NCBI GenBank assembly: GCA_023432985.1
Contig: JAEZEQ010000052.1
Location: forward strand, 318 to 64,317
Length of the DNA: 64,000 nt
Direction of reading: 5' to 3'
Source of the DNA: Bacteroidota bacterium
Lineage (GTDB): Bacteria; Bacteroidota; Bacteroidia; CAIKAF01
The notes beneath the pieces are model-generated. The model ran no database searches and was not told the DNA's origin. It worked only from the letters and a program-made list of their open reading frames with translations. The translations under genes and the position numbers were made by a program. Below are positions 1 through 64,000 of the stretch, one piece after another; position 1 is the stretch's first letter; the number at the start of each line of letters is the position of its first letter.

Positions 1-85
1 CAGCAATACCCAAAATCCAAGTAGCTGGTTGGCCTATTAGGGTGTTAATTCCACATATTATTTTTAGAATCTGTATTCCTTTTTT

Positions 86-93
86 TATCTTTG
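86..93 (+). promoter_or_regulatory. Candidate Bacteroidota -7 box (TATCTTTG) for the DUF349 gene
   Basis: Exact match to the TAnnTTTG -7 consensus known for Bacteroidetes sigma-A promoters. It lies 28 nt upstream of the ATG at 122 in an AT-rich spacer. Confidence 0.4.
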
Positions 94-121
94 TAGGATT
101 GGATATTATTTACAAGTTAAA

Positions 122-2014
122 ATGACAGAAAATATAGACCCTAAGGAGTTGGATTCTACGTCCGGACAAACGGTTCAGGATAATACAGAGCCATTTGAAG
201 CAGATTTTGGCCATGAGGAAGAGTCGGCCGTACTCGAAAATTCTGCCCATACTGCTGATGATGTTGAGCATTCTGAAGAGGAATTGAACCTGGATCAGGC
301 TTCTGTAGAGGAGTTGTATCAAATGTTGAAAGAAACCCTCCAGGGAGATTTGCTGAAAAGTTCTAAAATTCTTAAAGCGATTAAAACCAGATATCAGGAG
401 CTTATCAAAGATAAGGAAACGGAATTGAAGGCTAAGTTTTTGGAAGAAGGCGGATTGATAGATGATTTTGAATATAGTTTGTCTAAATTGGAACTGGAAT
501 TAAAGGCCGGAATCAAGGATGCCTTTGATAAGTGGAAACAATTGAAATTGAAAAGGGAACAGGACGAACAGAAAAACCTTTCCATGAAAAGTGACCTTAT
601 CGATGATATTAAAAAATTGATCGAAGAAGGGGATATCTCTCAAGTCCAATCTAAGTTCAAAGAAATTCAGGAAAAATGGAACGCAATCGGACAGGTTCCA
701 AGAGAAAAAGCACAAGATTTATATAATTCCTACAGACACGGTGTCAAAATGTATTACGATGCATTGAGTATACACCGCGATTTGTTTAAAATGGAATTGG
801 AAAAGAATCTGGAAAAGAAGGAACAAATTGTTAATAAGGTAGAACATTTGCTGCAATTGGAGTCGATTAAAAAATCGCTTGAATATTTGCAGGATCTACA
901 TAAGGAATGGAGAGAAATCGGTCCAATCCCTAAAAGTAAAAGCGATGAATTGTGGAATCGTTTTAAATTGGCCACAAATGCTGTGTATCAAAAACGAGAT
1001 GCTTATTTCGAAAAAATGCATCAGCAACGTAAGGTGAATTTTGATGCGAAATCGGCCTTATTGAAAGAACTGGAAGTTTGGGCTGCCAAAGAATACTCGG
1101 GTATGAAGGAGTTTTCTGAAGCCCAAAAAGCCATGGAAGACATAGATTTGCGTTGGCGTGCTATTGGACGTGTTCCTGAAGCTCAAAGCGAAGCCTTGTG
1201 GAATGCTTATCGTCAGGCCCGGAAAAATCTGATGCAGAAACGTCAGCATTTATGGGATGAAATGAAACAGAATTGGAGCCAAAACCTTGCCAAGAAAATG
1301 GCTTTAATCGAAAAAGCTGAAGCCTTGTCTACTTCTAATGATTGGAAAACTACTCCTTTGAAGTTTAAAAAACTCCAGGAAGAATGGAAGAAAATCGGGG
1401 CCGTTCAACGCGATAAAAGCGAACAAGTATGGGAAAGATTCCGTGCCGCAGCAGATAGGTTTTTCCGGTCTAAGGAAGAACATTTTAAACAAATACCGGC
1501 TCAGGAACAAGAAAATCTCGAGAAAAAGAAAAGCCTCATAGCTCAAATTGAAGCCTATGTGCCTCAGGAATCATTGCAGGATAATATTTCAGCCATGGAT
1601 GCGTTTGCTAAGGCATATAGAGGCATAGGATTTGTTCCCATCGCAGAAAAAAATCAGATTGAAAAGGCTTATGAAACGGCATGTAATGCGTTCTGGGCAA
1701 AATTGAATATTGATCCGGCAGAGAAGGAACGATTGGTGATGCAAAATTCGATTGAAGCATTGGCTCAAGGCCATCAACCTATGGATGCCTTGAAAAATGA
1801 AAGAATGGGGCTGAGAAATCGAATTGAAAAATTGCGCCAGGAATCTATGCAACTGGAAGGGAATCTTTCTTTCTTCGGTAAATCTAAAAATGCCGAAGGA
1901 TTGAAAAAACCCTATCTGGATAAAATTGAAAAGAATAAAGCCGAATTGCAACAGCTTGAAATGAAGTTGCAATTGTTGAATAAGGCTATGAAATCGTTTG
2001 AGGACAAAAAGTAA
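122..2014 (+). CDS. DUF349 domain-containing protein
   Basis: 630-aa ORF. Five copies of the DUF349-type repeat W-x2-IG-x-VP-x(6-8)-W-x-R/AF (e.g. EWREIGPIPKSKSDELWNRF, RWRAIGRVPEAQSEALWNAY, EWKKIGAVQRDKSEQVWERF). Acidic N-terminus and coiled-coil character. Confidence 0.85.
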   Translation: MTENIDPKELDSTSGQTVQDNTEPFEADFGHEEESAVLENSAHTADDVEHSEEELNLDQASVEELYQMLKETLQGDLLKSSKILKAIKTRYQELIKDKETELKAKFLEEGGLIDDFEYSLSKLELELKAGIKDAFDKWKQLKLKREQDEQKNLSMKSDLIDDIKKLIEEGDISQVQSKFKEIQEKWNAIGQVPREKAQDLYNSYRHGVKMYYDALSIHRDLFKMELEKNLEKKEQIVNKVEHLLQLESIKKSLEYLQDLHKEWREIGPIPKSKSDELWNRFKLATNAVYQKRDAYFEKMHQQRKVNFDAKSALLKELEVWAAKEYSGMKEFSEAQKAMEDIDLRWRAIGRVPEAQSEALWNAYRQARKNLMQKRQHLWDEMKQNWSQNLAKKMALIEKAEALSTSNDWKTTPLKFKKLQEEWKKIGAVQRDKSEQVWERFRAAADRFFRSKEEHFKQIPAQEQENLEKKKSLIAQIEAYVPQESLQDNISAMDAFAKAYRGIGFVPIAEKNQIEKAYETACNAFWAKLNIDPAEKERLVMQNSIEALAQGHQPMDALKNERMGLRNRIEKLRQESMQLEGNLSFFGKSKNAEGLKKPYLDKIEKNKAELQQLEMKLQLLNKAMKSFEDKK

Positions 2015-2048
2015 AATGTAAACACTCACGCACCATTACTCCTCATTT

Positions 2049-2079
2049 AGACCCGACTCACCATCGGGTCTATTTTTTT
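2049..2079 (+). terminator. Rho-independent terminator of the DUF349 gene
   Basis: Hairpin agacccga/tcgggtct (8 bp, 7-nt loop) followed by a T7 run. Confidence 0.7.
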
Positions 2080-2083
2080 CTGC

Positions 2084-2118
2084 AAAAAAAAAACGCACTA
2101 TTTTAATAGTGCGTTTTT
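2084..2118 (-). terminator. Rho-independent (bidirectional) terminator of the desaturase gene
   Basis: Stem cgcactatt/aatagtgcg. It is flanked by A10 on the plus strand (T10 on the minus strand) and T5. Confidence 0.7.
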
Positions 2119-2139
2119 GTATATAGTGTTGAATCGAAT

Positions 2140-2883
2140 TTAAGCTTTCACCATTTTGAGTATACCCAGTTTGCTCATTAAAGTTATAACAGCATAAGTA
2201 GGGTCAAATTCAAACCATTTAACGGCAAATTTTGCACGCATTGGAAGTTTGTGATGATTGTTTTGGAACAGTTCGCCTACACATAAAAAATCAAACAATA
2301 AGGTATTGCGACTCTTGTCTTTATTGTCGAAATTTTGATAGCCGTATTTATGACCACTCCAGTTTACTATAGCACCCTGAATCGGCCCCATTAGCCAGTG
2401 GATGGGAAGTAGGAAGAAAAAGGCCCAGTGAAAATCCCAAATGAAATATGCACCTATATAGATAAGCGTATAGATGATTCCCCAGGTAAGGCGACTAAAA
2501 TAGCCTTCGGCAAAATTGTCGAGTTTCTCTTTTTCCGGAAATGCTTTTTCAAATTCTACATCTGTTTTGAATATACGATGATAGATTTTAGTATAATAAT
2601 CCTTTGTTTTCCACATCATGGTAAATGGATTCGTACTGTTGTGTGGAGAATGCGGGTCTTTATCGGTATCGCTGTAGGCATGATGCAGACGGTGCAAAAT
2701 AGCATAAGCGCGAGGTGTTAAATAAGAAGAACCCATGGTAATATAGGTCATCCAGTAAAAAAATCTTTCCCAACCCTTAGACATGGTAAACATGCCGTGG
2801 GCAGCATAACGGTGCAGGAAAAATGATTGAAAAAATAAGCTGACATACCAATGCAGCAAAAAGAAAATAATGATAAACCACAT
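2140..2883 (-). CDS. Membrane fatty-acid (acyl-CoA/acyl-lipid, delta-9-type) desaturase
   Basis: 247 aa, hydrophobic N-terminus. Three histidine boxes typical of membrane desaturases: HRYAAH, HRLHHAYSD and NNHHKLP. Confidence 0.85.
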   Translation of the reverse strand: MWFIIIFFLLHWYVSLFFQSFFLHRYAAHGMFTMSKGWERFFYWMTYITMGSSYLTPRAYAILHRLHHAYSDTDKDPHSPHNSTNPFTMMWKTKDYYTKIYHRIFKTDVEFEKAFPEKEKLDNFAEGYFSRLTWGIIYTLIYIGAYFIWDFHWAFFFLLPIHWLMGPIQGAIVNWSGHKYGYQNFDNKDKSRNTLLFDFLCVGELFQNNHHKLPMRAKFAVKWFEFDPTYAVITLMSKLGILKMVKA

Positions 2884-2906
2884 AAAATTACTAATTAAAC
2901 ATTATG

Positions 2907-2914
2907 CAAATTTA
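2907..2914 (-). promoter_or_regulatory. Candidate -7 box (TAAATTTG on the minus strand) for the desaturase gene
   Basis: Plus-strand CAAATTTA is the reverse complement of TAnnTTTG. It lies 24 nt upstream of the ATG at 2883. Confidence 0.4.
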
Positions 2915-3044
2915 CTCCTTAATGTTTCTAAAAAAAAATAATGCGGTGTTAAATTGAAACTAATGCAATTTATTACCTTATTTGGGGGATGAACTTTTTT
3001 GTCATTATTTTGTACTATATTCTATTAACATACAATTGTATTCT

Positions 3045-3470
3045 ATGAGATTATTCTTTTTGTCTATAATCAGTTTGTCTATACTATCTTGCGCAAGCAA
3101 TAAACAGCAAACGAAAATGAAATCGGATCAACAAATTATTGAAAAGGAGTGGATTTTGGAATCTATGTTGGACGTGCCTTCCCCGGATAAGGTTTTTCCG
3201 CGCGGTATGCCCAGCTTCCAATATCAAGCGGCAGATTCTAATCTGAACGGGTTTAGTGGCTGTAATCAGTTTTTTGGTAAAGCCGATTTTAACCGTAATG
3301 TTTTTACCCCTCATCCGCATTGGGCTATGACCAAAATGTATTGCCCCGATACCGAAGAGGAAGCTTTTCTACGCTTATTCCAATCGGCAAATGCCTATAA
3401 GTTTAAAAAGGATAAACTCTATATCTTGCGCGACAAAGAACTCTACCTGGTATTTGTGCCCAAGAAATAA
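3045..3470 (+). CDS. META domain (HslJ-like) lipoprotein
   Basis: The internal ATG at 3045 gives MRLFFLSIISLSILSC, a lipoprotein signal with a lipobox Cys. NGFSGCNQFFG is the hallmark META-domain motif. The ORF-track start at 2982 adds a non-signal extension. Confidence 0.75.
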   Translation: MRLFFLSIISLSILSCASNKQQTKMKSDQQIIEKEWILESMLDVPSPDKVFPRGMPSFQYQAADSNLNGFSGCNQFFGKADFNRNVFTPHPHWAMTKMYCPDTEEEAFLRLFQSANAYKFKKDKLYILRDKELYLVFVPKK

Positions 3471-3477
3471 TGCGACT

Positions 3478-4590
3478 TTATTCCCCGCTTTTATGGTGAC
3501 TTAAAAAGAGTGCAAATGCGTTTTTTTTCACCCAATTGCTTAGCGCATATTCCTGTGTATAGGGAATTAAATAACAGCATTCGTTCTCTGCCTCAATATT
3601 TAATTCTATTTGTCGAAATTCCTGCGCTGCAGTTTGTATAAATCCATAATATCTGTCGCCCCGCTGTATAACCGCATCAGAGGGTAATATTATTCCCATT
3701 TTTGTGTGCATGGAAACCTCGGCCTCTATGAAAGATCCCGTTGCATAAGCCAAGGGTTTTTCTGTCCACCCGGCTATCATTTCAAAGCTTCGATCTGCAT
3801 TTATTTTTGGATTAATCTGACCTATTACTGCATTATAGCTGTTTCCGGATTTGTCTTTCACGCTTACTTTTGAACCTATTTCAAAAAGCGAAAATTGATC
3901 TTCGAATGCAATTAAACGCAATTGTGTAGCATCTTTCAATTGTATTTCGGCAATGTTTTTTCCCGATTCCACATATTCTCCCTCTATTACGGATAGGTTG
4001 GTGAGATAAGAACGCTCGGGTACACTTATCGTGAAAAATCGACTAATTTGCGTGGCATTTTCAGGTAATGCACGCAATTGCTCCAGTTGATTTTTCAATG
4101 CCATTTCTTCGCTTAAATCACTCTCGTAATTTGCCTTGGCTAATTCGTATGCTTTTGTCGATCCGGCCATCTCTGCAGCTAATTCGCCCTGCCTCTTATA
4201 GTCCTTTTCGCTCTGTATTCGGCGCGCCTTGGCCTGTAAATAGGATTTTTGCATCTCTGGCAATTGCATTGATTCCAATCGACATAGCGTTTCTCCTTTT
4301 CTCAATTCGCTCCCTATAGAATGTTTGATATCGCGTATGATGCCGGGAATGGGACTGCTAATGCTTCTTTCGGCTCCGGGCTTATTTTCTAAATAGGCAT
4401 TTAATTGTATGCTAAGACTCATACGGCCGGTGTCGACTTTCCCTATTTCTAAGCCCGCTTCTTTTTGTTGGAGCGTACTGATTTCTATGTACTGATTTTC
4501 TGCTAAATCGGGAACGGATTCCTCTATTTTTCGGTCGGACTTACATGCAGATAATAAGATCAATGCGTATAGTATATATCTCTTTTTCAT
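3478..4590 (-). CDS. Efflux RND transporter periplasmic adaptor subunit (CzcB/HlyD family)
   Basis: 370 aa with lipoprotein signal (LILLSAC). Coiled-coil hairpin region flanked by beta-barrel-type sequence. 4-nt ATGA overlap with the upstream RND pump gene. Confidence 0.8.
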   Translation of the reverse strand: MKKRYILYALILLSACKSDRKIEESVPDLAENQYIEISTLQQKEAGLEIGKVDTGRMSLSIQLNAYLENKPGAERSISSPIPGIIRDIKHSIGSELRKGETLCRLESMQLPEMQKSYLQAKARRIQSEKDYKRQGELAAEMAGSTKAYELAKANYESDLSEEMALKNQLEQLRALPENATQISRFFTISVPERSYLTNLSVIEGEYVESGKNIAEIQLKDATQLRLIAFEDQFSLFEIGSKVSVKDKSGNSYNAVIGQINPKINADRSFEMIAGWTEKPLAYATGSFIEAEVSMHTKMGIILPSDAVIQRGDRYYGFIQTAAQEFRQIELNIEAENECCYLIPYTQEYALSNWVKKNAFALFLSHHKSGE

Positions 4591-7500
4591 TTTTCTTTTT
4601 GTATATAATTATATTCTATAATGGCTTGCATCCATTCCCATTTTTTCTGTAACATTTCTTCTTTCATTTTTACATATTGCTGAAAATAGAGAAACCATTC
4701 ATTGAAGCCGATTTCGCCTTTTTCACGCTGAATAAAAATAAGTTGCAGCATAGAATCGGATTCTGTTTCTAAGGTTTCGAAGAGTTGTGTATAGCGGATT
4801 TGATACTGGGTTAGCACATTCAATCGGTTGTTTTTTTGCCGATTCAAAAGTTGATTATCCCATATTTCTTTCTTTTTTATCGCCGAATACATCCATTTTA
4901 ATTTCTTCTTTTCGCCTATTTCTCCCATCTGAAATAAAGGTATGCCCAATCCCACTTGCCAGGTGCCAAAGCGCTGCCTGCCGTCGTAATAGACTTCCGT
5001 ACCCGTGATATTCTGATATCCGATTATGGTCATATTGCTATAGCCGAATAAAAGGGAAGGAGCCAGGTTCCATTGTGCCGTCCTGTACTGATTTTTGAGT
5101 AAAGCCGTACGCAATGTATTTTGTTGAATATTTAAATCAAAGCTTTGCGATTGCTTGTTCAGGGTAGGGAAGGATGAGCTTTTGGGAATATAGGTTTCTG
5201 ATGTATCCAATAGAGCATTGAATAGATATAGATTATTTTCCATTTCCTGTTTCCACATCGCATGTTTGGTCTCTATTAAAGCGGCTTCCATTTGCAAAAC
5301 ATGCAGAGTCAGTTTATCGCTTTCCCCTTTATCGACGCGTTGTTTTTCGACCTTTAATGCCATTTTCCATATACTATCCATCTCTGCTGCAAATTCCATT
5401 TGTTCTTTTAGCCATACATGGAGATAATAGCTGTGATTCAGCCATTTTTCGTATTGGAGTCCCTCTTGCTGTAATTCCACACTCTTCAATTGCATTTCCG
5501 ATTTTGCCCTTGCCTTTGTTTGAGCATAATATGCCGGAAATTTTATGCTTTGTTGCACTGCAAATCCATTATCGAAAGCGGCACTATTTATATGCCCTAT
5601 GTTGAATTGAAATTCGGTTTCGGGAATTTCGAGCGAACTTAAAGGCATTTGACGCAATGCTTTTTGCATATCGGCACTGTAGGCGGCCCATTGCGATTTA
5701 CTTTGCAATATTTGTATGCTTTCCTCTATGCTAATCTCCTTTTGAGCATAGCCCGGAAGGAAAATGGCCAGGAATAAAACAAGTGTTGCATTCTTTTTAA
5801 ATCTTGATTTCATGACAAATAAAACAGGTAATACAATTAGTGTTAGTAAGGTCGATGTGAAAAGTCCCCCTATTACTACCGTAGCCAAGGGGCGTTGAAC
5901 TTCAGCTCCCGAACCATTGCTAAGTGCCATGGGAATAAAGCCTAAAGCTGCAACCGACGCGGTAAGTAAAACCGGACGTATACGGTTCACGCAGGCTTGT
6001 ACCACAGCTTCGACATGATCCGAAATTTCTTGTTTTTTCAAGCGGTTTATTTCGGAAACCAATACGACCCCATTTAATACCGCTACCCCAAACAAGGCAA
6101 TAAAGCCAATACCGGCCGAAATACTGAATGGCATATCTCTTAGCCATAAGGCCAAAATACCTCCTATGGACGATAATGGGATGGCGCTATAGACCAATAG
6201 ACTTTGTTTTACCGAGCCAAATGCGATATACAATAAGAAAAATATAAGCAAAAGTGCCACCGGAAAAGCTATGGCTAATCTCGATGAAGCCTCCTGCAAG
6301 TTTTCGAAACTACCCCCGTACCTTATAAAATACCCCTCCGGTAAGGATAAAGATTTGCTCCTTTGTTGAATATCGGAAACTACGGATTGTACATCTCGGT
6401 CTTTTACGTTAAACCCAACTATAAATCTCCTTTGTGCATTCTCCCTTTGAATCTGATTATAGCCCATTTCTTCTTTTACTTCTGCCAAAAGATAAAGGGG
6501 AATCTGATTGCCATTAACGCCCGGAATGGGCAATTGCTCTATTTGTTTTATACTTGTGCGCATTGCATCGGGAAGTCGTATACTGACATCATAATTCCGT
6601 TCTCCTTCATAAATTTTCCCCACAGTGAGTCCGGCAAATGCAGCGCTGAGCATTTTATTGGCATCTGCAATCTTCACTCCGTAACGCGACATAGCTTCGG
6701 GGTCGAATTTCACCACCGTTTGGGGCATACCGTCTATTCTTTCGACATAGGTTTCATAGGTGCCCGGTGTTTCGTCGACTATTTTTGCAATACGTGCACC
6801 CAATTGTGCCAGGCTGTCTAAATTTTCGCCGAATATTTTGATAACTACATCTTGTTTTGCACCGGTGAGTAGTTCATTGAAGCGCATTTGAACGGGAAAT
6901 TGAAAACTGAAATCGGCTTCCACCAATAGAGATAGGGCCTTATTCATAGAATCGGCCAAGGCCGGAAATGTAGTCGCCGTTTTCCATTCTTTCTTGTCTT
7001 TTAATACCACAATTATATCTGATGCCTCTGGTGGCATGGGGTCTGTCGGGATTTCGCTGGATCCGATTTTTGAGACTATTTTTTCCACTTCGGGAAATTG
7101 AAGTAAAATTTGGGTGATTTTTTGACTGTGTAACTTGCTGGACTCAAGATTTGATCCGGGAATTAACCTCGTCTCCACAGCAAAATCTCCCTCCTCTAAA
7201 GTAGGTATAAATTCTGCCCCCATACCCGATCCTATCCATACGGCAGGGATAAATAAAAGTAAGGCCGATGCCAATATCAGCCGGGGTTTATGTATGACGC
7301 GCAATAAGAATTTCTTATAAACACCTTGCAGAAAATGTTCCCATTTATCGGCAAAGTTCATCTTATTTCCTTTTGGAATTTTAAGTATCCATGCGCTCAT
7401 CATGGGCACATAAGTCAGCGAAAGGATAAAGGCTCCGATAAGGGCAAAGCTTACGGTTTGCGCCATGGGTCTAAACATTTTTCCCTCTATACCTTGCAGA

Positions 7501-8882
7501 CTAAAGATGGGAAGATAGACCACAAGGATAATTAACTGACCAAATATGGCGGCTTTCAACATTTTTGAGGCAGTGTCTACGGTAAGTTTTTTTGGATCTA
7601 TTTCCTCGCCTTTATGCTGCATAAAATAGAAGAGTATAGATTCAACTATAATCACCGCCCCGTCAATTAATAGTCCGAAATCTAATGCCCCAAGACTCAT
7701 TAAATTTCCCGATACACCAAATAAATGCATCATGGAAATGGCAAAGAGCATGGCCAACGGAATAATGGAAGCCACAAGCAATGCCGCACGCATATTTCCC
7801 AAAAACAGGAATAAGACCACAAAGACAATAAGCGCACCTTCCGCAAGATTAACTTTTACGGTAGAAATGGCATTATCTACCATTTTGGTTCGATCTAAAA
7901 AGGGTTCTATTACAGCCCCTTCGGGAAGACTGGCGTTTATTTCGGCTATACTCTTTTTTACATCTTTGATGATAGCCGAAGAATTCTCGCCTTTTAACAT
8001 CATTACTACAGCTCCGCTTACATCGCAATCGCCGTTATAACAAAGTGCACCATTGGGAATGGCATGTCCGTCTTTGATTTGTGCCACATCTTTAAGCCGC
8101 ACTATATGTCCGTCCGCTCCCGATTTTATTACCAGATTTTCTATTTCTTTTTTACTTTCAAGTAAACCTTCTGAACGAATATAACTTAAGGTTTTTCCTT
8201 TTTCTATATAAGCTCCGCCTGCATTGGAATTGTTTTTCAGAAGGCATTCTTCTATATCGTCAACGCCTATAGAAAATGCTTTCATTTTTTCGGGAAGCAT
8301 TTCTACCTCGTATTGTTTCAATAAGCCTCCGAAACTACTTACATCGGCCACGCCTTTCACGTTCAATAGGCGGCGACGCACAATCCAATCCTGCATACTT
8401 CGCAATTCTACCGCAGAGTATTTACCCGGATTTGCTGAATCGTTTCGGATTACATATTGATAAATTTCGCCCAATCCGCTCGTTATCGGTCCCAATTGCG
8501 GAGTCCCCAATGAAGGATCTATACTGCCCTGTAAAAGCAATAATCGTTCGCTTATTTGCTGTCTGGCCCAGTATATATCTGTACCTTCTTCAAAAACGAC
8601 GGTGACTACGGATAGGCCGAATCGGGAAAAACTACGTATTTGCTTTAGTCGGGGCGTATTGGCACAGGCTTGCTCCACCGGAAAAGTAATAAGCCTTTCC
8701 ACATCTGTTGCCCCTAAGGAAGGCGATACGGTTAATATTTGAACCTGATCGTCGGTGATATCGGGAATGGCATCTATGGGCAGACGGGTTAAGGAATATA
8801 TACCCCATGCAGATAAGGCCAGTACGCCTATTAATACAATTAATCTGTTGTGAACTGAAAAGTTCGCTATTTTTTGAATCAT
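4587..8882 (-). CDS. CusA/CzcA-family heavy-metal RND pump fused in frame to a TolC-like outer-membrane factor
   Basis: 1431 aa. Residues 1-1023 have the CzcA-type N-terminus (LPIDAIPDITDDQVQILT) and the 12-TM RND layout. Residues 1024-1431 start with a complete signal peptide (MKSRFKKNATLVLFLAIFLPGYAQ). They continue as a coiled-coil/beta OMF-like sequence. No stop codon separates the two parts. Confidence 0.8.
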   Translation of the reverse strand: MIQKIANFSVHNRLIVLIGVLALSAWGIYSLTRLPIDAIPDITDDQVQILTVSPSLGATDVERLITFPVEQACANTPRLKQIRSFSRFGLSVVTVVFEEGTDIYWARQQISERLLLLQGSIDPSLGTPQLGPITSGLGEIYQYVIRNDSANPGKYSAVELRSMQDWIVRRRLLNVKGVADVSSFGGLLKQYEVEMLPEKMKAFSIGVDDIEECLLKNNSNAGGAYIEKGKTLSYIRSEGLLESKKEIENLVIKSGADGHIVRLKDVAQIKDGHAIPNGALCYNGDCDVSGAVVMMLKGENSSAIIKDVKKSIAEINASLPEGAVIEPFLDRTKMVDNAISTVKVNLAEGALIVFVVLFLFLGNMRAALLVASIIPLAMLFAISMMHLFGVSGNLMSLGALDFGLLIDGAVIIVESILFYFMQHKGEEIDPKKLTVDTASKMLKAAIFGQLIILVVYLPIFSLQGIEGKMFRPMAQTVSFALIGAFILSLTYVPMMSAWILKIPKGNKMNFADKWEHFLQGVYKKFLLRVIHKPRLILASALLLFIPAVWIGSGMGAEFIPTLEEGDFAVETRLIPGSNLESSKLHSQKITQILLQFPEVEKIVSKIGSSEIPTDPMPPEASDIIVVLKDKKEWKTATTFPALADSMNKALSLLVEADFSFQFPVQMRFNELLTGAKQDVVIKIFGENLDSLAQLGARIAKIVDETPGTYETYVERIDGMPQTVVKFDPEAMSRYGVKIADANKMLSAAFAGLTVGKIYEGERNYDVSIRLPDAMRTSIKQIEQLPIPGVNGNQIPLYLLAEVKEEMGYNQIQRENAQRRFIVGFNVKDRDVQSVVSDIQQRSKSLSLPEGYFIRYGGSFENLQEASSRLAIAFPVALLLIFFLLYIAFGSVKQSLLVYSAIPLSSIGGILALWLRDMPFSISAGIGFIALFGVAVLNGVVLVSEINRLKKQEISDHVEAVVQACVNRIRPVLLTASVAALGFIPMALSNGSGAEVQRPLATVVIGGLFTSTLLTLIVLPVLFVMKSRFKKNATLVLFLAIFLPGYAQKEISIEESIQILQSKSQWAAYSADMQKALRQMPLSSLEIPETEFQFNIGHINSAAFDNGFAVQQSIKFPAYYAQTKARAKSEMQLKSVELQQEGLQYEKWLNHSYYLHVWLKEQMEFAAEMDSIWKMALKVEKQRVDKGESDKLTLHVLQMEAALIETKHAMWKQEMENNLYLFNALLDTSETYIPKSSSFPTLNKQSQSFDLNIQQNTLRTALLKNQYRTAQWNLAPSLLFGYSNMTIIGYQNITGTEVYYDGRQRFGTWQVGLGIPLFQMGEIGEKKKLKWMYSAIKKKEIWDNQLLNRQKNNRLNVLTQYQIRYTQLFETLETESDSMLQLIFIQREKGEIGFNEWFLYFQQYVKMKEEMLQKKWEWMQAIIEYNYIQKEK
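5742..5813 (-). other. Internal signal-peptide-like segment at the RND/OMF junction
   Basis: Codons 1024-1047 encode M-KSRFKK (n-region), ATLVLFLAIFL (h-region) and PGYA|Q (AXA-like cleavage site). The Met codon is at 5813-5811, in frame with czcA. Confidence 0.6.
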
Positions 8883-8890
8883 ACATCATG

Positions 8891-8929
8891 ATTTAAATTA
8901 CAATAAAAAAAACTGCTTGTAATTTAAAT
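8891..8929. repeat. Perfect 13-bp inverted repeat between the small leader ORF and the RND pump gene
   Basis: atttaaattacaa (8891-8903) and ttgtaatttaaat (8917-8929) are exact reverse complements separated by 13 nt. The right arm covers the stop codon of the 125-aa ORF. Confidence 0.7.
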
Positions 8930-9301
8930 CTTGGGTGGATGAAATATTTTTGTGAAATTAGGAAGTAATAAAGCCTCGTTAAATAAAATCTGCTGTTCGC
9001 AAACATAGGCGGGGCTTTCTATGAAAATACTTTCAGCTGAAGCAGGCAGAAAGGTAAACAGAAAGATAGATGACCATTCGGCACATTTAAACGGCAATTG
9101 CTGATCATTGGCCGGATTGTGATTCCCGTTCTGCTCCTGAGCATAATGCAAATTCAGAAAATCTTTAAAATCTAATAAAGGATTTTCAATTTTATGCTCT
9201 TTAAAATGAGAAAATAGCATGGGAACTTTTGCCACTTCGCCCAAAGGGGTAAATGTCAATAGGAAAAAAAATAAAGCTATATATCCGCTTCCTCTTCTCA
9301 T
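8924..9301 (-). CDS. Hypothetical small membrane-anchored/secreted protein, first gene of the metal-efflux operon
   Basis: 125 aa. N-terminal hydrophobic segment YIALFFFLLTFTPLG. His-rich patches (HFKEH, HYAQEQNGNH). Same strand as the RND gene and 41 nt upstream of it. I recognise no family with confidence. Confidence 0.5.
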   Translation of the reverse strand: MRRGSGYIALFFFLLTFTPLGEVAKVPMLFSHFKEHKIENPLLDFKDFLNLHYAQEQNGNHNPANDQQLPFKCAEWSSIFLFTFLPASAESIFIESPAYVCEQQILFNEALLLPNFTKIFHPPKI

Positions 9302-9307
9302 GAACTA

Positions 9308-9315
9308 CAAAGGTA
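9308..9315 (-). promoter_or_regulatory. Candidate -7 box (TACCTTTG on the minus strand) for the efflux operon
   Basis: Plus-strand CAAAGGTA matches the reverse complement of TAnnTTTG. It lies only 6 nt from the ATG at 9301, which implies a very short or absent leader. Confidence 0.35.
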
Positions 9316-9429
9316 TATTATTTTAAATTACACCTTATAATTCCTATGTTAAATTTATTATTTACTACACTTTTAGGTAAAATATAGACTTAATTTTAGG
9401 AGAAGATATTTTTTTGTCGTATCTTTATT

Positions 9430-9437
9430 TAACTTTG
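9430..9437 (+). promoter_or_regulatory. Candidate -7 box (TAACTTTG) for the large SBBP/T9SS protein gene
   Basis: Exact TAnnTTTG 18 nt upstream of the ATG at 9456. It lies inside the TTG-extended ORF-track model, which argues for the 9456 start. Confidence 0.45.
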
Positions 9438-9455
9438 GTTAACAAATTATTGGCT

Positions 9456-12400
9456 ATGCGCATTTTTCCTATAGTTTTTTTCCTGCTTTCGTTCACCCCC
9501 GCCTATATTTGGTCTCATTCTGGTCAATCTTTTCCATATATTCAGAATAAAGGACAATGGAGTTCGAATATTTTGTATAAATCGGATTTGGGAGGTGGCT
9601 CTATGTGGATAGAGGAGGGCGGATTAACTTATGCGTTTTTTGATCAATCCAAGCTCAAAGCTTTACACGACGGACTGGATAAATTTCCGCATCTTTCCCA
9701 AGATGGGTGGATTAAAGCTCATGCGCTCAAAATGAAATTCGAAGGTGCTGAACAAAATATTTCATATAGCGCAAGTTCAGCCGGACCGAATTATTATAAT
9801 TATTTTATCGGAGATAAATCGAATTGGGCTTCGGAGGTATATAGCTATGCATCTCTACGCGGAAAAAATCTGTATCCGGGCATTGATATAGTCTATAAAG
9901 CAGACGAGGGTTTTCTGAAATACGAATTTGAAGTAGCCCCGGGAGCTAATCCCGATTTGATTCGTATGCGCTATAATGGAGCCAATTCCATGCGGATTGA
10001 TCCGGCAGGGAATTTGATTTTGGATTTGGGTGTTACAACTATGACCGAGAAAAAACCCTATGTTTTTCAAATTATAGGTCAAGATACCATAGAAATCGGA
10101 TCTTCTTTTGTTTTAGACGGAAATGAACTTCGTTTTGCCATTGATGCCTATAATACAGAGCTTCCCCTTATCATAGATCCCATTCTGATTTTTAGTACCT
10201 ATTCCGGATCTACTGCCGATAATTTTGGTTTCACCGCAACATACGACAGTAAAGGATATTTATATTCGGGAGGAAATGTGTTTGGACTGGGTTATCCGAC
10301 AACAACAGGAGCCTATCAGGTTTTATACGGAGGCGGAAATATAGATGTGGCCATTACCAAATACGATGTAAGCGGCACTTTTCTCATTTATAGTACCTAT
10401 TTAGGCGGAAATGGATCGGAAATTCCCCATAGTTTGGTGGTGAATAATTATGATGAATTGTTTATTTACGGGACTACCGGATCTGCTAATTTTCCCGTTA
10501 CAGCCAATGCTTTCGATCAGACATTTAATGGAGGAACCAGCGTAAATGGCGTGGGAATGGGATTTGTATACCCATCGGGATGCGATATTTTTATTTCTCG
10601 CCTGAATGTTAGCGGAACGGCATTATTGGCTTCTACTTTTTTGGGTGGAACGGGTAATGACGGACTGAATCTGGCGGGTGGATTGAAACATAATTATGCC
10701 GATGAATCTCGAGGCGAAATCGATATAGATAAACTCAATTATATTTACCTGGCCAGCACCACTTCGTCTACGAATTTTCCGGGTGTAGCCGGCGCTTTTC
10801 AATCGACTTATGGCGGAGGATCGCAGGATGGTATCGTAGTGAAAATGGATAATAACCTTACCTCACTTCTCTTTGCATCTTATATGGGAGGCTCGGGTGC
10901 AGATGCCATTTATTCCTTGTCCATGGGCAGCAGTACAGGCTCTATCATCGTAGCCGGGGGCACCAACTCGCCCAATTTCCCCACAAACGGTCCGGCTTAC
11001 AATACACCCAATGGTGGTATAGACGGATTCGTAGCGAGAATTTCTTCTAACGGAGCCGTACTCAATAGATCTATTTTATTCGGAACTGCTCAGTATGACC
11101 AGATTTATTTTGTGGAAGTAGACCGAAATGATCATGTCTATGTGTTGGGACAAACAGACCATGCAGCAGGCTATTATTATCAAAATGCTATATATGGAAT
11201 CCCAAATGGAGGCCAGTTTATTACTAAGTTTAAACCCGGTTTAGATAGCCTGGAATGGAGTACTTCTTTCGGAAATGGAAACGGATTTCCGGATATTTCT
11301 CCCTCTGCATTTTTGGTCGATGTATGTAATAAAATTTATATTTCGGGTTGGGGTGGAATAGTCAATGGTTCGCTTATTCCCGGAAGTACGGTCACCGGAT
11401 TGGATATTACACCGAACGCATTTCAACCCAATACAACCGGTAGCGATTTTTATTTAATGGTAATGGAAGATAATGCTTCTGCTTTAACCTATTCTACATT
11501 TTTTGGAGGAAATACCTCTGCCGAACACGTAGACGGAGGTACCAGCCGATTTAACCGTAAAGGAGAAATCTACCAAAGTGTATGCGCCGGATGTGGAGCC
11601 AATAGCGATTTTCCAATTGCCCCAAGTAATGCATGGAGTCCGACCAATAATTCCTTCAATTGCAATGTGGGCGTGTTTAAGTTTAAGTTCGACTTCCCCA
11701 TGACGGTTGCGGATTTTGATATTCCCCCGGCAGCCTGTGCCCCTGTGAATATGACCATGACCAATGAAAGTGAAGGCGCACTGAGTTATCTTTGGGTGGT
11801 AAGCGACGGACAAACGTCTACGGATGTGAATCCGAATTTTCAATTTAATAATGGAGGGGTTTACGAAGTTACGCTGTACGCAATGAACTCAAGCGGTATA
11901 ACCTGCAACCCCATCGATAGCATTAGTAAACAAATTGTAGTTTTAGGAAATTCGGGACAACTTTTACCCGATATGGAAAGCTGCGATGATGTGCCCTTCG
12001 AAATAGGATTGCCACCAACAGGTGTTGCCGGTGTAACCTATCAGTGGATCCCTTCAAGCGGATTATCCGATCCAACCACTTCTAATCCTATTTTTAATCC
12101 CTCTGCCGGAACGCAGAATTATCAGGTGATTATTTCGAACGGTATGTGCTCCGATACGCTCACTCAATCGGTTACCGTTAGCCCGCTGCTTAGTTTTACC
12201 TTTGCCGATACGCTGGTTTGCAAGGGAGCTGTCGTGAATCTTGGAAACGCAAATATGCCGGGAAATTATACCTATAATTGGACTCCTGCGGGCGGACTAT
12301 CGAACCCCAACTCTGCAAATCCATCCCTAAGTGTTACTCAAAATGAAACCTATCAATTGATCTATTCATATTTGAATTGCAGCGATACCGCATTTAGAAT

Positions 12401-13409
12401 TGTAACGGTTCTTGATGAGCAATCCTTTGATTTGCCCGATACCGCAATTTGTGCCGGAGATAGTATTCATATCAACGAAATCCCATTTTTTCCCAATCTG
12501 ACCTATACCTGGTCACCCTCTGCTTTGGTCAGTAACCCCAATATCCATAATCCAAGCATATGGACAGACGAAAATCAGATTTTTACCTTGATTATTGATA
12601 ATGGTGCCTGCCTCGATACGGTCTACAAACAGGTAAATGTCATCACTATTGCCGGAAGTTTAGGACCCGATATCACCAAATGTAAAGAAGACAGTGTGCA
12701 AATCGGATTTGCCCCTCAACCCGGATTTTCATACCAATGGTTCCCCTCAAGTTATCTCAATAATGATACCCTGTCGAACCCCATTACATTTACACCCAAC
12801 TCCATGCAATATGTATTGCAAACCTCCCTCAATCAAAGCTCTTGTTCGGCCTTTGATACTATAGGTATTGAGGTGATTTCTTTGGGTATTCCGCCCATAG
12901 GTTTTTACGAATATGCCGGATGTGGAGGAGTGGTGTATGAACCTGATTTAATGGGAAATCCCAATTACGATTACCACTGGGTTGTTATGCCGGGCGGACA
13001 AGATTATGACGGACCTAATCCGGGTATTACCGTGCCTTTTAAAGATACCATTACCTTGTCTTTAACGGTGAGTGACGGACTTTGTAGTGAGACAGTAAAC
13101 ATAGAAAAAGAAGTAGGCGGATTTGGCGATTATTATCAAGCCTCTATGATGCCCAATGTCTTTACGCCCAACGAAGATGGAATGAATGAATGTTTTGGTC
13201 CCGACGGTTTAGAAGAAGGATGTTACCGACTTTATGTTTATAATAGATGGGGCGTATTGTATTTTGATTCAGAAAAATCAGGACAGGGGTGCTGGAATGG
13301 AAGAGGCATGAATAAAGCCCCGGACGTAGCCTCAGAAGGGGTGTATTATTGGGTCTTGATAATTGGACTCGACGAATACCATGGTCATGTTTCTCTCTTT
13401 AAAAATTAA
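9456..13409 (+). CDS. Large secreted SBBP/beta-propeller repeat protein with T9SS type B (gliding-motility-associated) C-terminal domain
   Basis: Start at 9456 gives signal peptide MRIFPIVFFLLSFTPAYIWS. The N-terminal IQNKGQW domain plus repeated Y..YLGG.G.D/E blocks are typical of SBBP repeats. There are four ~77-aa tandem modules. The C-terminus (VFTPNEDGMNECF ... YNRWGVLYF ... WNGRG ... GVYYWV) is typical of the TIGR04131-type sorting domain. Confidence 0.8.
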   Translation: MRIFPIVFFLLSFTPAYIWSHSGQSFPYIQNKGQWSSNILYKSDLGGGSMWIEEGGLTYAFFDQSKLKALHDGLDKFPHLSQDGWIKAHALKMKFEGAEQNISYSASSAGPNYYNYFIGDKSNWASEVYSYASLRGKNLYPGIDIVYKADEGFLKYEFEVAPGANPDLIRMRYNGANSMRIDPAGNLILDLGVTTMTEKKPYVFQIIGQDTIEIGSSFVLDGNELRFAIDAYNTELPLIIDPILIFSTYSGSTADNFGFTATYDSKGYLYSGGNVFGLGYPTTTGAYQVLYGGGNIDVAITKYDVSGTFLIYSTYLGGNGSEIPHSLVVNNYDELFIYGTTGSANFPVTANAFDQTFNGGTSVNGVGMGFVYPSGCDIFISRLNVSGTALLASTFLGGTGNDGLNLAGGLKHNYADESRGEIDIDKLNYIYLASTTSSTNFPGVAGAFQSTYGGGSQDGIVVKMDNNLTSLLFASYMGGSGADAIYSLSMGSSTGSIIVAGGTNSPNFPTNGPAYNTPNGGIDGFVARISSNGAVLNRSILFGTAQYDQIYFVEVDRNDHVYVLGQTDHAAGYYYQNAIYGIPNGGQFITKFKPGLDSLEWSTSFGNGNGFPDISPSAFLVDVCNKIYISGWGGIVNGSLIPGSTVTGLDITPNAFQPNTTGSDFYLMVMEDNASALTYSTFFGGNTSAEHVDGGTSRFNRKGEIYQSVCAGCGANSDFPIAPSNAWSPTNNSFNCNVGVFKFKFDFPMTVADFDIPPAACAPVNMTMTNESEGALSYLWVVSDGQTSTDVNPNFQFNNGGVYEVTLYAMNSSGITCNPIDSISKQIVVLGNSGQLLPDMESCDDVPFEIGLPPTGVAGVTYQWIPSSGLSDPTTSNPIFNPSAGTQNYQVIISNGMCSDTLTQSVTVSPLLSFTFADTLVCKGAVVNLGNANMPGNYTYNWTPAGGLSNPNSANPSLSVTQNETYQLIYSYLNCSDTAFRIVTVLDEQSFDLPDTAICAGDSIHINEIPFFPNLTYTWSPSALVSNPNIHNPSIWTDENQIFTLIIDNGACLDTVYKQVNVITIAGSLGPDITKCKEDSVQIGFAPQPGFSYQWFPSSYLNNDTLSNPITFTPNSMQYVLQTSLNQSSCSAFDTIGIEVISLGIPPIGFYEYAGCGGVVYEPDLMGNPNYDYHWVVMPGGQDYDGPNPGITVPFKDTITLSLTVSDGLCSETVNIEKEVGGFGDYYQASMMPNVFTPNEDGMNECFGPDGLEEGCYRLYVYNRWGVLYFDSEKSGQGCWNGRGMNKAPDVASEGVYYWVLIIGLDEYHGHVSLFKN
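11950..12890 (+). repeat. Four tandem ~231-nt (about 77-aa) coding repeats inside the SBBP protein
   Basis: Each module has a C-x-G/D start, an aromatic core and a Cys-containing end. The cores are TYQWIPSSGLSDP (~12036), TYNWTPAGGLSNP (~12269), TYTWSPSALVSNP (~12501) and SYQWFPSSYLNND (~12728). The ends are CSDT, CSDT, CLDT and CSAFDT. Confidence 0.75.
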
Positions 13410-13511
13410 TAGACTATTTCTCTGAAAATGTAAAACAAATTAAGCTTTGACTTTTAGGGTGTAGAGGCTGTTTTGTTTGCATTTAAATTGGACTTTTTTA
13501 TACGAAAAAGG

Positions 13512-13519
13512 TACATTTG
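13512..13519 (+). promoter_or_regulatory. Candidate -7 box (TACATTTG) for the kynU-kmo-ABC operon
   Basis: Exact TAnnTTTG 17 nt upstream of the kynU ATG (13537). Confidence 0.45.
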
Positions 13520-13536
13520 TTCCGAAATAAAGGATT

Positions 13537-14808
13537 ATGTACCAAAACACGATAGAGTTTGCCTTGAAACAGGATGCGGAAGACAAACTGTCCGCATTGC
13601 GATCTGAGTTTTTATTTCCACAATGGAATGGAAAAGACTGTATATATTTAACCGGAAACAGCCTGGGTTTACAACCCAAAAATACCGAGCTATATCTTAA
13701 AGAGGAATTGGCCGATTGGCATAAATATGGCGTAGAAGGTCATTTCCATGCCAAAAGGCCCTGGTTCCATTATCATGAATTCTTCTCGGAATCCTTATCC
13801 AAAATAATAGGATGTAAACCCGAGGAATGTGTGGCCATGGGATCACTTACGGCCAATTTGCATCTGCTTTTGGTGAGTTTTTACAGACCCGATAAAAAGC
13901 GCTTTAAGATAATTTGCGAACAAAAACCGTTTCCGTCTGATACCTACGCATTTGCTTCACAGATTCGTTTTCACGGATTTGATCCCGCAGAAGCATTGAT
14001 CGAATTAAAACCCCGGGAAGGAGAATATACCCTGCGTACGGAAGATATACTGGCGCAAATTGACCTACATAAAGACGAATTGGCTTTGGTTTGTTTGGGT
14101 GCCGTTCAATATTTTACAGGACAATTTTTCGACCTGAAGCAAATTACCCGGGCCGCACATCAGGCAGGCGCAAAAGCAGGATTCGACCTGGCTCATGCCG
14201 CCGCAAATGTGCCTCTCGAATTGCATGATTGGAATGTGGACTTTGCCTGTTGGTGCAGTTATAAATATATGAATTCTGGACCGGGCGGTGTAGCCGGAAT
14301 ATATGTACACGAAAAATACAGCAAACAAAAAGATATAGCCCGATTCGAAGGTTGGTGGGGAAATGATGCACAAAGTCGTTTCTTGATGAAACCCGAATTC
14401 GAACCCATGGCCGGAGCAGCCGCCTGGCAATTGAGCAATGCGCCGGTATTTACCATGGCTTGCCATAGAGCCGCTTTGGATATTTTCGATAAAACGTCTA
14501 TGCAAGATTTGCGCCAAAAAAGCAAGAAATTAACCGGATATCTGGCATTTCTGCTTGAAGAAATCAGAATGCAATATGGCAAGGACAGCCTGCAAATTAT
14601 TACTCCGCAAAACGAGGAAGAAAGAGGCGCTCAATTGAGCCTGATATTTCCACATAAAGGAAAAGAAGTATTCGAGAATATTTCTAAAGCAGGAATTATT
14701 GCCGACTGGCGTGAACCTAATGTGATGCGCATAGCACCCGTACCTTTGTACAACAGTTTTGAAGATGTGTATCGTTTTGCAAATGAGTTGAAAAAACAGT
14801 TTTCGTAA
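13537..14808 (+). CDS. kynU: Kynureninase
   Basis: 423 aa. The N-terminal pattern LR.EF.FP ... IYL.GNSLGLQPK and the PLP-lysine context CSYKYMNSGPG are characteristic of kynureninase. Confidence 0.9.
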   Translation: MYQNTIEFALKQDAEDKLSALRSEFLFPQWNGKDCIYLTGNSLGLQPKNTELYLKEELADWHKYGVEGHFHAKRPWFHYHEFFSESLSKIIGCKPEECVAMGSLTANLHLLLVSFYRPDKKRFKIICEQKPFPSDTYAFASQIRFHGFDPAEALIELKPREGEYTLRTEDILAQIDLHKDELALVCLGAVQYFTGQFFDLKQITRAAHQAGAKAGFDLAHAAANVPLELHDWNVDFACWCSYKYMNSGPGGVAGIYVHEKYSKQKDIARFEGWWGNDAQSRFLMKPEFEPMAGAAAWQLSNAPVFTMACHRAALDIFDKTSMQDLRQKSKKLTGYLAFLLEEIRMQYGKDSLQIITPQNEEERGAQLSLIFPHKGKEVFENISKAGIIADWREPNVMRIAPVPLYNSFEDVYRFANELKKQFS

Positions 14809-14809
14809 T

Positions 14810-16162
14810 ATGGAACAAAAGAAAATAATTATATCAGGAGCCGGTTTGGTAGGTTCACTTTTGGCGGTTTTACTCGGAAAAAAAGGCTATAAGGTTACGG
14901 TAATCGAACGTCGTCCCGATATGCGAAAGGTTAAGATTTCTGCCGGAAGATCCATTAACCTGGCTATGAGCAGCCGCGGTTGGAGGGCACTCGATAAAGC
15001 CGGGGTAAGCGAGCAAGTGAAACAAATCGCCATGCCTATGTATAAAAGAACCATGCATGATGTAAACGGGAATTTGTCTTTTCAGCCGTATGGACTCGAA
15101 AATCAGGCTATTTATAGTGTGTCGAGAGCTTTGTTGAATAAGATTTTACTCGATAATGCAGATGCCGATCCCGATATTACATTCCTTTTCAATCGCCGCC
15201 TGAGCGAAGTAAACCTGGAGCAGAAAAAAATCACAATCCGTAATGAGGAAGATGATAGTGAAACGGAAATGGATTATGATTTTTTATTCGGCTGCGATGG
15301 AGCCTATTCTGCCGTGAGGCACCGTTTGTTGTTTAATGAAATGTTTTCCTATTCACAAACCTATATAGACCACGGTTATAAAGAGTTTCACATGCAGCCA
15401 TCCGAAAATGGAAAGCATAAAATGGATGTGGAAACCTTGCATATTTGGCCCAGAGGCGAATTTATGATGATAGCCCTTCCCAATCCGGATGGCACCTATA
15501 CCTGCACGTTGTTTTATCCCTGGAAAGGTAAAGAAAGCTTTGAACAAATTCGCTCCGATGCCGATATTCAGCGTTTGTTCCAAACCCATTTTCCCGATTT
15601 AATTCCCCTTATTCCCGATTATATACAACAGTTTCATACGAATCCGACTTCTACATTAATGTATGTGAAATGCGGACCGTGGAATTATAAAAATGAAGTG
15701 CTCTTACTTGGTGACGCCGCACATGCCATTGTGCCTTTTTATGGACAGGGAATGAATGCCGGATTCGAAGATTGCCGCATTTTTACCGAATTGCTCGACG
15801 CCCATGATTGGAACTTCGAAGCCTGTATCCCATCCTTTGCGCAAATGCAGGAAAAACACGGACATGCCATTGCCGATTTAGCTATGCGGAATTTTGTCGA
15901 AATGCGCGATTTAACCGCAGACCCGGCATTTTTATTGCGTAAGAAAATCGAAAAGAAAATGTACGAAAAGTATCCACAAGATTGGATCCCTCTCTATAGT
16001 ATGGTTACTTTCGAAGAAGTGCCCTATCATGATGCCATTATCGAAAGTCAAAAACAAGATAAGGTAATGGAACAGATTATGAAAATATCCGGATTGGAAG
16101 ATAAATGGGATTCGGAAGAAGTATTGCAGGAAGTGTTGAGATTGAAAAAAGCAATGTATTGA
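14810..16162 (+). CDS. kmo: Kynurenine 3-monooxygenase (FAD-dependent)
   Basis: 450 aa. Rossmann motif IISGAGLVGSLLA. LLGDAAHAIVPFYGQGMN is typical of flavin aromatic hydroxylases of the KMO type. It starts 1 nt after the kynU stop. Confidence 0.85.
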   Translation: MEQKKIIISGAGLVGSLLAVLLGKKGYKVTVIERRPDMRKVKISAGRSINLAMSSRGWRALDKAGVSEQVKQIAMPMYKRTMHDVNGNLSFQPYGLENQAIYSVSRALLNKILLDNADADPDITFLFNRRLSEVNLEQKKITIRNEEDDSETEMDYDFLFGCDGAYSAVRHRLLFNEMFSYSQTYIDHGYKEFHMQPSENGKHKMDVETLHIWPRGEFMMIALPNPDGTYTCTLFYPWKGKESFEQIRSDADIQRLFQTHFPDLIPLIPDYIQQFHTNPTSTLMYVKCGPWNYKNEVLLLGDAAHAIVPFYGQGMNAGFEDCRIFTELLDAHDWNFEACIPSFAQMQEKHGHAIADLAMRNFVEMRDLTADPAFLLRKKIEKKMYEKYPQDWIPLYSMVTFEEVPYHDAIIESQKQDKVMEQIMKISGLEDKWDSEEVLQEVLRLKKAMY

Positions 16163-16163
16163 T

Positions 16164-17942
16164 ATGGCACGAAAAAAACACGCGGACGATGAAGGATCCG
16201 TCAAAGTGAAAATTTCTAAGGAAAGTCTGCTCCAGGCCAAAAAACTGCTGCGTTATTTGAAACCTTATCGATGGCCATTCGGAATAGGTTTGGTTATGCT
16301 GGCTCTCAGTAGCCTTTCATCCTTGGCATTATTCACTTTTGTTGGCGATTTATTCGATATTCAATCGGAAAATTTTGCCGATGAAGTGAAGAAAATTGCG
16401 CTGATTTTAGGAGCAATACTCATCGTACAAACCTTTTCGGGATTTTTGCGCATATACTTATTTACCTATACGGCAGAAAATTTTATTGCCCAATTAAAAC
16501 AAGATGTCTTTGCACGGTTAATACGTTTGCCCATGTCTTATTTTTCCGAAAAAAGAGTGGGGGAGTTAACATCTCGAATTAATGCCGATTTAACCAGTAT
16601 AAAAGATTCGTTTACTTCCACGCTGGCTACTTTTGTCCGCGAATGTATCATTATCACAGGTGCGATTGCATTCTTGAGCTATAGCAATCTGAAAATGGTG
16701 TTATTTATACTGGCCGTAATGCCTATAGTGGTATTGTTCGCCTTGTTTTTTGGAAAAAAAGTTCGGAAAATCAGTAAAGATGCCCAACAAACCAATGCCG
16801 AAGCCGGAACCATATTGGAAGAATCATTACAGGCTATAGCTACCGTGAAAGCATTTACCGGGGAACTTTTTGAAATCGGACGCTTCGATTCCAAGATTGC
16901 CGAAGTAGCCCGTAAAGGGGTGAAAAATGGGATAGTCATGGGTAGCTTTGTCAGTTTTTTAATTGTCTTTCTCTTTGGAAGTATTATTGCCGTAATTTGG
17001 TATGGCGCCGGTTTGGTGGCCGCGGGCGAAATAACAAACGGACAATTGTTCGAGTTTTTTATAATAAGTATTATGATGGCAGCGAGTATGGGCGGTTTGG
17101 CCGATAGTTACAACAGTCTGCAAAAAGCCCTGGGTGCAACCGATAATGTGTTGAAAATCCTTGAAGAAGATGCCGAGCCCGACTTTTACGAAAAGGTGGA
17201 ACTACATGGAAATATTCAGTTTAAAAAGCTTACTTTTTCTTATCCGGATAAAAAGGATTTTCCTATTTTAAAGGGTTTGGATTTAGAAGTGCCGGCCGGT
17301 TCACAGATAGCCCTGGTCGGACCATCCGGAGCCGGGAAAAGTACGCTCATTTCACTTCTATTGCGCATGTTCCCACCTACAAGCGGGGAGATTTTATGGG
17401 ATAATAAAAATATTGCCGATTTATCGCTTAAAGGATATAGAGAAAAAGTAGCTCTGGTTCCCCAGGAAGTAATTTTGTTTGGCGGAAGTATAAAGGATAA
17501 TATCCGCTACGGAAATCCCCTTGCCTCGGATGCAGAAATTATGGAAGCAGCCAAAAAAGCCAATGCCCACGATTTTATTATGCAATTGCCCGATCAATAC
17601 GAAACCTTGGTGGGAGAAAGAGGAACCAAATTATCGGGGGGACAAAGACAACGCGTTGCCATAGCTAGAGCCTTTATTAAAAATCCGGCTATATTATTAC
17701 TGGATGAAGCTACTTCGGCCCTCGACAGCGAAAGTGAATTTAGTGTTCAGGAGGCATTGGCCAAATTGATGCAAGGACGTACAACTTTTGTTGTTGCCCA
17801 CCGCCTCAGTACGATTCGAAATGCAGATAAAATTGTGGTGCTCGATAAGGGACAAATCATCGAAGTGGGTACACATTCCGAACTAATGCAATTGGAATCG
17901 GGAACCTACCGCATGCTGGCTGAATTACAATTTAGAGAATAA
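16164..17942 (+). CDS. ABC transporter permease/ATP-binding fusion (MsbA-like exporter)
   Basis: 592 aa. Six-TM exporter domain followed by Walker A GPSGAGKST, signature LSGGQRQR and Walker B ILLLDEATS. It starts 1 nt after the kmo stop. Confidence 0.85.
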   Translation: MARKKHADDEGSVKVKISKESLLQAKKLLRYLKPYRWPFGIGLVMLALSSLSSLALFTFVGDLFDIQSENFADEVKKIALILGAILIVQTFSGFLRIYLFTYTAENFIAQLKQDVFARLIRLPMSYFSEKRVGELTSRINADLTSIKDSFTSTLATFVRECIIITGAIAFLSYSNLKMVLFILAVMPIVVLFALFFGKKVRKISKDAQQTNAEAGTILEESLQAIATVKAFTGELFEIGRFDSKIAEVARKGVKNGIVMGSFVSFLIVFLFGSIIAVIWYGAGLVAAGEITNGQLFEFFIISIMMAASMGGLADSYNSLQKALGATDNVLKILEEDAEPDFYEKVELHGNIQFKKLTFSYPDKKDFPILKGLDLEVPAGSQIALVGPSGAGKSTLISLLLRMFPPTSGEILWDNKNIADLSLKGYREKVALVPQEVILFGGSIKDNIRYGNPLASDAEIMEAAKKANAHDFIMQLPDQYETLVGERGTKLSGGQRQRVAIARAFIKNPAILLLDEATSALDSESEFSVQEALAKLMQGRTTFVVAHRLSTIRNADKIVVLDKGQIIEVGTHSELMQLESGTYRMLAELQFRE

Positions 17943-17946
17943 AAAA

Positions 17947-17979
17947 AGTGAATCATATGGGGGGGATGATTCACTTTTT
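17947..17979 (+). terminator. Rho-independent terminator of the ABC transporter gene
   Basis: 10-bp stem agtgaatcat/atgattcact with G-rich loop, followed by TTTTT. Confidence 0.65.
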
Positions 17980-18100
17980 AAATTTGAAGAAAGTCATTAT
18001 GGGGGGTAAATGCTTTCTTTCTATAACACAAATATAGATACATCTTCTACTCTATCATAGAGGAGATTTCCTGTTTTGATTAGGTGTTTTTCCTGTAAAT

Positions 18101-18131
18101 AAAAAAAGCAGCCTGTTTAGACTGCTTTTTT
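18101..18131 (-). terminator. Bidirectional terminator downstream of the 18142-19038 lipoprotein gene
   Basis: Stem agcag/ctgct flanked by A7 and T6 runs, 10 nt past the stop codon on the minus strand. Confidence 0.5.
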
Positions 18132-18141
18132 GTGTGTTTAC

Positions 18142-19038
18142 TTATTCTTTTATCCAGTTTGTTTCCATTCCTCTTATGCCCATATCTACCGGGAAATCAC
18201 CTTTGTCCGGCTGATAAACTCCATCCGGCGAAGCAGCATCATTCCACTCAAAGCTTTTGTTGGTACTGAGGCGAACATTTACGATAATATTCTCATTTTC
18301 TTCTCCGGAAATCTGAAGGGGACTGTCGAACTTAGCTGTGACTACACAACTGCCGGCCGGAATAGGAGAGGAGGCAAAAAGGGGATTTACCACCGTGGTA
18401 GCCCCAGCCGGAGCCTGACCATCCGTCACATAGGTTTGCCCGTATGCCGTAGTTTCAAAACCCCAATAACCCTGCTTTTTTGCAGCATTTATAGCCTTAC
18501 TCTGATTTTTAATTACATAAGAATTGATATAGGTATTATATCCGATAAATGAGGCAACTGTTCCTTTTAGATCTAAATTCTGAGTGGTATCGAGGGGATT
18601 GGTAATTCTAAAATCAATATCGTAATTCTGATATGCCAAGGACACCCTCAACCATTCATAAGTTCCCACAGCCACATCTTTTAAAGGCATACTGAAAAAG
18701 GCTTCGTTATGACCCACTGAAACGGATTTACTGAAATCTATGGCATTTTGACCACCAATACTCAACTCCGGAGCCAGATACAATACTTCACCCGCACCTA
18801 ATGCCGTGTAGGCATTGGGACTGAGTTCTACATAATGCGCACTTAACTTGTTGAAAACAGGATTCTGCGCAGCATGATCGGATGGAATAGTGGCTTCTTG
18901 ACCAAAACTGTTGAGACGAGGCAAAGTGGGGTCGAATTGAACTTTAAAAATAATTTTAGGCTCTTCTGCCGGATCTTTTTTACATGATGAAAGTCCAATA
19001 AGAAGGATGGATAGTAAATAGATTAAATTGTTTTTCAT
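18142..19038 (-). CDS. Hypothetical lipoprotein
   Basis: The ATG at 19038 gives MKNNLIYLLSILLIGLSSC (lipobox). The rest is beta-rich with no motif I can assign. The ORF-track start at 19059 is a TTG that overlaps the predicted -7 box. Confidence 0.6.
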   Translation of the reverse strand: MKNNLIYLLSILLIGLSSCKKDPAEEPKIIFKVQFDPTLPRLNSFGQEATIPSDHAAQNPVFNKLSAHYVELSPNAYTALGAGEVLYLAPELSIGGQNAIDFSKSVSVGHNEAFFSMPLKDVAVGTYEWLRVSLAYQNYDIDFRITNPLDTTQNLDLKGTVASFIGYNTYINSYVIKNQSKAINAAKKQGYWGFETTAYGQTYVTDGQAPAGATTVVNPLFASSPIPAGSCVVTAKFDSPLQISGEENENIIVNVRLSTNKSFEWNDAASPDGVYQPDKGDFPVDMGIRGMETNWIKE

Positions 19039-19056
19039 GAAATTAGTTATATTCTT

Positions 19057-19064
19057 CAAAATTA
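19057..19064 (-). promoter_or_regulatory. Candidate -7 box (TAATTTTG on the minus strand) for the lipoprotein gene
   Basis: Plus-strand CAAAATTA, 18 nt upstream of the ATG at 19038. Confidence 0.4.
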
Positions 19065-19130
19065 AGAGAAATTCTGTGAATATGGAAACTAAATTTTGGC
19101 TAACATTGTAATCTGTAAAGTAGAACTATT

Positions 19131-20669
19131 ATGGATAAATTTAAATTACTAGAATCTAAGATTGCCGAATCGAAGCTGGGTGGTGGAGAAGAAAGACTTA
19201 AAGCTCAACATGCTAAGGGAAAACTCAGTGCCAGAGAACGTATTGATTTTCTGTTGGATGAAGGCTCTTTTGTGGAAATAGGTGCATTGGTTACCCATAG
19301 AAGCACGAATTTCGGATTGGATAAACAGGTATTTTTAGGCGATGGAGTAGTGACCGGATATGGCACCATTAACGGCCGTACCGTATATGTGTTTTCGCAA
19401 GATTTTACAGTATTGGGAGGTTCACTGGCTGAGGCGCATGCCGAGAAAATTGTGCGTATTATGGATTTGGCTATGAAAACAGGAGCACCCATAATCGGAC
19501 TTAATGATTCGGGAGGAGCCCGTATACAGGAAGGCGTGGTTTCGCTCGGAGCTTATGCCGATATTTTTTATAAAAATACTATGGCCAGCGGGGTTATACC
19601 CCAAATTTCGGCCATAATGGGTCCCTGCGCCGGTGGGGCTGTTTATTCACCCGCCATTACCGATTTTATCTTAATGGTAGAAAATAGTTCCTATATGTTT
19701 GTGACCGGTCCGAATGTGGTGAAAACGGTGACGCATGAAGAAGTTAGCTCGGAAGAACTGGGTGGAGCCTCAACGCATAGCAGTAAGTCCGGGGTTACCC
19801 ATTTTTCTTGTGCAAATGAAATCGAATGTATACAGAATATTCGCGCTATGTTGAGTTATATGCCTCAAAATTGCGAAGAAGCTGCTCCCGTTTATGTATA
19901 CGAAAAAGGGGATGAACGCAGAAAAAAACTCAATACCATAGTACCCGATAATGCCAATCTGCCCTATGATATGCGCGATGTAATTCTGGAAGTTTGTGAT
20001 GAAAACAGCTTTTTGGAAGTGCATAAAAATTTTGCCGAAAATATAGTTGTAGGCTTTGTCCGTATTGCCGGTAGAAGTATTGGTGTGGTTGCCAATCAGC
20101 CCGCTTATCTGGCGGGTGTACTCGATAATAATGCATCGACCAAAGCCGCACGTTTTGTGCGTTTCTGCGATAGCTTTAATATACCTTTACTCGTATTTGA
20201 AGATGTGCCCGGATTCCTTCCCGGAACCGACCAGGAATGGAATGCCATTATTACAAATGGAGCTAAATTACTTTATGCTTTCTGTGAAGCAACTGTTCCA
20301 CGCATTACTGTAATTACCCGTAAAGCCTATGGTGGCGCCTATGATGTGATGAACAGTAAGCATATTGGTGCAGATATGAATTTTGCCTGGCCTTCGGCCG
20401 AAATTGCCGTAATGGGTGCCAAAGGTGCTGCCGAAATTATCTTTAAAAAGGAAATTAGTCAGGCCGAAAATCCCGAACAAAAATGGAAAGAAAAAGAAGC
20501 AGAATATGCAGCACTTTTCGCTAATCCATATATTGCCGCCGCCAGAGGTTATGTAGATGCGGTGATTAAACCCGAGGAAACACGCATTCAACTTATACGT
20601 GCATTCGAAATGCTGCAAAACAAAGCCGAAAAATTACCGGTGAAAAAACATGGGAATATTCCCTTGTAA
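19131..20669 (+). CDS. Acyl-CoA carboxylase carboxyltransferase (beta) subunit, propionyl-/methylmalonyl-CoA type
   Basis: 512 aa. Collinear with PccB/MmdA-type carboxyltransferases: [38 protein letters not shown] and [18 protein letters not shown]. Confidence 0.9.
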
Positions 20670-20696
20670 TACTGGGTGGTAGACATATAAAAAGAA

Positions 20697-20722
20697 AGAA
20701 GGGAAATTCGCATTTCCCTTCT
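20697..20722. terminator. Hairpin terminator between the convergent carboxyltransferase and yidC genes
   Basis: 11-bp perfect stem agaagggaaat/atttcccttct with 4-nt loop tcgc. The flanking A/T runs are weak. Confidence 0.5.
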
Positions 20723-20816
20723 TTCAAAACCAACCCTTATGAAAACTAGGTCAAAAGTAAGGCTGATTTAATTATTTTCCAAATTTTAGTTTACTTTTTT
20801 TGAAGCTTTTAACAAA

Positions 20817-22808
20817 CTAGTTTTTCTTTTTCTTTTTCAATTCTTCGCTTCTTTGCTGTTGTATTTTTTGCATTTCTTCCAAACGAGCTGCAAATCCGCC
20901 TTTTTTCTTAGATTCAGGTCTTGCCTTATTCTCTTCGATTTTGGCTCTTAATTTGTTTTCATCAATAATGAAATAACGAATGATGAGTGTTTGAATGATG
21001 CTGATCAGGTTAGAAAGGAAATAATAATATGACAATGCGGCACTATAGCTGTTCAAAAATACCAAAAAGGCTACAGGCATTACGTACATCATAATTTTCA
21101 TTTGTGCAGCCTGAGGTCCGGTCATCGTACTCATATTTTGCGACATTTTGGTATACATTACTGTGGTAACGGTCATCAAAATGGCAAATAAACTTATATG
21201 TCCCCCATAAAATGGAATTGAAAAACCTCCGGGGAATTTGTATATGCTGTCCCAGCTCGATAAGTCGTCGGCCCAGAGGAATCCCTCTCCTCTTAATTCG
21301 ATAGATGCTGGGAAAAAGCTAAACATGGCAAATAGGATGGGCATTTGCAATAAGGCCGGAATACAACCTGCAAGGGGATTTACACCTGCTTTATTGTATA
21401 AGGCCATTAAGGCTTGCTGCTTTTTCATCGGGTCTGCATCTTTGAATTTCTCATTTAATGCATCCACATCCGGTTTTAAAACCCGCATTTTTGCCGATGA
21501 TAAAAAGGTTTTATAGGTTACCGGCGATACTATGGTTTTTACCATTAAGGTAAGTATGAGTATGATTATACCATAGCTTAGATTATAGCTGTCGAGCCAT
21601 TGGAATACATTAATGATAAATAGGGTATTGATCCAACGGAATAGTTTCCAACCCAGGTTGATTTGATCTTCCAGTTCTAAATCGTACTTTTTTAGAATTT
21701 TAAAGTCTTTTGGTCCGGCATACAAGCGCATTTTATACGATTCGGTTCCGGCTCCGGCATAGGCCAAAGGTAGCTCTGCTTGATAGGTGCGAATCGTTCC
21801 ATCGCTTGAAGCTTCTACTTGTTTGGTTTCTAATTTTATCTTGCCACTGAAGGAAGCATCGCTAATAAGGGTAGTGGTGAAAAATTGTTGGGTAAAACCA
21901 ATCCATTTCACAGGTTTTTCAATTTCTTCACTTTCTTCTGTTCCATATCCTATATCGTCTATTGAACCATCTTCCCAATAGGTAATCGTACTTTTTTGGT
22001 TTTCTAATGTTGCGTCTTTTTCTTGCGAAGCAACCGCTTGATACCAGTTTAGTTTGAGCGAACTGCCCGGTAACAACTCTTTTCCTATATCCACTATATT
22101 GATGCGAAAATCGGCCATATAATCATTGGCCTTTATTATATATAGGTATTCGATATAATTTTGATTCGAACCGGCATATAATTTCATGGAAATCTGCGCC
22201 GTTTCATCACCGCTTATTTTTTTGCTTGCTCCATCAATGCTAAAATACATATCTGCGGTTTGCAGCATTTTGCCATTATTGAGCGGAATGGGAATATTCA
22301 TCCCCGATAAATGTGCCTGATACATATCAACCAAAGGCGCATTGTCTTTATTTTCCTGATATTTTTTAAATTCTTTAAGTCGAATATTTTTCAACTGTCC
22401 ACCCTTATTCGAAAAGCTGTAAATAGCCAGATCGGTTTCAATCTCAATCAGCTCCTCTTTTCCCTGTGCTTGATCTGCAAACGAACCCAATTGCTCCTTA
22501 AGTTGAAGACTTTTTACGGAATCCATTTTTGCTTGTTGCAGCTCTGCCGGTAAATGGGCAAAAATACTGTCTTGCGATAATTGCATTACAATTTCACGAT
22601 CTACAGATTCTGTCGGTGCTGCAGTTTTAAGTGTGGCAGCGGCAGCTGAATCAAGCTTTCGTTGATATTCCATCGCCTTAAGCGTGGAGTCTCTTTGGGC
22701 AATTTGGCGCGCCCGATCTTCTTTACTCGGCGATTGCCAAATAGAAAATCCTATGACTACCGCAAAAATTAAAAATAATCCAATGACCGTATTCTTGTCG
22801 AATTTCAT
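20817..22808 (-). CDS. yidC: Membrane protein insertase YidC
   Basis: The ATG at 22808 gives MKFDKNTVIGLFLIFAVV, the N-terminal TM. A large periplasmic domain follows. The conserved Oxa1 core (GCIPALLQMPILFAMF) and a basic C-tail complete the protein. Confidence 0.9.
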   Translation of the reverse strand: MKFDKNTVIGLFLIFAVVIGFSIWQSPSKEDRARQIAQRDSTLKAMEYQRKLDSAAAATLKTAAPTESVDREIVMQLSQDSIFAHLPAELQQAKMDSVKSLQLKEQLGSFADQAQGKEELIEIETDLAIYSFSNKGGQLKNIRLKEFKKYQENKDNAPLVDMYQAHLSGMNIPIPLNNGKMLQTADMYFSIDGASKKISGDETAQISMKLYAGSNQNYIEYLYIIKANDYMADFRINIVDIGKELLPGSSLKLNWYQAVASQEKDATLENQKSTITYWEDGSIDDIGYGTEESEEIEKPVKWIGFTQQFFTTTLISDASFSGKIKLETKQVEASSDGTIRTYQAELPLAYAGAGTESYKMRLYAGPKDFKILKKYDLELEDQINLGWKLFRWINTLFIINVFQWLDSYNLSYGIIILILTLMVKTIVSPVTYKTFLSSAKMRVLKPDVDALNEKFKDADPMKKQQALMALYNKAGVNPLAGCIPALLQMPILFAMFSFFPASIELRGEGFLWADDLSSWDSIYKFPGGFSIPFYGGHISLFAILMTVTTVMYTKMSQNMSTMTGPQAAQMKIMMYVMPVAFLVFLNSYSAALSYYYFLSNLISIIQTLIIRYFIIDENKLRAKIEENKARPESKKKGGFAARLEEMQKIQQQRSEELKKKKKN

Positions 22809-22828
22809 GTGCTGTGTTTTGAAAAGCG

Positions 22829-22836
22829 CAAAATTA
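22829..22836 (-). promoter_or_regulatory. Candidate -7 box (TAATTTTG on the minus strand) for yidC
   Basis: Plus-strand CAAAATTA, 20 nt upstream of the ATG at 22808. It lies inside the longer ORF-track model and supports the shorter start. Confidence 0.4.
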
Positions 22837-22912
22837 AGCATTCGAAACGCAATAACAAGCATTCCGACTCTTTTGTTTCTATGATGGTGATTTTTGCTGA
22901 ATTCCCGGCTTT

Positions 22913-23839
22913 TTATTTTTCTTCAACCCAGTCTTCCATTTGCTCTTTTTTCAGATCTAAATGGGTGGATTGCGTATAAACGCTGTCGTTTTTCACCCAA
23001 TATATGGTGGGTACTGAGCCACCTGCCATAGAAAAGAATATTTTCCGATTGGGTAATAAATAATGAGGAACAGACTCGGATTTGGTTTCAGTTAAAAAAT
23101 TGTCCAAATGAGTCGGGTCTCCATTGTATACAATGAAAATGGGCAAATTGGGATTTTGTTTCTGTATAATGCCGATTTTGGTAGCCGCCACCTTACAATG
23201 CGAACAACCCAAACTTAAAAATCCGACAAAATGTTTACCGTTTCTTAATTCTACAGGCGGAATGGGAAGCTCGGTCTGATTATATAAGGTGTCTAAACCC
23301 AGTTTGAATCGGTCATTGCGTTCATACATCCGACTCGAAGTGGCGTAATTCATGGGGTTAAGTATAAATGGCAATAGTAAAACCACCACTGCAACAATCA
23401 GGCTTAGTATTTTTGCTAATCGTTGTTTTTTAAATTGCATAGGTCTGAAACTATACCAAGCTAAACCCAATAGTATAAACAGTCCCAGATTTTTTAGTAA
23501 AGCCTGTGCCGGCGTAAAAGGAATCAATTCCCCGAAACAGCCACAATTAGACGTATCTCCGGCCGCAATTTGTACGAGCAATTGTAAAGAAAAAATGAGG
23601 AGAATTGCCAAAGTGGCCATCCAAACTTTTTTATTGAAATTCCAATAGAATAGCAAAAGTATACCCAAGGCCCATTCTAATCCGATTAATAACCTGGCCA
23701 AAAGAAGCGAAAATTCCCAGGAAATGCCGGCTTCTACCAATTTGTATTCGAAAGGCTCAATTAATATAATCTTGCTATAGCCCGAAAATATAAAGAGTAA
23801 GCCTATAAGTATGTGCAGAAATATGCTTAGAAATTTCAT
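22913..23839 (-). CDS. MauE/DoxX-family membrane protein fused to a thioredoxin-like (TlpA-type) domain
   Basis: 308 aa. Four or five TM helices with the CGCFG motif typical of MauE/DoxX redox membrane proteins. The C-terminal soluble domain carries a CXXC motif (LGCSHCK). Confidence 0.7.
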   Translation of the reverse strand: MKFLSIFLHILIGLLFIFSGYSKIILIEPFEYKLVEAGISWEFSLLLARLLIGLEWALGILLLFYWNFNKKVWMATLAILLIFSLQLLVQIAAGDTSNCGCFGELIPFTPAQALLKNLGLFILLGLAWYSFRPMQFKKQRLAKILSLIVAVVVLLLPFILNPMNYATSSRMYERNDRFKLGLDTLYNQTELPIPPVELRNGKHFVGFLSLGCSHCKVAATKIGIIQKQNPNLPIFIVYNGDPTHLDNFLTETKSESVPHYLLPNRKIFFSMAGGSVPTIYWVKNDSVYTQSTHLDLKKEQMEDWVEEK

Positions 23840-23868
23840 AAAAAAAGCCGATCAATATTTGATCGGCT
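23840..23868 (-). terminator. Rho-independent terminator of the small lipoprotein gene
   Basis: 10-bp perfect stem agccgatcaa/ttgatcggct with 3-nt loop, followed on the minus strand by T7. The T-run abuts the ATG of the next gene at 23839. Confidence 0.7.
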
Positions 23869-23886
23869 AAATTACTTAATTTTTTC

Positions 23887-24129
23887 TTAGTTCAATTTGC
23901 AGTTTGCAGTATTGTTATAATAAGAATTTAAAGATGCTTCTAAGTTTTCACAAGCTTGTTTTTGTTGTTTTTTGCTTGTTCCAAAAGCACCACCAATATA
24001 GTCTTCTTGTTGTGTGTATACCTGACCACCATCCGTATAGGTGCAATCACATACACGAGATTTTACTAAACATGATGAAGTGCTTAATACAAAAGCAGCT
24101 ACGCCGAAAAATAATAATGTCTTTTTCAT
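23887..24129 (-). CDS. Small Cys-rich lipoprotein, hypothetical
   Basis: 80 aa. Signal plus lipobox (FVLSTSSC) and four further Cys. It has its own -7 box and terminator. Confidence 0.6.
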   Translation of the reverse strand: MKKTLLFFGVAAFVLSTSSCLVKSRVCDCTYTDGGQVYTQQEDYIGGAFGTSKKQQKQACENLEASLNSYYNNTANCKLN

Positions 24130-24149
24130 AATATGATTTAATTTTGATG

Positions 24150-24157
24150 CAAAGATA
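24150..24157 (-). promoter_or_regulatory. Candidate -7 box (TATCTTTG on the minus strand) for the small lipoprotein gene
   Basis: Plus-strand CAAAGATA, 20 nt upstream of the ATG at 24129. Confidence 0.4.
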
Positions 24158-24305
24158 AAGGTTTAGTTTAAATATCAAAAAATAAGTGCTTCAAAATTGA
24201 AATAAGGTATTTTTTTTATTTTCCGTTTTTATTTTTACCTTTATCCGGTTATTAAATTACGCATTGTTAATCAGTGTACTATAAATTTTCTATTTTTACA
24301 ACTTT

Positions 24306-25754
24306 ATGAAAAACATACCCTGCTTTGCCGACTTTCACATCCACCCGAATTTAAAATCTTTCAATTCAGGACATCCGACTCCAACCGCTAATATGTGGGA
24401 TAAAATCGAGCATATGAAACCCAAAGGAAGTGCAGGTCGTTTTGCCGTGAATAACTCCAAAGGTGTCGGAAAGGAAAGTCAGACCAATTTTTATAATTTA
24501 ATGGAAGGCAATGTGCGCACTGCTTTTATCTCGCTTTATCCCATGGAGCGCGGTTTTTTTGATATACGCAATTTACCTAAAACTCTAGCCGGAAAAAGAG
24601 GGGTAGACGAACTCTCGGCTATAACTATGGGCTATGATATTGGACGTATTCAATACCTTCGAAAAGGAACCGATTATTTTAATGAATTGCAACTGGAGTA
24701 TAATTATGTGAAAGCGCAACAGGGAAGTTCGCCCTGCGGTAAATATGCGTTTAAGTTGGTCAATAGTTATTCCGAACTGAAAGATGTCAACGATAATAAA
24801 CCCAATACAATTGCAGGTATACTGCAAATTGAAGGCGGCCATGTTTTGTTTGATAAAGAAATGCTTTCCGGGAAATTGCCCAAAAAAGAAATGAAGGCGA
24901 AGATTAAAGAGCATGTAGTCGCCATTAAGGAATGGGAAACACCACCCTTAATGATGAATATATCGCATCATTTTTATAATGAATTATGCGGCCATTCAAA
25001 AAGCTTTAATTTCTTGGTGGGAAGCGGGTTTTTGAATCAGCGCCGCGGTATGGAAAGCGGTCTAACCGGCTATGGCATTAAAGCTATGAAGGAATTGCTG
25101 AGTAATTCGAACGGAAAACGTATATATATCGATTCCAAACATATGAGTCTGCAAGCACGTAAAGAATATTACAATTGGGTGCGCAGTTATAATTATCTCA
25201 ATAAAAATGACAATATTCCCCTTATCATATCGCATACCGGTGTAAATGGCTTTAAGACCATGAGCGGATCGCTTATTAAACCCGATAGCGATAACAAAAA
25301 TTCTAAAAGTAATTTCTTCAACTGGAGTATTAACAACAGCGATGAGGAAATTGGCTATATCCATCAGACTAAAGGATTGATGGGCTTTATGCTCGACAGA
25401 ACAAAATTGGGCGGAGGCAGGTTTATTAAGGAATTGAAAAGTCTGAAAAAAGAGGAAGAAATAAAGGATGCCTATATGCGTATGTTTTGGGAAAATATTT
25501 TTCAAGTCATACGCGCAGTAGGTCACGCATCTGCCTGGGATATGATTTGTATTGGCAGTGATCTCGATGGAGGTATATTTACTATGGAATATTATGATTC
25601 GGCTTCTAAATTTCCTCTCCTATATAACGATATGTATTCCTACCTGCGACGTACCAAAATGGAAAAAGCTTTATGGTACGGAATGAAAGAGGAAGATTTA
25701 CTCGACCGAATTTTTTATAAGAATGTAATGCTTTTCTGTGAAAGATATTTTTAG
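24306..25754 (+). CDS. Membrane-dipeptidase (peptidase M19)-like metallohydrolase
   Basis: 482 aa. Order of motifs resembles M19/amidohydrolase-fold enzymes: N-terminal DFHIHPN, QIEGGH, ISHHF, IISHTG and IGSDLDGG. Large insertions relative to typical M19 proteins. Family-level call only. Confidence 0.5.
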   Translation: MKNIPCFADFHIHPNLKSFNSGHPTPTANMWDKIEHMKPKGSAGRFAVNNSKGVGKESQTNFYNLMEGNVRTAFISLYPMERGFFDIRNLPKTLAGKRGVDELSAITMGYDIGRIQYLRKGTDYFNELQLEYNYVKAQQGSSPCGKYAFKLVNSYSELKDVNDNKPNTIAGILQIEGGHVLFDKEMLSGKLPKKEMKAKIKEHVVAIKEWETPPLMMNISHHFYNELCGHSKSFNFLVGSGFLNQRRGMESGLTGYGIKAMKELLSNSNGKRIYIDSKHMSLQARKEYYNWVRSYNYLNKNDNIPLIISHTGVNGFKTMSGSLIKPDSDNKNSKSNFFNWSINNSDEEIGYIHQTKGLMGFMLDRTKLGGGRFIKELKSLKKEEEIKDAYMRMFWENIFQVIRAVGHASAWDMICIGSDLDGGIFTMEYYDSASKFPLLYNDMYSYLRRTKMEKALWYGMKEEDLLDRIFYKNVMLFCERYF

Positions 25755-25791
25755 CTTTATAGCCCGAATCGAAAAGTCGGGTTTATAAGCT

Positions 25792-26790
25792 ATGTCTTTT
25801 ATTTTTAATTCGTGGTACCCTTTGTGTTTTTTCGAAGAATTGGAAAAACAAAATCCCTTGCCCAAAAAAATATTGGGTAAAAACTTGTTGATTTTCAAGA
25901 ATAACAAAGGCGAAATTGGCGTTCTGGAAGATCGATGCTGTCACCGTAATGTACAGCTGAGTTTGGGAAGTCCCCATGGCGAAGGTATACGCTGCGCCTA
26001 TCATGGATGGACCTATAATATACACGGAAAATGTATAGATATTCCATCTTTACCTAAAGACAAGGATATTCCCACGGCTTGCAAGGTGATAAGTTATCCC
26101 CTGCGATTGGATTATAATATAGTTTGGGTTTGGTTAGGTGACCCCGAAAAGAGGGATGAGTCCGCCCTGCCTCCATTGCCCGAAATGCATCATATGCCGC
26201 GGGTTTTCAATTACCATTACTTTAAAGGCGATTTGATGCAGGTTGCCGAAAGTCTCATCGATGCCTATCATATCAATCATGTACACAAAAATTCTATTCA
26301 AGGTATCATGGGACATTTGCATGAAGGGCAGGTGGATTTTAACCTGAACCTGAGCGAAAATGCCCTCACCGGCACTTATCTGCGCAAGAATGAAGGAAGT
26401 ATTTTCGAGAAATTTTATTTCGGATCTCAACCTTATATCACGACCCATTTTGGCTTTTGGTTTCCGCATACATCCAAACTCGATATAGCCTTTCCTAAGC
26501 GAAGAATGGTGATTTATGAGTTTTTTTACCCCGTAGACGAAGCGCAAATTTGCCTCATACAAATTACCCTTTGGGAAAATATATTCGCACTTTTTCCTGC
26601 TTTTGCACGAAATTTTATGGCTCGAAAATCGGAAAAAATCGTGGAAGAAGATTTGGTTTTTCTCGAAAATAGTTATGCCCTTAAACAAGAAAATCAATAC
26701 AAAGATCTCTTGGTGAGTCCCTCCGACGAAGTGAGTCTCGCTTTTATAAAATTATGGAAGAATAATATCAGTACGCATGAAGACTGTTAG
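25792..26790 (+). CDS. Rieske [2Fe-2S] non-heme iron oxygenase (PaO/KshA-like alpha subunit)
   Basis: 332 aa. Rieske motif CCHRNVQL-x14-CAYHGW (C-x-H ... C-x2-H). Mononuclear iron motif D-x2-H-x4-H (DAYHINHVH). Confidence 0.8.
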   Translation: MSFIFNSWYPLCFFEELEKQNPLPKKILGKNLLIFKNNKGEIGVLEDRCCHRNVQLSLGSPHGEGIRCAYHGWTYNIHGKCIDIPSLPKDKDIPTACKVISYPLRLDYNIVWVWLGDPEKRDESALPPLPEMHHMPRVFNYHYFKGDLMQVAESLIDAYHINHVHKNSIQGIMGHLHEGQVDFNLNLSENALTGTYLRKNEGSIFEKFYFGSQPYITTHFGFWFPHTSKLDIAFPKRRMVIYEFFYPVDEAQICLIQITLWENIFALFPAFARNFMARKSEKIVEEDLVFLENSYALKQENQYKDLLVSPSDEVSLAFIKLWKNNISTHEDC

Positions 26791-28270
26791 AAATTATATT
26801 CAAAATAAACTGCAGAATTATAAGGTTCCCTTAAACCGGGTCGATTCCTCCTTGCCCCTAAAAGGAAATAATTTACCCCGGGTGGCCGTCATTGGAGGGG
26901 GATTGGCAGGAATGACCGCTGCACTTGAACTTGCAGAAAAAGGATTCCGTGTAACGCTCTATGAAAAAAATTCATATTGGGGCGGAAAATTGGGCAGTTG
27001 GACTTTTGCCGATGGAGATAAAGAACTGCGCACCACACACGGTTTTCACGCATTTTTCAATCAGTATTATAACCTCAATTCCCTGCTTGAAAAATTGCAT
27101 GTTTCCGATGCATTAATCGATATTGACGATTATAAGATTTTATTTAATGAACAGGAATCGGTCGGGTTTAAAGGTTTGGATACCACTCCTGTATTCAATG
27201 TCTTGGCCCTTAGAAAAAGAGGAATTTTTCATTGGACGACCTTCCTTAATCCCCTCTGTATTCCACTTTTAGATCTGTTTCGCTACGACGAAAAAAAGAC
27301 CTTCCGAAAATATGACCATATGAGTTTTGCCGATTTTGCCCGTAAAACCATGATGCCCGCAAAAATGAAAGTGGTCTTCAGCTCCTTTGCACGCGCCTTC
27401 TTTGCAGAGCCCGACAAAATGAGTATGGCCGAACTGATTAAAGGGTTTCATTTTTATTTTCTTAGTAATGATAAAGGTCTGCTATATAAAACATTAAACG
27501 ATGATTTTGAATATAGCTTATTGCAACCTTTTCTGAAAGAATTGGAAAAAAATGGGGTGAATCTGCGCTTGCAAACGGAGGTGAAACGTTTGGCAAAAAC
27601 TGAAGAATTTTTCGAAGTAAATGATGAGCAATACGAGCATGTAATTCTTAGCCTGGATCCCAAAGGAGCTAAAGCTTTGGCTGAAATTTCTAACGGATTG
27701 CACGTAAACGATTTCTCGATTTTGAACGGATTGAAAAGTGGTACCTATTATGCTGTGTATAGGCTGTGGACCAATCAGTTCGAAAAGAAAAAAATGCCGT
27801 TTTTTGTCATAACCGACAAGAAAAAAGTACTCGACAGCATTACCTTTTATCATGATGTAGAAAAAGAAAGTCAGCGCTGGAGCCGTGAAAATAATGGAGG
27901 CATTTTCGAATTGCATTCCTATTCTTTACCCGAAGATATGACAGATGAGGAGGAAATTAAACAAGCATTTTTGGAAGAGTTTTTCCATTATGTACCCGAA
28001 TTGAAAGGTATGGAAATCAAACATACATATTTTCAGTACAAAAACGATTTCCCTGCATTTCATATAGGTCAGCGGGCAAAGAGACCCGAAGTAGAAATGG
28101 AAACAGAGGGACTCTATTGTGCGGGCGATTGGATTAAAATGGATAATCCCTCCATGTTGATGGAAGCAGCCTGTACCTCGGCTATACTGGCCTCGAATGC
28201 CATTTGTCGTAAATATCAAATTCGCGAAACCCCATTATATTCCGTGCCTTTAAAAGGTGTATTGGCCTAG
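26777..28270 (+). CDS. FAD-dependent oxidoreductase of the amine-oxidase/carotenoid-desaturase superfamily
   Basis: 497 aa. Dinucleotide fold VAVIGGGLAGMTAALELAEKGFRVTLYEKNSYWGGK. C-terminal GLYCAGDW FAD-binding motif. 14-nt overlap with the Rieske gene. Confidence 0.75.
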   Translation: MKTVRNYIQNKLQNYKVPLNRVDSSLPLKGNNLPRVAVIGGGLAGMTAALELAEKGFRVTLYEKNSYWGGKLGSWTFADGDKELRTTHGFHAFFNQYYNLNSLLEKLHVSDALIDIDDYKILFNEQESVGFKGLDTTPVFNVLALRKRGIFHWTTFLNPLCIPLLDLFRYDEKKTFRKYDHMSFADFARKTMMPAKMKVVFSSFARAFFAEPDKMSMAELIKGFHFYFLSNDKGLLYKTLNDDFEYSLLQPFLKELEKNGVNLRLQTEVKRLAKTEEFFEVNDEQYEHVILSLDPKGAKALAEISNGLHVNDFSILNGLKSGTYYAVYRLWTNQFEKKKMPFFVITDKKKVLDSITFYHDVEKESQRWSRENNGGIFELHSYSLPEDMTDEEEIKQAFLEEFFHYVPELKGMEIKHTYFQYKNDFPAFHIGQRAKRPEVEMETEGLYCAGDWIKMDNPSMLMEAACTSAILASNAICRKYQIRETPLYSVPLKGVLA

Positions 28271-28323
28271 TTTTTTTTTGAGGAATAGTCCTGAAAATTT
28301 GAAAATTATTCGCTCTTTCTTGT

Positions 28324-28331
28324 TATCTTTG
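28324..28331 (+). promoter_or_regulatory. Candidate -7 box (TATCTTTG) for guaB
   Basis: Exact TAnnTTTG 19 nt upstream of the ATG at 28351. Confidence 0.45.
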
Positions 28332-28350
28332 CCCAATTTTTTAGTACTAT

Positions 28351-29829
28351 ATGTCAACAGAATCAAATAAATTTTTAGCGGAAGGCTTAACCTTCGATGA
28401 TGTATTGGTGGTACCTGCTCATTCCGAAATTTTACCGCACGAAGCCAATATCAGTTCTCATTTTACACGCAATATAAAGGTGAATATGCCTATTATTTCG
28501 GCAGCTATGGATACCGTTACCGAATCGGAAATGGCTATAGCTATGGCGCGTGAAGGTGGAATCGGGGTATTGCATAAGAATATGTCTCCCGAACAACAGG
28601 CTTTGATGGTGCGTAAGGTGAAAAGAGCCGAAAGCGGAATGATATTAGATCCCATTACTTTGCCTGTGCACGCTACTGTGGGCGATGCCTTGGGGCTGAT
28701 GGCCGAGTACAAAATCGGGGGTATTCCGGTGGTGGATGAGCAAAGAAAATTGGTTGGTATTATTACCAATCGCGATTTGCGCTTCGAGAAAAATCCAACC
28801 CGTGCCGTTTCGGAAATTATGACTGCCGAAAATCTGATTACATCGAACGAAATTCCCGATCTGAATAAGGCCGAAGCTATATTGCAATTGCATAAAATCG
28901 AGAAATTGCCCGTGGTAGACGCTTCCGGAAAATTGATCGGATTGATTACCTATAAAGATATTATTAAAGCCAAACATAAACCTTTTGCCTGTAAGGACGA
29001 GCATGGACGTTTGCGCGTTGCTGCTGCTGTAGGTACAGGTAAAGATGCCTTCGATCGGGTCGAAAAACTGGTTCAGGCCGGCGTTGATGCTATAGTGATT
29101 GATACAGCGCACGGACATAGTGCAGGGGTTATTAACGTAATCCGCGATATACGCAATGCCTATACGCAAGTGCAAATTGTGGCCGGAAATATTGCTACAG
29201 GTTCGGCCGCTAAGGCTTTGGTAGATGTGGGTGTAGATGCCGTAAAGGTGGGTATCGGACCCGGATCTATTTGTACAACCCGTGTTGTTGCCGGTATTGG
29301 TGTTCCACAGTTGACCGCAGTGATGTCTGTGTCAGAGGCAATCAAAGGAAGCGGCGTTTCGGTTATTGCCGATGGAGGTATACGTTTCTCGGGAGATATG
29401 GTGAAAGCTTTCGTTGCCGGTGCCGACTGTATTATGGCCGGAAGTATACTTGCAGGCTCTGAAGAATGTCCCGGCGATACCATTATTTTCGAAGGACGTA
29501 AGTTTAAATCATACCGTGGTATGGGCTCCCTCGAAGCTATGCAAAGAGGAAGTAAAGACCGCTATTTCCAGGCCGAAACAACCGATGCGAAAAAATTAGT
29601 GCCGGAAGGTATTGTGGGCCGTGTTCCCTATAAAGGAACGGTTTCGGAAGTCTTATACCAGATGGTGGGGGGACTAAGAGCCGGAATGGGGTATACCGGA
29701 TCTAAAACTATTTCTAATCTTAAAGATGCTCAGTTTATTCGCATTACGAATGCAGGGGTTATTGAAAGTCACCCTCATAATATTGTGATTACCAGTGAAG
29801 CACCAAATTATAGTAAATCATTTAAATAA
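28351..29829 (+). CDS. guaB: IMP dehydrogenase
   Basis: 492 aa. LTFDDVLVVP N-terminus, tandem CBS insert, catalytic loop GIGPGSICTTR and GGIRFSGD. Confidence 0.95.
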   Translation: MSTESNKFLAEGLTFDDVLVVPAHSEILPHEANISSHFTRNIKVNMPIISAAMDTVTESEMAIAMAREGGIGVLHKNMSPEQQALMVRKVKRAESGMILDPITLPVHATVGDALGLMAEYKIGGIPVVDEQRKLVGIITNRDLRFEKNPTRAVSEIMTAENLITSNEIPDLNKAEAILQLHKIEKLPVVDASGKLIGLITYKDIIKAKHKPFACKDEHGRLRVAAAVGTGKDAFDRVEKLVQAGVDAIVIDTAHGHSAGVINVIRDIRNAYTQVQIVAGNIATGSAAKALVDVGVDAVKVGIGPGSICTTRVVAGIGVPQLTAVMSVSEAIKGSGVSVIADGGIRFSGDMVKAFVAGADCIMAGSILAGSEECPGDTIIFEGRKFKSYRGMGSLEAMQRGSKDRYFQAETTDAKKLVPEGIVGRVPYKGTVSEVLYQMVGGLRAGMGYTGSKTISNLKDAQFIRITNAGVIESHPHNIVITSEAPNYSKSFK

Positions 29830-29843
29830 AAAATTAATAAAAT

Positions 29844-31796
29844 ATGCATATCCGAAAATTTTTCTCAGCAGCCTTTTTGTTATTTGCCTCGACAGCTATT
29901 CATGCTCAGCTTAAATCTGATCCGGTGGTTCTGCAAGTTGGGCCTGAAAAAGTACATCTTTCTGAATTCGAAACCATGTTCAAAAAGAATATGCAGAAAG
30001 ACCAAACGATTACTAAGGAAGCCCTCGACGAATATTTGGATTTGTTTACTTATTTCAAATTGAAAGTATTGGCCGCTAAAGAAGCCGGTGTAGATACGAC
30101 GAAGTCTTTTAATATGGAATTCAACGGCTATAGAAAGCAGTTGGGCTATAATTATATGAAAGACTCTATAGCCGAGAAAAAATTGGCTCAGCAAATGGCC
30201 GAAAGATCTCAGTTGGACCTGCATGTAAAACATATCCTGATTCAAACTCCGAATGATTGCGATACCCTGGCCGCCTATAAAAAGGCTATGGATGTGTATA
30301 ATCGATTGAATAAAGGTATGAAATGGGATAATGCCGTTAAGACGTATAGCGATGATACCTATTCGAATAAATCGGATGGTGATTTGGGTTGGTTTAGCGC
30401 AGGTATGTGGGCCTATAATTTCGAAAATGCAGCCTATGGAATGAAAAATGGTAGCTTTTCTAAACCCGTTCGATCTAAAAACGGTTATCATATTATTCAC
30501 AGGGTAAACAGCCGCAAAGCCCGTGGAGAAGTGAAGGTTGCACATATTTTTGTTTCTGCCCTCGAAGCGGATAAAGAAGCTGTGGAAAAAGGAAAAACCA
30601 AAATTCAAGAAGCCTATTCTTTGTTGAAAAATGGGGAAGAGTGGACTTCTGTATTAGGCCGCTTTTCTGAAGATAGAGCCTCTGCTGCACAAAATGGGGA
30701 ATTGGCTCCATTTGGAATTGGATTTATGGTGGCACCTTTCGAAGATGCCGCATTCGCACTGAAAAATATTGGCGATTTTTCTGAACCGATTCAAACTAAA
30801 TTTGGATGGCATATCCTGCGATTGGTAGAAAAATCTACTCCGCCTACCTATGCCGAAAATCCCAAATTTTACAGCAGTAAAATGGATAAAAGTCAACAAT
30901 ATAAAGCCTTGTTGCAAGCCGGTTTTGCCTCAAGCGTAAAAGATGAATTGGAAATTAATGAAATGAATACATATTGGAATGCATTGAACCGTGCTTTCGA
31001 TAAAAAGGATTTCCCTGCATCTAAATTGGACAGCTTGCCTGATATGACCATGTTTAGCATTGACGGAGTTAATTATTCTGTTGAAGATTTTAAAGCCTAT
31101 TACAGACCACGTCTCCCCAGAACGGTTGATGTGAATGTTTGCCAAATGAAAGAGCGTTATTATTTGCCTTTCCTTTATAGTAAGATAAGCGAAAATTACG
31201 AATTGAAATTGGAAGATAAATATCCCGATTTTAAAGCCTTGATGAAGGAGTTTAAAGAAGGTATGATGCAGTTTGAATTGATGAAAAAACAAGTATGGGA
31301 TAAATCTATAGAGGATACAAGCGGCCTGCGCAGCTATTTCGAAGCAAATAGAAATAATTATATGTGGGGTGAGCGTAATGAAGCTGTATTGTTTACCGGA
31401 GCCGATAGCACGGAATTGGCCTCTATGTATAAATCTTTCGATAAAATTGCTCAAAATCCGGGTTTAACGGATAAGATCTTGAAGAAAGTAAACAAGAAAG
31501 AAACACGAATTGTGCATACTACAATTTTGGAAGAGAAATCGAATAAGGATGGATTGATTCATACAAATATTGGCCCATCTGCAAAAAGATCGAATGTTTT
31601 TGCCTCGAAAAATAATTATAATGTATTGGTTCTTATAGGCGAAAGACAACCAGAGCCTAAAGAACTGAAAGAGGTTAAAGGTGCGGTAATTTCGAATTAT
31701 CAGGAACATCTCGAGAAAGTATGGTTGCAGGAGCTTAAAGCAAAATATCCTGTGCAAGCCGATAGAAATGTCTTGTATCAACTCATTCAGAAATAA
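29844..31796 (+). CDS. Periplasmic peptidyl-prolyl isomerase, PpiC/parvulin type (SurA/PpiD-like chaperone)
   Basis: 650 aa with signal peptide. Two parvulin-like segments (HILIQ ... GDLGWF ... GYHIIH and AHIFV ... FGWHILRL). Confidence 0.8.
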   Translation: MHIRKFFSAAFLLFASTAIHAQLKSDPVVLQVGPEKVHLSEFETMFKKNMQKDQTITKEALDEYLDLFTYFKLKVLAAKEAGVDTTKSFNMEFNGYRKQLGYNYMKDSIAEKKLAQQMAERSQLDLHVKHILIQTPNDCDTLAAYKKAMDVYNRLNKGMKWDNAVKTYSDDTYSNKSDGDLGWFSAGMWAYNFENAAYGMKNGSFSKPVRSKNGYHIIHRVNSRKARGEVKVAHIFVSALEADKEAVEKGKTKIQEAYSLLKNGEEWTSVLGRFSEDRASAAQNGELAPFGIGFMVAPFEDAAFALKNIGDFSEPIQTKFGWHILRLVEKSTPPTYAENPKFYSSKMDKSQQYKALLQAGFASSVKDELEINEMNTYWNALNRAFDKKDFPASKLDSLPDMTMFSIDGVNYSVEDFKAYYRPRLPRTVDVNVCQMKERYYLPFLYSKISENYELKLEDKYPDFKALMKEFKEGMMQFELMKKQVWDKSIEDTSGLRSYFEANRNNYMWGERNEAVLFTGADSTELASMYKSFDKIAQNPGLTDKILKKVNKKETRIVHTTILEEKSNKDGLIHTNIGPSAKRSNVFASKNNYNVLVLIGERQPEPKELKEVKGAVISNYQEHLEKVWLQELKAKYPVQADRNVLYQLIQK

Positions 31797-31797
31797 T

Positions 31798-32652
31798 ATG
31801 CGGTATTTTCCCATTTTGCTCCTCATTAGTATGATGCACCATTCATGTCAGATGAATGTGCAGGATAAAACGGTGATAGCAAGGGTGGGAGAGACTGAAT
31901 TGTTTGAAGAGGATGTATTGTCTGCAATTCCTGCAGGTCTCGATGAAGAGGATAGCTTGCAGTTTCTGAAAGGTTTGGTAAACAGGTGGACTGAGGAACA
32001 AGTGATGTATCAGCTAGCCTTGGAAAATCTGCCCAATGAACAACCACGTATAGAGAATGAAATTGAAAAGTATAAACGTACGCTCTATGTGTTTACTTAT
32101 GAAAACGAATTGCTGAAATCTCAGTTGGACACCAATGTACATCAACAAGAAATTAATGAGTATTTCGAATTGCATAAGAACCAGTTTGTGCTTCGGCAAA
32201 GTATTCTCAAATACCATCTTATGGTAATGGGAACGGAAACCAAACAACTCGATAAATTGCTGAAAAAATTCCAAAATCCATCCGCTGATGATTTGGCAGA
32301 TTTAGGAAAGTTCTGCAGTAAATCGGCATATAAATGCGATTTTGAGGACAATTGGTCGACCCTGCATGAAGCGAAAACGCAAATTAAACCGCTCGAACGA
32401 TACCTGAAATCGAATAACCTCGAGGCCGGAAGAATGATTAAATTGGTCGACAGTAATTTGGTTTATGCGATAAAAATTAACGAACTTAAAATAAGGGAGG
32501 ATATTCCGCCGTTAGACTTCGTGAAAGATGATATAAAGGAAATTATTATCAATAACAGAAAATCTATACTCCTTCATTCCATCAGGAATAATATCTTTAC
32601 CGACGCTAAGAATAATAATAAAATAGAAGTATTTCTTCCGGAAAATAAATGA
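31798..32652 (+). CDS. Hypothetical lipoprotein, SurA N-terminal-domain-like chaperone
   Basis: The ATG at 31798, 1 nt after the upstream stop, gives MRYFPILLLISMMHHSC. The protein is helical and chaperone-like. It sits between two PPIase genes and overlaps the next gene by 4 nt. Confidence 0.55.
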   Translation: MRYFPILLLISMMHHSCQMNVQDKTVIARVGETELFEEDVLSAIPAGLDEEDSLQFLKGLVNRWTEEQVMYQLALENLPNEQPRIENEIEKYKRTLYVFTYENELLKSQLDTNVHQQEINEYFELHKNQFVLRQSILKYHLMVMGTETKQLDKLLKKFQNPSADDLADLGKFCSKSAYKCDFEDNWSTLHEAKTQIKPLERYLKSNNLEAGRMIKLVDSNLVYAIKINELKIREDIPPLDFVKDDIKEIIINNRKSILLHSIRNNIFTDAKNNNKIEVFLPENK

Positions 32653-33989
32653 AAAACATTGTTTTAATTTTTGCATGTATATGGTCTTCGACAAGCTTTT
32701 CACAAAAGGTGGTGGACGAAATTGTAGGTATAGTCGGCTCCGAACCTATTTTACTCAGTGAAGTGGAAGAACAAGCGCAACAGGATTTTATGAATGGAAC
32801 GGGATTGCGAGACGATGCTTCTAAATGTGAATTGTTCGAAGAATTGCTGTTTCAGAAAATGTTACTCGATCAAGCCGGAAAAGATTCACTCGAAATAAGC
32901 GATGATCAGGTAGAGTCAGAAATGGATCGCCGTATGCAATATTTCATCGTTCAGGCAGGCGGAGAGAGAGAATTGGAAGATTATTTAGGGATGACTATTC
33001 CCGAGATTAAAAAGAATTTTCGCGAGAATATTCGTAAGCAATTGCTTATACAACAAATGCAACAAACGATTATTTCTCGTGTGAAAGTGACCCCCTCGGA
33101 GGTGAAGAGTTTTTATAAACAAATTCCTAAGGACAGTCTGCCTTTGGTTCCCTCTGAAGTGGAATATGCCCAAATCGTACTTAAACCTAAACCCAGTCCC
33201 GCCGAGATTCAAGCGGCGCGACTAAAAGCTCAGAAAATTAGAGATGAAATCAGCCGCGGTTCCTCTTTTTGCCTTAAAGCAAAATTGGAAAGTGAGGATA
33301 TAGCCTCCGCTCAAAATTGTGGCGAATTGGGATTTTTGAGAAGGGAAGACCTGGTGCCCGAATTCTCAGCAGCCGCATTCCGACTGAAATCTTCGAGCGA
33401 AATTTCGGAAGTAGTGGAAAGTGATTTTGGTTTTCATATTATTCAACTTATTGAGAAAAGAGGTGAATTAGCCAATTTCAGACATATTCTTATTCGCCCT
33501 AAGGTTGGAGATTCAGAATTGGAATCCGCAGCCCAATTGCTCGATAGCCTGAGCTTGGTGCTGAAAGCTGATTCAACTCAGTTTGGTGCATTGGCACAAA
33601 AATATTCAACCGATGTGGATACCCGTTTTAATAATGGTAAAGTGGTAAATATGCGTACGGGTAATTCCCGTTTCAGAGAGGAAGAATTAGATCCTTACGC
33701 ACGTATAGAAATTTTACAATTGAATACGGGCCAAACCAGCGAACCACATGTCTACCAAATGCAAACCGGAGAATCCGGATTCAGAATCATTATGCTCCTG
33801 AATCGTACCTCCCCGCATGTGGCCGATTTGCAAAACGATTTTAAGGTTATTGAAGAGGCCGCTCTGGCCAATAAACAAGCCGACGCCATAGCACAATGGA
33901 TTGAGAAAAAACAAAGTGAGATTTATATTAAAATTGGAGATCAATATAAATCTTGTGCCTTTAAAAATAATTGGAATGCTGCTCAATAA
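32649..33989 (+). CDS. Peptidyl-prolyl isomerase SurA-like chaperone
   Basis: 446 aa with signal peptide. SurA-type N-domain (IVGIVGSEPILLSEVEE) and parvulin domain (EYAQIVL ... GELGF ... FGFHIIQL). Confidence 0.8.
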   Translation: MKNIVLIFACIWSSTSFSQKVVDEIVGIVGSEPILLSEVEEQAQQDFMNGTGLRDDASKCELFEELLFQKMLLDQAGKDSLEISDDQVESEMDRRMQYFIVQAGGERELEDYLGMTIPEIKKNFRENIRKQLLIQQMQQTIISRVKVTPSEVKSFYKQIPKDSLPLVPSEVEYAQIVLKPKPSPAEIQAARLKAQKIRDEISRGSSFCLKAKLESEDIASAQNCGELGFLRREDLVPEFSAAAFRLKSSSEISEVVESDFGFHIIQLIEKRGELANFRHILIRPKVGDSELESAAQLLDSLSLVLKADSTQFGALAQKYSTDVDTRFNNGKVVNMRTGNSRFREEELDPYARIEILQLNTGQTSEPHVYQMQTGESGFRIIMLLNRTSPHVADLQNDFKVIEEAALANKQADAIAQWIEKKQSEIYIKIGDQYKSCAFKNNWNAAQ

Positions 33990-34005
33990 ATATTAGTTTA
34001 GACAC

Positions 34006-34965
34006 ATGTATACAAACGATAAAGAAGCCGCAGATGCATTGGTGAAAAAGTATAATGCACTCACCGACGAAATTGGAAAGGTGATTGTAGGTCAAAAAGA
34101 GGTGGTTAAAGCCACTATTATTTCTATTTTTTCTAACGGACATACCTTGCTTATCGGGGTTCCCGGATTGGCTAAAACCTTATTGGTAAACACTATTTCG
34201 GATGCGCTGGGCCTCGACTTTAGCCGTATTCAATTTACCCCGGATCTTATGCCCTCGGATATAACCGGCTCCGAAATTTTGGACGAAAATCGGCATTTTA
34301 CATTTCTAAAAGGTCCCATTTTTGCCAATATAGTTCTGGCTGATGAGATTAACCGTACTCCACCCAAAACGCAATCTGCCCTGCTCGAAGCCATGCAAGA
34401 AAAGCATGTCACTACAGCCGGAAAAAAATACGATTTACCAAAACCATTTTTTGTTTTAGCTACTCAAAATCCCATCGAACAAGAAGGAACTTACCCTTTG
34501 CCCGAAGCTCAACTCGACCGCTTTATGTTCTCTGTTACTCTCGGATATCCCAGCTTCGATGAGGAATTGAATGTAGTGAAGAATACAACCGCACAGTATA
34601 CACCCAAGGTCGATAAGGTATTGTCGGCTGAGGAAATTTTGTATTTCCAACAGCTGATTCGTCGCGTTCCTATCGCCGATAATGTGCTCGAATATTGTGT
34701 GAAACTGGCCTCGAAAACCAGACCCCATACCGATTTAGCTCCCGATTTGGTAAATAATTACCTCTCCTGGGGTGCAGGCCCTCGTGCCTCGCAATACCTG
34801 GTATTGGGCGCCAAAGCCCATGCCCTGATCTCAGGAAAATATAGTCCCGATATTGACGACGTGAAAGCTATTGCAGGCTATGTGCTCTCGCATCGTATCG
34901 TGACCAATTATAAGGCTGAAGCAGAAGGATATCATACCGCACGAATTATTAAGGAATTGTTGTAA
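34006..34965 (+). CDS. MoxR-family AAA+ ATPase
   Basis: 319 aa. Walker A GVPGLAKT, Walker B ILADEINR and ATQNPIEQEGTYPLPEAQLDRF, typical of MoxR. Confidence 0.9.
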   Translation: MYTNDKEAADALVKKYNALTDEIGKVIVGQKEVVKATIISIFSNGHTLLIGVPGLAKTLLVNTISDALGLDFSRIQFTPDLMPSDITGSEILDENRHFTFLKGPIFANIVLADEINRTPPKTQSALLEAMQEKHVTTAGKKYDLPKPFFVLATQNPIEQEGTYPLPEAQLDRFMFSVTLGYPSFDEELNVVKNTTAQYTPKVDKVLSAEEILYFQQLIRRVPIADNVLEYCVKLASKTRPHTDLAPDLVNNYLSWGAGPRASQYLVLGAKAHALISGKYSPDIDDVKAIAGYVLSHRIVTNYKAEAEGYHTARIIKELL

Positions 34966-35753
34966 TGAATTTTCAGAAATGGCAAGGAACGGGAAATGAT
35001 TTTATTTTTATTCATGACCCATTGGCTTTAGCTACTCTCACTGAAGAACAAATCGCTTTTTTGTGTCACCGCCGTTTTGGTATTGGTGCAGACGGACTGA
35101 TTTTGTGGCAGGTGAAAGACGGCATGCCTTTTATGAAATATTTCAATTCAGACGGTAAACCCTCTACCATGTGCGGAAACGGTGGTCGCTGTTTTGCCGC
35201 TTTTGCCCTGCATAATAAGCTTATTTCTGAACCTGAATTTGATTTTTATGCGGTGGACGGTCTGCATCATACCGCTATTTCTGAAACGAATAATCACCTT
35301 TATCAGGTCGAACTACACATGATACCGGTTTCTAAACCCCAATCCTGTGCCGGTGACCTCGTATTACAAACCGGTTCGCCACACTATGTCAGACGCGTTG
35401 ATGCCGATTTCCTGAATCAAAAATCTATTATTACTCCCGCTCAACAAATTCGATTTAATGAGCGCTTCGCTAAGGAAGGAATTAATGTGAATTTTGTGGA
35501 ATGGATAGCAGATAATAAATTACGTATGCGCACCTATGAAAGGGGTGTGGAAGATGAAACCTATAGCTGTGGCACTGGAGTTACCGCCGCTGCTATTGCC
35601 AGCTTCCCATGGCATCTAAAGGAACATGTGATGGTGCAAACTCAGGGCGGACAATTGGAAGTGCGCTTTCAGGCAAATGCCGATGGTAGTTTCGATCATG
35701 TCAGACTCATTGGTCCGGCCGCCTTCGTGTTTTCCGGCGAAATTAGTCTATAG
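34965..35753 (+). CDS. dapF: Diaminopimelate epimerase
   Basis: 262 aa. Both catalytic Cys motifs are present: FNSDGKPSTMCGNGGRC and YSCGTGVTAAA. Confidence 0.9.
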   Translation: MNFQKWQGTGNDFIFIHDPLALATLTEEQIAFLCHRRFGIGADGLILWQVKDGMPFMKYFNSDGKPSTMCGNGGRCFAAFALHNKLISEPEFDFYAVDGLHHTAISETNNHLYQVELHMIPVSKPQSCAGDLVLQTGSPHYVRRVDADFLNQKSIITPAQQIRFNERFAKEGINVNFVEWIADNKLRMRTYERGVEDETYSCGTGVTAAAIASFPWHLKEHVMVQTQGGQLEVRFQANADGSFDHVRLIGPAAFVFSGEISL

Positions 35754-35764
35754 GTTAATTCAGG

Positions 35765-38700
35765 TTAACGCATTAAATACATTTTTCCAAATCCTTTCTT
35801 GAAAAAACTATCGGCAACGGTAGACCGCTTTTCTATGCTCTCACCGTTTATTTCGGTGATTACACGGTAAAAATAAACCCCGGACGCCAGTCGGTTACCA
35901 AACATATCGGTGCCATCCCAGGCATAATCGGTGATATTATCGCCTATATGTATATGCCCCAATTCATCCAACATAATTTCTTTTACTATAACTCCATTTA
36001 TGTTGAATATCTGTATTTTGAAAAAACTCGGAATCTCACTTCCGGTTAACGTAAACACAAATCGGGTAGAGGTACTGAACGGATTCGGATAATTGAATAC
36101 ATGGGTTATGCTGCTTTGCTGTATGACCTGAAAACGTATTTTATAATCGTAGGTCCCATCACCCTGTCCACTGTAATTATTGCTCTTATCCCGACCTCTC
36201 AACAGAAGCTGATATTCCCCGTCGGCCATAGTGAAATCGGGTCTGTACTCTAATCGTGCATTGTTTTTGGAATTCGTTGCCGGGAAAAATTGTATGTCAC
36301 TGCCATGCAAAGCTATGGGATATAAGGTCTGACTGCCCGGATATTTTAAGAATAATTCAAAACTGCTGGTATCGTCTAATAACATGAGCGGATTCTCATC
36401 TTTAAGCTGTATGAGTATATTGGGTCTCGCCGATACAATATCTCCATCCATAATCCGCACCCCATCAAAGGTCACATCCAAAATGGGATTTATACGGTCT
36501 TTATCGGTATAAAATATACGTTCGGCTATATTGTTGAAATGCAATTGCTCTAAAAACCTATCGTTACGATCGAGCGGATTTGCCTCTATTTTCAAACTGT
36601 TTAAATAAGGATAGGCATAGTTGGAAATTTCGAATGTGTCTAATTTCCACTCGTTTACTTGTAAACCTTTGCCTTTTTTATAAAAGTTTTGGGTTTGATT
36701 ATTGGAACTTGAAAATATTTGATGTTTTACTATAAGTGAATCGACCCCATAATCGCCTATATTTTCTATGGGCATAATCCAGCTTATATTCTGCCCCTGG
36801 GTCAGGGTATCGGCGTGGAATACATGGCCTCGGGAGGGATTAAGGGCTATTTCGGGAACCCCCTCATAAAGTATATGCCAAAACCTCAATTGGGCAGGCG
36901 TACGTATGCTGTCGTCGCGGGTGAAAAAACGAAGCTTGACATAAGGATACTGTTGGGCATCTACTATATTGTCCAGGTTGAATACCTCTCCGGGAACCGG
37001 CAATAATTCGGGAATTAATACGGTTTCCTGGTTGCCCGAATAACCGATTAAGGAAACCGAAACACTGTCTAAATTAGGAAATTCATAAGGCTTTTGAAAG
37101 AAACGCAAATAATCCCATCGGCTTGCCGGCCCGATAAGGGGACTGTCCATAGTACCAAATATCCAGTCGTTTTCTAAATCTACAGAAAGACTAATCTGTG
37201 CATTCGGATTTTGTCCCACCACCTCACGCGTACTATTGGGATAGCCTTTACGGGTGAAAAAGATATAGGGCAAATTCGACCCATTGGCCGCTAAATCTTG
37301 AATGGAATCGGCGCCTAAATTTATGAATGCGTTAAGTTCGGTCGGACTAAACACGCTGAAATTTGTCTGAAACATTGTATAGGCTACGATATAGAATCCA
37401 TCGGGAATTAAATTTTCTAATGCATTTCGTAAGTGATTTCTATAGGTTGCATTATTTGGGAAAACAAAATAGCCTTCGCTCCGATTTCTACAGGTAGAGC
37501 ATTGATTGTATTGATTCAAATTCACGCCGGGCGAATTGGGACAGGAGGTAACCCAGGGCTGCAAGGTAATGGGATCTATCACGGCTACATAAATGCCGGG
37601 CGTGGTGGTACATCCTCCGTATTCTACCAAAATCCCATCTAAATCTATCTTACACTCTATAGATTGAGCCGCTGTTGCTCCACCAATGGTGGTAACTTTC
37701 AATTGCTTTCTGTTGGTGATAAAATCAAATTCCCGATTGGGCTTGTCGTATTCTAAATAGGTAAATTGATTGTTCTCGAATTGAGGAAAATCTGCCTGAC
37801 CCCAACCTCTTTTGTTTTGTATGTATTGAAAGGAACTCTTTTTCCATTTTCCGAATTCCATATTTCCTGATGTGTCGACCCCTGTTCTCCAGTAGAAAAC
37901 CGTACTGTCGGCCATATTCAATTGCGGATACCAATGTAAAATTCCGCCGCTTTGTGTAATGACCGTGTCCTTTTTCCACGGACTTGCAAAAAGTGCAGAA
38001 GTGTCTATTTCGAGTTTGTAATTGCGTATGGGGGCAAATAAATCTCCCGTTATCGCTTTTAAATGTGTATTGGCCTTGGGTACTACGGCAAACTCGTAAG
38101 GATAAACCGGAAGTATATCCGAACTGTTGATTTGAATATTTTTGACCACTACATTATTGAATTCGTTCATCTCATCAATAAAATTCCCCGGGTCTACCGT
38201 TATGGTGAAAATATTATTCCCCTGTCCCTTCAATGCATCCACCGGAATGCGTATACGCATACTGTCGGAAAATTGTATAGGAGCCTGAACCAAACTATAA
38301 ATGGCATTGGCAACTCCATCTTTTGGAAAATCGCGTACAATTTCTATACGTATGGAATCGGATATGCTGCGTCCCAAATTCTTTACCACTAAATGTAAAT
38401 CAAAACTGTCTAAATCTGTGCTAATAATTTGCGGACTGTGCTTTACATCCGATTCAAGAATCACCAGATCGGGCTTGGGCCAACTGAGAATTTTTATTGC
38501 CGGATCACCGTGTATGGAAAAGTCTAAATAATTGATTCGATCGAAAAAGCCGGGATTGCTTATGTATAAGTCATTAATACTCTTCTGCAATGCCATGCCT
38601 ATACTTTCTCCATATAAATCACGCGAAATATTTTTATACCAGTTTTTACTGATATGAAAACCGGGTAAAGTCAGACTATAGCCCACTGCACTCATAAAAG

Positions 38701-40783
38701 CTATGGATCCGCGTTGAGGTTCTAAAACGAATTTTTCGGAAATGGTGGCCGAATTTTGGAATAAATCGCCCGAAAGGCAACTATTGGCTATGATGACCGG
38801 ATATTTCCCATTATTATCGTAATCGCCCGGATCTTCTATATTATTGTCGAAACCACTTCCCGATGCATGCCCGAAAAATGTCATAATAGACACACCCTCA
38901 TTTATTAAATATCGTATACTGTCTGAAACAGAAAGAGGATAGGGGGCATTGGAAGATTTTCCGAAAAAATAAGTATATCCAACCATACTCGAATCCTCCC
39001 AATGCGAAGCATAATCGTCAAGAAATGCTTTGAATTGATTTTGTTCGGACTGACTATTTCCGCCCGCAAAATGCATGGCCTTTTTATTCCATTCTGCTAC
39101 TCTGTTCTGTTCGTGCTGCTGCACTTTATATAAATAATTGCGTACATCCTGTCCGTCTCTCGCCGCTAAACGTCCTATTGCCGTATGATGCTGAGGCTGG
39201 ACTCCCGGAAGGTATACATAATGATGGTCGGACGGAGGATAACCCATAGCCGGAATAATGTTCAATGCCGCTGTGGCAGGGTTCAGACGTACTACGTCGG
39301 GATAATAGGATTTGCCTATTAAAAATATATGACGGGGTTTTATTTCCCATTTCTCGCGTGCAAATCGGAAAAAATAATAAATTCCCATAGGATGATTTGT
39401 CATCCCATAGCCAAATTGATCATATAATTCGCGTACATCTAATACAAGAGGCGTATGTCCGGTTAAACTTCTGTAATCGGCATATTCCAAGGCTTCTTGC
39501 CATAGGGCAGAGGCGCTTATAATCAGATAATCGCGGTTGGCATACTGACTGCCTAAATCTCTGAATTTACCCGGCTCAGCTTGTCCCGAAGAACGAACCG
39601 GCTCAATCTGGTTTACTTTAATGGTCGAACTGTCGCTGAATATAAAACATTTTTTTTCGGATATAGATCCGTTAGCCATAACCACTCTATAATTATTGGC
39701 CCCCGTATTTTGTAATAGCATGCGCTTTTGATTCGATAAATCATATATATAAGCGCTTGTTCCATTCGCATTAAATCCGCTTAATTGCAAGGTATATTTA
39801 GACTGAGTCGGATTGTTGGGTATATACATAGTCTGCGCAGTCCTATTGCCCAATTGATACAATTGCGGAATCCATAAATCGGAATACATCAACGCATTTC
39901 GAGTGGAGGGACTGCCCGTAGAGGGACTAAACACGATTTCGTAAACAAAATTGGCCGAAATTAAATCGGCTGCAGGAATAGAAAAAGTATGCTTTAAAAA
40001 TGAAAAATCATAAAATGAAGTGTCTATGGTTGCCGATCCAAAACGAATAAAATGGTTGTGATCGAAACTGAGCGCATTGGAATTGGGATTGGATGCGCCG
40101 GCAGCCCACACCTGCAAACGAGCCGTTGGGCCGCCCGTATAAATATTATTTTTCAATTGGTTGTATTGCCCTGTCCAAGGCTGATTGACAGAACTTGTAC
40201 CCGTATAAATATTTCCTAATCCTTCTCCTTCCTGATACAAACCCTGTTTTTGAAAGCCCTGATAAAAAGCTCCTTCTACATATTGATTTCTATAGCCCTG
40301 CTCAACCCGAGCCGTATAATAGGGCGAAGTTTGATAGGATGAAAAATTAAGGTCAATTTCGGTCTGATAACGCAAGCCCGGCTGAATACCTATAGTAAGA
40401 AAATAATAGGCCGTGTCGCTAAATAAATTAACGGCCGGATTGGCAACCGAACTCGAAAAATATAGAAGTGAATCTATACGTCCGTCGTTTCTTTCTCCAT
40501 AAAATTCAATATAATCGCCCGTATTAAATACCTGATCTGCTTCACCGAAAATAAATAAAGGCACCTGTTTGCCGCGATAAAATAATTGAAAAAATCGGGG
40601 ATCTCCGTTTATGGGAAATCCCGATGCATTTAATACACTATGCGAAATGCGATGCATTCCTTCGCTGTGTACCGGAATTTTATAATAGACTTGATCATAT
40701 CGAATCCATTCGTTTCCAAATGTTTGAGCATAATTGGTCAGCCCGTGAATTAGAAGAAGAAAAATGGGAATTAATTTTTTCAT
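35765..40783 (-). CDS. Gingipain/C25-family sortase-like giant protein with T9SS type A C-terminal domain (PorU-paralogue, PorU2-like)
   Basis: 1672 aa, signal peptide MKKLIPIFLLLIHGLTNYAQ. Central C25 catalytic dyad context: FFGHASGSG (His639, codon 38867-38869) and IANSCLSG (Cys669, codon 38777-38779). CARDB-like segment (LVVKNLGRSISDSIRIEIV). The C-terminal NYPNPFSTSTRFVFTL ... GVYFYRV is a Por secretion tail. ATGA overlap with the upstream barrel gene. Confidence 0.75.
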   Translation of the reverse strand: MKKLIPIFLLLIHGLTNYAQTFGNEWIRYDQVYYKIPVHSEGMHRISHSVLNASGFPINGDPRFFQLFYRGKQVPLFIFGEADQVFNTGDYIEFYGERNDGRIDSLLYFSSSVANPAVNLFSDTAYYFLTIGIQPGLRYQTEIDLNFSSYQTSPYYTARVEQGYRNQYVEGAFYQGFQKQGLYQEGEGLGNIYTGTSSVNQPWTGQYNQLKNNIYTGGPTARLQVWAAGASNPNSNALSFDHNHFIRFGSATIDTSFYDFSFLKHTFSIPAADLISANFVYEIVFSPSTGSPSTRNALMYSDLWIPQLYQLGNRTAQTMYIPNNPTQSKYTLQLSGFNANGTSAYIYDLSNQKRMLLQNTGANNYRVVMANGSISEKKCFIFSDSSTIKVNQIEPVRSSGQAEPGKFRDLGSQYANRDYLIISASALWQEALEYADYRSLTGHTPLVLDVRELYDQFGYGMTNHPMGIYYFFRFAREKWEIKPRHIFLIGKSYYPDVVRLNPATAALNIIPAMGYPPSDHHYVYLPGVQPQHHTAIGRLAARDGQDVRNYLYKVQQHEQNRVAEWNKKAMHFAGGNSQSEQNQFKAFLDDYASHWEDSSMVGYTYFFGKSSNAPYPLSVSDSIRYLINEGVSIMTFFGHASGSGFDNNIEDPGDYDNNGKYPVIIANSCLSGDLFQNSATISEKFVLEPQRGSIAFMSAVGYSLTLPGFHISKNWYKNISRDLYGESIGMALQKSINDLYISNPGFFDRINYLDFSIHGDPAIKILSWPKPDLVILESDVKHSPQIISTDLDSFDLHLVVKNLGRSISDSIRIEIVRDFPKDGVANAIYSLVQAPIQFSDSMRIRIPVDALKGQGNNIFTITVDPGNFIDEMNEFNNVVVKNIQINSSDILPVYPYEFAVVPKANTHLKAITGDLFAPIRNYKLEIDTSALFASPWKKDTVITQSGGILHWYPQLNMADSTVFYWRTGVDTSGNMEFGKWKKSSFQYIQNKRGWGQADFPQFENNQFTYLEYDKPNREFDFITNRKQLKVTTIGGATAAQSIECKIDLDGILVEYGGCTTTPGIYVAVIDPITLQPWVTSCPNSPGVNLNQYNQCSTCRNRSEGYFVFPNNATYRNHLRNALENLIPDGFYIVAYTMFQTNFSVFSPTELNAFINLGADSIQDLAANGSNLPYIFFTRKGYPNSTREVVGQNPNAQISLSVDLENDWIFGTMDSPLIGPASRWDYLRFFQKPYEFPNLDSVSVSLIGYSGNQETVLIPELLPVPGEVFNLDNIVDAQQYPYVKLRFFTRDDSIRTPAQLRFWHILYEGVPEIALNPSRGHVFHADTLTQGQNISWIMPIENIGDYGVDSLIVKHQIFSSSNNQTQNFYKKGKGLQVNEWKLDTFEISNYAYPYLNSLKIEANPLDRNDRFLEQLHFNNIAERIFYTDKDRINPILDVTFDGVRIMDGDIVSARPNILIQLKDENPLMLLDDTSSFELFLKYPGSQTLYPIALHGSDIQFFPATNSKNNARLEYRPDFTMADGEYQLLLRGRDKSNNYSGQGDGTYDYKIRFQVIQQSSITHVFNYPNPFSTSTRFVFTLTGSEIPSFFKIQIFNINGVIVKEIMLDELGHIHIGDNITDYAWDGTDMFGNRLASGVYFYRVITEINGESIEKRSTVADSFFKKGFGKMYLMR
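35768..36010 (-). other. T9SS type A C-terminal sorting domain of the C25-like protein
   Basis: The last ~80 aa contain NYPNPF-x-ST-x-F ... IQIFNINGVIVKEI ... GVYFYRV. This pattern is typical of TIGR04183-type CTDs. Confidence 0.7.
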
Positions 40784-41871
40784 TCTGTTTTCTTTTTACC
40801 CGATTTTATATTAAGCCCCACCCTAAGCGAAAAAACGTGACTAAACAAGAAGGTACTTTGATTTCCCAAAGAAGCCAATGCATAGTCTATATATACGGTT
40901 TTAATTCTGAATCCGGCTCCAATATTGGGTTTAACCAACCAAACCTGTTTGGTTCCATCCCCGTTGCTGCGTTGAAATTGGCCGACTCCACCGCGAATAA
41001 ATACGATATCTTTATAACCCAATTCCATGCCTATACGCAAATCCATACTCATGGGATTTCCGGCTAATACCACATTTCTTTTTCCGTCTGTGGTCAGCAC
41101 TATATCCACGGCAGGACGCATAAAGAAGCGTTCTTTTTTGTCGAACCATTGTTTGTAGGAAACACCGGTGATTATTGAAGGCAAAGCCATTTCGGAACTT
41201 TTACGCAAAATCTCATTTCCGGTGAGCGCAAAAACATCTTCAAAGCTTTCTGTATTGTATGAAAAATGGGTAACAGTGGTCGATATATCTTTAAAAACCA
41301 TAGAGGCTGTCAGATTTTTATAAGCATAGTGTAAGCCGGCATCTATGCCAAAACCCCAACCTTTTCCGAAGGGACCTATATTTCGATGAAGTACTTTTAA
41401 TGTGGCACCTACGCTCAATCCCTTCACCGGCAATTGACGTGCAAAAGCTCCCATAAAAGCATAATCGGCAACCGAAAATTTGGTAATGCGGTCGTAACGA
41501 ACCCGTCCGTCATTGTCAATCAACTCGAGCGTATTGGGAATATTATCTACCCCGCTTCGAATCATCCCAAACGAAATGGCACTTTTTTCACCGGCTTTGA
41601 TGGCAATTGATCCAAAATCATATTTTACCATGCCCCCGAAATGCTCATTATGCATTAAGGCTATGTCGAGCTTGGTTTGAATACGACTTAATGAAGCTGG
41701 ATTCCAATAAATAGCAGTGGCATCATCCGCTAAAGTGGAATAGGCATTACTCATAGCTATGGCACGGGCATTTACACCAATATCCAAATAAGCATTGGTG
41801 TAGGTGTTGGTTTGTCCCAACACAAAAAAGGGGCTAAGTCCTAACAGGGACAAGGTGAATAGAGGTTTCAA
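40780..41871 (-). CDS. PorV/PorQ-family (FadL-like) T9SS outer-membrane beta-barrel protein (PorV2-like)
   Basis: N-terminal motif YLDIGVNARAIAMSNAYSTLADDATAIYWNPASL resembles the PorV/PorQ signature (ARA.AMG.A.. A.D..A..WNPA). Alternating beta-strand pattern throughout. The preferred start is the TTG at 41871, giving MKPLFTLSLLGLSPFFVLGQ, because a -7 box sits at 41891-41898. The ORF-track model starts at the TTG at 41913. Confidence 0.7.
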   Translation of the reverse strand: MKPLFTLSLLGLSPFFVLGQTNTYTNAYLDIGVNARAIAMSNAYSTLADDATAIYWNPASLSRIQTKLDIALMHNEHFGGMVKYDFGSIAIKAGEKSAISFGMIRSGVDNIPNTLELIDNDGRVRYDRITKFSVADYAFMGAFARQLPVKGLSVGATLKVLHRNIGPFGKGWGFGIDAGLHYAYKNLTASMVFKDISTTVTHFSYNTESFEDVFALTGNEILRKSSEMALPSIITGVSYKQWFDKKERFFMRPAVDIVLTTDGKRNVVLAGNPMSMDLRIGMELGYKDIVFIRGGVGQFQRSNGDGTKQVWLVKPNIGAGFRIKTVYIDYALASLGNQSTFLFSHVFSLRVGLNIKSGKKKTE

Positions 41872-41890
41872 ACAGTTTGGTAACTTGCTA

Positions 41891-41898
41891 CAAATGTA
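41891..41898 (-). promoter_or_regulatory. Candidate -7 box (TACATTTG on the minus strand) for the porV2/porU2-like operon
   Basis: Plus-strand CAAATGTA, 19 nt upstream of the TTG at 41871 and inside the longer ORF model. Confidence 0.4.
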
Positions 41899-42009
41899 GG
41901 AAAGAATTACCAAATTACAAGCATAGAAGACTTAATTAATTCCCCCATATGGCTTTGCTTTTTTGATTTTCTTGAAGCTATATCAACCTATATTTTTATC
42001 TTCGCTGCC

Positions 42010-43131
42010 ATGGCTGTAATGCATATTGTTTCGTTTAATATTCCATTTCCTCCCGATCAGGGCGGATTGATAGACGTATATGCCAAAGTGAAATCGCTTA
42101 AAGCAGCCGGAGTCGAAATTATTTTTCATGCGTTTACCTATAATCGATACTCGGCAGATGCCTTAAAAGAATTGTGCAAAGAAGTACATCTTTATCCGCG
42201 TAAAAAATCGGCCGGAAGCCTGCTTTCGCCTATACCCTTCATTGTGCGCAGTCGAGATGCAGCCGATTTATGGACACGCATAAATGCCGATGATTATCCG
42301 GTTTTACTGGAAGGACTGCACAGTTGTTATGGACTCTTTAGGGATAAAATCAGAAAAGATAAAGAGGTCTGGGTGCGTACACATAATATAGAACATGCCT
42401 ATTATGAAGGTTTGGCAAAAGCCGAAGGGAAGTTATGGAAGAAGCTTTTCTTTTATACAGAAGCGTGGAAATTAAAGAAATTCGAAAAAGTTTTACAAAA
42501 GGCAAATGGGATTTTTTGCATTGCAGAAAGCGAGAAAAACCATTATTCGAAATGGAATAAAAGGGTGGAATGGATATCTGCATTTCATATGCAAAATAAG
42601 GTAAGCTCGCCATCGGGTAAAGGGAAATATGCCTTTTACCACGGCAGTCTGGATGTGGCAGAGAATAATAAAGCCGCCCTATGGTTGCTCGATGAAGTAT
42701 TTCAAAAATCCCGGATTCCGCTCATTATAGCCGGAAATAATCCCTCGAAATTGCTGCAAAAACGTTGCAAAGAAATGCCACATATAAGCCTTAAGTCGGG
42801 ATTAACATATAGCGAAATGCAGGAACTCATCAAAGAGGCTCATGTGCATGTATTGCCTACTTTTCAGAATACAGGTGTAAAGCTGAAATTATTGCATGCC
42901 CTTTTTCAGGGTAGATTTTGTTTGGTTAATACCCCAATGGTAGAAGGTACCGGTTTGGAATCTTATTGCAGAGTAGCAAATAATGCCGATGATTTTAGAA
43001 ATGCATTGGAAGAATTGATGACAAAAAATTTCGATCAAAGCGAAATAGAAAAAAGAAGAGAACTGGAAAACAGTGCCTTTTCGAATAAGACAAATGCTGC
43101 GAAAATTATTTCTGCGCTACGGCTTCACTAA
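42010..43131 (+). CDS. Glycosyltransferase (GT-B fold, GT4-like)
   Basis: 373 aa. N-terminal MHIVSFNIPFPPDQGGLIDVY. The C-terminal half carries an E-x7-E-like region (EAHVHVLPTFQNTGVKLKLLHAL) typical of retaining GT-B enzymes. Confidence 0.65.
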   Translation: MAVMHIVSFNIPFPPDQGGLIDVYAKVKSLKAAGVEIIFHAFTYNRYSADALKELCKEVHLYPRKKSAGSLLSPIPFIVRSRDAADLWTRINADDYPVLLEGLHSCYGLFRDKIRKDKEVWVRTHNIEHAYYEGLAKAEGKLWKKLFFYTEAWKLKKFEKVLQKANGIFCIAESEKNHYSKWNKRVEWISAFHMQNKVSSPSGKGKYAFYHGSLDVAENNKAALWLLDEVFQKSRIPLIIAGNNPSKLLQKRCKEMPHISLKSGLTYSEMQELIKEAHVHVLPTFQNTGVKLKLLHALFQGRFCLVNTPMVEGTGLESYCRVANNADDFRNALEELMTKNFDQSEIEKRRELENSAFSNKTNAAKIISALRLH

Positions 43132-43789
43132 TCACCCCGCCATTGCAAATAATGGTGCGGGATGGATAAGAGCGAATAAGGTCATAGTCGTGCGTGGCCA
43201 AAATAACACTGGTGTCTTTTTGAGCAATTTGTACCAATAACCTAAGAATCTCATTCGAAGTTTCCGGATCCAGATTTCCTGTCGGCTCATCGGCAAGGAT
43301 AAGTCCGGGATCGTTCAGTAAAGCCCGCGCAATAACTATTCTCTGCTGCTCTCCACCCGATAATTCAGATGGATATTTATGCCATTTCGATTTCAGATGC
43401 ACACTGTCTAAAGCCGATTCTATACGAGATTTTATCTCATTTTTATCTTTAACACCTGTGGCTTTTAAAACAAATTCCAGATTCTCGGAAACCGTACGAT
43501 CGCTCAATAATTTAAAATCTTGAAATACAATCCCAATCTTTCTTCTGAAATAAGGAATATCTTTAGACCTCATTTTTTCCAATTGAAATCCCTCTACCAT
43601 ACCACTTCCTTTTATCAGAGGCAATTCGCCGTATAAGGTTTTAAGCAGAGAACTTTTACCACTGCCGGTTTTTCCGACCATATAAACGAATTCCCCCGGT
43701 TTGATGGTGAGGTTTACATTTTTTAAAACCAAATTATTATCCTGATAAATATCGGCATCCTTAATTTCAACTCTGTTATTTGATTCCAT
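43106..43789 (-). CDS. ftsE: Cell-division ABC ATPase FtsE
   Basis: The ATG at 43789 gives a 227-aa protein. Walker [10 protein letters not shown], signature LSGGEQQR, Walker [12 protein letters not shown]. The ORF-track start at 43939 adds 50 non-homologous residues. Confidence 0.8.
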
Positions 43790-43974
43790 CTTAATGATTT
43801 TTAACGCACATGGCATATTGAATGATTGCGGTAACTGCGTTAACAAAGGTGTGATTTTTTTTAGTAGCGGCAGCGAATACCCGGAAATAATTATTAAGGA
43901 TGCAACGTTGAAAAAATGCCTTAAGAACAGACTTTTCATAGGAACATTGGGCGTACTTTTATATCGGAGAAAAA

Positions 43975-46900
43975 ATGTTTTCTACTTTTTTTGAATTCAG
44001 TATGACAAATAAAAACAATAAGGTTCGGCTCATTTTTTTACAAGGTCTTTTCTTGCTTAGTTTGTCGTTGACAGCTCAGCAAAGTCACGTTTTTGTTGAA
44101 AAGGACAGGACCTATAAGGAAGCGGTAGAATTGTTTCAGAAAGAAAAATATGCAGCCGCATATACGCTTTTTGATGCGGTAATTGTGGATAAAGACTATG
44201 AGCTGGCAGCGGTGAAAGCGGATGCTCATTATTATAAAGCCGTTGCAGCAACGGAATTATTTTACCAAAATGCCGATGGATTGCTTAAGGATTTTATAAG
44301 AAGCTTCCCCGAAAGTCCCCTCGTTAGCAATGCCTATTTTCATTTGGGTAAGGTGTATTTTCGCACGAAAAAATGGAAGTATGCGGTTGCTTCTTTCGAA
44401 AAAGTGAACGAGAATACACTCAGTAAACAAGAATGGTATGAATACTATTACAAATCGGGATATAGTTATTTCGAACAAGGAAAATCGGATGCAGCATTGC
44501 GTCAGTTTACCAAAATAAAAGATGCCGAAAGTGTGTATAGAGTGCCGGCAACCTATTATTATGCGCATATACAATATGAGAAAAAAAATTGGAAAGAAGC
44601 CTTGCATGCTTTCAAATCTATAGAAAATGAAAAAGCATTTAAGGGATTGATTCCATATTATATAGTTCAGATTTATTATCTGCAGGATAAATACGATGAG
44701 GTAATAAGCTATGCCACACCCATTGCCGATACGGTGCAAGGGAAAAATGCCGTGCACGTAAATCGAATTTTGGCCGAGAGTTATTACAATACAAAACGAT
44801 ATGACGAAAGTTTGACATACTATGCACGTGCAAGTGAAAACTCGGACCTGGACCGATTGGGGAATTACCGCTATGGAACGGCATTATTTATGGCCCAAAA
44901 ATACAATGAAGCTTCGGACAGATTGAAGCGTACGGTTACAGAAGATGATTCTCTATCTCAGAATGCGTATAATCTGATTGCCAATAGTGCCTATAATCTG
45001 GGCGACAAACGTAAGGCAGCCGATGCATTTAAAATGGTATATAAATTAAATTTCGATCGGGATTTGGCCGAAGAAGCTTTGTTTAACTTTGCCAAACTGA
45101 GTTATGAGATCGATTACGACCCCTATAATGAGGCCGTAAAAGCGTTGAGAGATTATTTGGATGTATATCCCAATAGCAAAAAAGCGGATGAGGCTTATGT
45201 TTTTCTGGTGGAAGTATTTATGACCGTGAAGAATTATAAAGATGCACTGGAGACCATAGATAAGATTAAGAAGAAGGATAAGAAACTGAGCATGGCTCGT
45301 CAGCGTGTGGCCTTTTTATATGGGGTTCAGTTTTTTGAAAGCGGCAAATATGCCGATGCCATTCGTTATTTCAACCAAGCCGGTATACCGGATGGAAATC
45401 CGACCATTTTGGCACAAAGTATATTCTGGACAGCCGAATCCTATTATCGCCTGGGCCGCAGTGAAGATGCCGAGGAGGGTTTCAAGGAATTCCTCACTAC
45501 GAATGGAGCAGCTTCCAGTGGCTTATTATACGATGCCTATTATAATCTGGGCTATATTTATTTCAAAAAGAAAAAATACAATGAGGCCGGATTGGAATTC
45601 AGAAAATTTGCCGATAATAAAAGTCCCCAGGATCTTACTTTAGTTGCCGATGCCTACAACCGTGCCGGCGATTGTTATTATGCCCAAAGTGAATGGTCTA
45701 AAGCTATGCTTTATTACGATAAAGCCTGGGCTTTAAAAAAGGCAGACCCCGATTATGCTCTGTTGCAAAAAGCAACCATTTTGGGTATACAAAACAAACA
45801 TGATGAGAAATTTCTTGCTTTGCAAAACTTGCGCAGCTCCTATCCATCTTCTGTATATATTTCTGAAGCCATATACGAAATGGGCGTAGCGCGTCAAAGT
45901 GCGGGCAATAAATCCGAAGCATTGCCTTATTTTAAGGAGGTAATAGATAAATACGGAAATGGTCCTTTTGCCAAGCTGGCCTATCTGAAAATGGGATTAC
46001 ATTATTATAACCTCGATGCTTATGATGAAGCAGTGGCTTATTATAAACCGGTTCTACAAAAATTTCCGGGGAGTATAGAAGCTCAGGAAGCCGAAAAATA
46101 TTTGAAGTTTATTTATATAGATCAGAATAAGCTCGATGAGTATACCGATTTAATGCGCAGCATCAGCGGCATGAGTTATAACGAAGCTTCTTTGGATAGC
46201 GTAGCATTCCGTGCCGGAGAGAATAAGTTTCTGGCTAAAGATTTCGATGGAGCCTTATTGAATCTGAATCAGTATATACAAAAATTCCCTCAGGGCCTAT
46301 TCCTAATCAACGCCTATTATTATAGAGCAGAGGCTTTGCTTGCTTTAAAACGCGAGAAAGAAGCCTTCCCGGATTATGCCTTATTGGTAAGTCGTGCCCC
46401 AAACCCATATGCAGATTTAGCTTCACAAAGGGCTTCAGATATTGCATTTGAAGAAAAGGACTGGGAAAAAACACGATATTATTCTTATTTAAATGAGAAA
46501 TCAGCAACCAATTCCCAAATTTTACAATCGAGTATAGAGCGTATATTATTGGCAGAATATGAATTAAAAAACTTTGATGCCGCTGCTCTATATGCCGAAA
46601 AGGTTTATAATTCCGACAAAAGTGCGAAGGAAGTTAAAGAATATGCGGCCTTACTAAAAGCGCGAAGCGAAATGGAGAGGGGACAGTTTAGTGAAGCCGA
46701 AATTTGGTGGAATAAAATCAGAAATCAACCCAACCTCCACGGTGCCGAAGCCAAATACCGTATTTATCGATTTATGTTGGAAAGGGGAGAATATGAAAAG
46801 CTTGAAAAAAGAATATTATCCGATGTCAACAGTCTTTCGGCCTATGGAAAATGGATGGGAAAATCCTTTATTATTTTGGGTGAAGTATATGCTAAGCTCG

Positions 46901-47067
46901 ATAATTTCGACCAAAGTAAGGCCACCCTTCAGTCTGTAATCGACAATGCCGATGAGGGAGAAATTGTAGAGGAAGCTCGCCTGAAGCTGGAGGAAGTGAA
47001 TGCATGGGAGCGATTGAAAAATCAGCCTGTGAACAATGCGTTTCAATTTGATTTAAACGGAAATTAA
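43975..47067 (+). CDS. Large tetratricopeptide-repeat (TPR) secreted protein
   Basis: About 1020-1030 aa. Signal peptide (MTNKNNKVRLIFLQGLFLLSLSLTAQ if the start is at 44002). Many TPR-like units (A.Y..G..YY....Y..A...F). The start is either ATG 43975 or ATG 44002. Confidence 0.75.
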   Translation: MFSTFFEFSMTNKNNKVRLIFLQGLFLLSLSLTAQQSHVFVEKDRTYKEAVELFQKEKYAAAYTLFDAVIVDKDYELAAVKADAHYYKAVAATELFYQNADGLLKDFIRSFPESPLVSNAYFHLGKVYFRTKKWKYAVASFEKVNENTLSKQEWYEYYYKSGYSYFEQGKSDAALRQFTKIKDAESVYRVPATYYYAHIQYEKKNWKEALHAFKSIENEKAFKGLIPYYIVQIYYLQDKYDEVISYATPIADTVQGKNAVHVNRILAESYYNTKRYDESLTYYARASENSDLDRLGNYRYGTALFMAQKYNEASDRLKRTVTEDDSLSQNAYNLIANSAYNLGDKRKAADAFKMVYKLNFDRDLAEEALFNFAKLSYEIDYDPYNEAVKALRDYLDVYPNSKKADEAYVFLVEVFMTVKNYKDALETIDKIKKKDKKLSMARQRVAFLYGVQFFESGKYADAIRYFNQAGIPDGNPTILAQSIFWTAESYYRLGRSEDAEEGFKEFLTTNGAASSGLLYDAYYNLGYIYFKKKKYNEAGLEFRKFADNKSPQDLTLVADAYNRAGDCYYAQSEWSKAMLYYDKAWALKKADPDYALLQKATILGIQNKHDEKFLALQNLRSSYPSSVYISEAIYEMGVARQSAGNKSEALPYFKEVIDKYGNGPFAKLAYLKMGLHYYNLDAYDEAVAYYKPVLQKFPGSIEAQEAEKYLKFIYIDQNKLDEYTDLMRSISGMSYNEASLDSVAFRAGENKFLAKDFDGALLNLNQYIQKFPQGLFLINAYYYRAEALLALKREKEAFPDYALLVSRAPNPYADLASQRASDIAFEEKDWEKTRYYSYLNEKSATNSQILQSSIERILLAEYELKNFDAAALYAEKVYNSDKSAKEVKEYAALLKARSEMERGQFSEAEIWWNKIRNQPNLHGAEAKYRIYRFMLERGEYEKLEKRILSDVNSLSAYGKWMGKSFIILGEVYAKLDNFDQSKATLQSVIDNADEGEIVEEARLKLEEVNAWERLKNQPVNNAFQFDLNGN

Positions 47068-47070
47068 ACC

Positions 47071-48753
47071 ATGAAAAAAGGAATTATATATATAGGACTG
47101 AGTTTATCTACGGCGTGGAATGTATATGCTCAGCAGGATAATGTAACCATTACCGGGGGCTATGTTCCTCAATTGAGGCCGGTGGAGAAAATGGCCGTGC
47201 GCCCACAAGTACGCGATACCTTTCAGAAATCCATTGTGCCCACCTATAATCTAACGGCGCCCATAGTGCCTTATGCCTATTCGCCCGACACATTGAGTGC
47301 AGCACGTATGCGTTCGGAACCGATAAAACGATTGCGTCGATTTTATTTGAAAGCAGGATTTGGAATGTATTTAAGTCCCCTTGCCGAAATACGCATGAAC
47401 AGCCTGCGTAGCAAAACCATACAATACGACCTCTACTATCATTTTCAAGGTTCTTATGCTAAAAAATTATTTTACGGAAAAAATAAACCCCAAACCGGTT
47501 TCCCCGGCTATCAGGACCATGGTGGTGGGGGGAATTTTTCCTATTTAATGAAAAAACATAATCTGGGAATTTCAGCATCTTATCTCTCCAATCAGCGCCA
47601 TTATTATGGCTACGATGCTTCACAGCCCGGAGCCGATACGCTGACTAAAAAAGATATACGTCAGAATTATCAGAAAGTATCATTGGGATTTTCGTTCAAG
47701 AATAATGCAAGCTGGGACAGCAGTTCGCTGATTACCGATAATTACCTGCGCTATTATTATATGTTCGACAAGTATAAAGCGGGCGAACATGGTTTAGAAC
47801 TGAGAAGTGACTGGAGAAAGCAGGTATCCGGATTTTTTGTAGGCGGAGCATTTGGACTTGAATATTATAATTTTAAAGCCGACACAGCCTCCAAAGGAAT
47901 GGGAGGGGGACTTGTACATATACAACCCTATATAAAAGCGGGAAGAAAATTATGGGAAGTTACCGCCGGAATTAATATGGCTATAGGCTTTGATACGCTG
48001 ACGAAGTTTTATATAGCTCCGCATATTTTAGCCCGTTTCAACGCCTATAAAGAGCATGTGATATTATATGCCGATATAAGTGGCGGTGCCTATAGAAATA
48101 CCTATGATCAGTTGAGACAGGAAAATCCCTTTATAAACAGTCGCGTACCCGTACGTAATGCCTATAAGCCTATAGATTTGAAGGCAGGAGTTAAAGGAAA
48201 TTTTGCCCGCTATTTTTATTATAATTTGGGTGGCGGCTACAGTAAAGTATTTAATCAGGCCTTTTTTGTAACCGATACGACACGTGCTTTAGGCAATTAT
48301 TTCACCACAGTTTATGACGATTTGGGTACAGGTAAAGCATTCGGTGAAATCGGATATCAACAGGGAGAAAAATTCAGATTGGGCTTGCGTGTTGATGCCT
48401 TTTTTTATGATACGGGAAACCTGACTGCTGCTTGGTATAAACCAAAATATAAGGCCACATTAAGCGGAATGTATGCCATAGCCGATAAGTTTGTATTCAA
48501 AGCCGATTTATTCTATTTAGGCGATTTAATGGCGCCGGAATATCGTTTTCATAGCGGAGAAAACAGATTTGTAGAACATGCTGTGGTATTGCGTAATGCG
48601 ATCGATTTGAATTTAGGTGTGGAATATAGGTATAATAAAATGCTGGGTTTTTTCGTACAGGGAACGAATTTAGCCGGATATCGTTACCACAGATGGTTGC
48701 AATATCCGGGTCAGGGTGTGGGTGTTCACGGGGGAGTGAGTCTCCAATTTTAA
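47071..48753 (+). CDS. Putative outer-membrane beta-barrel protein
   Basis: 560 aa, signal peptide ending AYAQ. Alternating aromatic/Gly beta-strand pattern. The C-terminal GGVSLQF ends in Phe as in OMP beta-signals. It starts 3 nt after the TPR gene. Confidence 0.6.
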   Translation: MKKGIIYIGLSLSTAWNVYAQQDNVTITGGYVPQLRPVEKMAVRPQVRDTFQKSIVPTYNLTAPIVPYAYSPDTLSAARMRSEPIKRLRRFYLKAGFGMYLSPLAEIRMNSLRSKTIQYDLYYHFQGSYAKKLFYGKNKPQTGFPGYQDHGGGGNFSYLMKKHNLGISASYLSNQRHYYGYDASQPGADTLTKKDIRQNYQKVSLGFSFKNNASWDSSSLITDNYLRYYYMFDKYKAGEHGLELRSDWRKQVSGFFVGGAFGLEYYNFKADTASKGMGGGLVHIQPYIKAGRKLWEVTAGINMAIGFDTLTKFYIAPHILARFNAYKEHVILYADISGGAYRNTYDQLRQENPFINSRVPVRNAYKPIDLKAGVKGNFARYFYYNLGGGYSKVFNQAFFVTDTTRALGNYFTTVYDDLGTGKAFGEIGYQQGEKFRLGLRVDAFFYDTGNLTAAWYKPKYKATLSGMYAIADKFVFKADLFYLGDLMAPEYRFHSGENRFVEHAVVLRNAIDLNLGVEYRYNKMLGFFVQGTNLAGYRYHRWLQYPGQGVGVHGGVSLQF

Positions 48754-48825
48754 TCCATTTAAAGTCTAAAATTTAATTGGTGAAAAAGTGTAATAAAAAT
48801 ATTAGTTAACTTTAGCCGTTTGATG

Positions 48826-48833
48826 TACTTTTG
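48826..48833 (+). promoter_or_regulatory. Candidate -7 box (TACTTTTG) for guaA
   Basis: Exact TAnnTTTG 23 nt upstream of the ATG at 48857. Confidence 0.45.
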
Positions 48834-48856
48834 CAGCAGATTTTATAAAAAAATAT

Positions 48857-50386
48857 ATGCATCAGAAAATTCTTATTTTAGACTTTGGTTCCCAATATAC
48901 ACAGTTGATTGCCCGTAGAGTGCGTGAATTGAATGTGTACTGCGAAATTTATCCCTTTAACCATTATCCCGAGCCTGATGCAAGTGTAAAGGGAATTATT
49001 TTAAGCGGCAGCCCATTTTCTGTGCGCGAAAAGGATTCACCTCGGGTGGATATAGAGAAATTGACATCTAAGGTTCCATTATTGGGCATCTGTTATGGCG
49101 CTCAATTATTGGCTTTCGATGCGGGCGGAAAAATCGAAAAAAGTAAGGTAAGAGAATATGGACGAGCAAATTTGTCGAAATTAGACAAGAAATCCCCGCT
49201 CCTTCAACATATTAAAAAAGGTTCGCAGGTTTGGATGAGTCACGGCGATACCATAATGGAATTGCCGGAACATTTTAAAATTATAGCCTCAACCGAGGAG
49301 GTTGAAGTGGCTGCATTTCATGTAAAGAAAAAAGAAATTTACGGCTTGCAATTTCATCCCGAAGTATATCACTCGAGTGATGGACTGCAAATACTCGAGA
49401 ATTTTGTAAAAGGAATTTGTGGGTGCAGAGGCGATTGGACCCCGGGTTTCTTTGTAGAAGAAACAGTGGAGGCACTGAAAAAACAAATCGGAAAAGATAA
49501 GGTAATTATGGCCCTCAGTGGCGGTGTTGATTCTACCGTTGCTGCCCGCCTTATTCATAAAGCAATAAAAGATAATCTCTATTGTATTTTTGTAGACAAT
49601 GGCTTGTTGCGTAAAGATGAATATACGAAAGTGTTGGATTCATATAAGGATTTTGGACTCAATGTAATTGGAGTGGATGCCAAGGATCGCTTTTATGCCA
49701 AATTGAAAGGGGTGAATGATCCTGAGAAGAAAAGGAAAATAATAGGCGGACTGTTTATAGATATTTTTGAAGAGGAATCTAAAAAAGTAAAAGGAGCTAA
49801 ATGGTTGGGTCAGGGAACTATATATCCCGATGTAATCGAGAGTGTTTCGGTTAAAGGTCCTTCTGCCACCATAAAATCGCACCATAATGTGGGGGGACTT
49901 CCCGAAAAAATGGATTTAAAAATAGTAGAGCCATTGCGTGCTTTATTTAAGGATGAAGTGAGAAAAGTGGGTAGAGAGCTTAAGATTTCTTCCGACTTTA
50001 TCGACAGACATCCTTTCCCCGGACCGGGTTTGGCTATACGTATTTTGGGCGAAATTACCCCCGAAAAAGTAGCTATTTTGCAACAAGCAGACGATATATT
50101 TATAAGCCGACTGAGAAAAGATAAATTATATCAACAAGTATGGCAGGCCGGAGCAATCTTTTTGCCGGTTCAATCCGTAGGCGTAATGGGTGATGAACGT
50201 ACCTATGAGCATGTGATTTGCCTGCGTGCAGTGACCTCAACCGATGGGATGACAGCCGACTGGAGCCGACTTCCATACGAATTCCTGGCCTCTGTATCGA
50301 ATGAAATTATTAATAAAGTTAAAGGCGTGAATCGCGTTGTTTTCGATATCAGTTCTAAACCGCCGGCAACTATAGAATGGGAGTAA
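48857..50386 (+). CDS. guaA: Glutamine-hydrolysing GMP synthase
   Basis: 509 aa. GATase Cys context [10 protein letters not shown]-loop SGGVDS and the conserved C-terminus KPPATIEWE. Confidence 0.95.
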
Positions 50387-50391
50387 AAATA

Positions 50392-52059
50392 ATGAATAGT
50401 AGACTTTTGTATGTGTTGTTTTTCTTGTCTGTATTTTTGCAGGCATGTGTCAGTATGGCACAAATTCCGAATGCTCCGCTTATAGAAAGGAATGGGAATA
50501 CATATTATAAGCATATTGTACAAAAAGGAGAAACGGCATACGGCATTTCTAAAATGTATAAGGTCGATTTAAATCGTGTTTTTGCCGAAAATCCCGGCTC
50601 GGAATCCGGTTTGAAAGTGGGGCAGGAATTATGGATTCCGGCAGCAAATAATAAAACCGACAAGGGTGAATCTAAGATTATTACCCATACCGTACAAAGA
50701 GGCGAAACCCTTTATGCGATTAGCCGTAAGTACGACGTTTCGGTCGAGGATATTGTAAAGGCGAATCCGGAGGTAGAAGGCGGATTAAAAGCCGGTGCGG
50801 TTTTAAAAATCACTAGCACAAAGGCCGATTCAGAAACGGAACAAATTATAGAAGAAAATGAATTGGAAGAAAATCCAAAAGTGCCTGTAAATCATACAGA
50901 AAAAAAGGAATTGGACAGACAATGGGTTTATGAATCCTTGCCTACTATGGAACAATGCATGGATAGTTCGACTACAAAATTGAATTATGTTATTTCGGTT
51001 CTTATTCCTTTTGGAAGCGGATCTGCAGATGAATTGAAACAATCGCGTATAGCCTATCAATTCTACAACGGAATAAAATTGGCCATGCAACATTATCAGC
51101 CTATAAAAGCAAATATTGAATGGCAGGTTTTTAATACCGGAATCAAATCCAACGACCTGACTTCACGGAAAATTGTATTGAATCCTGATTTTAAAAAGTC
51201 TGATTTGATTATTGGTCCCCTCTATACCAGCGAAATGCAACCTATTTTGCAATTTGCGAAAGAAAATAAGGTGCCCATGATTAGTCCTTTTAGTCGTGGC
51301 GAGGATGTATTAATCGATAACCCATATGTTTTTAAAGCTTCACCAGGCGAGCAAGCCTACACAGAGGGCGTGGCGCAGTATTTAAACCGAAAGTATAAAA
51401 ATGGAAAAGTGATCCTTTTGCATACGGGCGATAAAAGAGATTCAGCATTCTACCAAAATTTGCGTACGATCCTGGTGCAACAATATAGATTCGATAGCAT
51501 TTCTGTAAATAAAAATTTGGTTTACCTGCCTAAGGGCTCTTCTGTGGCACAACACCTGAAAAAGGATGCTCCCAATATTTGTGTCTACCCCGTGAAAAAA
51601 GAAATAGGCATGAATAGCTTTATGAGCCAGATGAATAAGATTGGAAAGGAAAATGACTTTTCGGTACTTGGCGATGAATTGTGGTTTTCTTTTAAGAATT
51701 TCGACATTGAACATTTGAATAATTGCAAAATTGCTGTACCCGTTCTTTACCGTACCTTTTCTTGGGATTCTACCTACCATTCTTTTATTACGAATTTTAG
51801 AACAGAGTTTAAGGCCGAACCCGAATTTTATGCCTATAGAGGCTACGAACTGGCCTGCCTGAGTATTGATATGCTCGAAAAATACGGCAATTGGATGGCT
51901 CCATGCGCCATTTATGATAAGAATTCTTATCTGATTACGCCTTTCCAATGGAAAAAATATCCGGGTGGTGGATTCGAAAATCAGGCCCTGGGTATAATGG
52001 TGATGGAAGATTATAAAATTCGTTACGAAGCTTCTTATTTACCCGAAAAAAAGGAATAA
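50392..52059 (+). CDS. LysM-domain protein fused to a periplasmic-binding-protein (type I, Leu/Ile/Val-binding-like) domain
   Basis: The ATG at 50392 gives signal MNSRLLYVLFFLSVFLQAC. Two LysM repeats (YKHIVQKGETAYGISKMY ... and THTVQRGETLYAISRKY ...). A ~370-aa alpha/beta domain follows, with PBP type I features. Confidence 0.7.
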   Translation: MNSRLLYVLFFLSVFLQACVSMAQIPNAPLIERNGNTYYKHIVQKGETAYGISKMYKVDLNRVFAENPGSESGLKVGQELWIPAANNKTDKGESKIITHTVQRGETLYAISRKYDVSVEDIVKANPEVEGGLKAGAVLKITSTKADSETEQIIEENELEENPKVPVNHTEKKELDRQWVYESLPTMEQCMDSSTTKLNYVISVLIPFGSGSADELKQSRIAYQFYNGIKLAMQHYQPIKANIEWQVFNTGIKSNDLTSRKIVLNPDFKKSDLIIGPLYTSEMQPILQFAKENKVPMISPFSRGEDVLIDNPYVFKASPGEQAYTEGVAQYLNRKYKNGKVILLHTGDKRDSAFYQNLRTILVQQYRFDSISVNKNLVYLPKGSSVAQHLKKDAPNICVYPVKKEIGMNSFMSQMNKIGKENDFSVLGDELWFSFKNFDIEHLNNCKIAVPVLYRTFSWDSTYHSFITNFRTEFKAEPEFYAYRGYELACLSIDMLEKYGNWMAPCAIYDKNSYLITPFQWKKYPGGGFENQALGIMVMEDYKIRYEASYLPEKKE

Positions 52060-52081
52060 TTTTAAAACAATTCCTTTTTTT
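52046..52081 (+). terminator. Rho-independent terminator of the LysM gene
   Basis: Stem aaaaaggaat/attccttttt spans the stop codon and is followed by a T-run. Confidence 0.55.
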
Positions 52082-52168
52082 ATACTGTAAAAAGGGCATT
52101 ATCGTTGTTATTATAGCGTTAACTTTAAAGAAAGTTATTTTTAACTTCTTAATTTAAGTTAAATTAAC

Positions 52169-52176
52169 TATCTTTG
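52169..52176 (+). promoter_or_regulatory. Candidate -7 box (TATCTTTG) for the PKD/T9SS protein gene
   Basis: Exact TAnnTTTG 19 nt upstream of the GTG at 52196. Confidence 0.45.
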
Positions 52177-52195
52177 TTAAAAATATTGGTGTATT

Positions 52196-54874
52196 GTGAA
52201 AATTAGATCGAAGCTATTTGTTGTAACCCTAACTATTTTATTGACTCAACCATTGTTGCGTGCGCAGACCCCTTGTCTTAGCGGGAATTGCTATACACGC
52301 ATCAACGCTACGGACACAATAATTTGTCAGGGTGAAACCGTAGTGTTGACGGTGGATACCGGCTCGGCTTTATTATTTAATGACTTTAACGGGCAAACCT
52401 TAGGTGCCGGTTGGTCAGTGAATCCGGGTACAGTGGTGAATTATAACAATCCATGTGGTCCGGGGCTCGACGGAACGCCCCACGTATGGTTTGGAAGCGG
52501 AGCGCCTCAGGGCACGCGTTTTTTATCTACTGTTGATTTTAATACCACCGCAGGCGGCTTTTTACAATTCGATTTTAAAATGGCTACTCAAGGCCAGGCC
52601 TCCCCTTGTGAAGGCCCCGACGAAATTGATGAAGGCGTGTCTTTGCAATATTCAAACGACTATGGGGCAACATGGATTGATATTGCCTATTTTTCGCCTA
52701 ATGGTACCATAATGCCGGCAAATCCATGTCCCAATTGCAGCAATGGCGCCTATGTTGCTACCAGTCCTTTTCTGTCCTGGGCAACCTATACTTTCCCATT
52801 TCCGGCCGGCGCGCAAACCTTATGTACGCGTTTCAGATGGACACAACCCTATAATACCTCGGCTACAAACGACCATTGGGGAATAGATAATGTGTTGATT
52901 TATGCCAATATTCCTCCAATCCCCGGCTTTGTGAATACCGCAACCTGGATGGATACCAACCAGCCTATTACCGGTCCGCGTACCGTTACTCCGAATGTTA
53001 CTACTTCTTATATAGCACGCTACGAAACAGGAGGAGGTACATGTTATGACACACTTACCGTTGTGGTAAATCCCAAACCAAATGCCGATTTAAGTGGACC
53101 AAACAATGTTTGTGTAGGGCAATTAAACCAATTTTCTGCAGCGGGAACTACCATTGCCTCCGGATCGATTACCAATTATGTGTTTAAGTTGAATCCGAGT
53201 GGAGCAACGAATTATAGCGGACCTAATAATACACTGAATTATAGTTTTCCCGTTTCTGTACCCACCTTCGATGCTTCGGTTATTGTTACAAGTAACGCCG
53301 GTTGTAAAGATACGGCCTTAATGTCTTTGACCATCTCTCCGGGTGCTGTGCCGAGTTTTACTATGCCCGATACGGTATGTGTCGGTCAAACCGTTCCGCT
53401 CGATGCATCGGCCTCTACTATTGCTGCACCGGGAATTATGGGTGCCTATGTATGGGATTATAATAATGACGGAGTCAGCGACGATTCTTTGTTTGCGAAT
53501 ACAAGTTCTTTTGTCGCCACAACAAGTGGACTTCAAACCGTGAAATTATCTCTTTATAATACGGTCGGATGTTCAGTCACCGTTACTAAAGATATACGCG
53601 TGCTCGATCAACCCATTGCCGATTTCGAAGTGATTCCCGCATGTATAGATGCCGCTTCCGAATTTATCAATAATCAACCTGTAGCAAGTATCGATTATTT
53701 GTATGATTTCGGTGATGGAACAGCTATTCAAAATAATAATAATGCCAATTTTACCCATATTTACGGTCAAGGAACGTATACCGTAACCATGCTTGCCAGT
53801 CAGCATAATATCTGCTTTGATACCGCTACCGTTACCATTGATATTAGTAATGATATAGTGGCCGATTTCAATTTCAATGAACCTTGTAATCTGAATGGAG
53901 TATTTTCTGATTTATCTTCTATCCCTGCCGGTTCCGCCGGAACTGTAGATACCTGGAACTGGAGCTTCGGAGATGGAAATAATTCCACCGATCAAAATCC
54001 TTCGAATGCCTATACCCAAAGTAACGATTATACGGTAACGCTTATCGTTAGCAGCTCCGAAGGTTGTTGGGATACCATTCAAAAAACTGTGCCTAAATAT
54101 GCCTCACCTATAGCCGATTTCACTTTCTCTGAAGTATGTTTTGAAAGCCTTACTAAATTGGCCAATAGTTCGACCATCGCAGCCGGAACTATAACTATCA
54201 GTAATTGGGACTTGGGTGATGGTACGCAAATTTCAAATCCGGATGTCGATTATTCTTACGATGCACCCGGTGCTTATAATGTTACGCTAATCGTAGAAAG
54301 TGACAAAGGATGTAGAGATACGGTTTCTAAAACTGTAAATGTTTGGCCTGTACCTACAGCCGGATTCCTAACTACACCGCCGGGACAAACTACTATGCTC
54401 GAACCTTTGGTCGAAATTACAGATCAATCTACAGGTGCCTCTGTTTATGAGTATTTTATACCTAATCAGGGTACTTATAATACACCTAGCCCATCTGTCG
54501 AATTTTCGAATAGTGGAAATTATACCATATTTCAAACCATCACGAATGAATATGGTTGCGAAGATAAAGCACAAATGGAGTATATCGTAATGTCTGCCTA
54601 TACATTCTATGTTCCCAATTCATTTACACCGAATGAAGGGGATATCATAAATCCCGTTTTCAAAGTGTATTCAAACGGATTAGAAACAATAGATTTTAGA
54701 GTGTTTAACCGTTGGGGCGAAGAAGTATTTACCTCTATGGATCCTAAGTTTATATGGGACGGATATTATAAAGGAAAATTATTGCCCGCCGATGTTTATG
54801 TATACAGATGTATTACAAGAGATGTGGAGGGCAATGAGTATATTTATTCGGGACAAATAAACCTTGTTCGATAA
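52196..54874 (+). CDS. PKD-repeat surface protein with MAM/jelly-roll-like N-domain and T9SS type B C-terminal domain
   Basis: 892 aa, GTG start, signal MKIRSKLFVVTLTILLTQPLLRAQ. N-domain with LQFDFKMA ... SLQYSNDYGATW ... HWGIDNV. Several PKD units (YDFGDGT, WSFGDGN, WDLGDGT). C-terminal FYVPNSFTPNEGD ... FRVFNRWGEEVF ... WDGYYKG ... DVYVY is typical of TIGR04131. Confidence 0.8.
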   Translation: MKIRSKLFVVTLTILLTQPLLRAQTPCLSGNCYTRINATDTIICQGETVVLTVDTGSALLFNDFNGQTLGAGWSVNPGTVVNYNNPCGPGLDGTPHVWFGSGAPQGTRFLSTVDFNTTAGGFLQFDFKMATQGQASPCEGPDEIDEGVSLQYSNDYGATWIDIAYFSPNGTIMPANPCPNCSNGAYVATSPFLSWATYTFPFPAGAQTLCTRFRWTQPYNTSATNDHWGIDNVLIYANIPPIPGFVNTATWMDTNQPITGPRTVTPNVTTSYIARYETGGGTCYDTLTVVVNPKPNADLSGPNNVCVGQLNQFSAAGTTIASGSITNYVFKLNPSGATNYSGPNNTLNYSFPVSVPTFDASVIVTSNAGCKDTALMSLTISPGAVPSFTMPDTVCVGQTVPLDASASTIAAPGIMGAYVWDYNNDGVSDDSLFANTSSFVATTSGLQTVKLSLYNTVGCSVTVTKDIRVLDQPIADFEVIPACIDAASEFINNQPVASIDYLYDFGDGTAIQNNNNANFTHIYGQGTYTVTMLASQHNICFDTATVTIDISNDIVADFNFNEPCNLNGVFSDLSSIPAGSAGTVDTWNWSFGDGNNSTDQNPSNAYTQSNDYTVTLIVSSSEGCWDTIQKTVPKYASPIADFTFSEVCFESLTKLANSSTIAAGTITISNWDLGDGTQISNPDVDYSYDAPGAYNVTLIVESDKGCRDTVSKTVNVWPVPTAGFLTTPPGQTTMLEPLVEITDQSTGASVYEYFIPNQGTYNTPSPSVEFSNSGNYTIFQTITNEYGCEDKAQMEYIVMSAYTFYVPNSFTPNEGDIINPVFKVYSNGLETIDFRVFNRWGEEVFTSMDPKFIWDGYYKGKLLPADVYVYRCITRDVEGNEYIYSGQINLVR

Positions 54875-54884
54875 GTTATTTTAT

Positions 54885-54892
54885 TAGATTTG
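54885..54892 (+). promoter_or_regulatory. Candidate -7 box (TAGATTTG) for the E1 alpha/beta-bio transcription unit
   Basis: Exact TAnnTTTG 20 nt upstream of the ATG at 54913. It overlaps the GTG of the longer ORF model at 54892. Confidence 0.45.
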
Positions 54893-54912
54893 TGCTGTAT
54901 TTATTACAGTAT

Positions 54913-56910
54913 ATGAATCTTGAATTGTCATCCGTTGATTTTAAGAAGAATGCACTTTCTTCGCAGGAACTAAAACATATTTATAAGCATCTTCTCCGGC
55001 CAAGATTAATCGAAGAGAAGATGCTTATTCTTTTAAGACAGGGCCGCATTTCTAAATGGTTTAGTGCGATCGGACAGGAAGCCATTTCTGTAGGTTCTGT
55101 TCTTGCCCTGCACGAGGATGAGTATATTTTGCCCATGCATAGAAATTTAGGCATGTTTACTTCCAGAAATATGCCCTTAGAAAAATTGTTTATGCAATTT
55201 CAAGGCAAGGAAAATGGGTTTACAAAAGGTCGGGATCGTAGTTTCCATTTTGGTAATAATGATTTTCATTTGGTCGGAATGATTTCCCATTTAGGCCCAC
55301 AACTTGGCGTAGCCGACGGCATAGCCCTTGCATCTAAATTGAAAAATGAAGCAAAGGTTACCCTGGTTATCTCCGGAGACGGTGGTACCAGTGAAGGCGA
55401 TTTTCATGAAAGTTTAAACGTTGCTTCTGTGTGGAATTTACCCGTTATTTTTCTAATCGAAAATAATGGATACGGACTCAGTACGCCCAGCAATGAACAG
55501 TTTAAATGCGATTTTATTTCCGATCGGGCCAAAGGTTACGGAATGGAATCGGTTATCGTGGACGGTAATAACGTACTCGAAGTATACGAAACAACAAAGA
55601 GATTGGCCGAAGATATGCGCCAAAATCCCCGCCCGGTTCTTTTGGAATGCCTTACTTTCAGAATGCGCGGACACGAAGAAGCCAGCGGTACCAAGTATGT
55701 ACCCCAGTATTTATTCGATGCTTGGGAGAAAAAAGATCCCATTCAAACCTATGAAAACTGGCTGATTGAAACAGGGGAATTAAGTGCCGATGAAGTGGCC
55801 GAAATTCGCAAAGAGATTAAGAAAGAAATCAATACTGCAGTCGAAATTGCATTTGCAGAACCAGGTATAGTGCCCAATTCCGAAAAAGAATTGAATGATG
55901 TTTATGCAGCCCATACTCAGAAATTGATCTCGCCCTCCTCAGAAACACGTGAAATGCGATTTGTAGATGCAGTATCGGACGGACTGAAATGCGCAATGGA
56001 AAAACACGATAACCTGATTTTAATGGGGCAGGATATTGCTGAATATGGAGGTGTATTTAAGGTTACGGAAGGATTTGTAGACTTGTTCGGAAAAGACAGA
56101 GTGCGAAATACACCCCTCTGCGAAAGTGCTATTGTGGGCACGGCATTGGGTTTGTCTATAAAGAAAATGAAAGCTATGGTCGAAATGCAATTCGCAGATT
56201 TTGTTAGCTCCGGATTTAATCAGATCGTAAATAATTTAGCTAAATCGCATTATAGATGGGGACAAAATGCCGATGTGGTTGTACGTATGCCCACCGGTGC
56301 AGGTGTAGCAGCCGGACCCTTCCATAGCCAAAGCAATGAAGCCTGGTTTTTTCATACACCCGGATTAAAAATATTTTATCCCTCTAATGCTATTGACGCA
56401 AAAGGTATGTTGCTGTCCGCATTCGAAGATCCAAATCCGGTTATGTTTTTCGAACATAAAGCGCTGTACCGTAGTGTCAGCGGTAATGTGCCACTGGGCT
56501 ATTATAATACGGAAATTGGAAAAGCTGCCGTGGCAAAAGAAGGGAATTCTTGTAGTATTATTACCTACGGTATGGGTGTCCATTGGGCCCTGGAAATTGC
56601 GAAAAAAGAAGAATTTTCTCAGGTGGAAATTATAGACCTTAGAACCCTCATCCCTTGGGATAAAGAAAGTATAGAGAAAAGCGTGCGCAAAACAGGACGT
56701 GTACTTGTTTTACATGAAGATACCATCACCGGAGGTATAGGTGCAGAGATCGCTGCATGGATATCCGAATTTTGCTTTTCATCTCTCGATGCACCGGTAA
56801 AAAGACTCGCATCTCTGGATACACCCGTGCCTTTTTCTCCAAATCTGGAGGCAAATTTCTTGCCTAAAAGTAGAATTGAATTAACTTTGAATGATTTATT
56901 AAATTTTTAA
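54913..56910 (+). CDS. 2-oxoacid (branched-chain-type) dehydrogenase E1 component, fused alpha/beta subunits
   Basis: About 665 aa. TPP motif GDGGTSEGDFHESLNVASVWNLPVIFLIENNGYG in the alpha half. Transketolase-like pyrimidine-binding and C-terminal domains in the beta half (DTPLCESAIVG ... FADF). Confidence 0.85.
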   Translation: MNLELSSVDFKKNALSSQELKHIYKHLLRPRLIEEKMLILLRQGRISKWFSAIGQEAISVGSVLALHEDEYILPMHRNLGMFTSRNMPLEKLFMQFQGKENGFTKGRDRSFHFGNNDFHLVGMISHLGPQLGVADGIALASKLKNEAKVTLVISGDGGTSEGDFHESLNVASVWNLPVIFLIENNGYGLSTPSNEQFKCDFISDRAKGYGMESVIVDGNNVLEVYETTKRLAEDMRQNPRPVLLECLTFRMRGHEEASGTKYVPQYLFDAWEKKDPIQTYENWLIETGELSADEVAEIRKEIKKEINTAVEIAFAEPGIVPNSEKELNDVYAAHTQKLISPSSETREMRFVDAVSDGLKCAMEKHDNLILMGQDIAEYGGVFKVTEGFVDLFGKDRVRNTPLCESAIVGTALGLSIKKMKAMVEMQFADFVSSGFNQIVNNLAKSHYRWGQNADVVVRMPTGAGVAAGPFHSQSNEAWFFHTPGLKIFYPSNAIDAKGMLLSAFEDPNPVMFFEHKALYRSVSGNVPLGYYNTEIGKAAVAKEGNSCSIITYGMGVHWALEIAKKEEFSQVEIIDLRTLIPWDKESIEKSVRKTGRVLVLHEDTITGGIGAEIAAWISEFCFSSLDAPVKRLASLDTPVPFSPNLEANFLPKSRIELTLNDLLNF

Positions 56911-56923
56911 AATATTGCATATT

Positions 56924-57904
56924 ATGGTTCGTACAGACTGGACAAGAGAAGAAGTAAATGCTATTTATCAAAAACCTTTAATCGATTTAGTATTTGAAGC
57001 AGCTCAGATTCATCGCCAAAATTTCAATGGAAATGAAGTGCAAATGAGTACGCTTTTATCTATTAAAACCGGAGGTTGTCCCGAAGATTGTTCTTATTGC
57101 CCGCAAGCTGCTCGATACAATACCGGTGTAAAAGGCACCCCTTTATTGAATGAAGTGGAAATTATTAACGCAGCATTGGAAGCAAAAGATAACGGATCAA
57201 GCCGTTTTTGTATGGGTGCCGCATGGCGCGAAGTAAAGGATAATAGACAGTTCGACCAGGTGGTGGGGCTTGTAAAGAATATTACCGATATGGGTATGGA
57301 AGTATGCTGTACGCTCGGTATGTTGAATGAAGATCAGGCCAAACGCCTTAAAGATGCCGGCTTATATGCCTATAATCACAACTTGGATACCTCACCCGAA
57401 TATTATGATAAGGTGATTCAAACCCGTACTTATGAGGATCGCTTGAATACTTTAGACCACGTGCGTAATGCCGGTATTTCGGTTTGTTGCGGAGGTATTG
57501 TAGGTATGGGAGAAGCCGAAACGGATAGAGTAGGACTGCTTCAAACTTTGGCAACTTTACCCAAACATCCCGAAAGTGTGCCTATTAATGCTTTGGTAGC
57601 CGTAAAAGGAACACCGCTCGAAAAACAAGAACAAATTCCTTTCTGGGATATGCTCCGTTGTATAGCTACGGCACGAATTATCATGCCCAAAAGTATGGTG
57701 CGACTTAGCGCAGGCCGTAGCGAAATGAGTCTGCCCGAACAATTCCTTTGCTTCCTAGCAGGTGCAAATAGTATTTTTGCAGGAGATAAATTGTTGACCA
57801 CCCCAAATCCCGAATTCAACAGTGATAAAGCTATGTTCGAATTGTTCGGATTACAAAATTTACCGGCCTTTGCATCCCAATGCAATGCTCAGGTAGAAGC
57901 ATAA
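56924..57904 (+). CDS. bioB: Biotin synthase
   Basis: Radical-SAM motif CPEDCSYCPQ and conserved YNHNLDT, MGLGE-like GMGE and RLSAGR. The ATG at 56924 is preferred over the TTG at 56915. Confidence 0.95.
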   Translation: MVRTDWTREEVNAIYQKPLIDLVFEAAQIHRQNFNGNEVQMSTLLSIKTGGCPEDCSYCPQAARYNTGVKGTPLLNEVEIINAALEAKDNGSSRFCMGAAWREVKDNRQFDQVVGLVKNITDMGMEVCCTLGMLNEDQAKRLKDAGLYAYNHNLDTSPEYYDKVIQTRTYEDRLNTLDHVRNAGISVCCGGIVGMGEAETDRVGLLQTLATLPKHPESVPINALVAVKGTPLEKQEQIPFWDMLRCIATARIIMPKSMVRLSAGRSEMSLPEQFLCFLAGANSIFAGDKLLTTPNPEFNSDKAMFELFGLQNLPAFASQCNAQVEA

Positions 57905-58989
57905 TGGAATTACCCGGCTCTTTGCATAACATGCTGAATAAAAGGGAGAAGGAAGATAATCTTCGCGTGCTTCCTGACTTTCGGATTAATGGTGTTCAAC
58001 TGGCTGCAAATGATTATTTGAATTTTTCTAAACTCCGAATTTTAGAATCTGACTTGCCCGTGGGTAGTGGTGGATCTCGCCTGATAAGCGGAAATTTTCC
58101 CATTTTTCACAAACTCGAAAATGAAATTTTACCGCAATTCCACCAATCGGAAGCGGCTCTCTTTTTTAATTCGGGCTATGTGGCCAATCTGGGTCTAATC
58201 TCCGCCCTTGCACAAAAAAATGATATCATTTTGTATGATCAAAAAGTGCATGCCAGTATACGCGACGGAATGCGCCTCGGATTTGCCAAACATTTCTCTT
58301 TCAAACACAATGATATGAAAGACCTGGAACATAAACTCAAATCGCACAATGCTACTGTTTATGTAATCGCTGAATCTATTTACAGTATGGACGGTGATCA
58401 GGCTCCACTTGCCGATATGGTAGCCCTATGCAAAGCGTATAAAGCAAGACTTATTATCGATGAAGCGCATGCTCTGGGCGTAATCGGAAAAGGATTGAGT
58501 CAGGAACTTCGACTGGAAAATGAAATCTTTGCCCGCGTTTTTACTTACGGAAAAGCCCTGGGTTTACACGGAGCATCCGTTTGTGGCTCAATGGATTTAA
58601 TTCGTTTTCTAATTAATTTTTCGCGCCCTTTTATCTATACCACTGCGGCTTCTCCGGCCGAAATAGAACGCTTAATCGCTCATTTGATGTATTTTGAATC
58701 GGAGCCCGGACTCAACGAACAAAAAGCATTGAAAAAGATTATAAACGCCTATGCCCGTTATGCAGCTGAATTCGGCCACCATGCCAATCCAACTGCCATA
58801 CAATTTATACGAACCGGTTCCAATCAAAGCGCTAAAGAACTTGAACGAAAATGTAATAATGCCGGTTATTTAGTCAAAGCCATCAAACATCCCACCGTAG
58901 CCAAAGGTGAAGAAGGTATTCGCATTTGCCTTCATTCTCAATTAAACCCGCAGATTTGGCCCGATTTTTTTAACTGCATCCAATCATGA
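57904..58989 (+). CDS. bioF: 8-amino-7-oxononanoate synthase
   Basis: The ATG at 57904 overlaps the bioB stop (TAATG). PLP-enzyme motifs SGYVANLG, DEAHALG and TYGKALG (PLP Lys). Confidence 0.9.
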   Translation: MELPGSLHNMLNKREKEDNLRVLPDFRINGVQLAANDYLNFSKLRILESDLPVGSGGSRLISGNFPIFHKLENEILPQFHQSEAALFFNSGYVANLGLISALAQKNDIILYDQKVHASIRDGMRLGFAKHFSFKHNDMKDLEHKLKSHNATVYVIAESIYSMDGDQAPLADMVALCKAYKARLIIDEAHALGVIGKGLSQELRLENEIFARVFTYGKALGLHGASVCGSMDLIRFLINFSRPFIYTTAASPAEIERLIAHLMYFESEPGLNEQKALKKIINAYARYAAEFGHHANPTAIQFIRTGSNQSAKELERKCNNAGYLVKAIKHPTVAKGEEGIRICLHSQLNPQIWPDFFNCIQS

Positions 58990-59591
58990 AAGAACAGTAT
59001 TTTGTAAGCGGAATTGGAACAAATATTGGAAAAACCATTGCCTCGGCTGTATTGTGTGAATATCTACAAGCTGCTTATTATAAGCCTATTCAGTCCGGAA
59101 ATTTAGAGCAGCCTGAATCAGAAATTGTCGCCTCTTTGGTGGAGGGACTTCGGGTGTTTCCAACGACGGTTTTACTCAAAGAAGCGCTGTCGCCCCATTT
59201 GGCCGCAGAAAAGGAAAATATCCAACTCTCTTTGGACGATTTTTCACTTCCTTCTTATAATGATGCCCTGATTGTGGAGGGGGCAGGCGGCATCCTCGTG
59301 CCTCTGAATCAAACCCATACCATGGCCGATTTAATGGAGCATTTTCAATTGCCCATTATTCTCGTTGCTTCTCATTATCTGGGGAGCATCAACCATACTC
59401 TGCTAAGCATAGCTTATTTAAAAAGTCGAAAAATGCCCCTAAAAGGTATTATTTTTAACGGCATCGAAAATCCCGATTCCGAACGTATAATTTTGAAACA
59501 GAGTGCTGTCCGGCATTTAGGGAATATTCCTTATATGGAAAACTTAAATCCGGATTCTATTAAATCAGCTGCTCAAAATCTTCATTTTTAA
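58986..59591 (+). CDS. bioD: Dethiobiotin synthase
   Basis: 201 aa. P-loop GIGTNIGKT, EGAGG motif and ATGA overlap with bioF. Confidence 0.9.
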   Translation: MKEQYFVSGIGTNIGKTIASAVLCEYLQAAYYKPIQSGNLEQPESEIVASLVEGLRVFPTTVLLKEALSPHLAAEKENIQLSLDDFSLPSYNDALIVEGAGGILVPLNQTHTMADLMEHFQLPIILVASHYLGSINHTLLSIAYLKSRKMPLKGIIFNGIENPDSERIILKQSAVRHLGNIPYMENLNPDSIKSAAQNLHF

Positions 59592-60853
59592 TGTATTCAC
59601 AAAAAGATCATCGCTATATCTGGCACCCCTTTCAGGCCTATGCTCCGGAAGCAAATCAAATTGAAGTGCTCAAAGGGAAGGCCGAATTTCTATACGATAA
59701 TAACGGAAAAAGTTATATTGATGCCATTAGTTCGTGGTGGGTGAATATTCACGGACATACGCATCCTTATATCAATCAGAAAATTGCCGAACAATTGGCC
59801 GAATTGGAACATGTAATTTTCAGCGGATTTACCCATAAACCGGCAATTGATCTGGCAGAAAAATTGGTGCAATGGAATGGGGGAGACGGAAAAATTTTCT
59901 TTTCGGATAATGGAAGTACGGCTATTGAAATTGCCCTGAAAATGGCTATTCAGTACAGACATAATAAACATGAATCCAAACCTGTATTCTGGGCTTTTGA
60001 AGGCAGTTACCACGGCGATACCTTCGGGAGTATGAGCGTGAGCGAAAGAGATGTGTTTACGCACACTTTTCGGAATTATCTCTTTGATGTCACTTTTTTC
60101 CCCTTACCCAATGCGCAAAATATTGGCGATATTTTAGGCGAAATGCAAAAATTGGCCGCCCGGCAAAATGTGGGCGCGTTTATTTATGAGCCTTTGGTGC
60201 AAGGAGCGGGCGGAATGCGTATGTATAAACCCGAATTACTCCAGTCTATACTCGAATTATGTCGAAATCATGAAATCCTGACCATTGCCGATGAGGTAAT
60301 GACCGGATTTTATAGAACCGGCAAAAAATGGGCTTCGGATTATATGGCATTCAGACCCGATTTTGTTTGTATGAGTAAGGCCATTACAGGTGGCTATTTG
60401 CCTTTGGGAGCTACGTGGATAGCCCCTCAAATTCTGGAATGTTTTCAATCTTCGGAACCGGAAAAAACTTTTTATCATGGCCATAGCTTCACCGGAAATC
60501 CAATTTCTTGTGCGGCTGCAAATGCCTCGATCGAATTACTCGAAAATGCAAGTGTCCAAGAAACCATTCAGGAGCTGGGATTTAAATTGGAATCTATGGC
60601 TGCAGATTGGGCCAAAAATCCGCTTCTGTCGGACGTACGTTGCCGGGGTAATATCCTCGCCGCCGATGTTAAACTCCCCCATGAAGGCTATTTTTATAAT
60701 CATCCCGTCCAATCGGATTTGAAACAAAAAGCGCTGGATGCAGGCATACTACTCAGACCTATGGGCAATGTAATCTACATTATTCCGCCTTATTGCATCA
60801 GTGACGAAAGTCTGCATAAAATCAACTCATTTGTATGCAACTTAACTTTATAA
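59591..60853 (+). CDS. bioA: Adenosylmethionine-8-amino-7-oxononanoate aminotransferase
   Basis: 420 aa. Class III aminotransferase: WHPF, SSWWVN.HGH, DEVMTGF and PLP Lys in MSKAITGGYLPLG. TAATG overlap with bioD. Confidence 0.9.
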   Translation: MYSQKDHRYIWHPFQAYAPEANQIEVLKGKAEFLYDNNGKSYIDAISSWWVNIHGHTHPYINQKIAEQLAELEHVIFSGFTHKPAIDLAEKLVQWNGGDGKIFFSDNGSTAIEIALKMAIQYRHNKHESKPVFWAFEGSYHGDTFGSMSVSERDVFTHTFRNYLFDVTFFPLPNAQNIGDILGEMQKLAARQNVGAFIYEPLVQGAGGMRMYKPELLQSILELCRNHEILTIADEVMTGFYRTGKKWASDYMAFRPDFVCMSKAITGGYLPLGATWIAPQILECFQSSEPEKTFYHGHSFTGNPISCAAANASIELLENASVQETIQELGFKLESMAADWAKNPLLSDVRCRGNILAADVKLPHEGYFYNHPVQSDLKQKALDAGILLRPMGNVIYIIPPYCISDESLHKINSFVCNLTL

Positions 60854-60856
60854 AAA

Positions 60857-60883
60857 ATGCCGATTTTTAGAAAAAATCGGCAT
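60857..60883. terminator. Bidirectional terminator between convergent bioA and the long E1 gene
   Basis: 12-bp perfect stem atgccgattttt/aaaaatcggcat with 3-nt loop. A-run upstream, A/T-rich downstream. Confidence 0.65.
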
Positions 60884-60902
60884 ACAAAATGGGATATAGC
60901 TA

Positions 60903-63335
60903 TTAAATTTCCGGAAATAAATCGGGCTTACTTTCATGCATCATGGCATAAATTTGCTCTATTATATCTTCGGCATTGGGCTTACTGAAATAGTCGCCAT
61001 CGCTTGCATAGGCCGGTCTGTGGTCTTGCGCACTGATGGTTTTGGCCGGTAAATCCAGATAGTCGAACGCTTTTTGATCTTCGACGATTTGTTGCAGGAT
61101 ATAGGAACTTGCTCCTCCTCTTACGTCTTCGTCTACAATCACTAAGCGATTTGTTTTCTTGACGCTATGCGCACATACATGTTCCAAATCAAATGGTATT
61201 AGGGTTTGCGCATCGATGAGTTCGACCGATATTCCCATTTTTTCTAATTGATTAACAGCTTCTTCGCATACACGTAGCGTACTACCATAAGAAACCAGGG
61301 TAATATCTTCACCTTCTTTTAAGATTTCGGGTTTTCCTAAAGGCACACTGAAGGTACCAATATTTGATGGCATTTTTTCTTTGAGTCTGTATCCGTTCAA
61401 CGGCTCTATAACTATAGCCGGATCATCTGCCTGTAAGAGGGTATTGTACATACCGGCCGCTTGTGTCATATTGCGCGGTACGCATACATAGACCCCGCGC
61501 ACACTATGCAGAATCATACCTATGGGCGAGCCACTGTGCCAGATTCCTTCGAGTCGGTGTCCGCGCGTACTGATAATGAGAGGTGCACTTTGTCCGCTCT
61601 TTGTACGATATCTGAGTGTGGCCAAATCATCGCTGATGGTTTGGATAGCATAGAGTAAATAATCGAGATATTGTATTTCGGCTACAGGTCTTAATCCGCG
61701 CATGGCCATTCCGATTCCTTGACCTACAATAGTCATCTCGCGTATGCCGGTATCAAAAACCCGCAATTCGCCATGTTTCTTTTGCATGCCTTCCAAGGTC
61801 TGATTCACCCCGCCTATGCCGCCTACATCTTCTCCGAAAATCATTACTTCGGGTCTGTTAGACAGAATATAATCCCAATTTTCTTTCAAAATCAAACGTC
61901 CGTCGGTCAGATTTTCGCCATCATATTCGATCTTGTTTTCCTTAACCTTCAGGGCCGAATATTTATTTTCGGCATATAAATGGGTATTGTAGCGGTCTGC
62001 ATTTAGTTCGGATTGCAGAGCCAATAGTTTTTTAATTTCATTTTTGGCATTTGTATTTTCGAAACGCGTGAGGTAAAGAGCATGACGCAAGGTCCCGATT
62101 ATATTGTGTCTATTCGGATCTATGCTATTCTCCATCTCTTTTTTCATAGCAAGAAGCGCATCTGCATGTGCCGATTCCTGAGCCAATAATTCCAATAAGG
62201 CCGAAGCTTCCAGCATTTCGCTTTTAATTTCGGATTGGAAATCGTTCCAGGCTTCTTGTTTAGATTGGCGTACGAATTTTTTGGCTTCCTCCTCGATGTT
62301 TTGCAATTCATCTGCCTGAGCCAAACCATTATCGAGCATCCATTTTTTCATTTGGGCTATACAGTCGTACTCCTGTTCCCATTCCAATCTTTCTTTGGAT
62401 TTATATCTTTCGTGTGATCCGCTGGTGGAATGTCCTTGAGGTTGCGTACATTCTTCGACATGCACTAAAACGGGAATATGATCCATGCGGCATAGCGCCG
62501 TTGCTTTTTGATAGGTTTCGATCAAATGGGTATAATCCCATCCTTTGGTTTTGAAAATAAGAATTCCGGGGCCATTTTCATCCTTTTGAAATCCGCTTAA
62601 AGCATTCGAAATACTGCCTTTAGCGGTTTGGAATTCTTTAGGTACAGAAATGCCGTATCCATCGTCCCATACGCTCATACAAAGAGGAACCTGAAGTACC
62701 GCAGCGGCATTCATGGTTTCCCAAAATTGTCCTTCGGACGTACTGGCATCACCGATGGTACCAAATGCGATTTCATTTCCGTTTACAGAAAAATCGTTGA
62801 ATTTTTTCAATCCTTTATCTTGTCTGAAATGCTTAGATGCCAAAGCAAGTCCCAGCAAACGAGGCATTTGTCCCGCCGTAGGCGAAATATCACAACTGCT
62901 GTTTTTATATTGTATGGTAGGAATGCGATTTCCGTTTTTATCGAGAAAACGGGTGGCATAATGTCCGTTCATTTGTCGACCCCCGGTCATAGGTTCTCTT
63001 TCTATATTGGGATCGGCATACAACTGAGCGAAAAATTGTTTTACGGTCAATAATCCCGCAGCCATCATGAAAGTTTGATCGCGATAATAACCACTTCTCC
63101 AGTCTCCTTTTCGGAATACCTTTGCCAGCGCAATTTGTGCTATCTCTTTTCCATCTCCGAAAATTCCGAATTTGGCCTTACCGGTTAATACTTCCCTACG
63201 GCCCAATAAAGAGGCTTCACGGCTTTCGCAAGCAATTTTATAATCGTTTAAAACCTCCGCTTTAAAATCTTCGAAGGTGATTTTTTCATTGTCGAGAACA
63301 TTTGTCTCTCTATAGGCATTATTTGTAGAACTCAT
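60903..63335 (-). CDS. 2-oxoacid dehydrogenase E1 component, long fused alpha/beta form
   Basis: About 810 aa from the ATG at 63335. Alpha half with variant TPP motif GDASTSEGQFWETMNAAAVLQVPLCMSVWDDGYG. A ~130-aa helical linker precedes the beta half (FDTGIREMTIVG ... EIQYLDY). Confidence 0.8.
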   Translation of the reverse strand: MSSTNNAYRETNVLDNEKITFEDFKAEVLNDYKIACESREASLLGRREVLTGKAKFGIFGDGKEIAQIALAKVFRKGDWRSGYYRDQTFMMAAGLLTVKQFFAQLYADPNIEREPMTGGRQMNGHYATRFLDKNGNRIPTIQYKNSSCDISPTAGQMPRLLGLALASKHFRQDKGLKKFNDFSVNGNEIAFGTIGDASTSEGQFWETMNAAAVLQVPLCMSVWDDGYGISVPKEFQTAKGSISNALSGFQKDENGPGILIFKTKGWDYTHLIETYQKATALCRMDHIPVLVHVEECTQPQGHSTSGSHERYKSKERLEWEQEYDCIAQMKKWMLDNGLAQADELQNIEEEAKKFVRQSKQEAWNDFQSEIKSEMLEASALLELLAQESAHADALLAMKKEMENSIDPNRHNIIGTLRHALYLTRFENTNAKNEIKKLLALQSELNADRYNTHLYAENKYSALKVKENKIEYDGENLTDGRLILKENWDYILSNRPEVMIFGEDVGGIGGVNQTLEGMQKKHGELRVFDTGIREMTIVGQGIGMAMRGLRPVAEIQYLDYLLYAIQTISDDLATLRYRTKSGQSAPLIISTRGHRLEGIWHSGSPIGMILHSVRGVYVCVPRNMTQAAGMYNTLLQADDPAIVIEPLNGYRLKEKMPSNIGTFSVPLGKPEILKEGEDITLVSYGSTLRVCEEAVNQLEKMGISVELIDAQTLIPFDLEHVCAHSVKKTNRLVIVDEDVRGGASSYILQQIVEDQKAFDYLDLPAKTISAQDHRPAYASDGDYFSKPNAEDIIEQIYAMMHESKPDLFPEI

Positions 63336-63353
63336 AGACAATTTATATGCGAA

Positions 63354-63361
63354 CAAAAATA
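63354..63361 (-). promoter_or_regulatory. Candidate -7 box (TATTTTTG on the minus strand) for the long E1 gene
   Basis: Plus-strand CAAAAATA, 18 nt upstream of the ATG at 63335. It overlaps the TTG of the longer ORF model. Confidence 0.4.
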
Positions 63362-63422
63362 CATATTTAGCTCGGTAAATACAAAACCTGCGTCATTACA
63401 GGCTAAGAAGCTGATTAAAAAG

Positions 63423-63451
63423 AAAAAAGCAAGAATTGCTTCTTGCTTTTT
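63423..63451 (-). terminator. Rho-independent (bidirectional) terminator directly after tRNA-Leu
   Basis: Stem gcaagaa/ttcttgc with 4-nt loop ttgc, flanked by A6 and T6. It abuts the tRNA 3' CCA. Confidence 0.7.
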
Positions 63452-63536
63452 TGGTGACCGAGGGGGGACTTGAACCCCCACAGCTTGCGCCATACGCCCC
63501 TCAAACGTACGTGTATACCAATTTCACCACTCGGCC
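63452..63536 (-). tRNA. tRNA-Leu (anticodon GAG)
   Basis: Hand-folded 85-nt cloverleaf. Acceptor GGCCGAG/CTCGGTC with one G-U pair. Anticodon stem TACGT/GCGTA, loop TTGAGGG (anticodon GAG, G37). 13-nt variable arm. T arm GGGGG-TTCAAGT-CCCCC. Discriminator A and encoded CCA. Confidence 0.85.
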
Positions 63537-63545
63537 TTTTTTTGC

Positions 63546-64000
63546 TTATTTCAGTTTCGAAATGGCGGCACAAATATCGGAAAAAATATGTTCGATTGTA
63601 CCAATACCATTAATAACTTCTACGATTCCTCTTTCTTCATAATACTCTTTTAATGGAAAGGTCTCGTTTTTATATACTTGTATGCGATTTCTTATTATAT
63701 TTTCGTCTGCATCGTCTGTTCTCCCGCTGGTTAACGCTCTGTTTTTCAAACGGGCGATGAGTTCTTCTTCGTTTACCTCGAGGCTCACAATTCCGTTGAT
63801 TTTTGCATGATAATCATTCAATAAGGCATCTAGTGCTTCTGCTTGTGGGATTGTGCGTGGAAATCCGTCGAAAATGAAGCCATTGGCATCTTTATTTTTC
63901 TCCATTTCTCCTTTCAACATATTCACGGTAACCTCATCGGGTACTAACTTACCTGCATCTATATAGGTTTTGGCTAATTCGCCCAGTTCGGTTCCGTTTT
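63546..64000 (-). CDS. adk: Adenylate kinase (5' end beyond the window)
   Basis: The reading frame stays open to position 64000. Translated ...[32 protein letters not shown]...[18 protein letters not shown]...[16 protein letters not shown] matches adenylate kinase core and lid motifs. Confidence 0.9.

Follow-up and report, generated by a model that had tools for sequence, protein, structure and literature searches.

The 64-kb window (the whole stretch of DNA analysed, 64,000 nucleotides) contains a two-gene operon whose products, a predicted outer-membrane barrel and a C25 cysteine peptidase, are members of the NCBIfam-defined and already named PorV2/PorU2 family. On balance, we favour the view that this operon encodes a surface-docked peptidase that would process other type IX secretion system (T9SS) or surface proteins. 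The two genes and the elements at their boundaries are as follows.

40780..41871, minus strand: porV2, 363 aa with the TTG at 41871 as start (377 aa for the longest ORF, which starts at the TTG at 41913)
35765..40783, minus strand: porU2, PorU-related cysteine peptidase of family C25, 1672 aa (the coordinates include the stop codon)
40780..40783, minus strand: ATGA, overlap of the porV2 stop and the porU2 start (...aca gaA TGA aaa...)
41891..41898, minus strand: TACATTTG, fits the Bacteroidota -7 promoter motif TAnnTTTG, read from the sequence

The coupling of the barrel gene and the 1672-aa ORF through ATGA, proposed in a preliminary description of this DNA, was verified, with both ORFs on the minus strand and the shared tetranucleotide at 40783-40780; because the stop and start codons overlap in this way, porV2 and porU2 form a two-gene operon. 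The 363-aa form of PorV2 begins with MKPLFTLSLLGLSPFFVLGQ, and this is also the recorded form of the window's own protein (P0121); the translation start of porV2 is probably the TTG at 41871. The consensus of the -7 promoter motif in Bacteroidota is TAnnTTTG, and the matching octamer, located 20 nt upstream of the TTG at 41871 in the 138-nt divergent intergenic region, is weakly suggestive of a -7 element of the porV2 promoter. No -33 TTTG was found upstream of porV2 at the canonical spacing from this candidate, and a scan for sigma-70 promoters and terminators yielded nothing above the shuffled expectation (17 sigma-70 sites vs 19.1 expected).

PorU2 matched NF052324 (PorU_rel_Nterm, 'putative type IX secretion system sortase PorU2'), an N-terminal model of 879 positions, with 658.1 bits (E = 2.3e-197; curated cut-off, 450 bits), and residues 5-877 were aligned with model positions 3-879. 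PorV2 matched NF052325 (PorVQ2, 'putative type IX sorting system protein PorV2') over its full length with 398.2 bits (E = 2.7e-119; curated cut-off, 325 bits) and the PorV/PorQ family model NF033709 (PorV_fam) with 100 bits, above the cut-off of 90. Chance is excluded by the HMM E-values of 1e-119 to 1e-197. The three canonical models all failed: PorU2 scored 202.5 bits with the PorU model NF033707 (cut-off, 420), the best stretch of which aligned residues 32-779 with model positions 6-745 of 1095, and PorV2 scored 30.1 bits with the PorV model NF033710 (cut-off, 250), matching by N-terminal residues 40-179 only, and 62.7 bits with the PorQ model NF033711 (cut-off, 220) in a nearly full-length alignment (residues 19-348). 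The HMM comparison suggested in the preliminary description therefore bore out the names PorU2 and PorV2 given there, both proteins being above the curated cut-offs. RefSeq also already uses the name PorU2, for a homologue (P0062), and since the family is named in both NCBIfam and RefSeq, the pair does not represent a new kind of system. In scores, adjacency, order, length, and domain layout, the window pair is the same as the PorU2/PorV2 of NCBIfam, with no substantive difference. A literature search that included PorU/PorV paralogues and the host genera found no description of, or experiment on, the PorU2/PorV2 family. The window PorU2 shares 47% identity with the nearest species representative (L009) and 98% with a Logan contig.

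The AF2 model of PorV2 (pLDDT 80.9) contains 14 strands, and its best structural matches were F. johnsoniae PorV (8GL6_F and 6H3I_F; TM 0.61-0.64), followed by FadL. The PorV2 family profile matched PorV 6H3I_F at E = 4e-5; single-sequence phmmer searches of PorV2 and PorU2 against PDB sequences returned nothing useful, and family profiles were required. A putative Sec signal peptide is present in PorV2 and a lipobox Cys is absent. Judging from the model, PorV2 is a 14-stranded outer-membrane barrel of the PorV/PorQ type, and its earlier identification as a FadL-like barrel of this type is consistent with the NF033709 match and with PorV structures being the closest. The role of a shuttle that had been assigned to it is less favoured: because PorV2 scores nearer to PorQ, which is an anchor, than to PorV, which is a shuttle, and the C-terminal sorting domain (CTD) of PorU2 is the most conserved region of that protein, PorV2 is more likely to be an anchor.

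The domain layout of PorU2 is as follows.

40724..40783, minus strand: putative Sec signal peptide, residues 1-20 (MKKLIPIFLLLIHGLTNYAQ), read from the sequence
39530..40723, minus strand: PorU-type N-terminal domains, residues 21-418 (NF033707 alignment)
38492..39529, minus strand: peptidase C25 catalytic domain, residues 419-764 (PF01364, E = 1.4e-54)
38147..38476, minus strand: CARDB-like Ig domain, residues 770-879 (PF07705, 24.3 bits; cut-off, 22.7)
36113..38146, minus strand: family-specific extension, residues 880-1557 (~680 aa), a chain of Ig-like beta-sandwiches
37229..37606, minus strand: ILEI/FAM3-like alpha/beta domain within the extension, about residues 1060-1185 (boundaries approximate)
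35768..36112, minus strand: T9SS type A-like CTD, residues 1558-1672 (TIGR04183)

In the family consensus, the N-terminus contains a conserved 'AQ' followed by 'YGNEWI', and the N-terminal motif of PorU2 aligns with residues 40-74 of PorU 6ZA2. CARDB (PF07705) is present in 16 of the 22 family members. TIGR04183, the NCBIfam type A sorting domain, matched residues 1565-1647 with 32.9 bits (cut-off, 23), and the CTD aligns with that of PorU 6ZA2 (residues 1021-1141). The C25 domain, the CARDB-like segment, and the type A tail, all of which had been recognized earlier, thus gave Pfam or NCBIfam matches above cut-off. Because the N-terminal 400 aa, CARDB, and the C-terminal Ig domain together with the CTD all align with PorU, PorU2 is assigned by sequence to the PorU lineage, as a paralogue of PorU, and not to the gingipain lineage.

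The AF2 model of the extension (pLDDT 87.5) is almost all beta and consists of Ig-like sandwiches. When the whole extension was searched with Foldseek, PorU 6ZA2 came first and macroglobulin, transglutaminase, and further proteins with Ig arrays after it, all of them generic matches with TM values of 0.1-0.17. The only helices in the model fall in the ILEI/FAM3-like segment. PF15711 (ILEI-like) matched 14 of the 22 family members (best E = 3.3e-12) and is precomputed on many homologues; the window's own domain did not reach E = 0.1 with it. The PorU2 family profile matched FAM3B 2YOP with E = 0.0024. A fused PorZ was also considered for the extension and was rejected, as the PorZ model (NF052228) matches the CTD only and the AF2 model contains no propellers. 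The 400-500 extra residues that had been pointed out are real and typical of the family: full-length PorU2 homologues from six orders measure 1630-1720 aa (the family-typical length is about 1650-1750 aa), and the extension is found at an identical position in 1019 clusters (50% identity, E <= 1e-30). The PorU2 family is thus characterized by this added length, and the architecture is uniform across the phylum.

His639 (in FFGHASG; codon 38867-38869) and Cys669 (in ANSCLSG; codon 38777-38779) are invariant in 53 of 53 PorU2 homologues. The gingipain/C25 dyad previously placed at these residues held when checked, the GH and C of PorU (PDB 6ZA2; chain Cys688, corresponding to Cys690) and the RgpB dyad occupying the same alignment positions. 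His639 and Cys669 also align with the dyad of 14 canonical PorU fragments; these were retrieved for the active-site alignment with a reconstructed fragment of P. gingivalis PorU as the query and are all partial (<=678 aa). With its dyad intact, the C25 domain of PorU2 is supported as catalytically competent. The motifs around the dyad are TFFGH and ANSC/NGC in PorU2, whereas those of canonical PorU are NYxGHG and TATC(D/E)F. Arg722, located 32 residues past the catalytic Cys in PorU, has been proposed to be sortase-like and is absent from gingipains (Gorasia 2015, PMC4560394). An Arg was present in this column in 15 of 15 canonical PorU sequences but in 0 of 16 PorU2 sequences, and no conserved Arg after Cys669 was found in the 53-sequence PorU2 alignment. 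Canonical PorU removes the CTDs of type A cargo and couples the cargo to A-LPS by transpeptidation. PorU2, in which the invariant Arg of canonical PorU is missing, might also transfer the proteins it processes to a glycolipid, as a true sortase would.

Canonical PorU and PorU2 have in common the N-terminal domains, the C25 dyad, the Ig-like domains, a type A CTD, and a partner gene for a PorV-family barrel. PorU2 differs in being ~500 residues longer, with ~680 aa of Ig-like and ILEI-like sequence between CARDB and the last Ig domain, in lacking Arg722, and in having a partner barrel that is not PorV. The pair might nevertheless be the organism's sole PorU/PorV, divergent yet functionally canonical, in which case the '2' would be misleading. 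The absence of canonical porU and porV from the 64-kb window is compatible with this, and a Sphingobacteriales-labelled MAG (L012) has the pair despite a BLAST-based survey in which Sphingobacteriia were reported to lack PorU, PorQ, and PorZ (PMC7323717). However, the scores are far under the canonical cut-offs and separate curated equivalog models fit, the barrel matches PorV in its N-terminal half only, the active-site Arg differs, and annotated fragments of canonical PorU exist in Saprospiraceae, Flavobacteriales, and Chitinophagaceae, higher taxa that also bear PorU2 (a correspondence at the taxon level only). We consider it very unlikely that the pair is the sole PorU/PorV. In the 63 related loci, a canonical porU/porV pair was likewise absent from the 6 kb around the module.

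The arrangement of porV2 followed by porU2, with the same tight junction, was found in ~49 related loci from six orders, including Cytophagales, Bacteroidales, Chitinophagales, Sphingobacteriales, and Flavobacteriales. The gap between the two genes ranges from -65 to +97 nt in these loci and is mostly between -4 and ~+45 nt; in four loci (L002, L030, L044, and L061), porV2 was not found within 6 kb of porU2. The barrel-first order described earlier for the window is typical of PorU2/PorV2 family loci and is the reverse of the canonical porU-porV order; porU precedes porV in model organisms. Complete genomes bearing PorU2 include NZ_CP196710.1 of Pontibacter sp. MBLB2868, CP096135.1, OY782882.1, and OY781043.1. 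The genomic context of the pair is housekeeping, and when the flanking ORFs of 64 loci were clustered, no neighbour was common beyond close relatives with the sole exception of a CDP-alcohol phosphatidyltransferase, found in 5 loci. As porV2 is directly upstream of porU2 in ~49 loci with tight gaps and no other neighbour is conserved, this gene arrangement supports a functional coupling of PorV2 and PorU2, and a machinery-like character of the two proteins is supported because the architecture is uniform in ~1000 clusters and the context is housekeeping.

Several glycan-related genes occur in the surroundings: in the window, the gene divergent from porV2 is GT4-like, L002 contains a TviB/WbpA-like dehydrogenase, and L030 and L061 contain glycosyltransferases. 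These genes had pointed to glycan biosynthesis as a possible link, which was rejected because, apart from the CDP-alcohol phosphatidyltransferase, no neighbour is conserved beyond close relatives in the 64 loci.

The mean pairwise identity was 0.59 for the CTD, 0.50 for the barrel, 0.46 for the last Ig domain, and 0.41 for the catalytic domain. The CTD value compares with 0.30-0.46 in all other PorU2 regions, and 25 CTD positions are invariant; invariant residues include PNPF, WDG, and GKxxxxR. Conservation in the pair thus peaks in the CTD and the barrel, which suggests that the PorU2 CTD is a docking tail retained on PorV2. PorU and PorZ likewise keep their CTDs, through which they bind PorV and PorQ, respectively (PMC10202324). 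The peak conservation of the CTD and the barrel and the absence of Arg722 from PorU2 are details that are new here.

It is also possible, albeit rather unlikely, that PorU2 is an ordinary T9SS cargo, i.e. a surface protease or adhesin serving nutrition or interaction with the environment, with PorV2 as its private anchor and no role in sorting. Gene pairs of a cargo and its private barrel, such as SprB and SprF, are an established T9SS pattern (PMC9143113), and PorU2 recalls surface enzymes and adhesins in its long stalk of Ig-like domains, which includes an ILEI-like domain that may bind glycans. The gingipains RgpB and Kgp share the catalytic fold and dyad with PorU2 (profile E ~1e-9 to 4IEF/1CVR) and, like PorU2, lack the PorU-specific Arg722 (PMC4560394) and possess a T9SS CTD. 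Unlike PorU2, however, gingipains lack both N-terminal domains of the PorU type and a cognate barrel gene, they undergo CTD cleavage, and they are hydrolytic virulence proteases, whereas the N-terminal domains and layout of PorU2 are specific to PorU. The strictly uniform architecture in ~1000 clusters across the phylum also argues against an ordinary cargo, as do the housekeeping context and the lack of a second C25 copy within 6 kb in any Bacteroidota locus, which are unlike the variable, expanded families of nutritional proteases.

Type B CTD proteins in the window are as follows.

52196..54874: type B CTD protein (TIGR04131, 37.4 bits; cut-off, 35)
9414..13409: borderline type B CTD protein (TIGR04131, 32.4 bits; just below the cut-off of 35)

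The mention of two large type B CTD proteins in the preliminary description is only partly correct: the former passes the model, whereas the latter falls just under it. At 4587..8882 lies a CusA/CzcA RND pump, which is no cargo. The presence of one clear and one borderline protein of this type in the window would fit the idea, hinted at in the preliminary description, that type B CTD cargo has PorU2/PorV2 as its dedicated sortase and shuttle. These proteins are 10 and 22 kb away from the porV2-porU2 pair, however, no such neighbour recurs in 63 loci, and PorU2's own tail is type A, making a dedication to type B cargo highly improbable. Type B cargo is reported to be PorU/PorV-independent and to have PorP/SprF-like barrels as anchors, no cleavage step being known (PMC9143113).

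In the reading that we favour, PorU2 would be exported first by Sec and then by the T9SS translocon, and its CTD would not be cleaved but would stay docked on the cognate barrel PorV2, by analogy with the PorU CTD held by PorV and the PorZ CTD held by PorQ. The docked CTD would keep an active cysteine peptidase at the cell surface, where PorU2 would most likely process other T9SS or surface proteins by CTD removal or maturation. A parallel to such docking, the PorQ-PorZ sub-complex within the attachment complex of P. gingivalis, is a case in which a PorV-family barrel holds a T9SS-exported surface protein by its uncleaved CTD (PMC10202324). PorV2 scores higher with the PorQ model than with the PorV model, yet its 62.7 bits compare with a cut-off of 220, and the likeness of PorZ to PorU2 is confined to the CTD; the AF2 model of the extension contains no beta-propeller, and PorZ is no peptidase.

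A further reading, which we regard as decidedly unlikely, is that PorU2 and PorV2 form an autonomous two-protein attachment complex serving a distinct set of CTD proteins, in which the ~680-aa stalk with its ILEI/FAM3-like domain would replace acceptor delivery by PorZ/PorQ. The ILEI/FAM3-like domain would then possibly be glycan-binding, and the chemistry of coupling or release would be unlike that of PorU because PorU2 lacks Arg722. If an autonomous complex of this kind exists, lineages from which PorU, PorQ, and PorZ are reportedly missing might depend on PorU2 alone for CTD processing.

To our knowledge, studies of the attachment step of the T9SS are limited to P. gingivalis and F. johnsoniae (PorU, PorV, PorQ, and PorZ). 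Experimental handles are provided by Cys669, by the lack of Arg722, by the exceptionally conserved CTD, which is a candidate docking element, and by the ILEI-like domain, and PorU2/PorV2 occur in cultured hosts, namely Pontibacter spp. and Brumimicrobium mesophilum. A phylum-wide second PorU-like peptidase with its own barrel would bear on whether cargo classes have different processing enzymes, and the PorU2 module would likewise bear on the fate of CTD proteins in lineages thus far described as devoid of PorU, PorQ, and PorZ and on what determines release as opposed to surface attachment.

Both minus-strand ORFs of the preliminary description are present, and the TGA of the barrel ORF, which ends at 40780, overlaps the ATG of the peptidase gene (ATGA at 40783-40780).

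35765..40783, minus strand: porU2, ORF of 1672 aa
From TTG at 41913, minus strand: porV2, longest ORF, 377 aa
From TTG at 41871, minus strand: porV2, recorded form (P0121), 363 aa

The 363-aa form starting at TTG 41871 carries a plausible signal peptide, MKPLFTLSLLGLSPFFVLGQ, and TACATTTG, similar to the Bacteroidota -7 box, is located 20 nt upstream of this TTG. With a convergent dapF on one side and a divergently transcribed glycosyltransferase-like gene on the other, porV2 and porU2 constitute an isolated two-gene unit. A 1030-aa TPR protein with YbgF/CpoB-like repeats is encoded two genes from porV2 (43975-47067, plus strand); its match to the T9SS lipoprotein PorW/SprE is sub-threshold (69 bits; cut-off, 250), and it is not kept beside the pair in other loci.

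In NCBIfam, the peptidase was assigned to NF052324, 'putative type IX secretion system sortase PorU2' (658 bits; cut-off, 450), and the barrel to NF052325, 'putative type IX sorting system protein PorV2' (398 bits; cut-off, 325), whereas the canonical cut-offs were missed: PorU2 scored only 202 bits on the PorU model NF033707 (cut-off, 420), and the barrel scored 62.7 bits on the PorQ model (cut-off, 220) and 30.1 bits on the PorV model (cut-off, 250). The barrel also passed the PorV/PorQ family model (100 bits; cut-off, 90), and its AlphaFold2 model (pLDDT 80.9) comprises 14 strands and an N-terminal helical segment, with Flavobacterium johnsoniae PorV in the translocon structures 8GL6_F and 6H3I_F as top structural matches (TM 0.61–0.64), followed by FadL. 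A PorU2 homologue (P0062) is named 'putative type IX secretion system sortase PorU2 [Brumimicrobium mesophilum]' in RefSeq. The names PorU2 and PorV2 in the preliminary description were thus correct, and the family had already been defined by curators; our literature search found no paper using these names or describing the family.

The domains of PorU2 are as follows.

Residues 419-764: Peptidase_C25 (Pfam)
Residues 770-879: CARDB (Pfam)
Residues 1565-1647: type A sorting domain (TIGR04183)

The motifs FFGHASG and ANSCLSG translate exactly at His639 and Cys669, and both residues are invariant in an alignment of 53 full-length homologues (27–47% identity to the window's PorU2). The family profile matches Porphyromonas gingivalis PorU (PDB 6ZA2; E 8e-24) and RgpB (4IEF/1CVR; E about 1e-9), placing His639 on the GH of 'NYAGHG' (PorU) and 'NYTGHG' (RgpB) and Cys669 on the Cys of 'TATCDF' (PorU) and 'DVACVNGD' (RgpB), so the two residues proposed as the C25 dyad fall on the dyads of both enzymes. 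Gorasia et al. likened Arg722, 32 residues past the catalytic Cys, to the sortase Arg; it is kept in PorU orthologues and missing from gingipains (PMC4560394). In a shared alignment, Arg occupies this column in all 15 canonical PorU sequences (the 6ZA2 fragment and 14 further fragments, several named 'sortase PorU' in RefSeq) versus none of 16 PorU2 sequences. With the dyad kept and the Arg absent, PorU2 is catalytically intact in active-site surroundings unlike those of PorU, and could be either a transpeptidase or a hydrolase.

The unusual length of the peptidase is real. Full-length homologues are uniformly 1630–1720 aa. When residues 880-1560 were searched exhaustively with phmmer, representatives of 1019 clusters (50% identity) matched at E<=1e-30, with the aligned stretch always lying at ~860–1600 within proteins of 1630–1740 aa; shorter matches appear to be N-terminally truncated fragments. 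AlphaFold2 modelled residues 880-1672 (mean pLDDT 87.5) as consecutive beta-sandwich domains plus a single alpha/beta domain; with this model, Foldseek returned PorU 6ZA2 first and then generic Ig-array proteins. The alpha/beta domain corresponds to ILEI (PF15711), which 14 of 22 family members match (best E 3e-12) and which is sub-threshold in the window's own copy; the family profile also weakly matches FAM3B (E 0.002), and the domain may bind glycans. The last Ig domain and CTD align with the PorU C-terminus in the family profile. Compared with PorU, PorU2 thus carries a ~680-aa insertion, made up of Ig-like and ILEI-like domains, ahead of the last Ig domain and CTD. A PorZ fusion was rejected, because the PorZ model covers the CTD only and the propeller is absent from the AlphaFold2 model.

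A scan of species-representative genomes yielded 63 loci, from Pontibacter (many cultured species among them), Salinivirgaceae, Marinilabiliales, other Bacteroidales, Chitinophagales, Saprospiraceae, Sphingobacteriales and Flavobacteriales; three are from Chloroflexota, with the match limited to PorU2 residues 34-770. The barrel-first order recurs in about 49 loci, where porV2 lies directly upstream of porU2 at gaps of -65 to +97 nt (mostly -4 to +45); porV2 was not found within 6 kb in four loci (L002, L030, L044 and L061). Clustering of flanking ORFs identified no further neighbour kept outside close relatives. A divergent CDP-alcohol phosphatidyltransferase gene just upstream of porV2 (L001:352-1173, L009:3908-4609, L054:4050-4766, and also L012 and L042) is the only neighbour common to distant lineages, in five otherwise non-syntenic loci, and is missing from the window.

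In the window, three successive plus-strand genes (29844-33989), the outer two for SurA/PrsA-type peptidyl-prolyl isomerases (650 and 446 aa) and the middle one (294 aa) without a family match, are followed by a MoxR-type AAA ATPase gene (34006-34965); the surA-moxR-dapF block is retained in a Logan contig carrying a 98%-identical copy (L064). Frameshifts or assembly errors split or truncate porU2 in some MAGs (L044:6001-9135 and 9540-11138; L012:about 5950-8260 and 8262-11045; L003:2576-6391), and the C-terminal piece in L044 matches the C-terminal end of the canonical PorU model with 68.6 bits. The Chloroflexota/Anaerolineae proteins (~930–1100 aa; 21–23% identity) cover the PorU-type N-terminal domains and C25, and two of these loci carry two PorU2-like genes in tandem (L060:5344-8142 and 8160-11480; L063:3922-6720 and about 7852-10032); the third is L062:228-3335. 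This phylum is not known to have a T9SS.

The pair might instead be the organism's only, divergent PorU/PorV. No canonical porU/porV pair is encoded in the 64-kb window, and none of the Bacteroidota loci has a second PorU-like or PorV-like gene within 6 kb. Annotation places canonical 'sortase PorU' fragments in Saprospiraceae, Flavobacteriales and Chitinophagaceae, higher taxa that also carry PorU2 (a co-occurrence at the taxon level only). Since a BLAST survey found Sphingobacteriia to be without PorU, PorQ and PorZ (PMC7323717), PorU2 may be the sole enzyme in some lineages.

Mean pairwise identity by region among 23 diverse PorU2 and 20 PorV2 sequences
CTD: 0.59
PorV2 barrel: 0.50
Last Ig domain: 0.46
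C25 domain: 0.41
All other regions: 0.30–0.35

The slower evolution of the PorU2 tail relative to the catalytic domain fits poorly with a role solely as an export signal that is then cleaved off. PorU and PorZ keep their CTDs, unprocessed, on PorV and PorQ, and cognate PorV-like barrels have been proposed to shield such CTDs (PMC10202324). By analogy, we infer that PorU2 retains its CTD as a domain for docking on PorV2, which would act as an anchor like PorQ rather than as a shuttle. Alternatively, the two proteins may represent a private cargo and its anchor, with no sorting role.

Two large type B CTD proteins had also been described; the first passes TIGR04131 (cut-off, 35) and the second falls just under it.

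52196-54874, plus strand: 892-aa type B CTD protein, 37.4 bits
9414-13409, plus strand: 1331-aa type B CTD protein, 32.4 bits

Neither has a PorP/SprF-like barrel gene of at least 150 aa beside it. A module specific for type B cargo is the least likely reading of the pair, because such cargo is reported to be PorU/PorV-independent (PMC9143113) and the window's type B proteins are 10 and 22 kb away, a linkage seen in no other locus. A 1431-aa CusA/CzcA-type RND pump (4587-8882, minus strand), next to its periplasmic adaptor gene (3478-4590), may have been counted earlier as a large secreted protein; its family model stops at residue 1028, leaving ~400 C-terminal residues unexplained. Single-chain E1 alpha and E1 beta fusions of 2-oxoacid dehydrogenase (672 and 817 aa) are encoded at 54892-56910 (plus strand) and 60903-63356 (minus strand).

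The operon combines the gene for a PorV/PorQ-type barrel with that for a C25 peptidase of the PorU lineage, whose catalytic dyad is intact and which bears a Sec signal and a T9SS tail. The observation of such a pair is confirmed, and family assignment is the level at which its interpretation as a second sorting module is supported. PorU2 would be exported via the T9SS, keep its CTD on PorV2, be displayed at the surface on a long Ig stalk and act on other T9SS or surface proteins. As the pair typifies a curated family of putative sorting proteins, it is not novel in kind, and the PorU2/PorV2 family would be of greater interest as an experimental target than the copy in this window.
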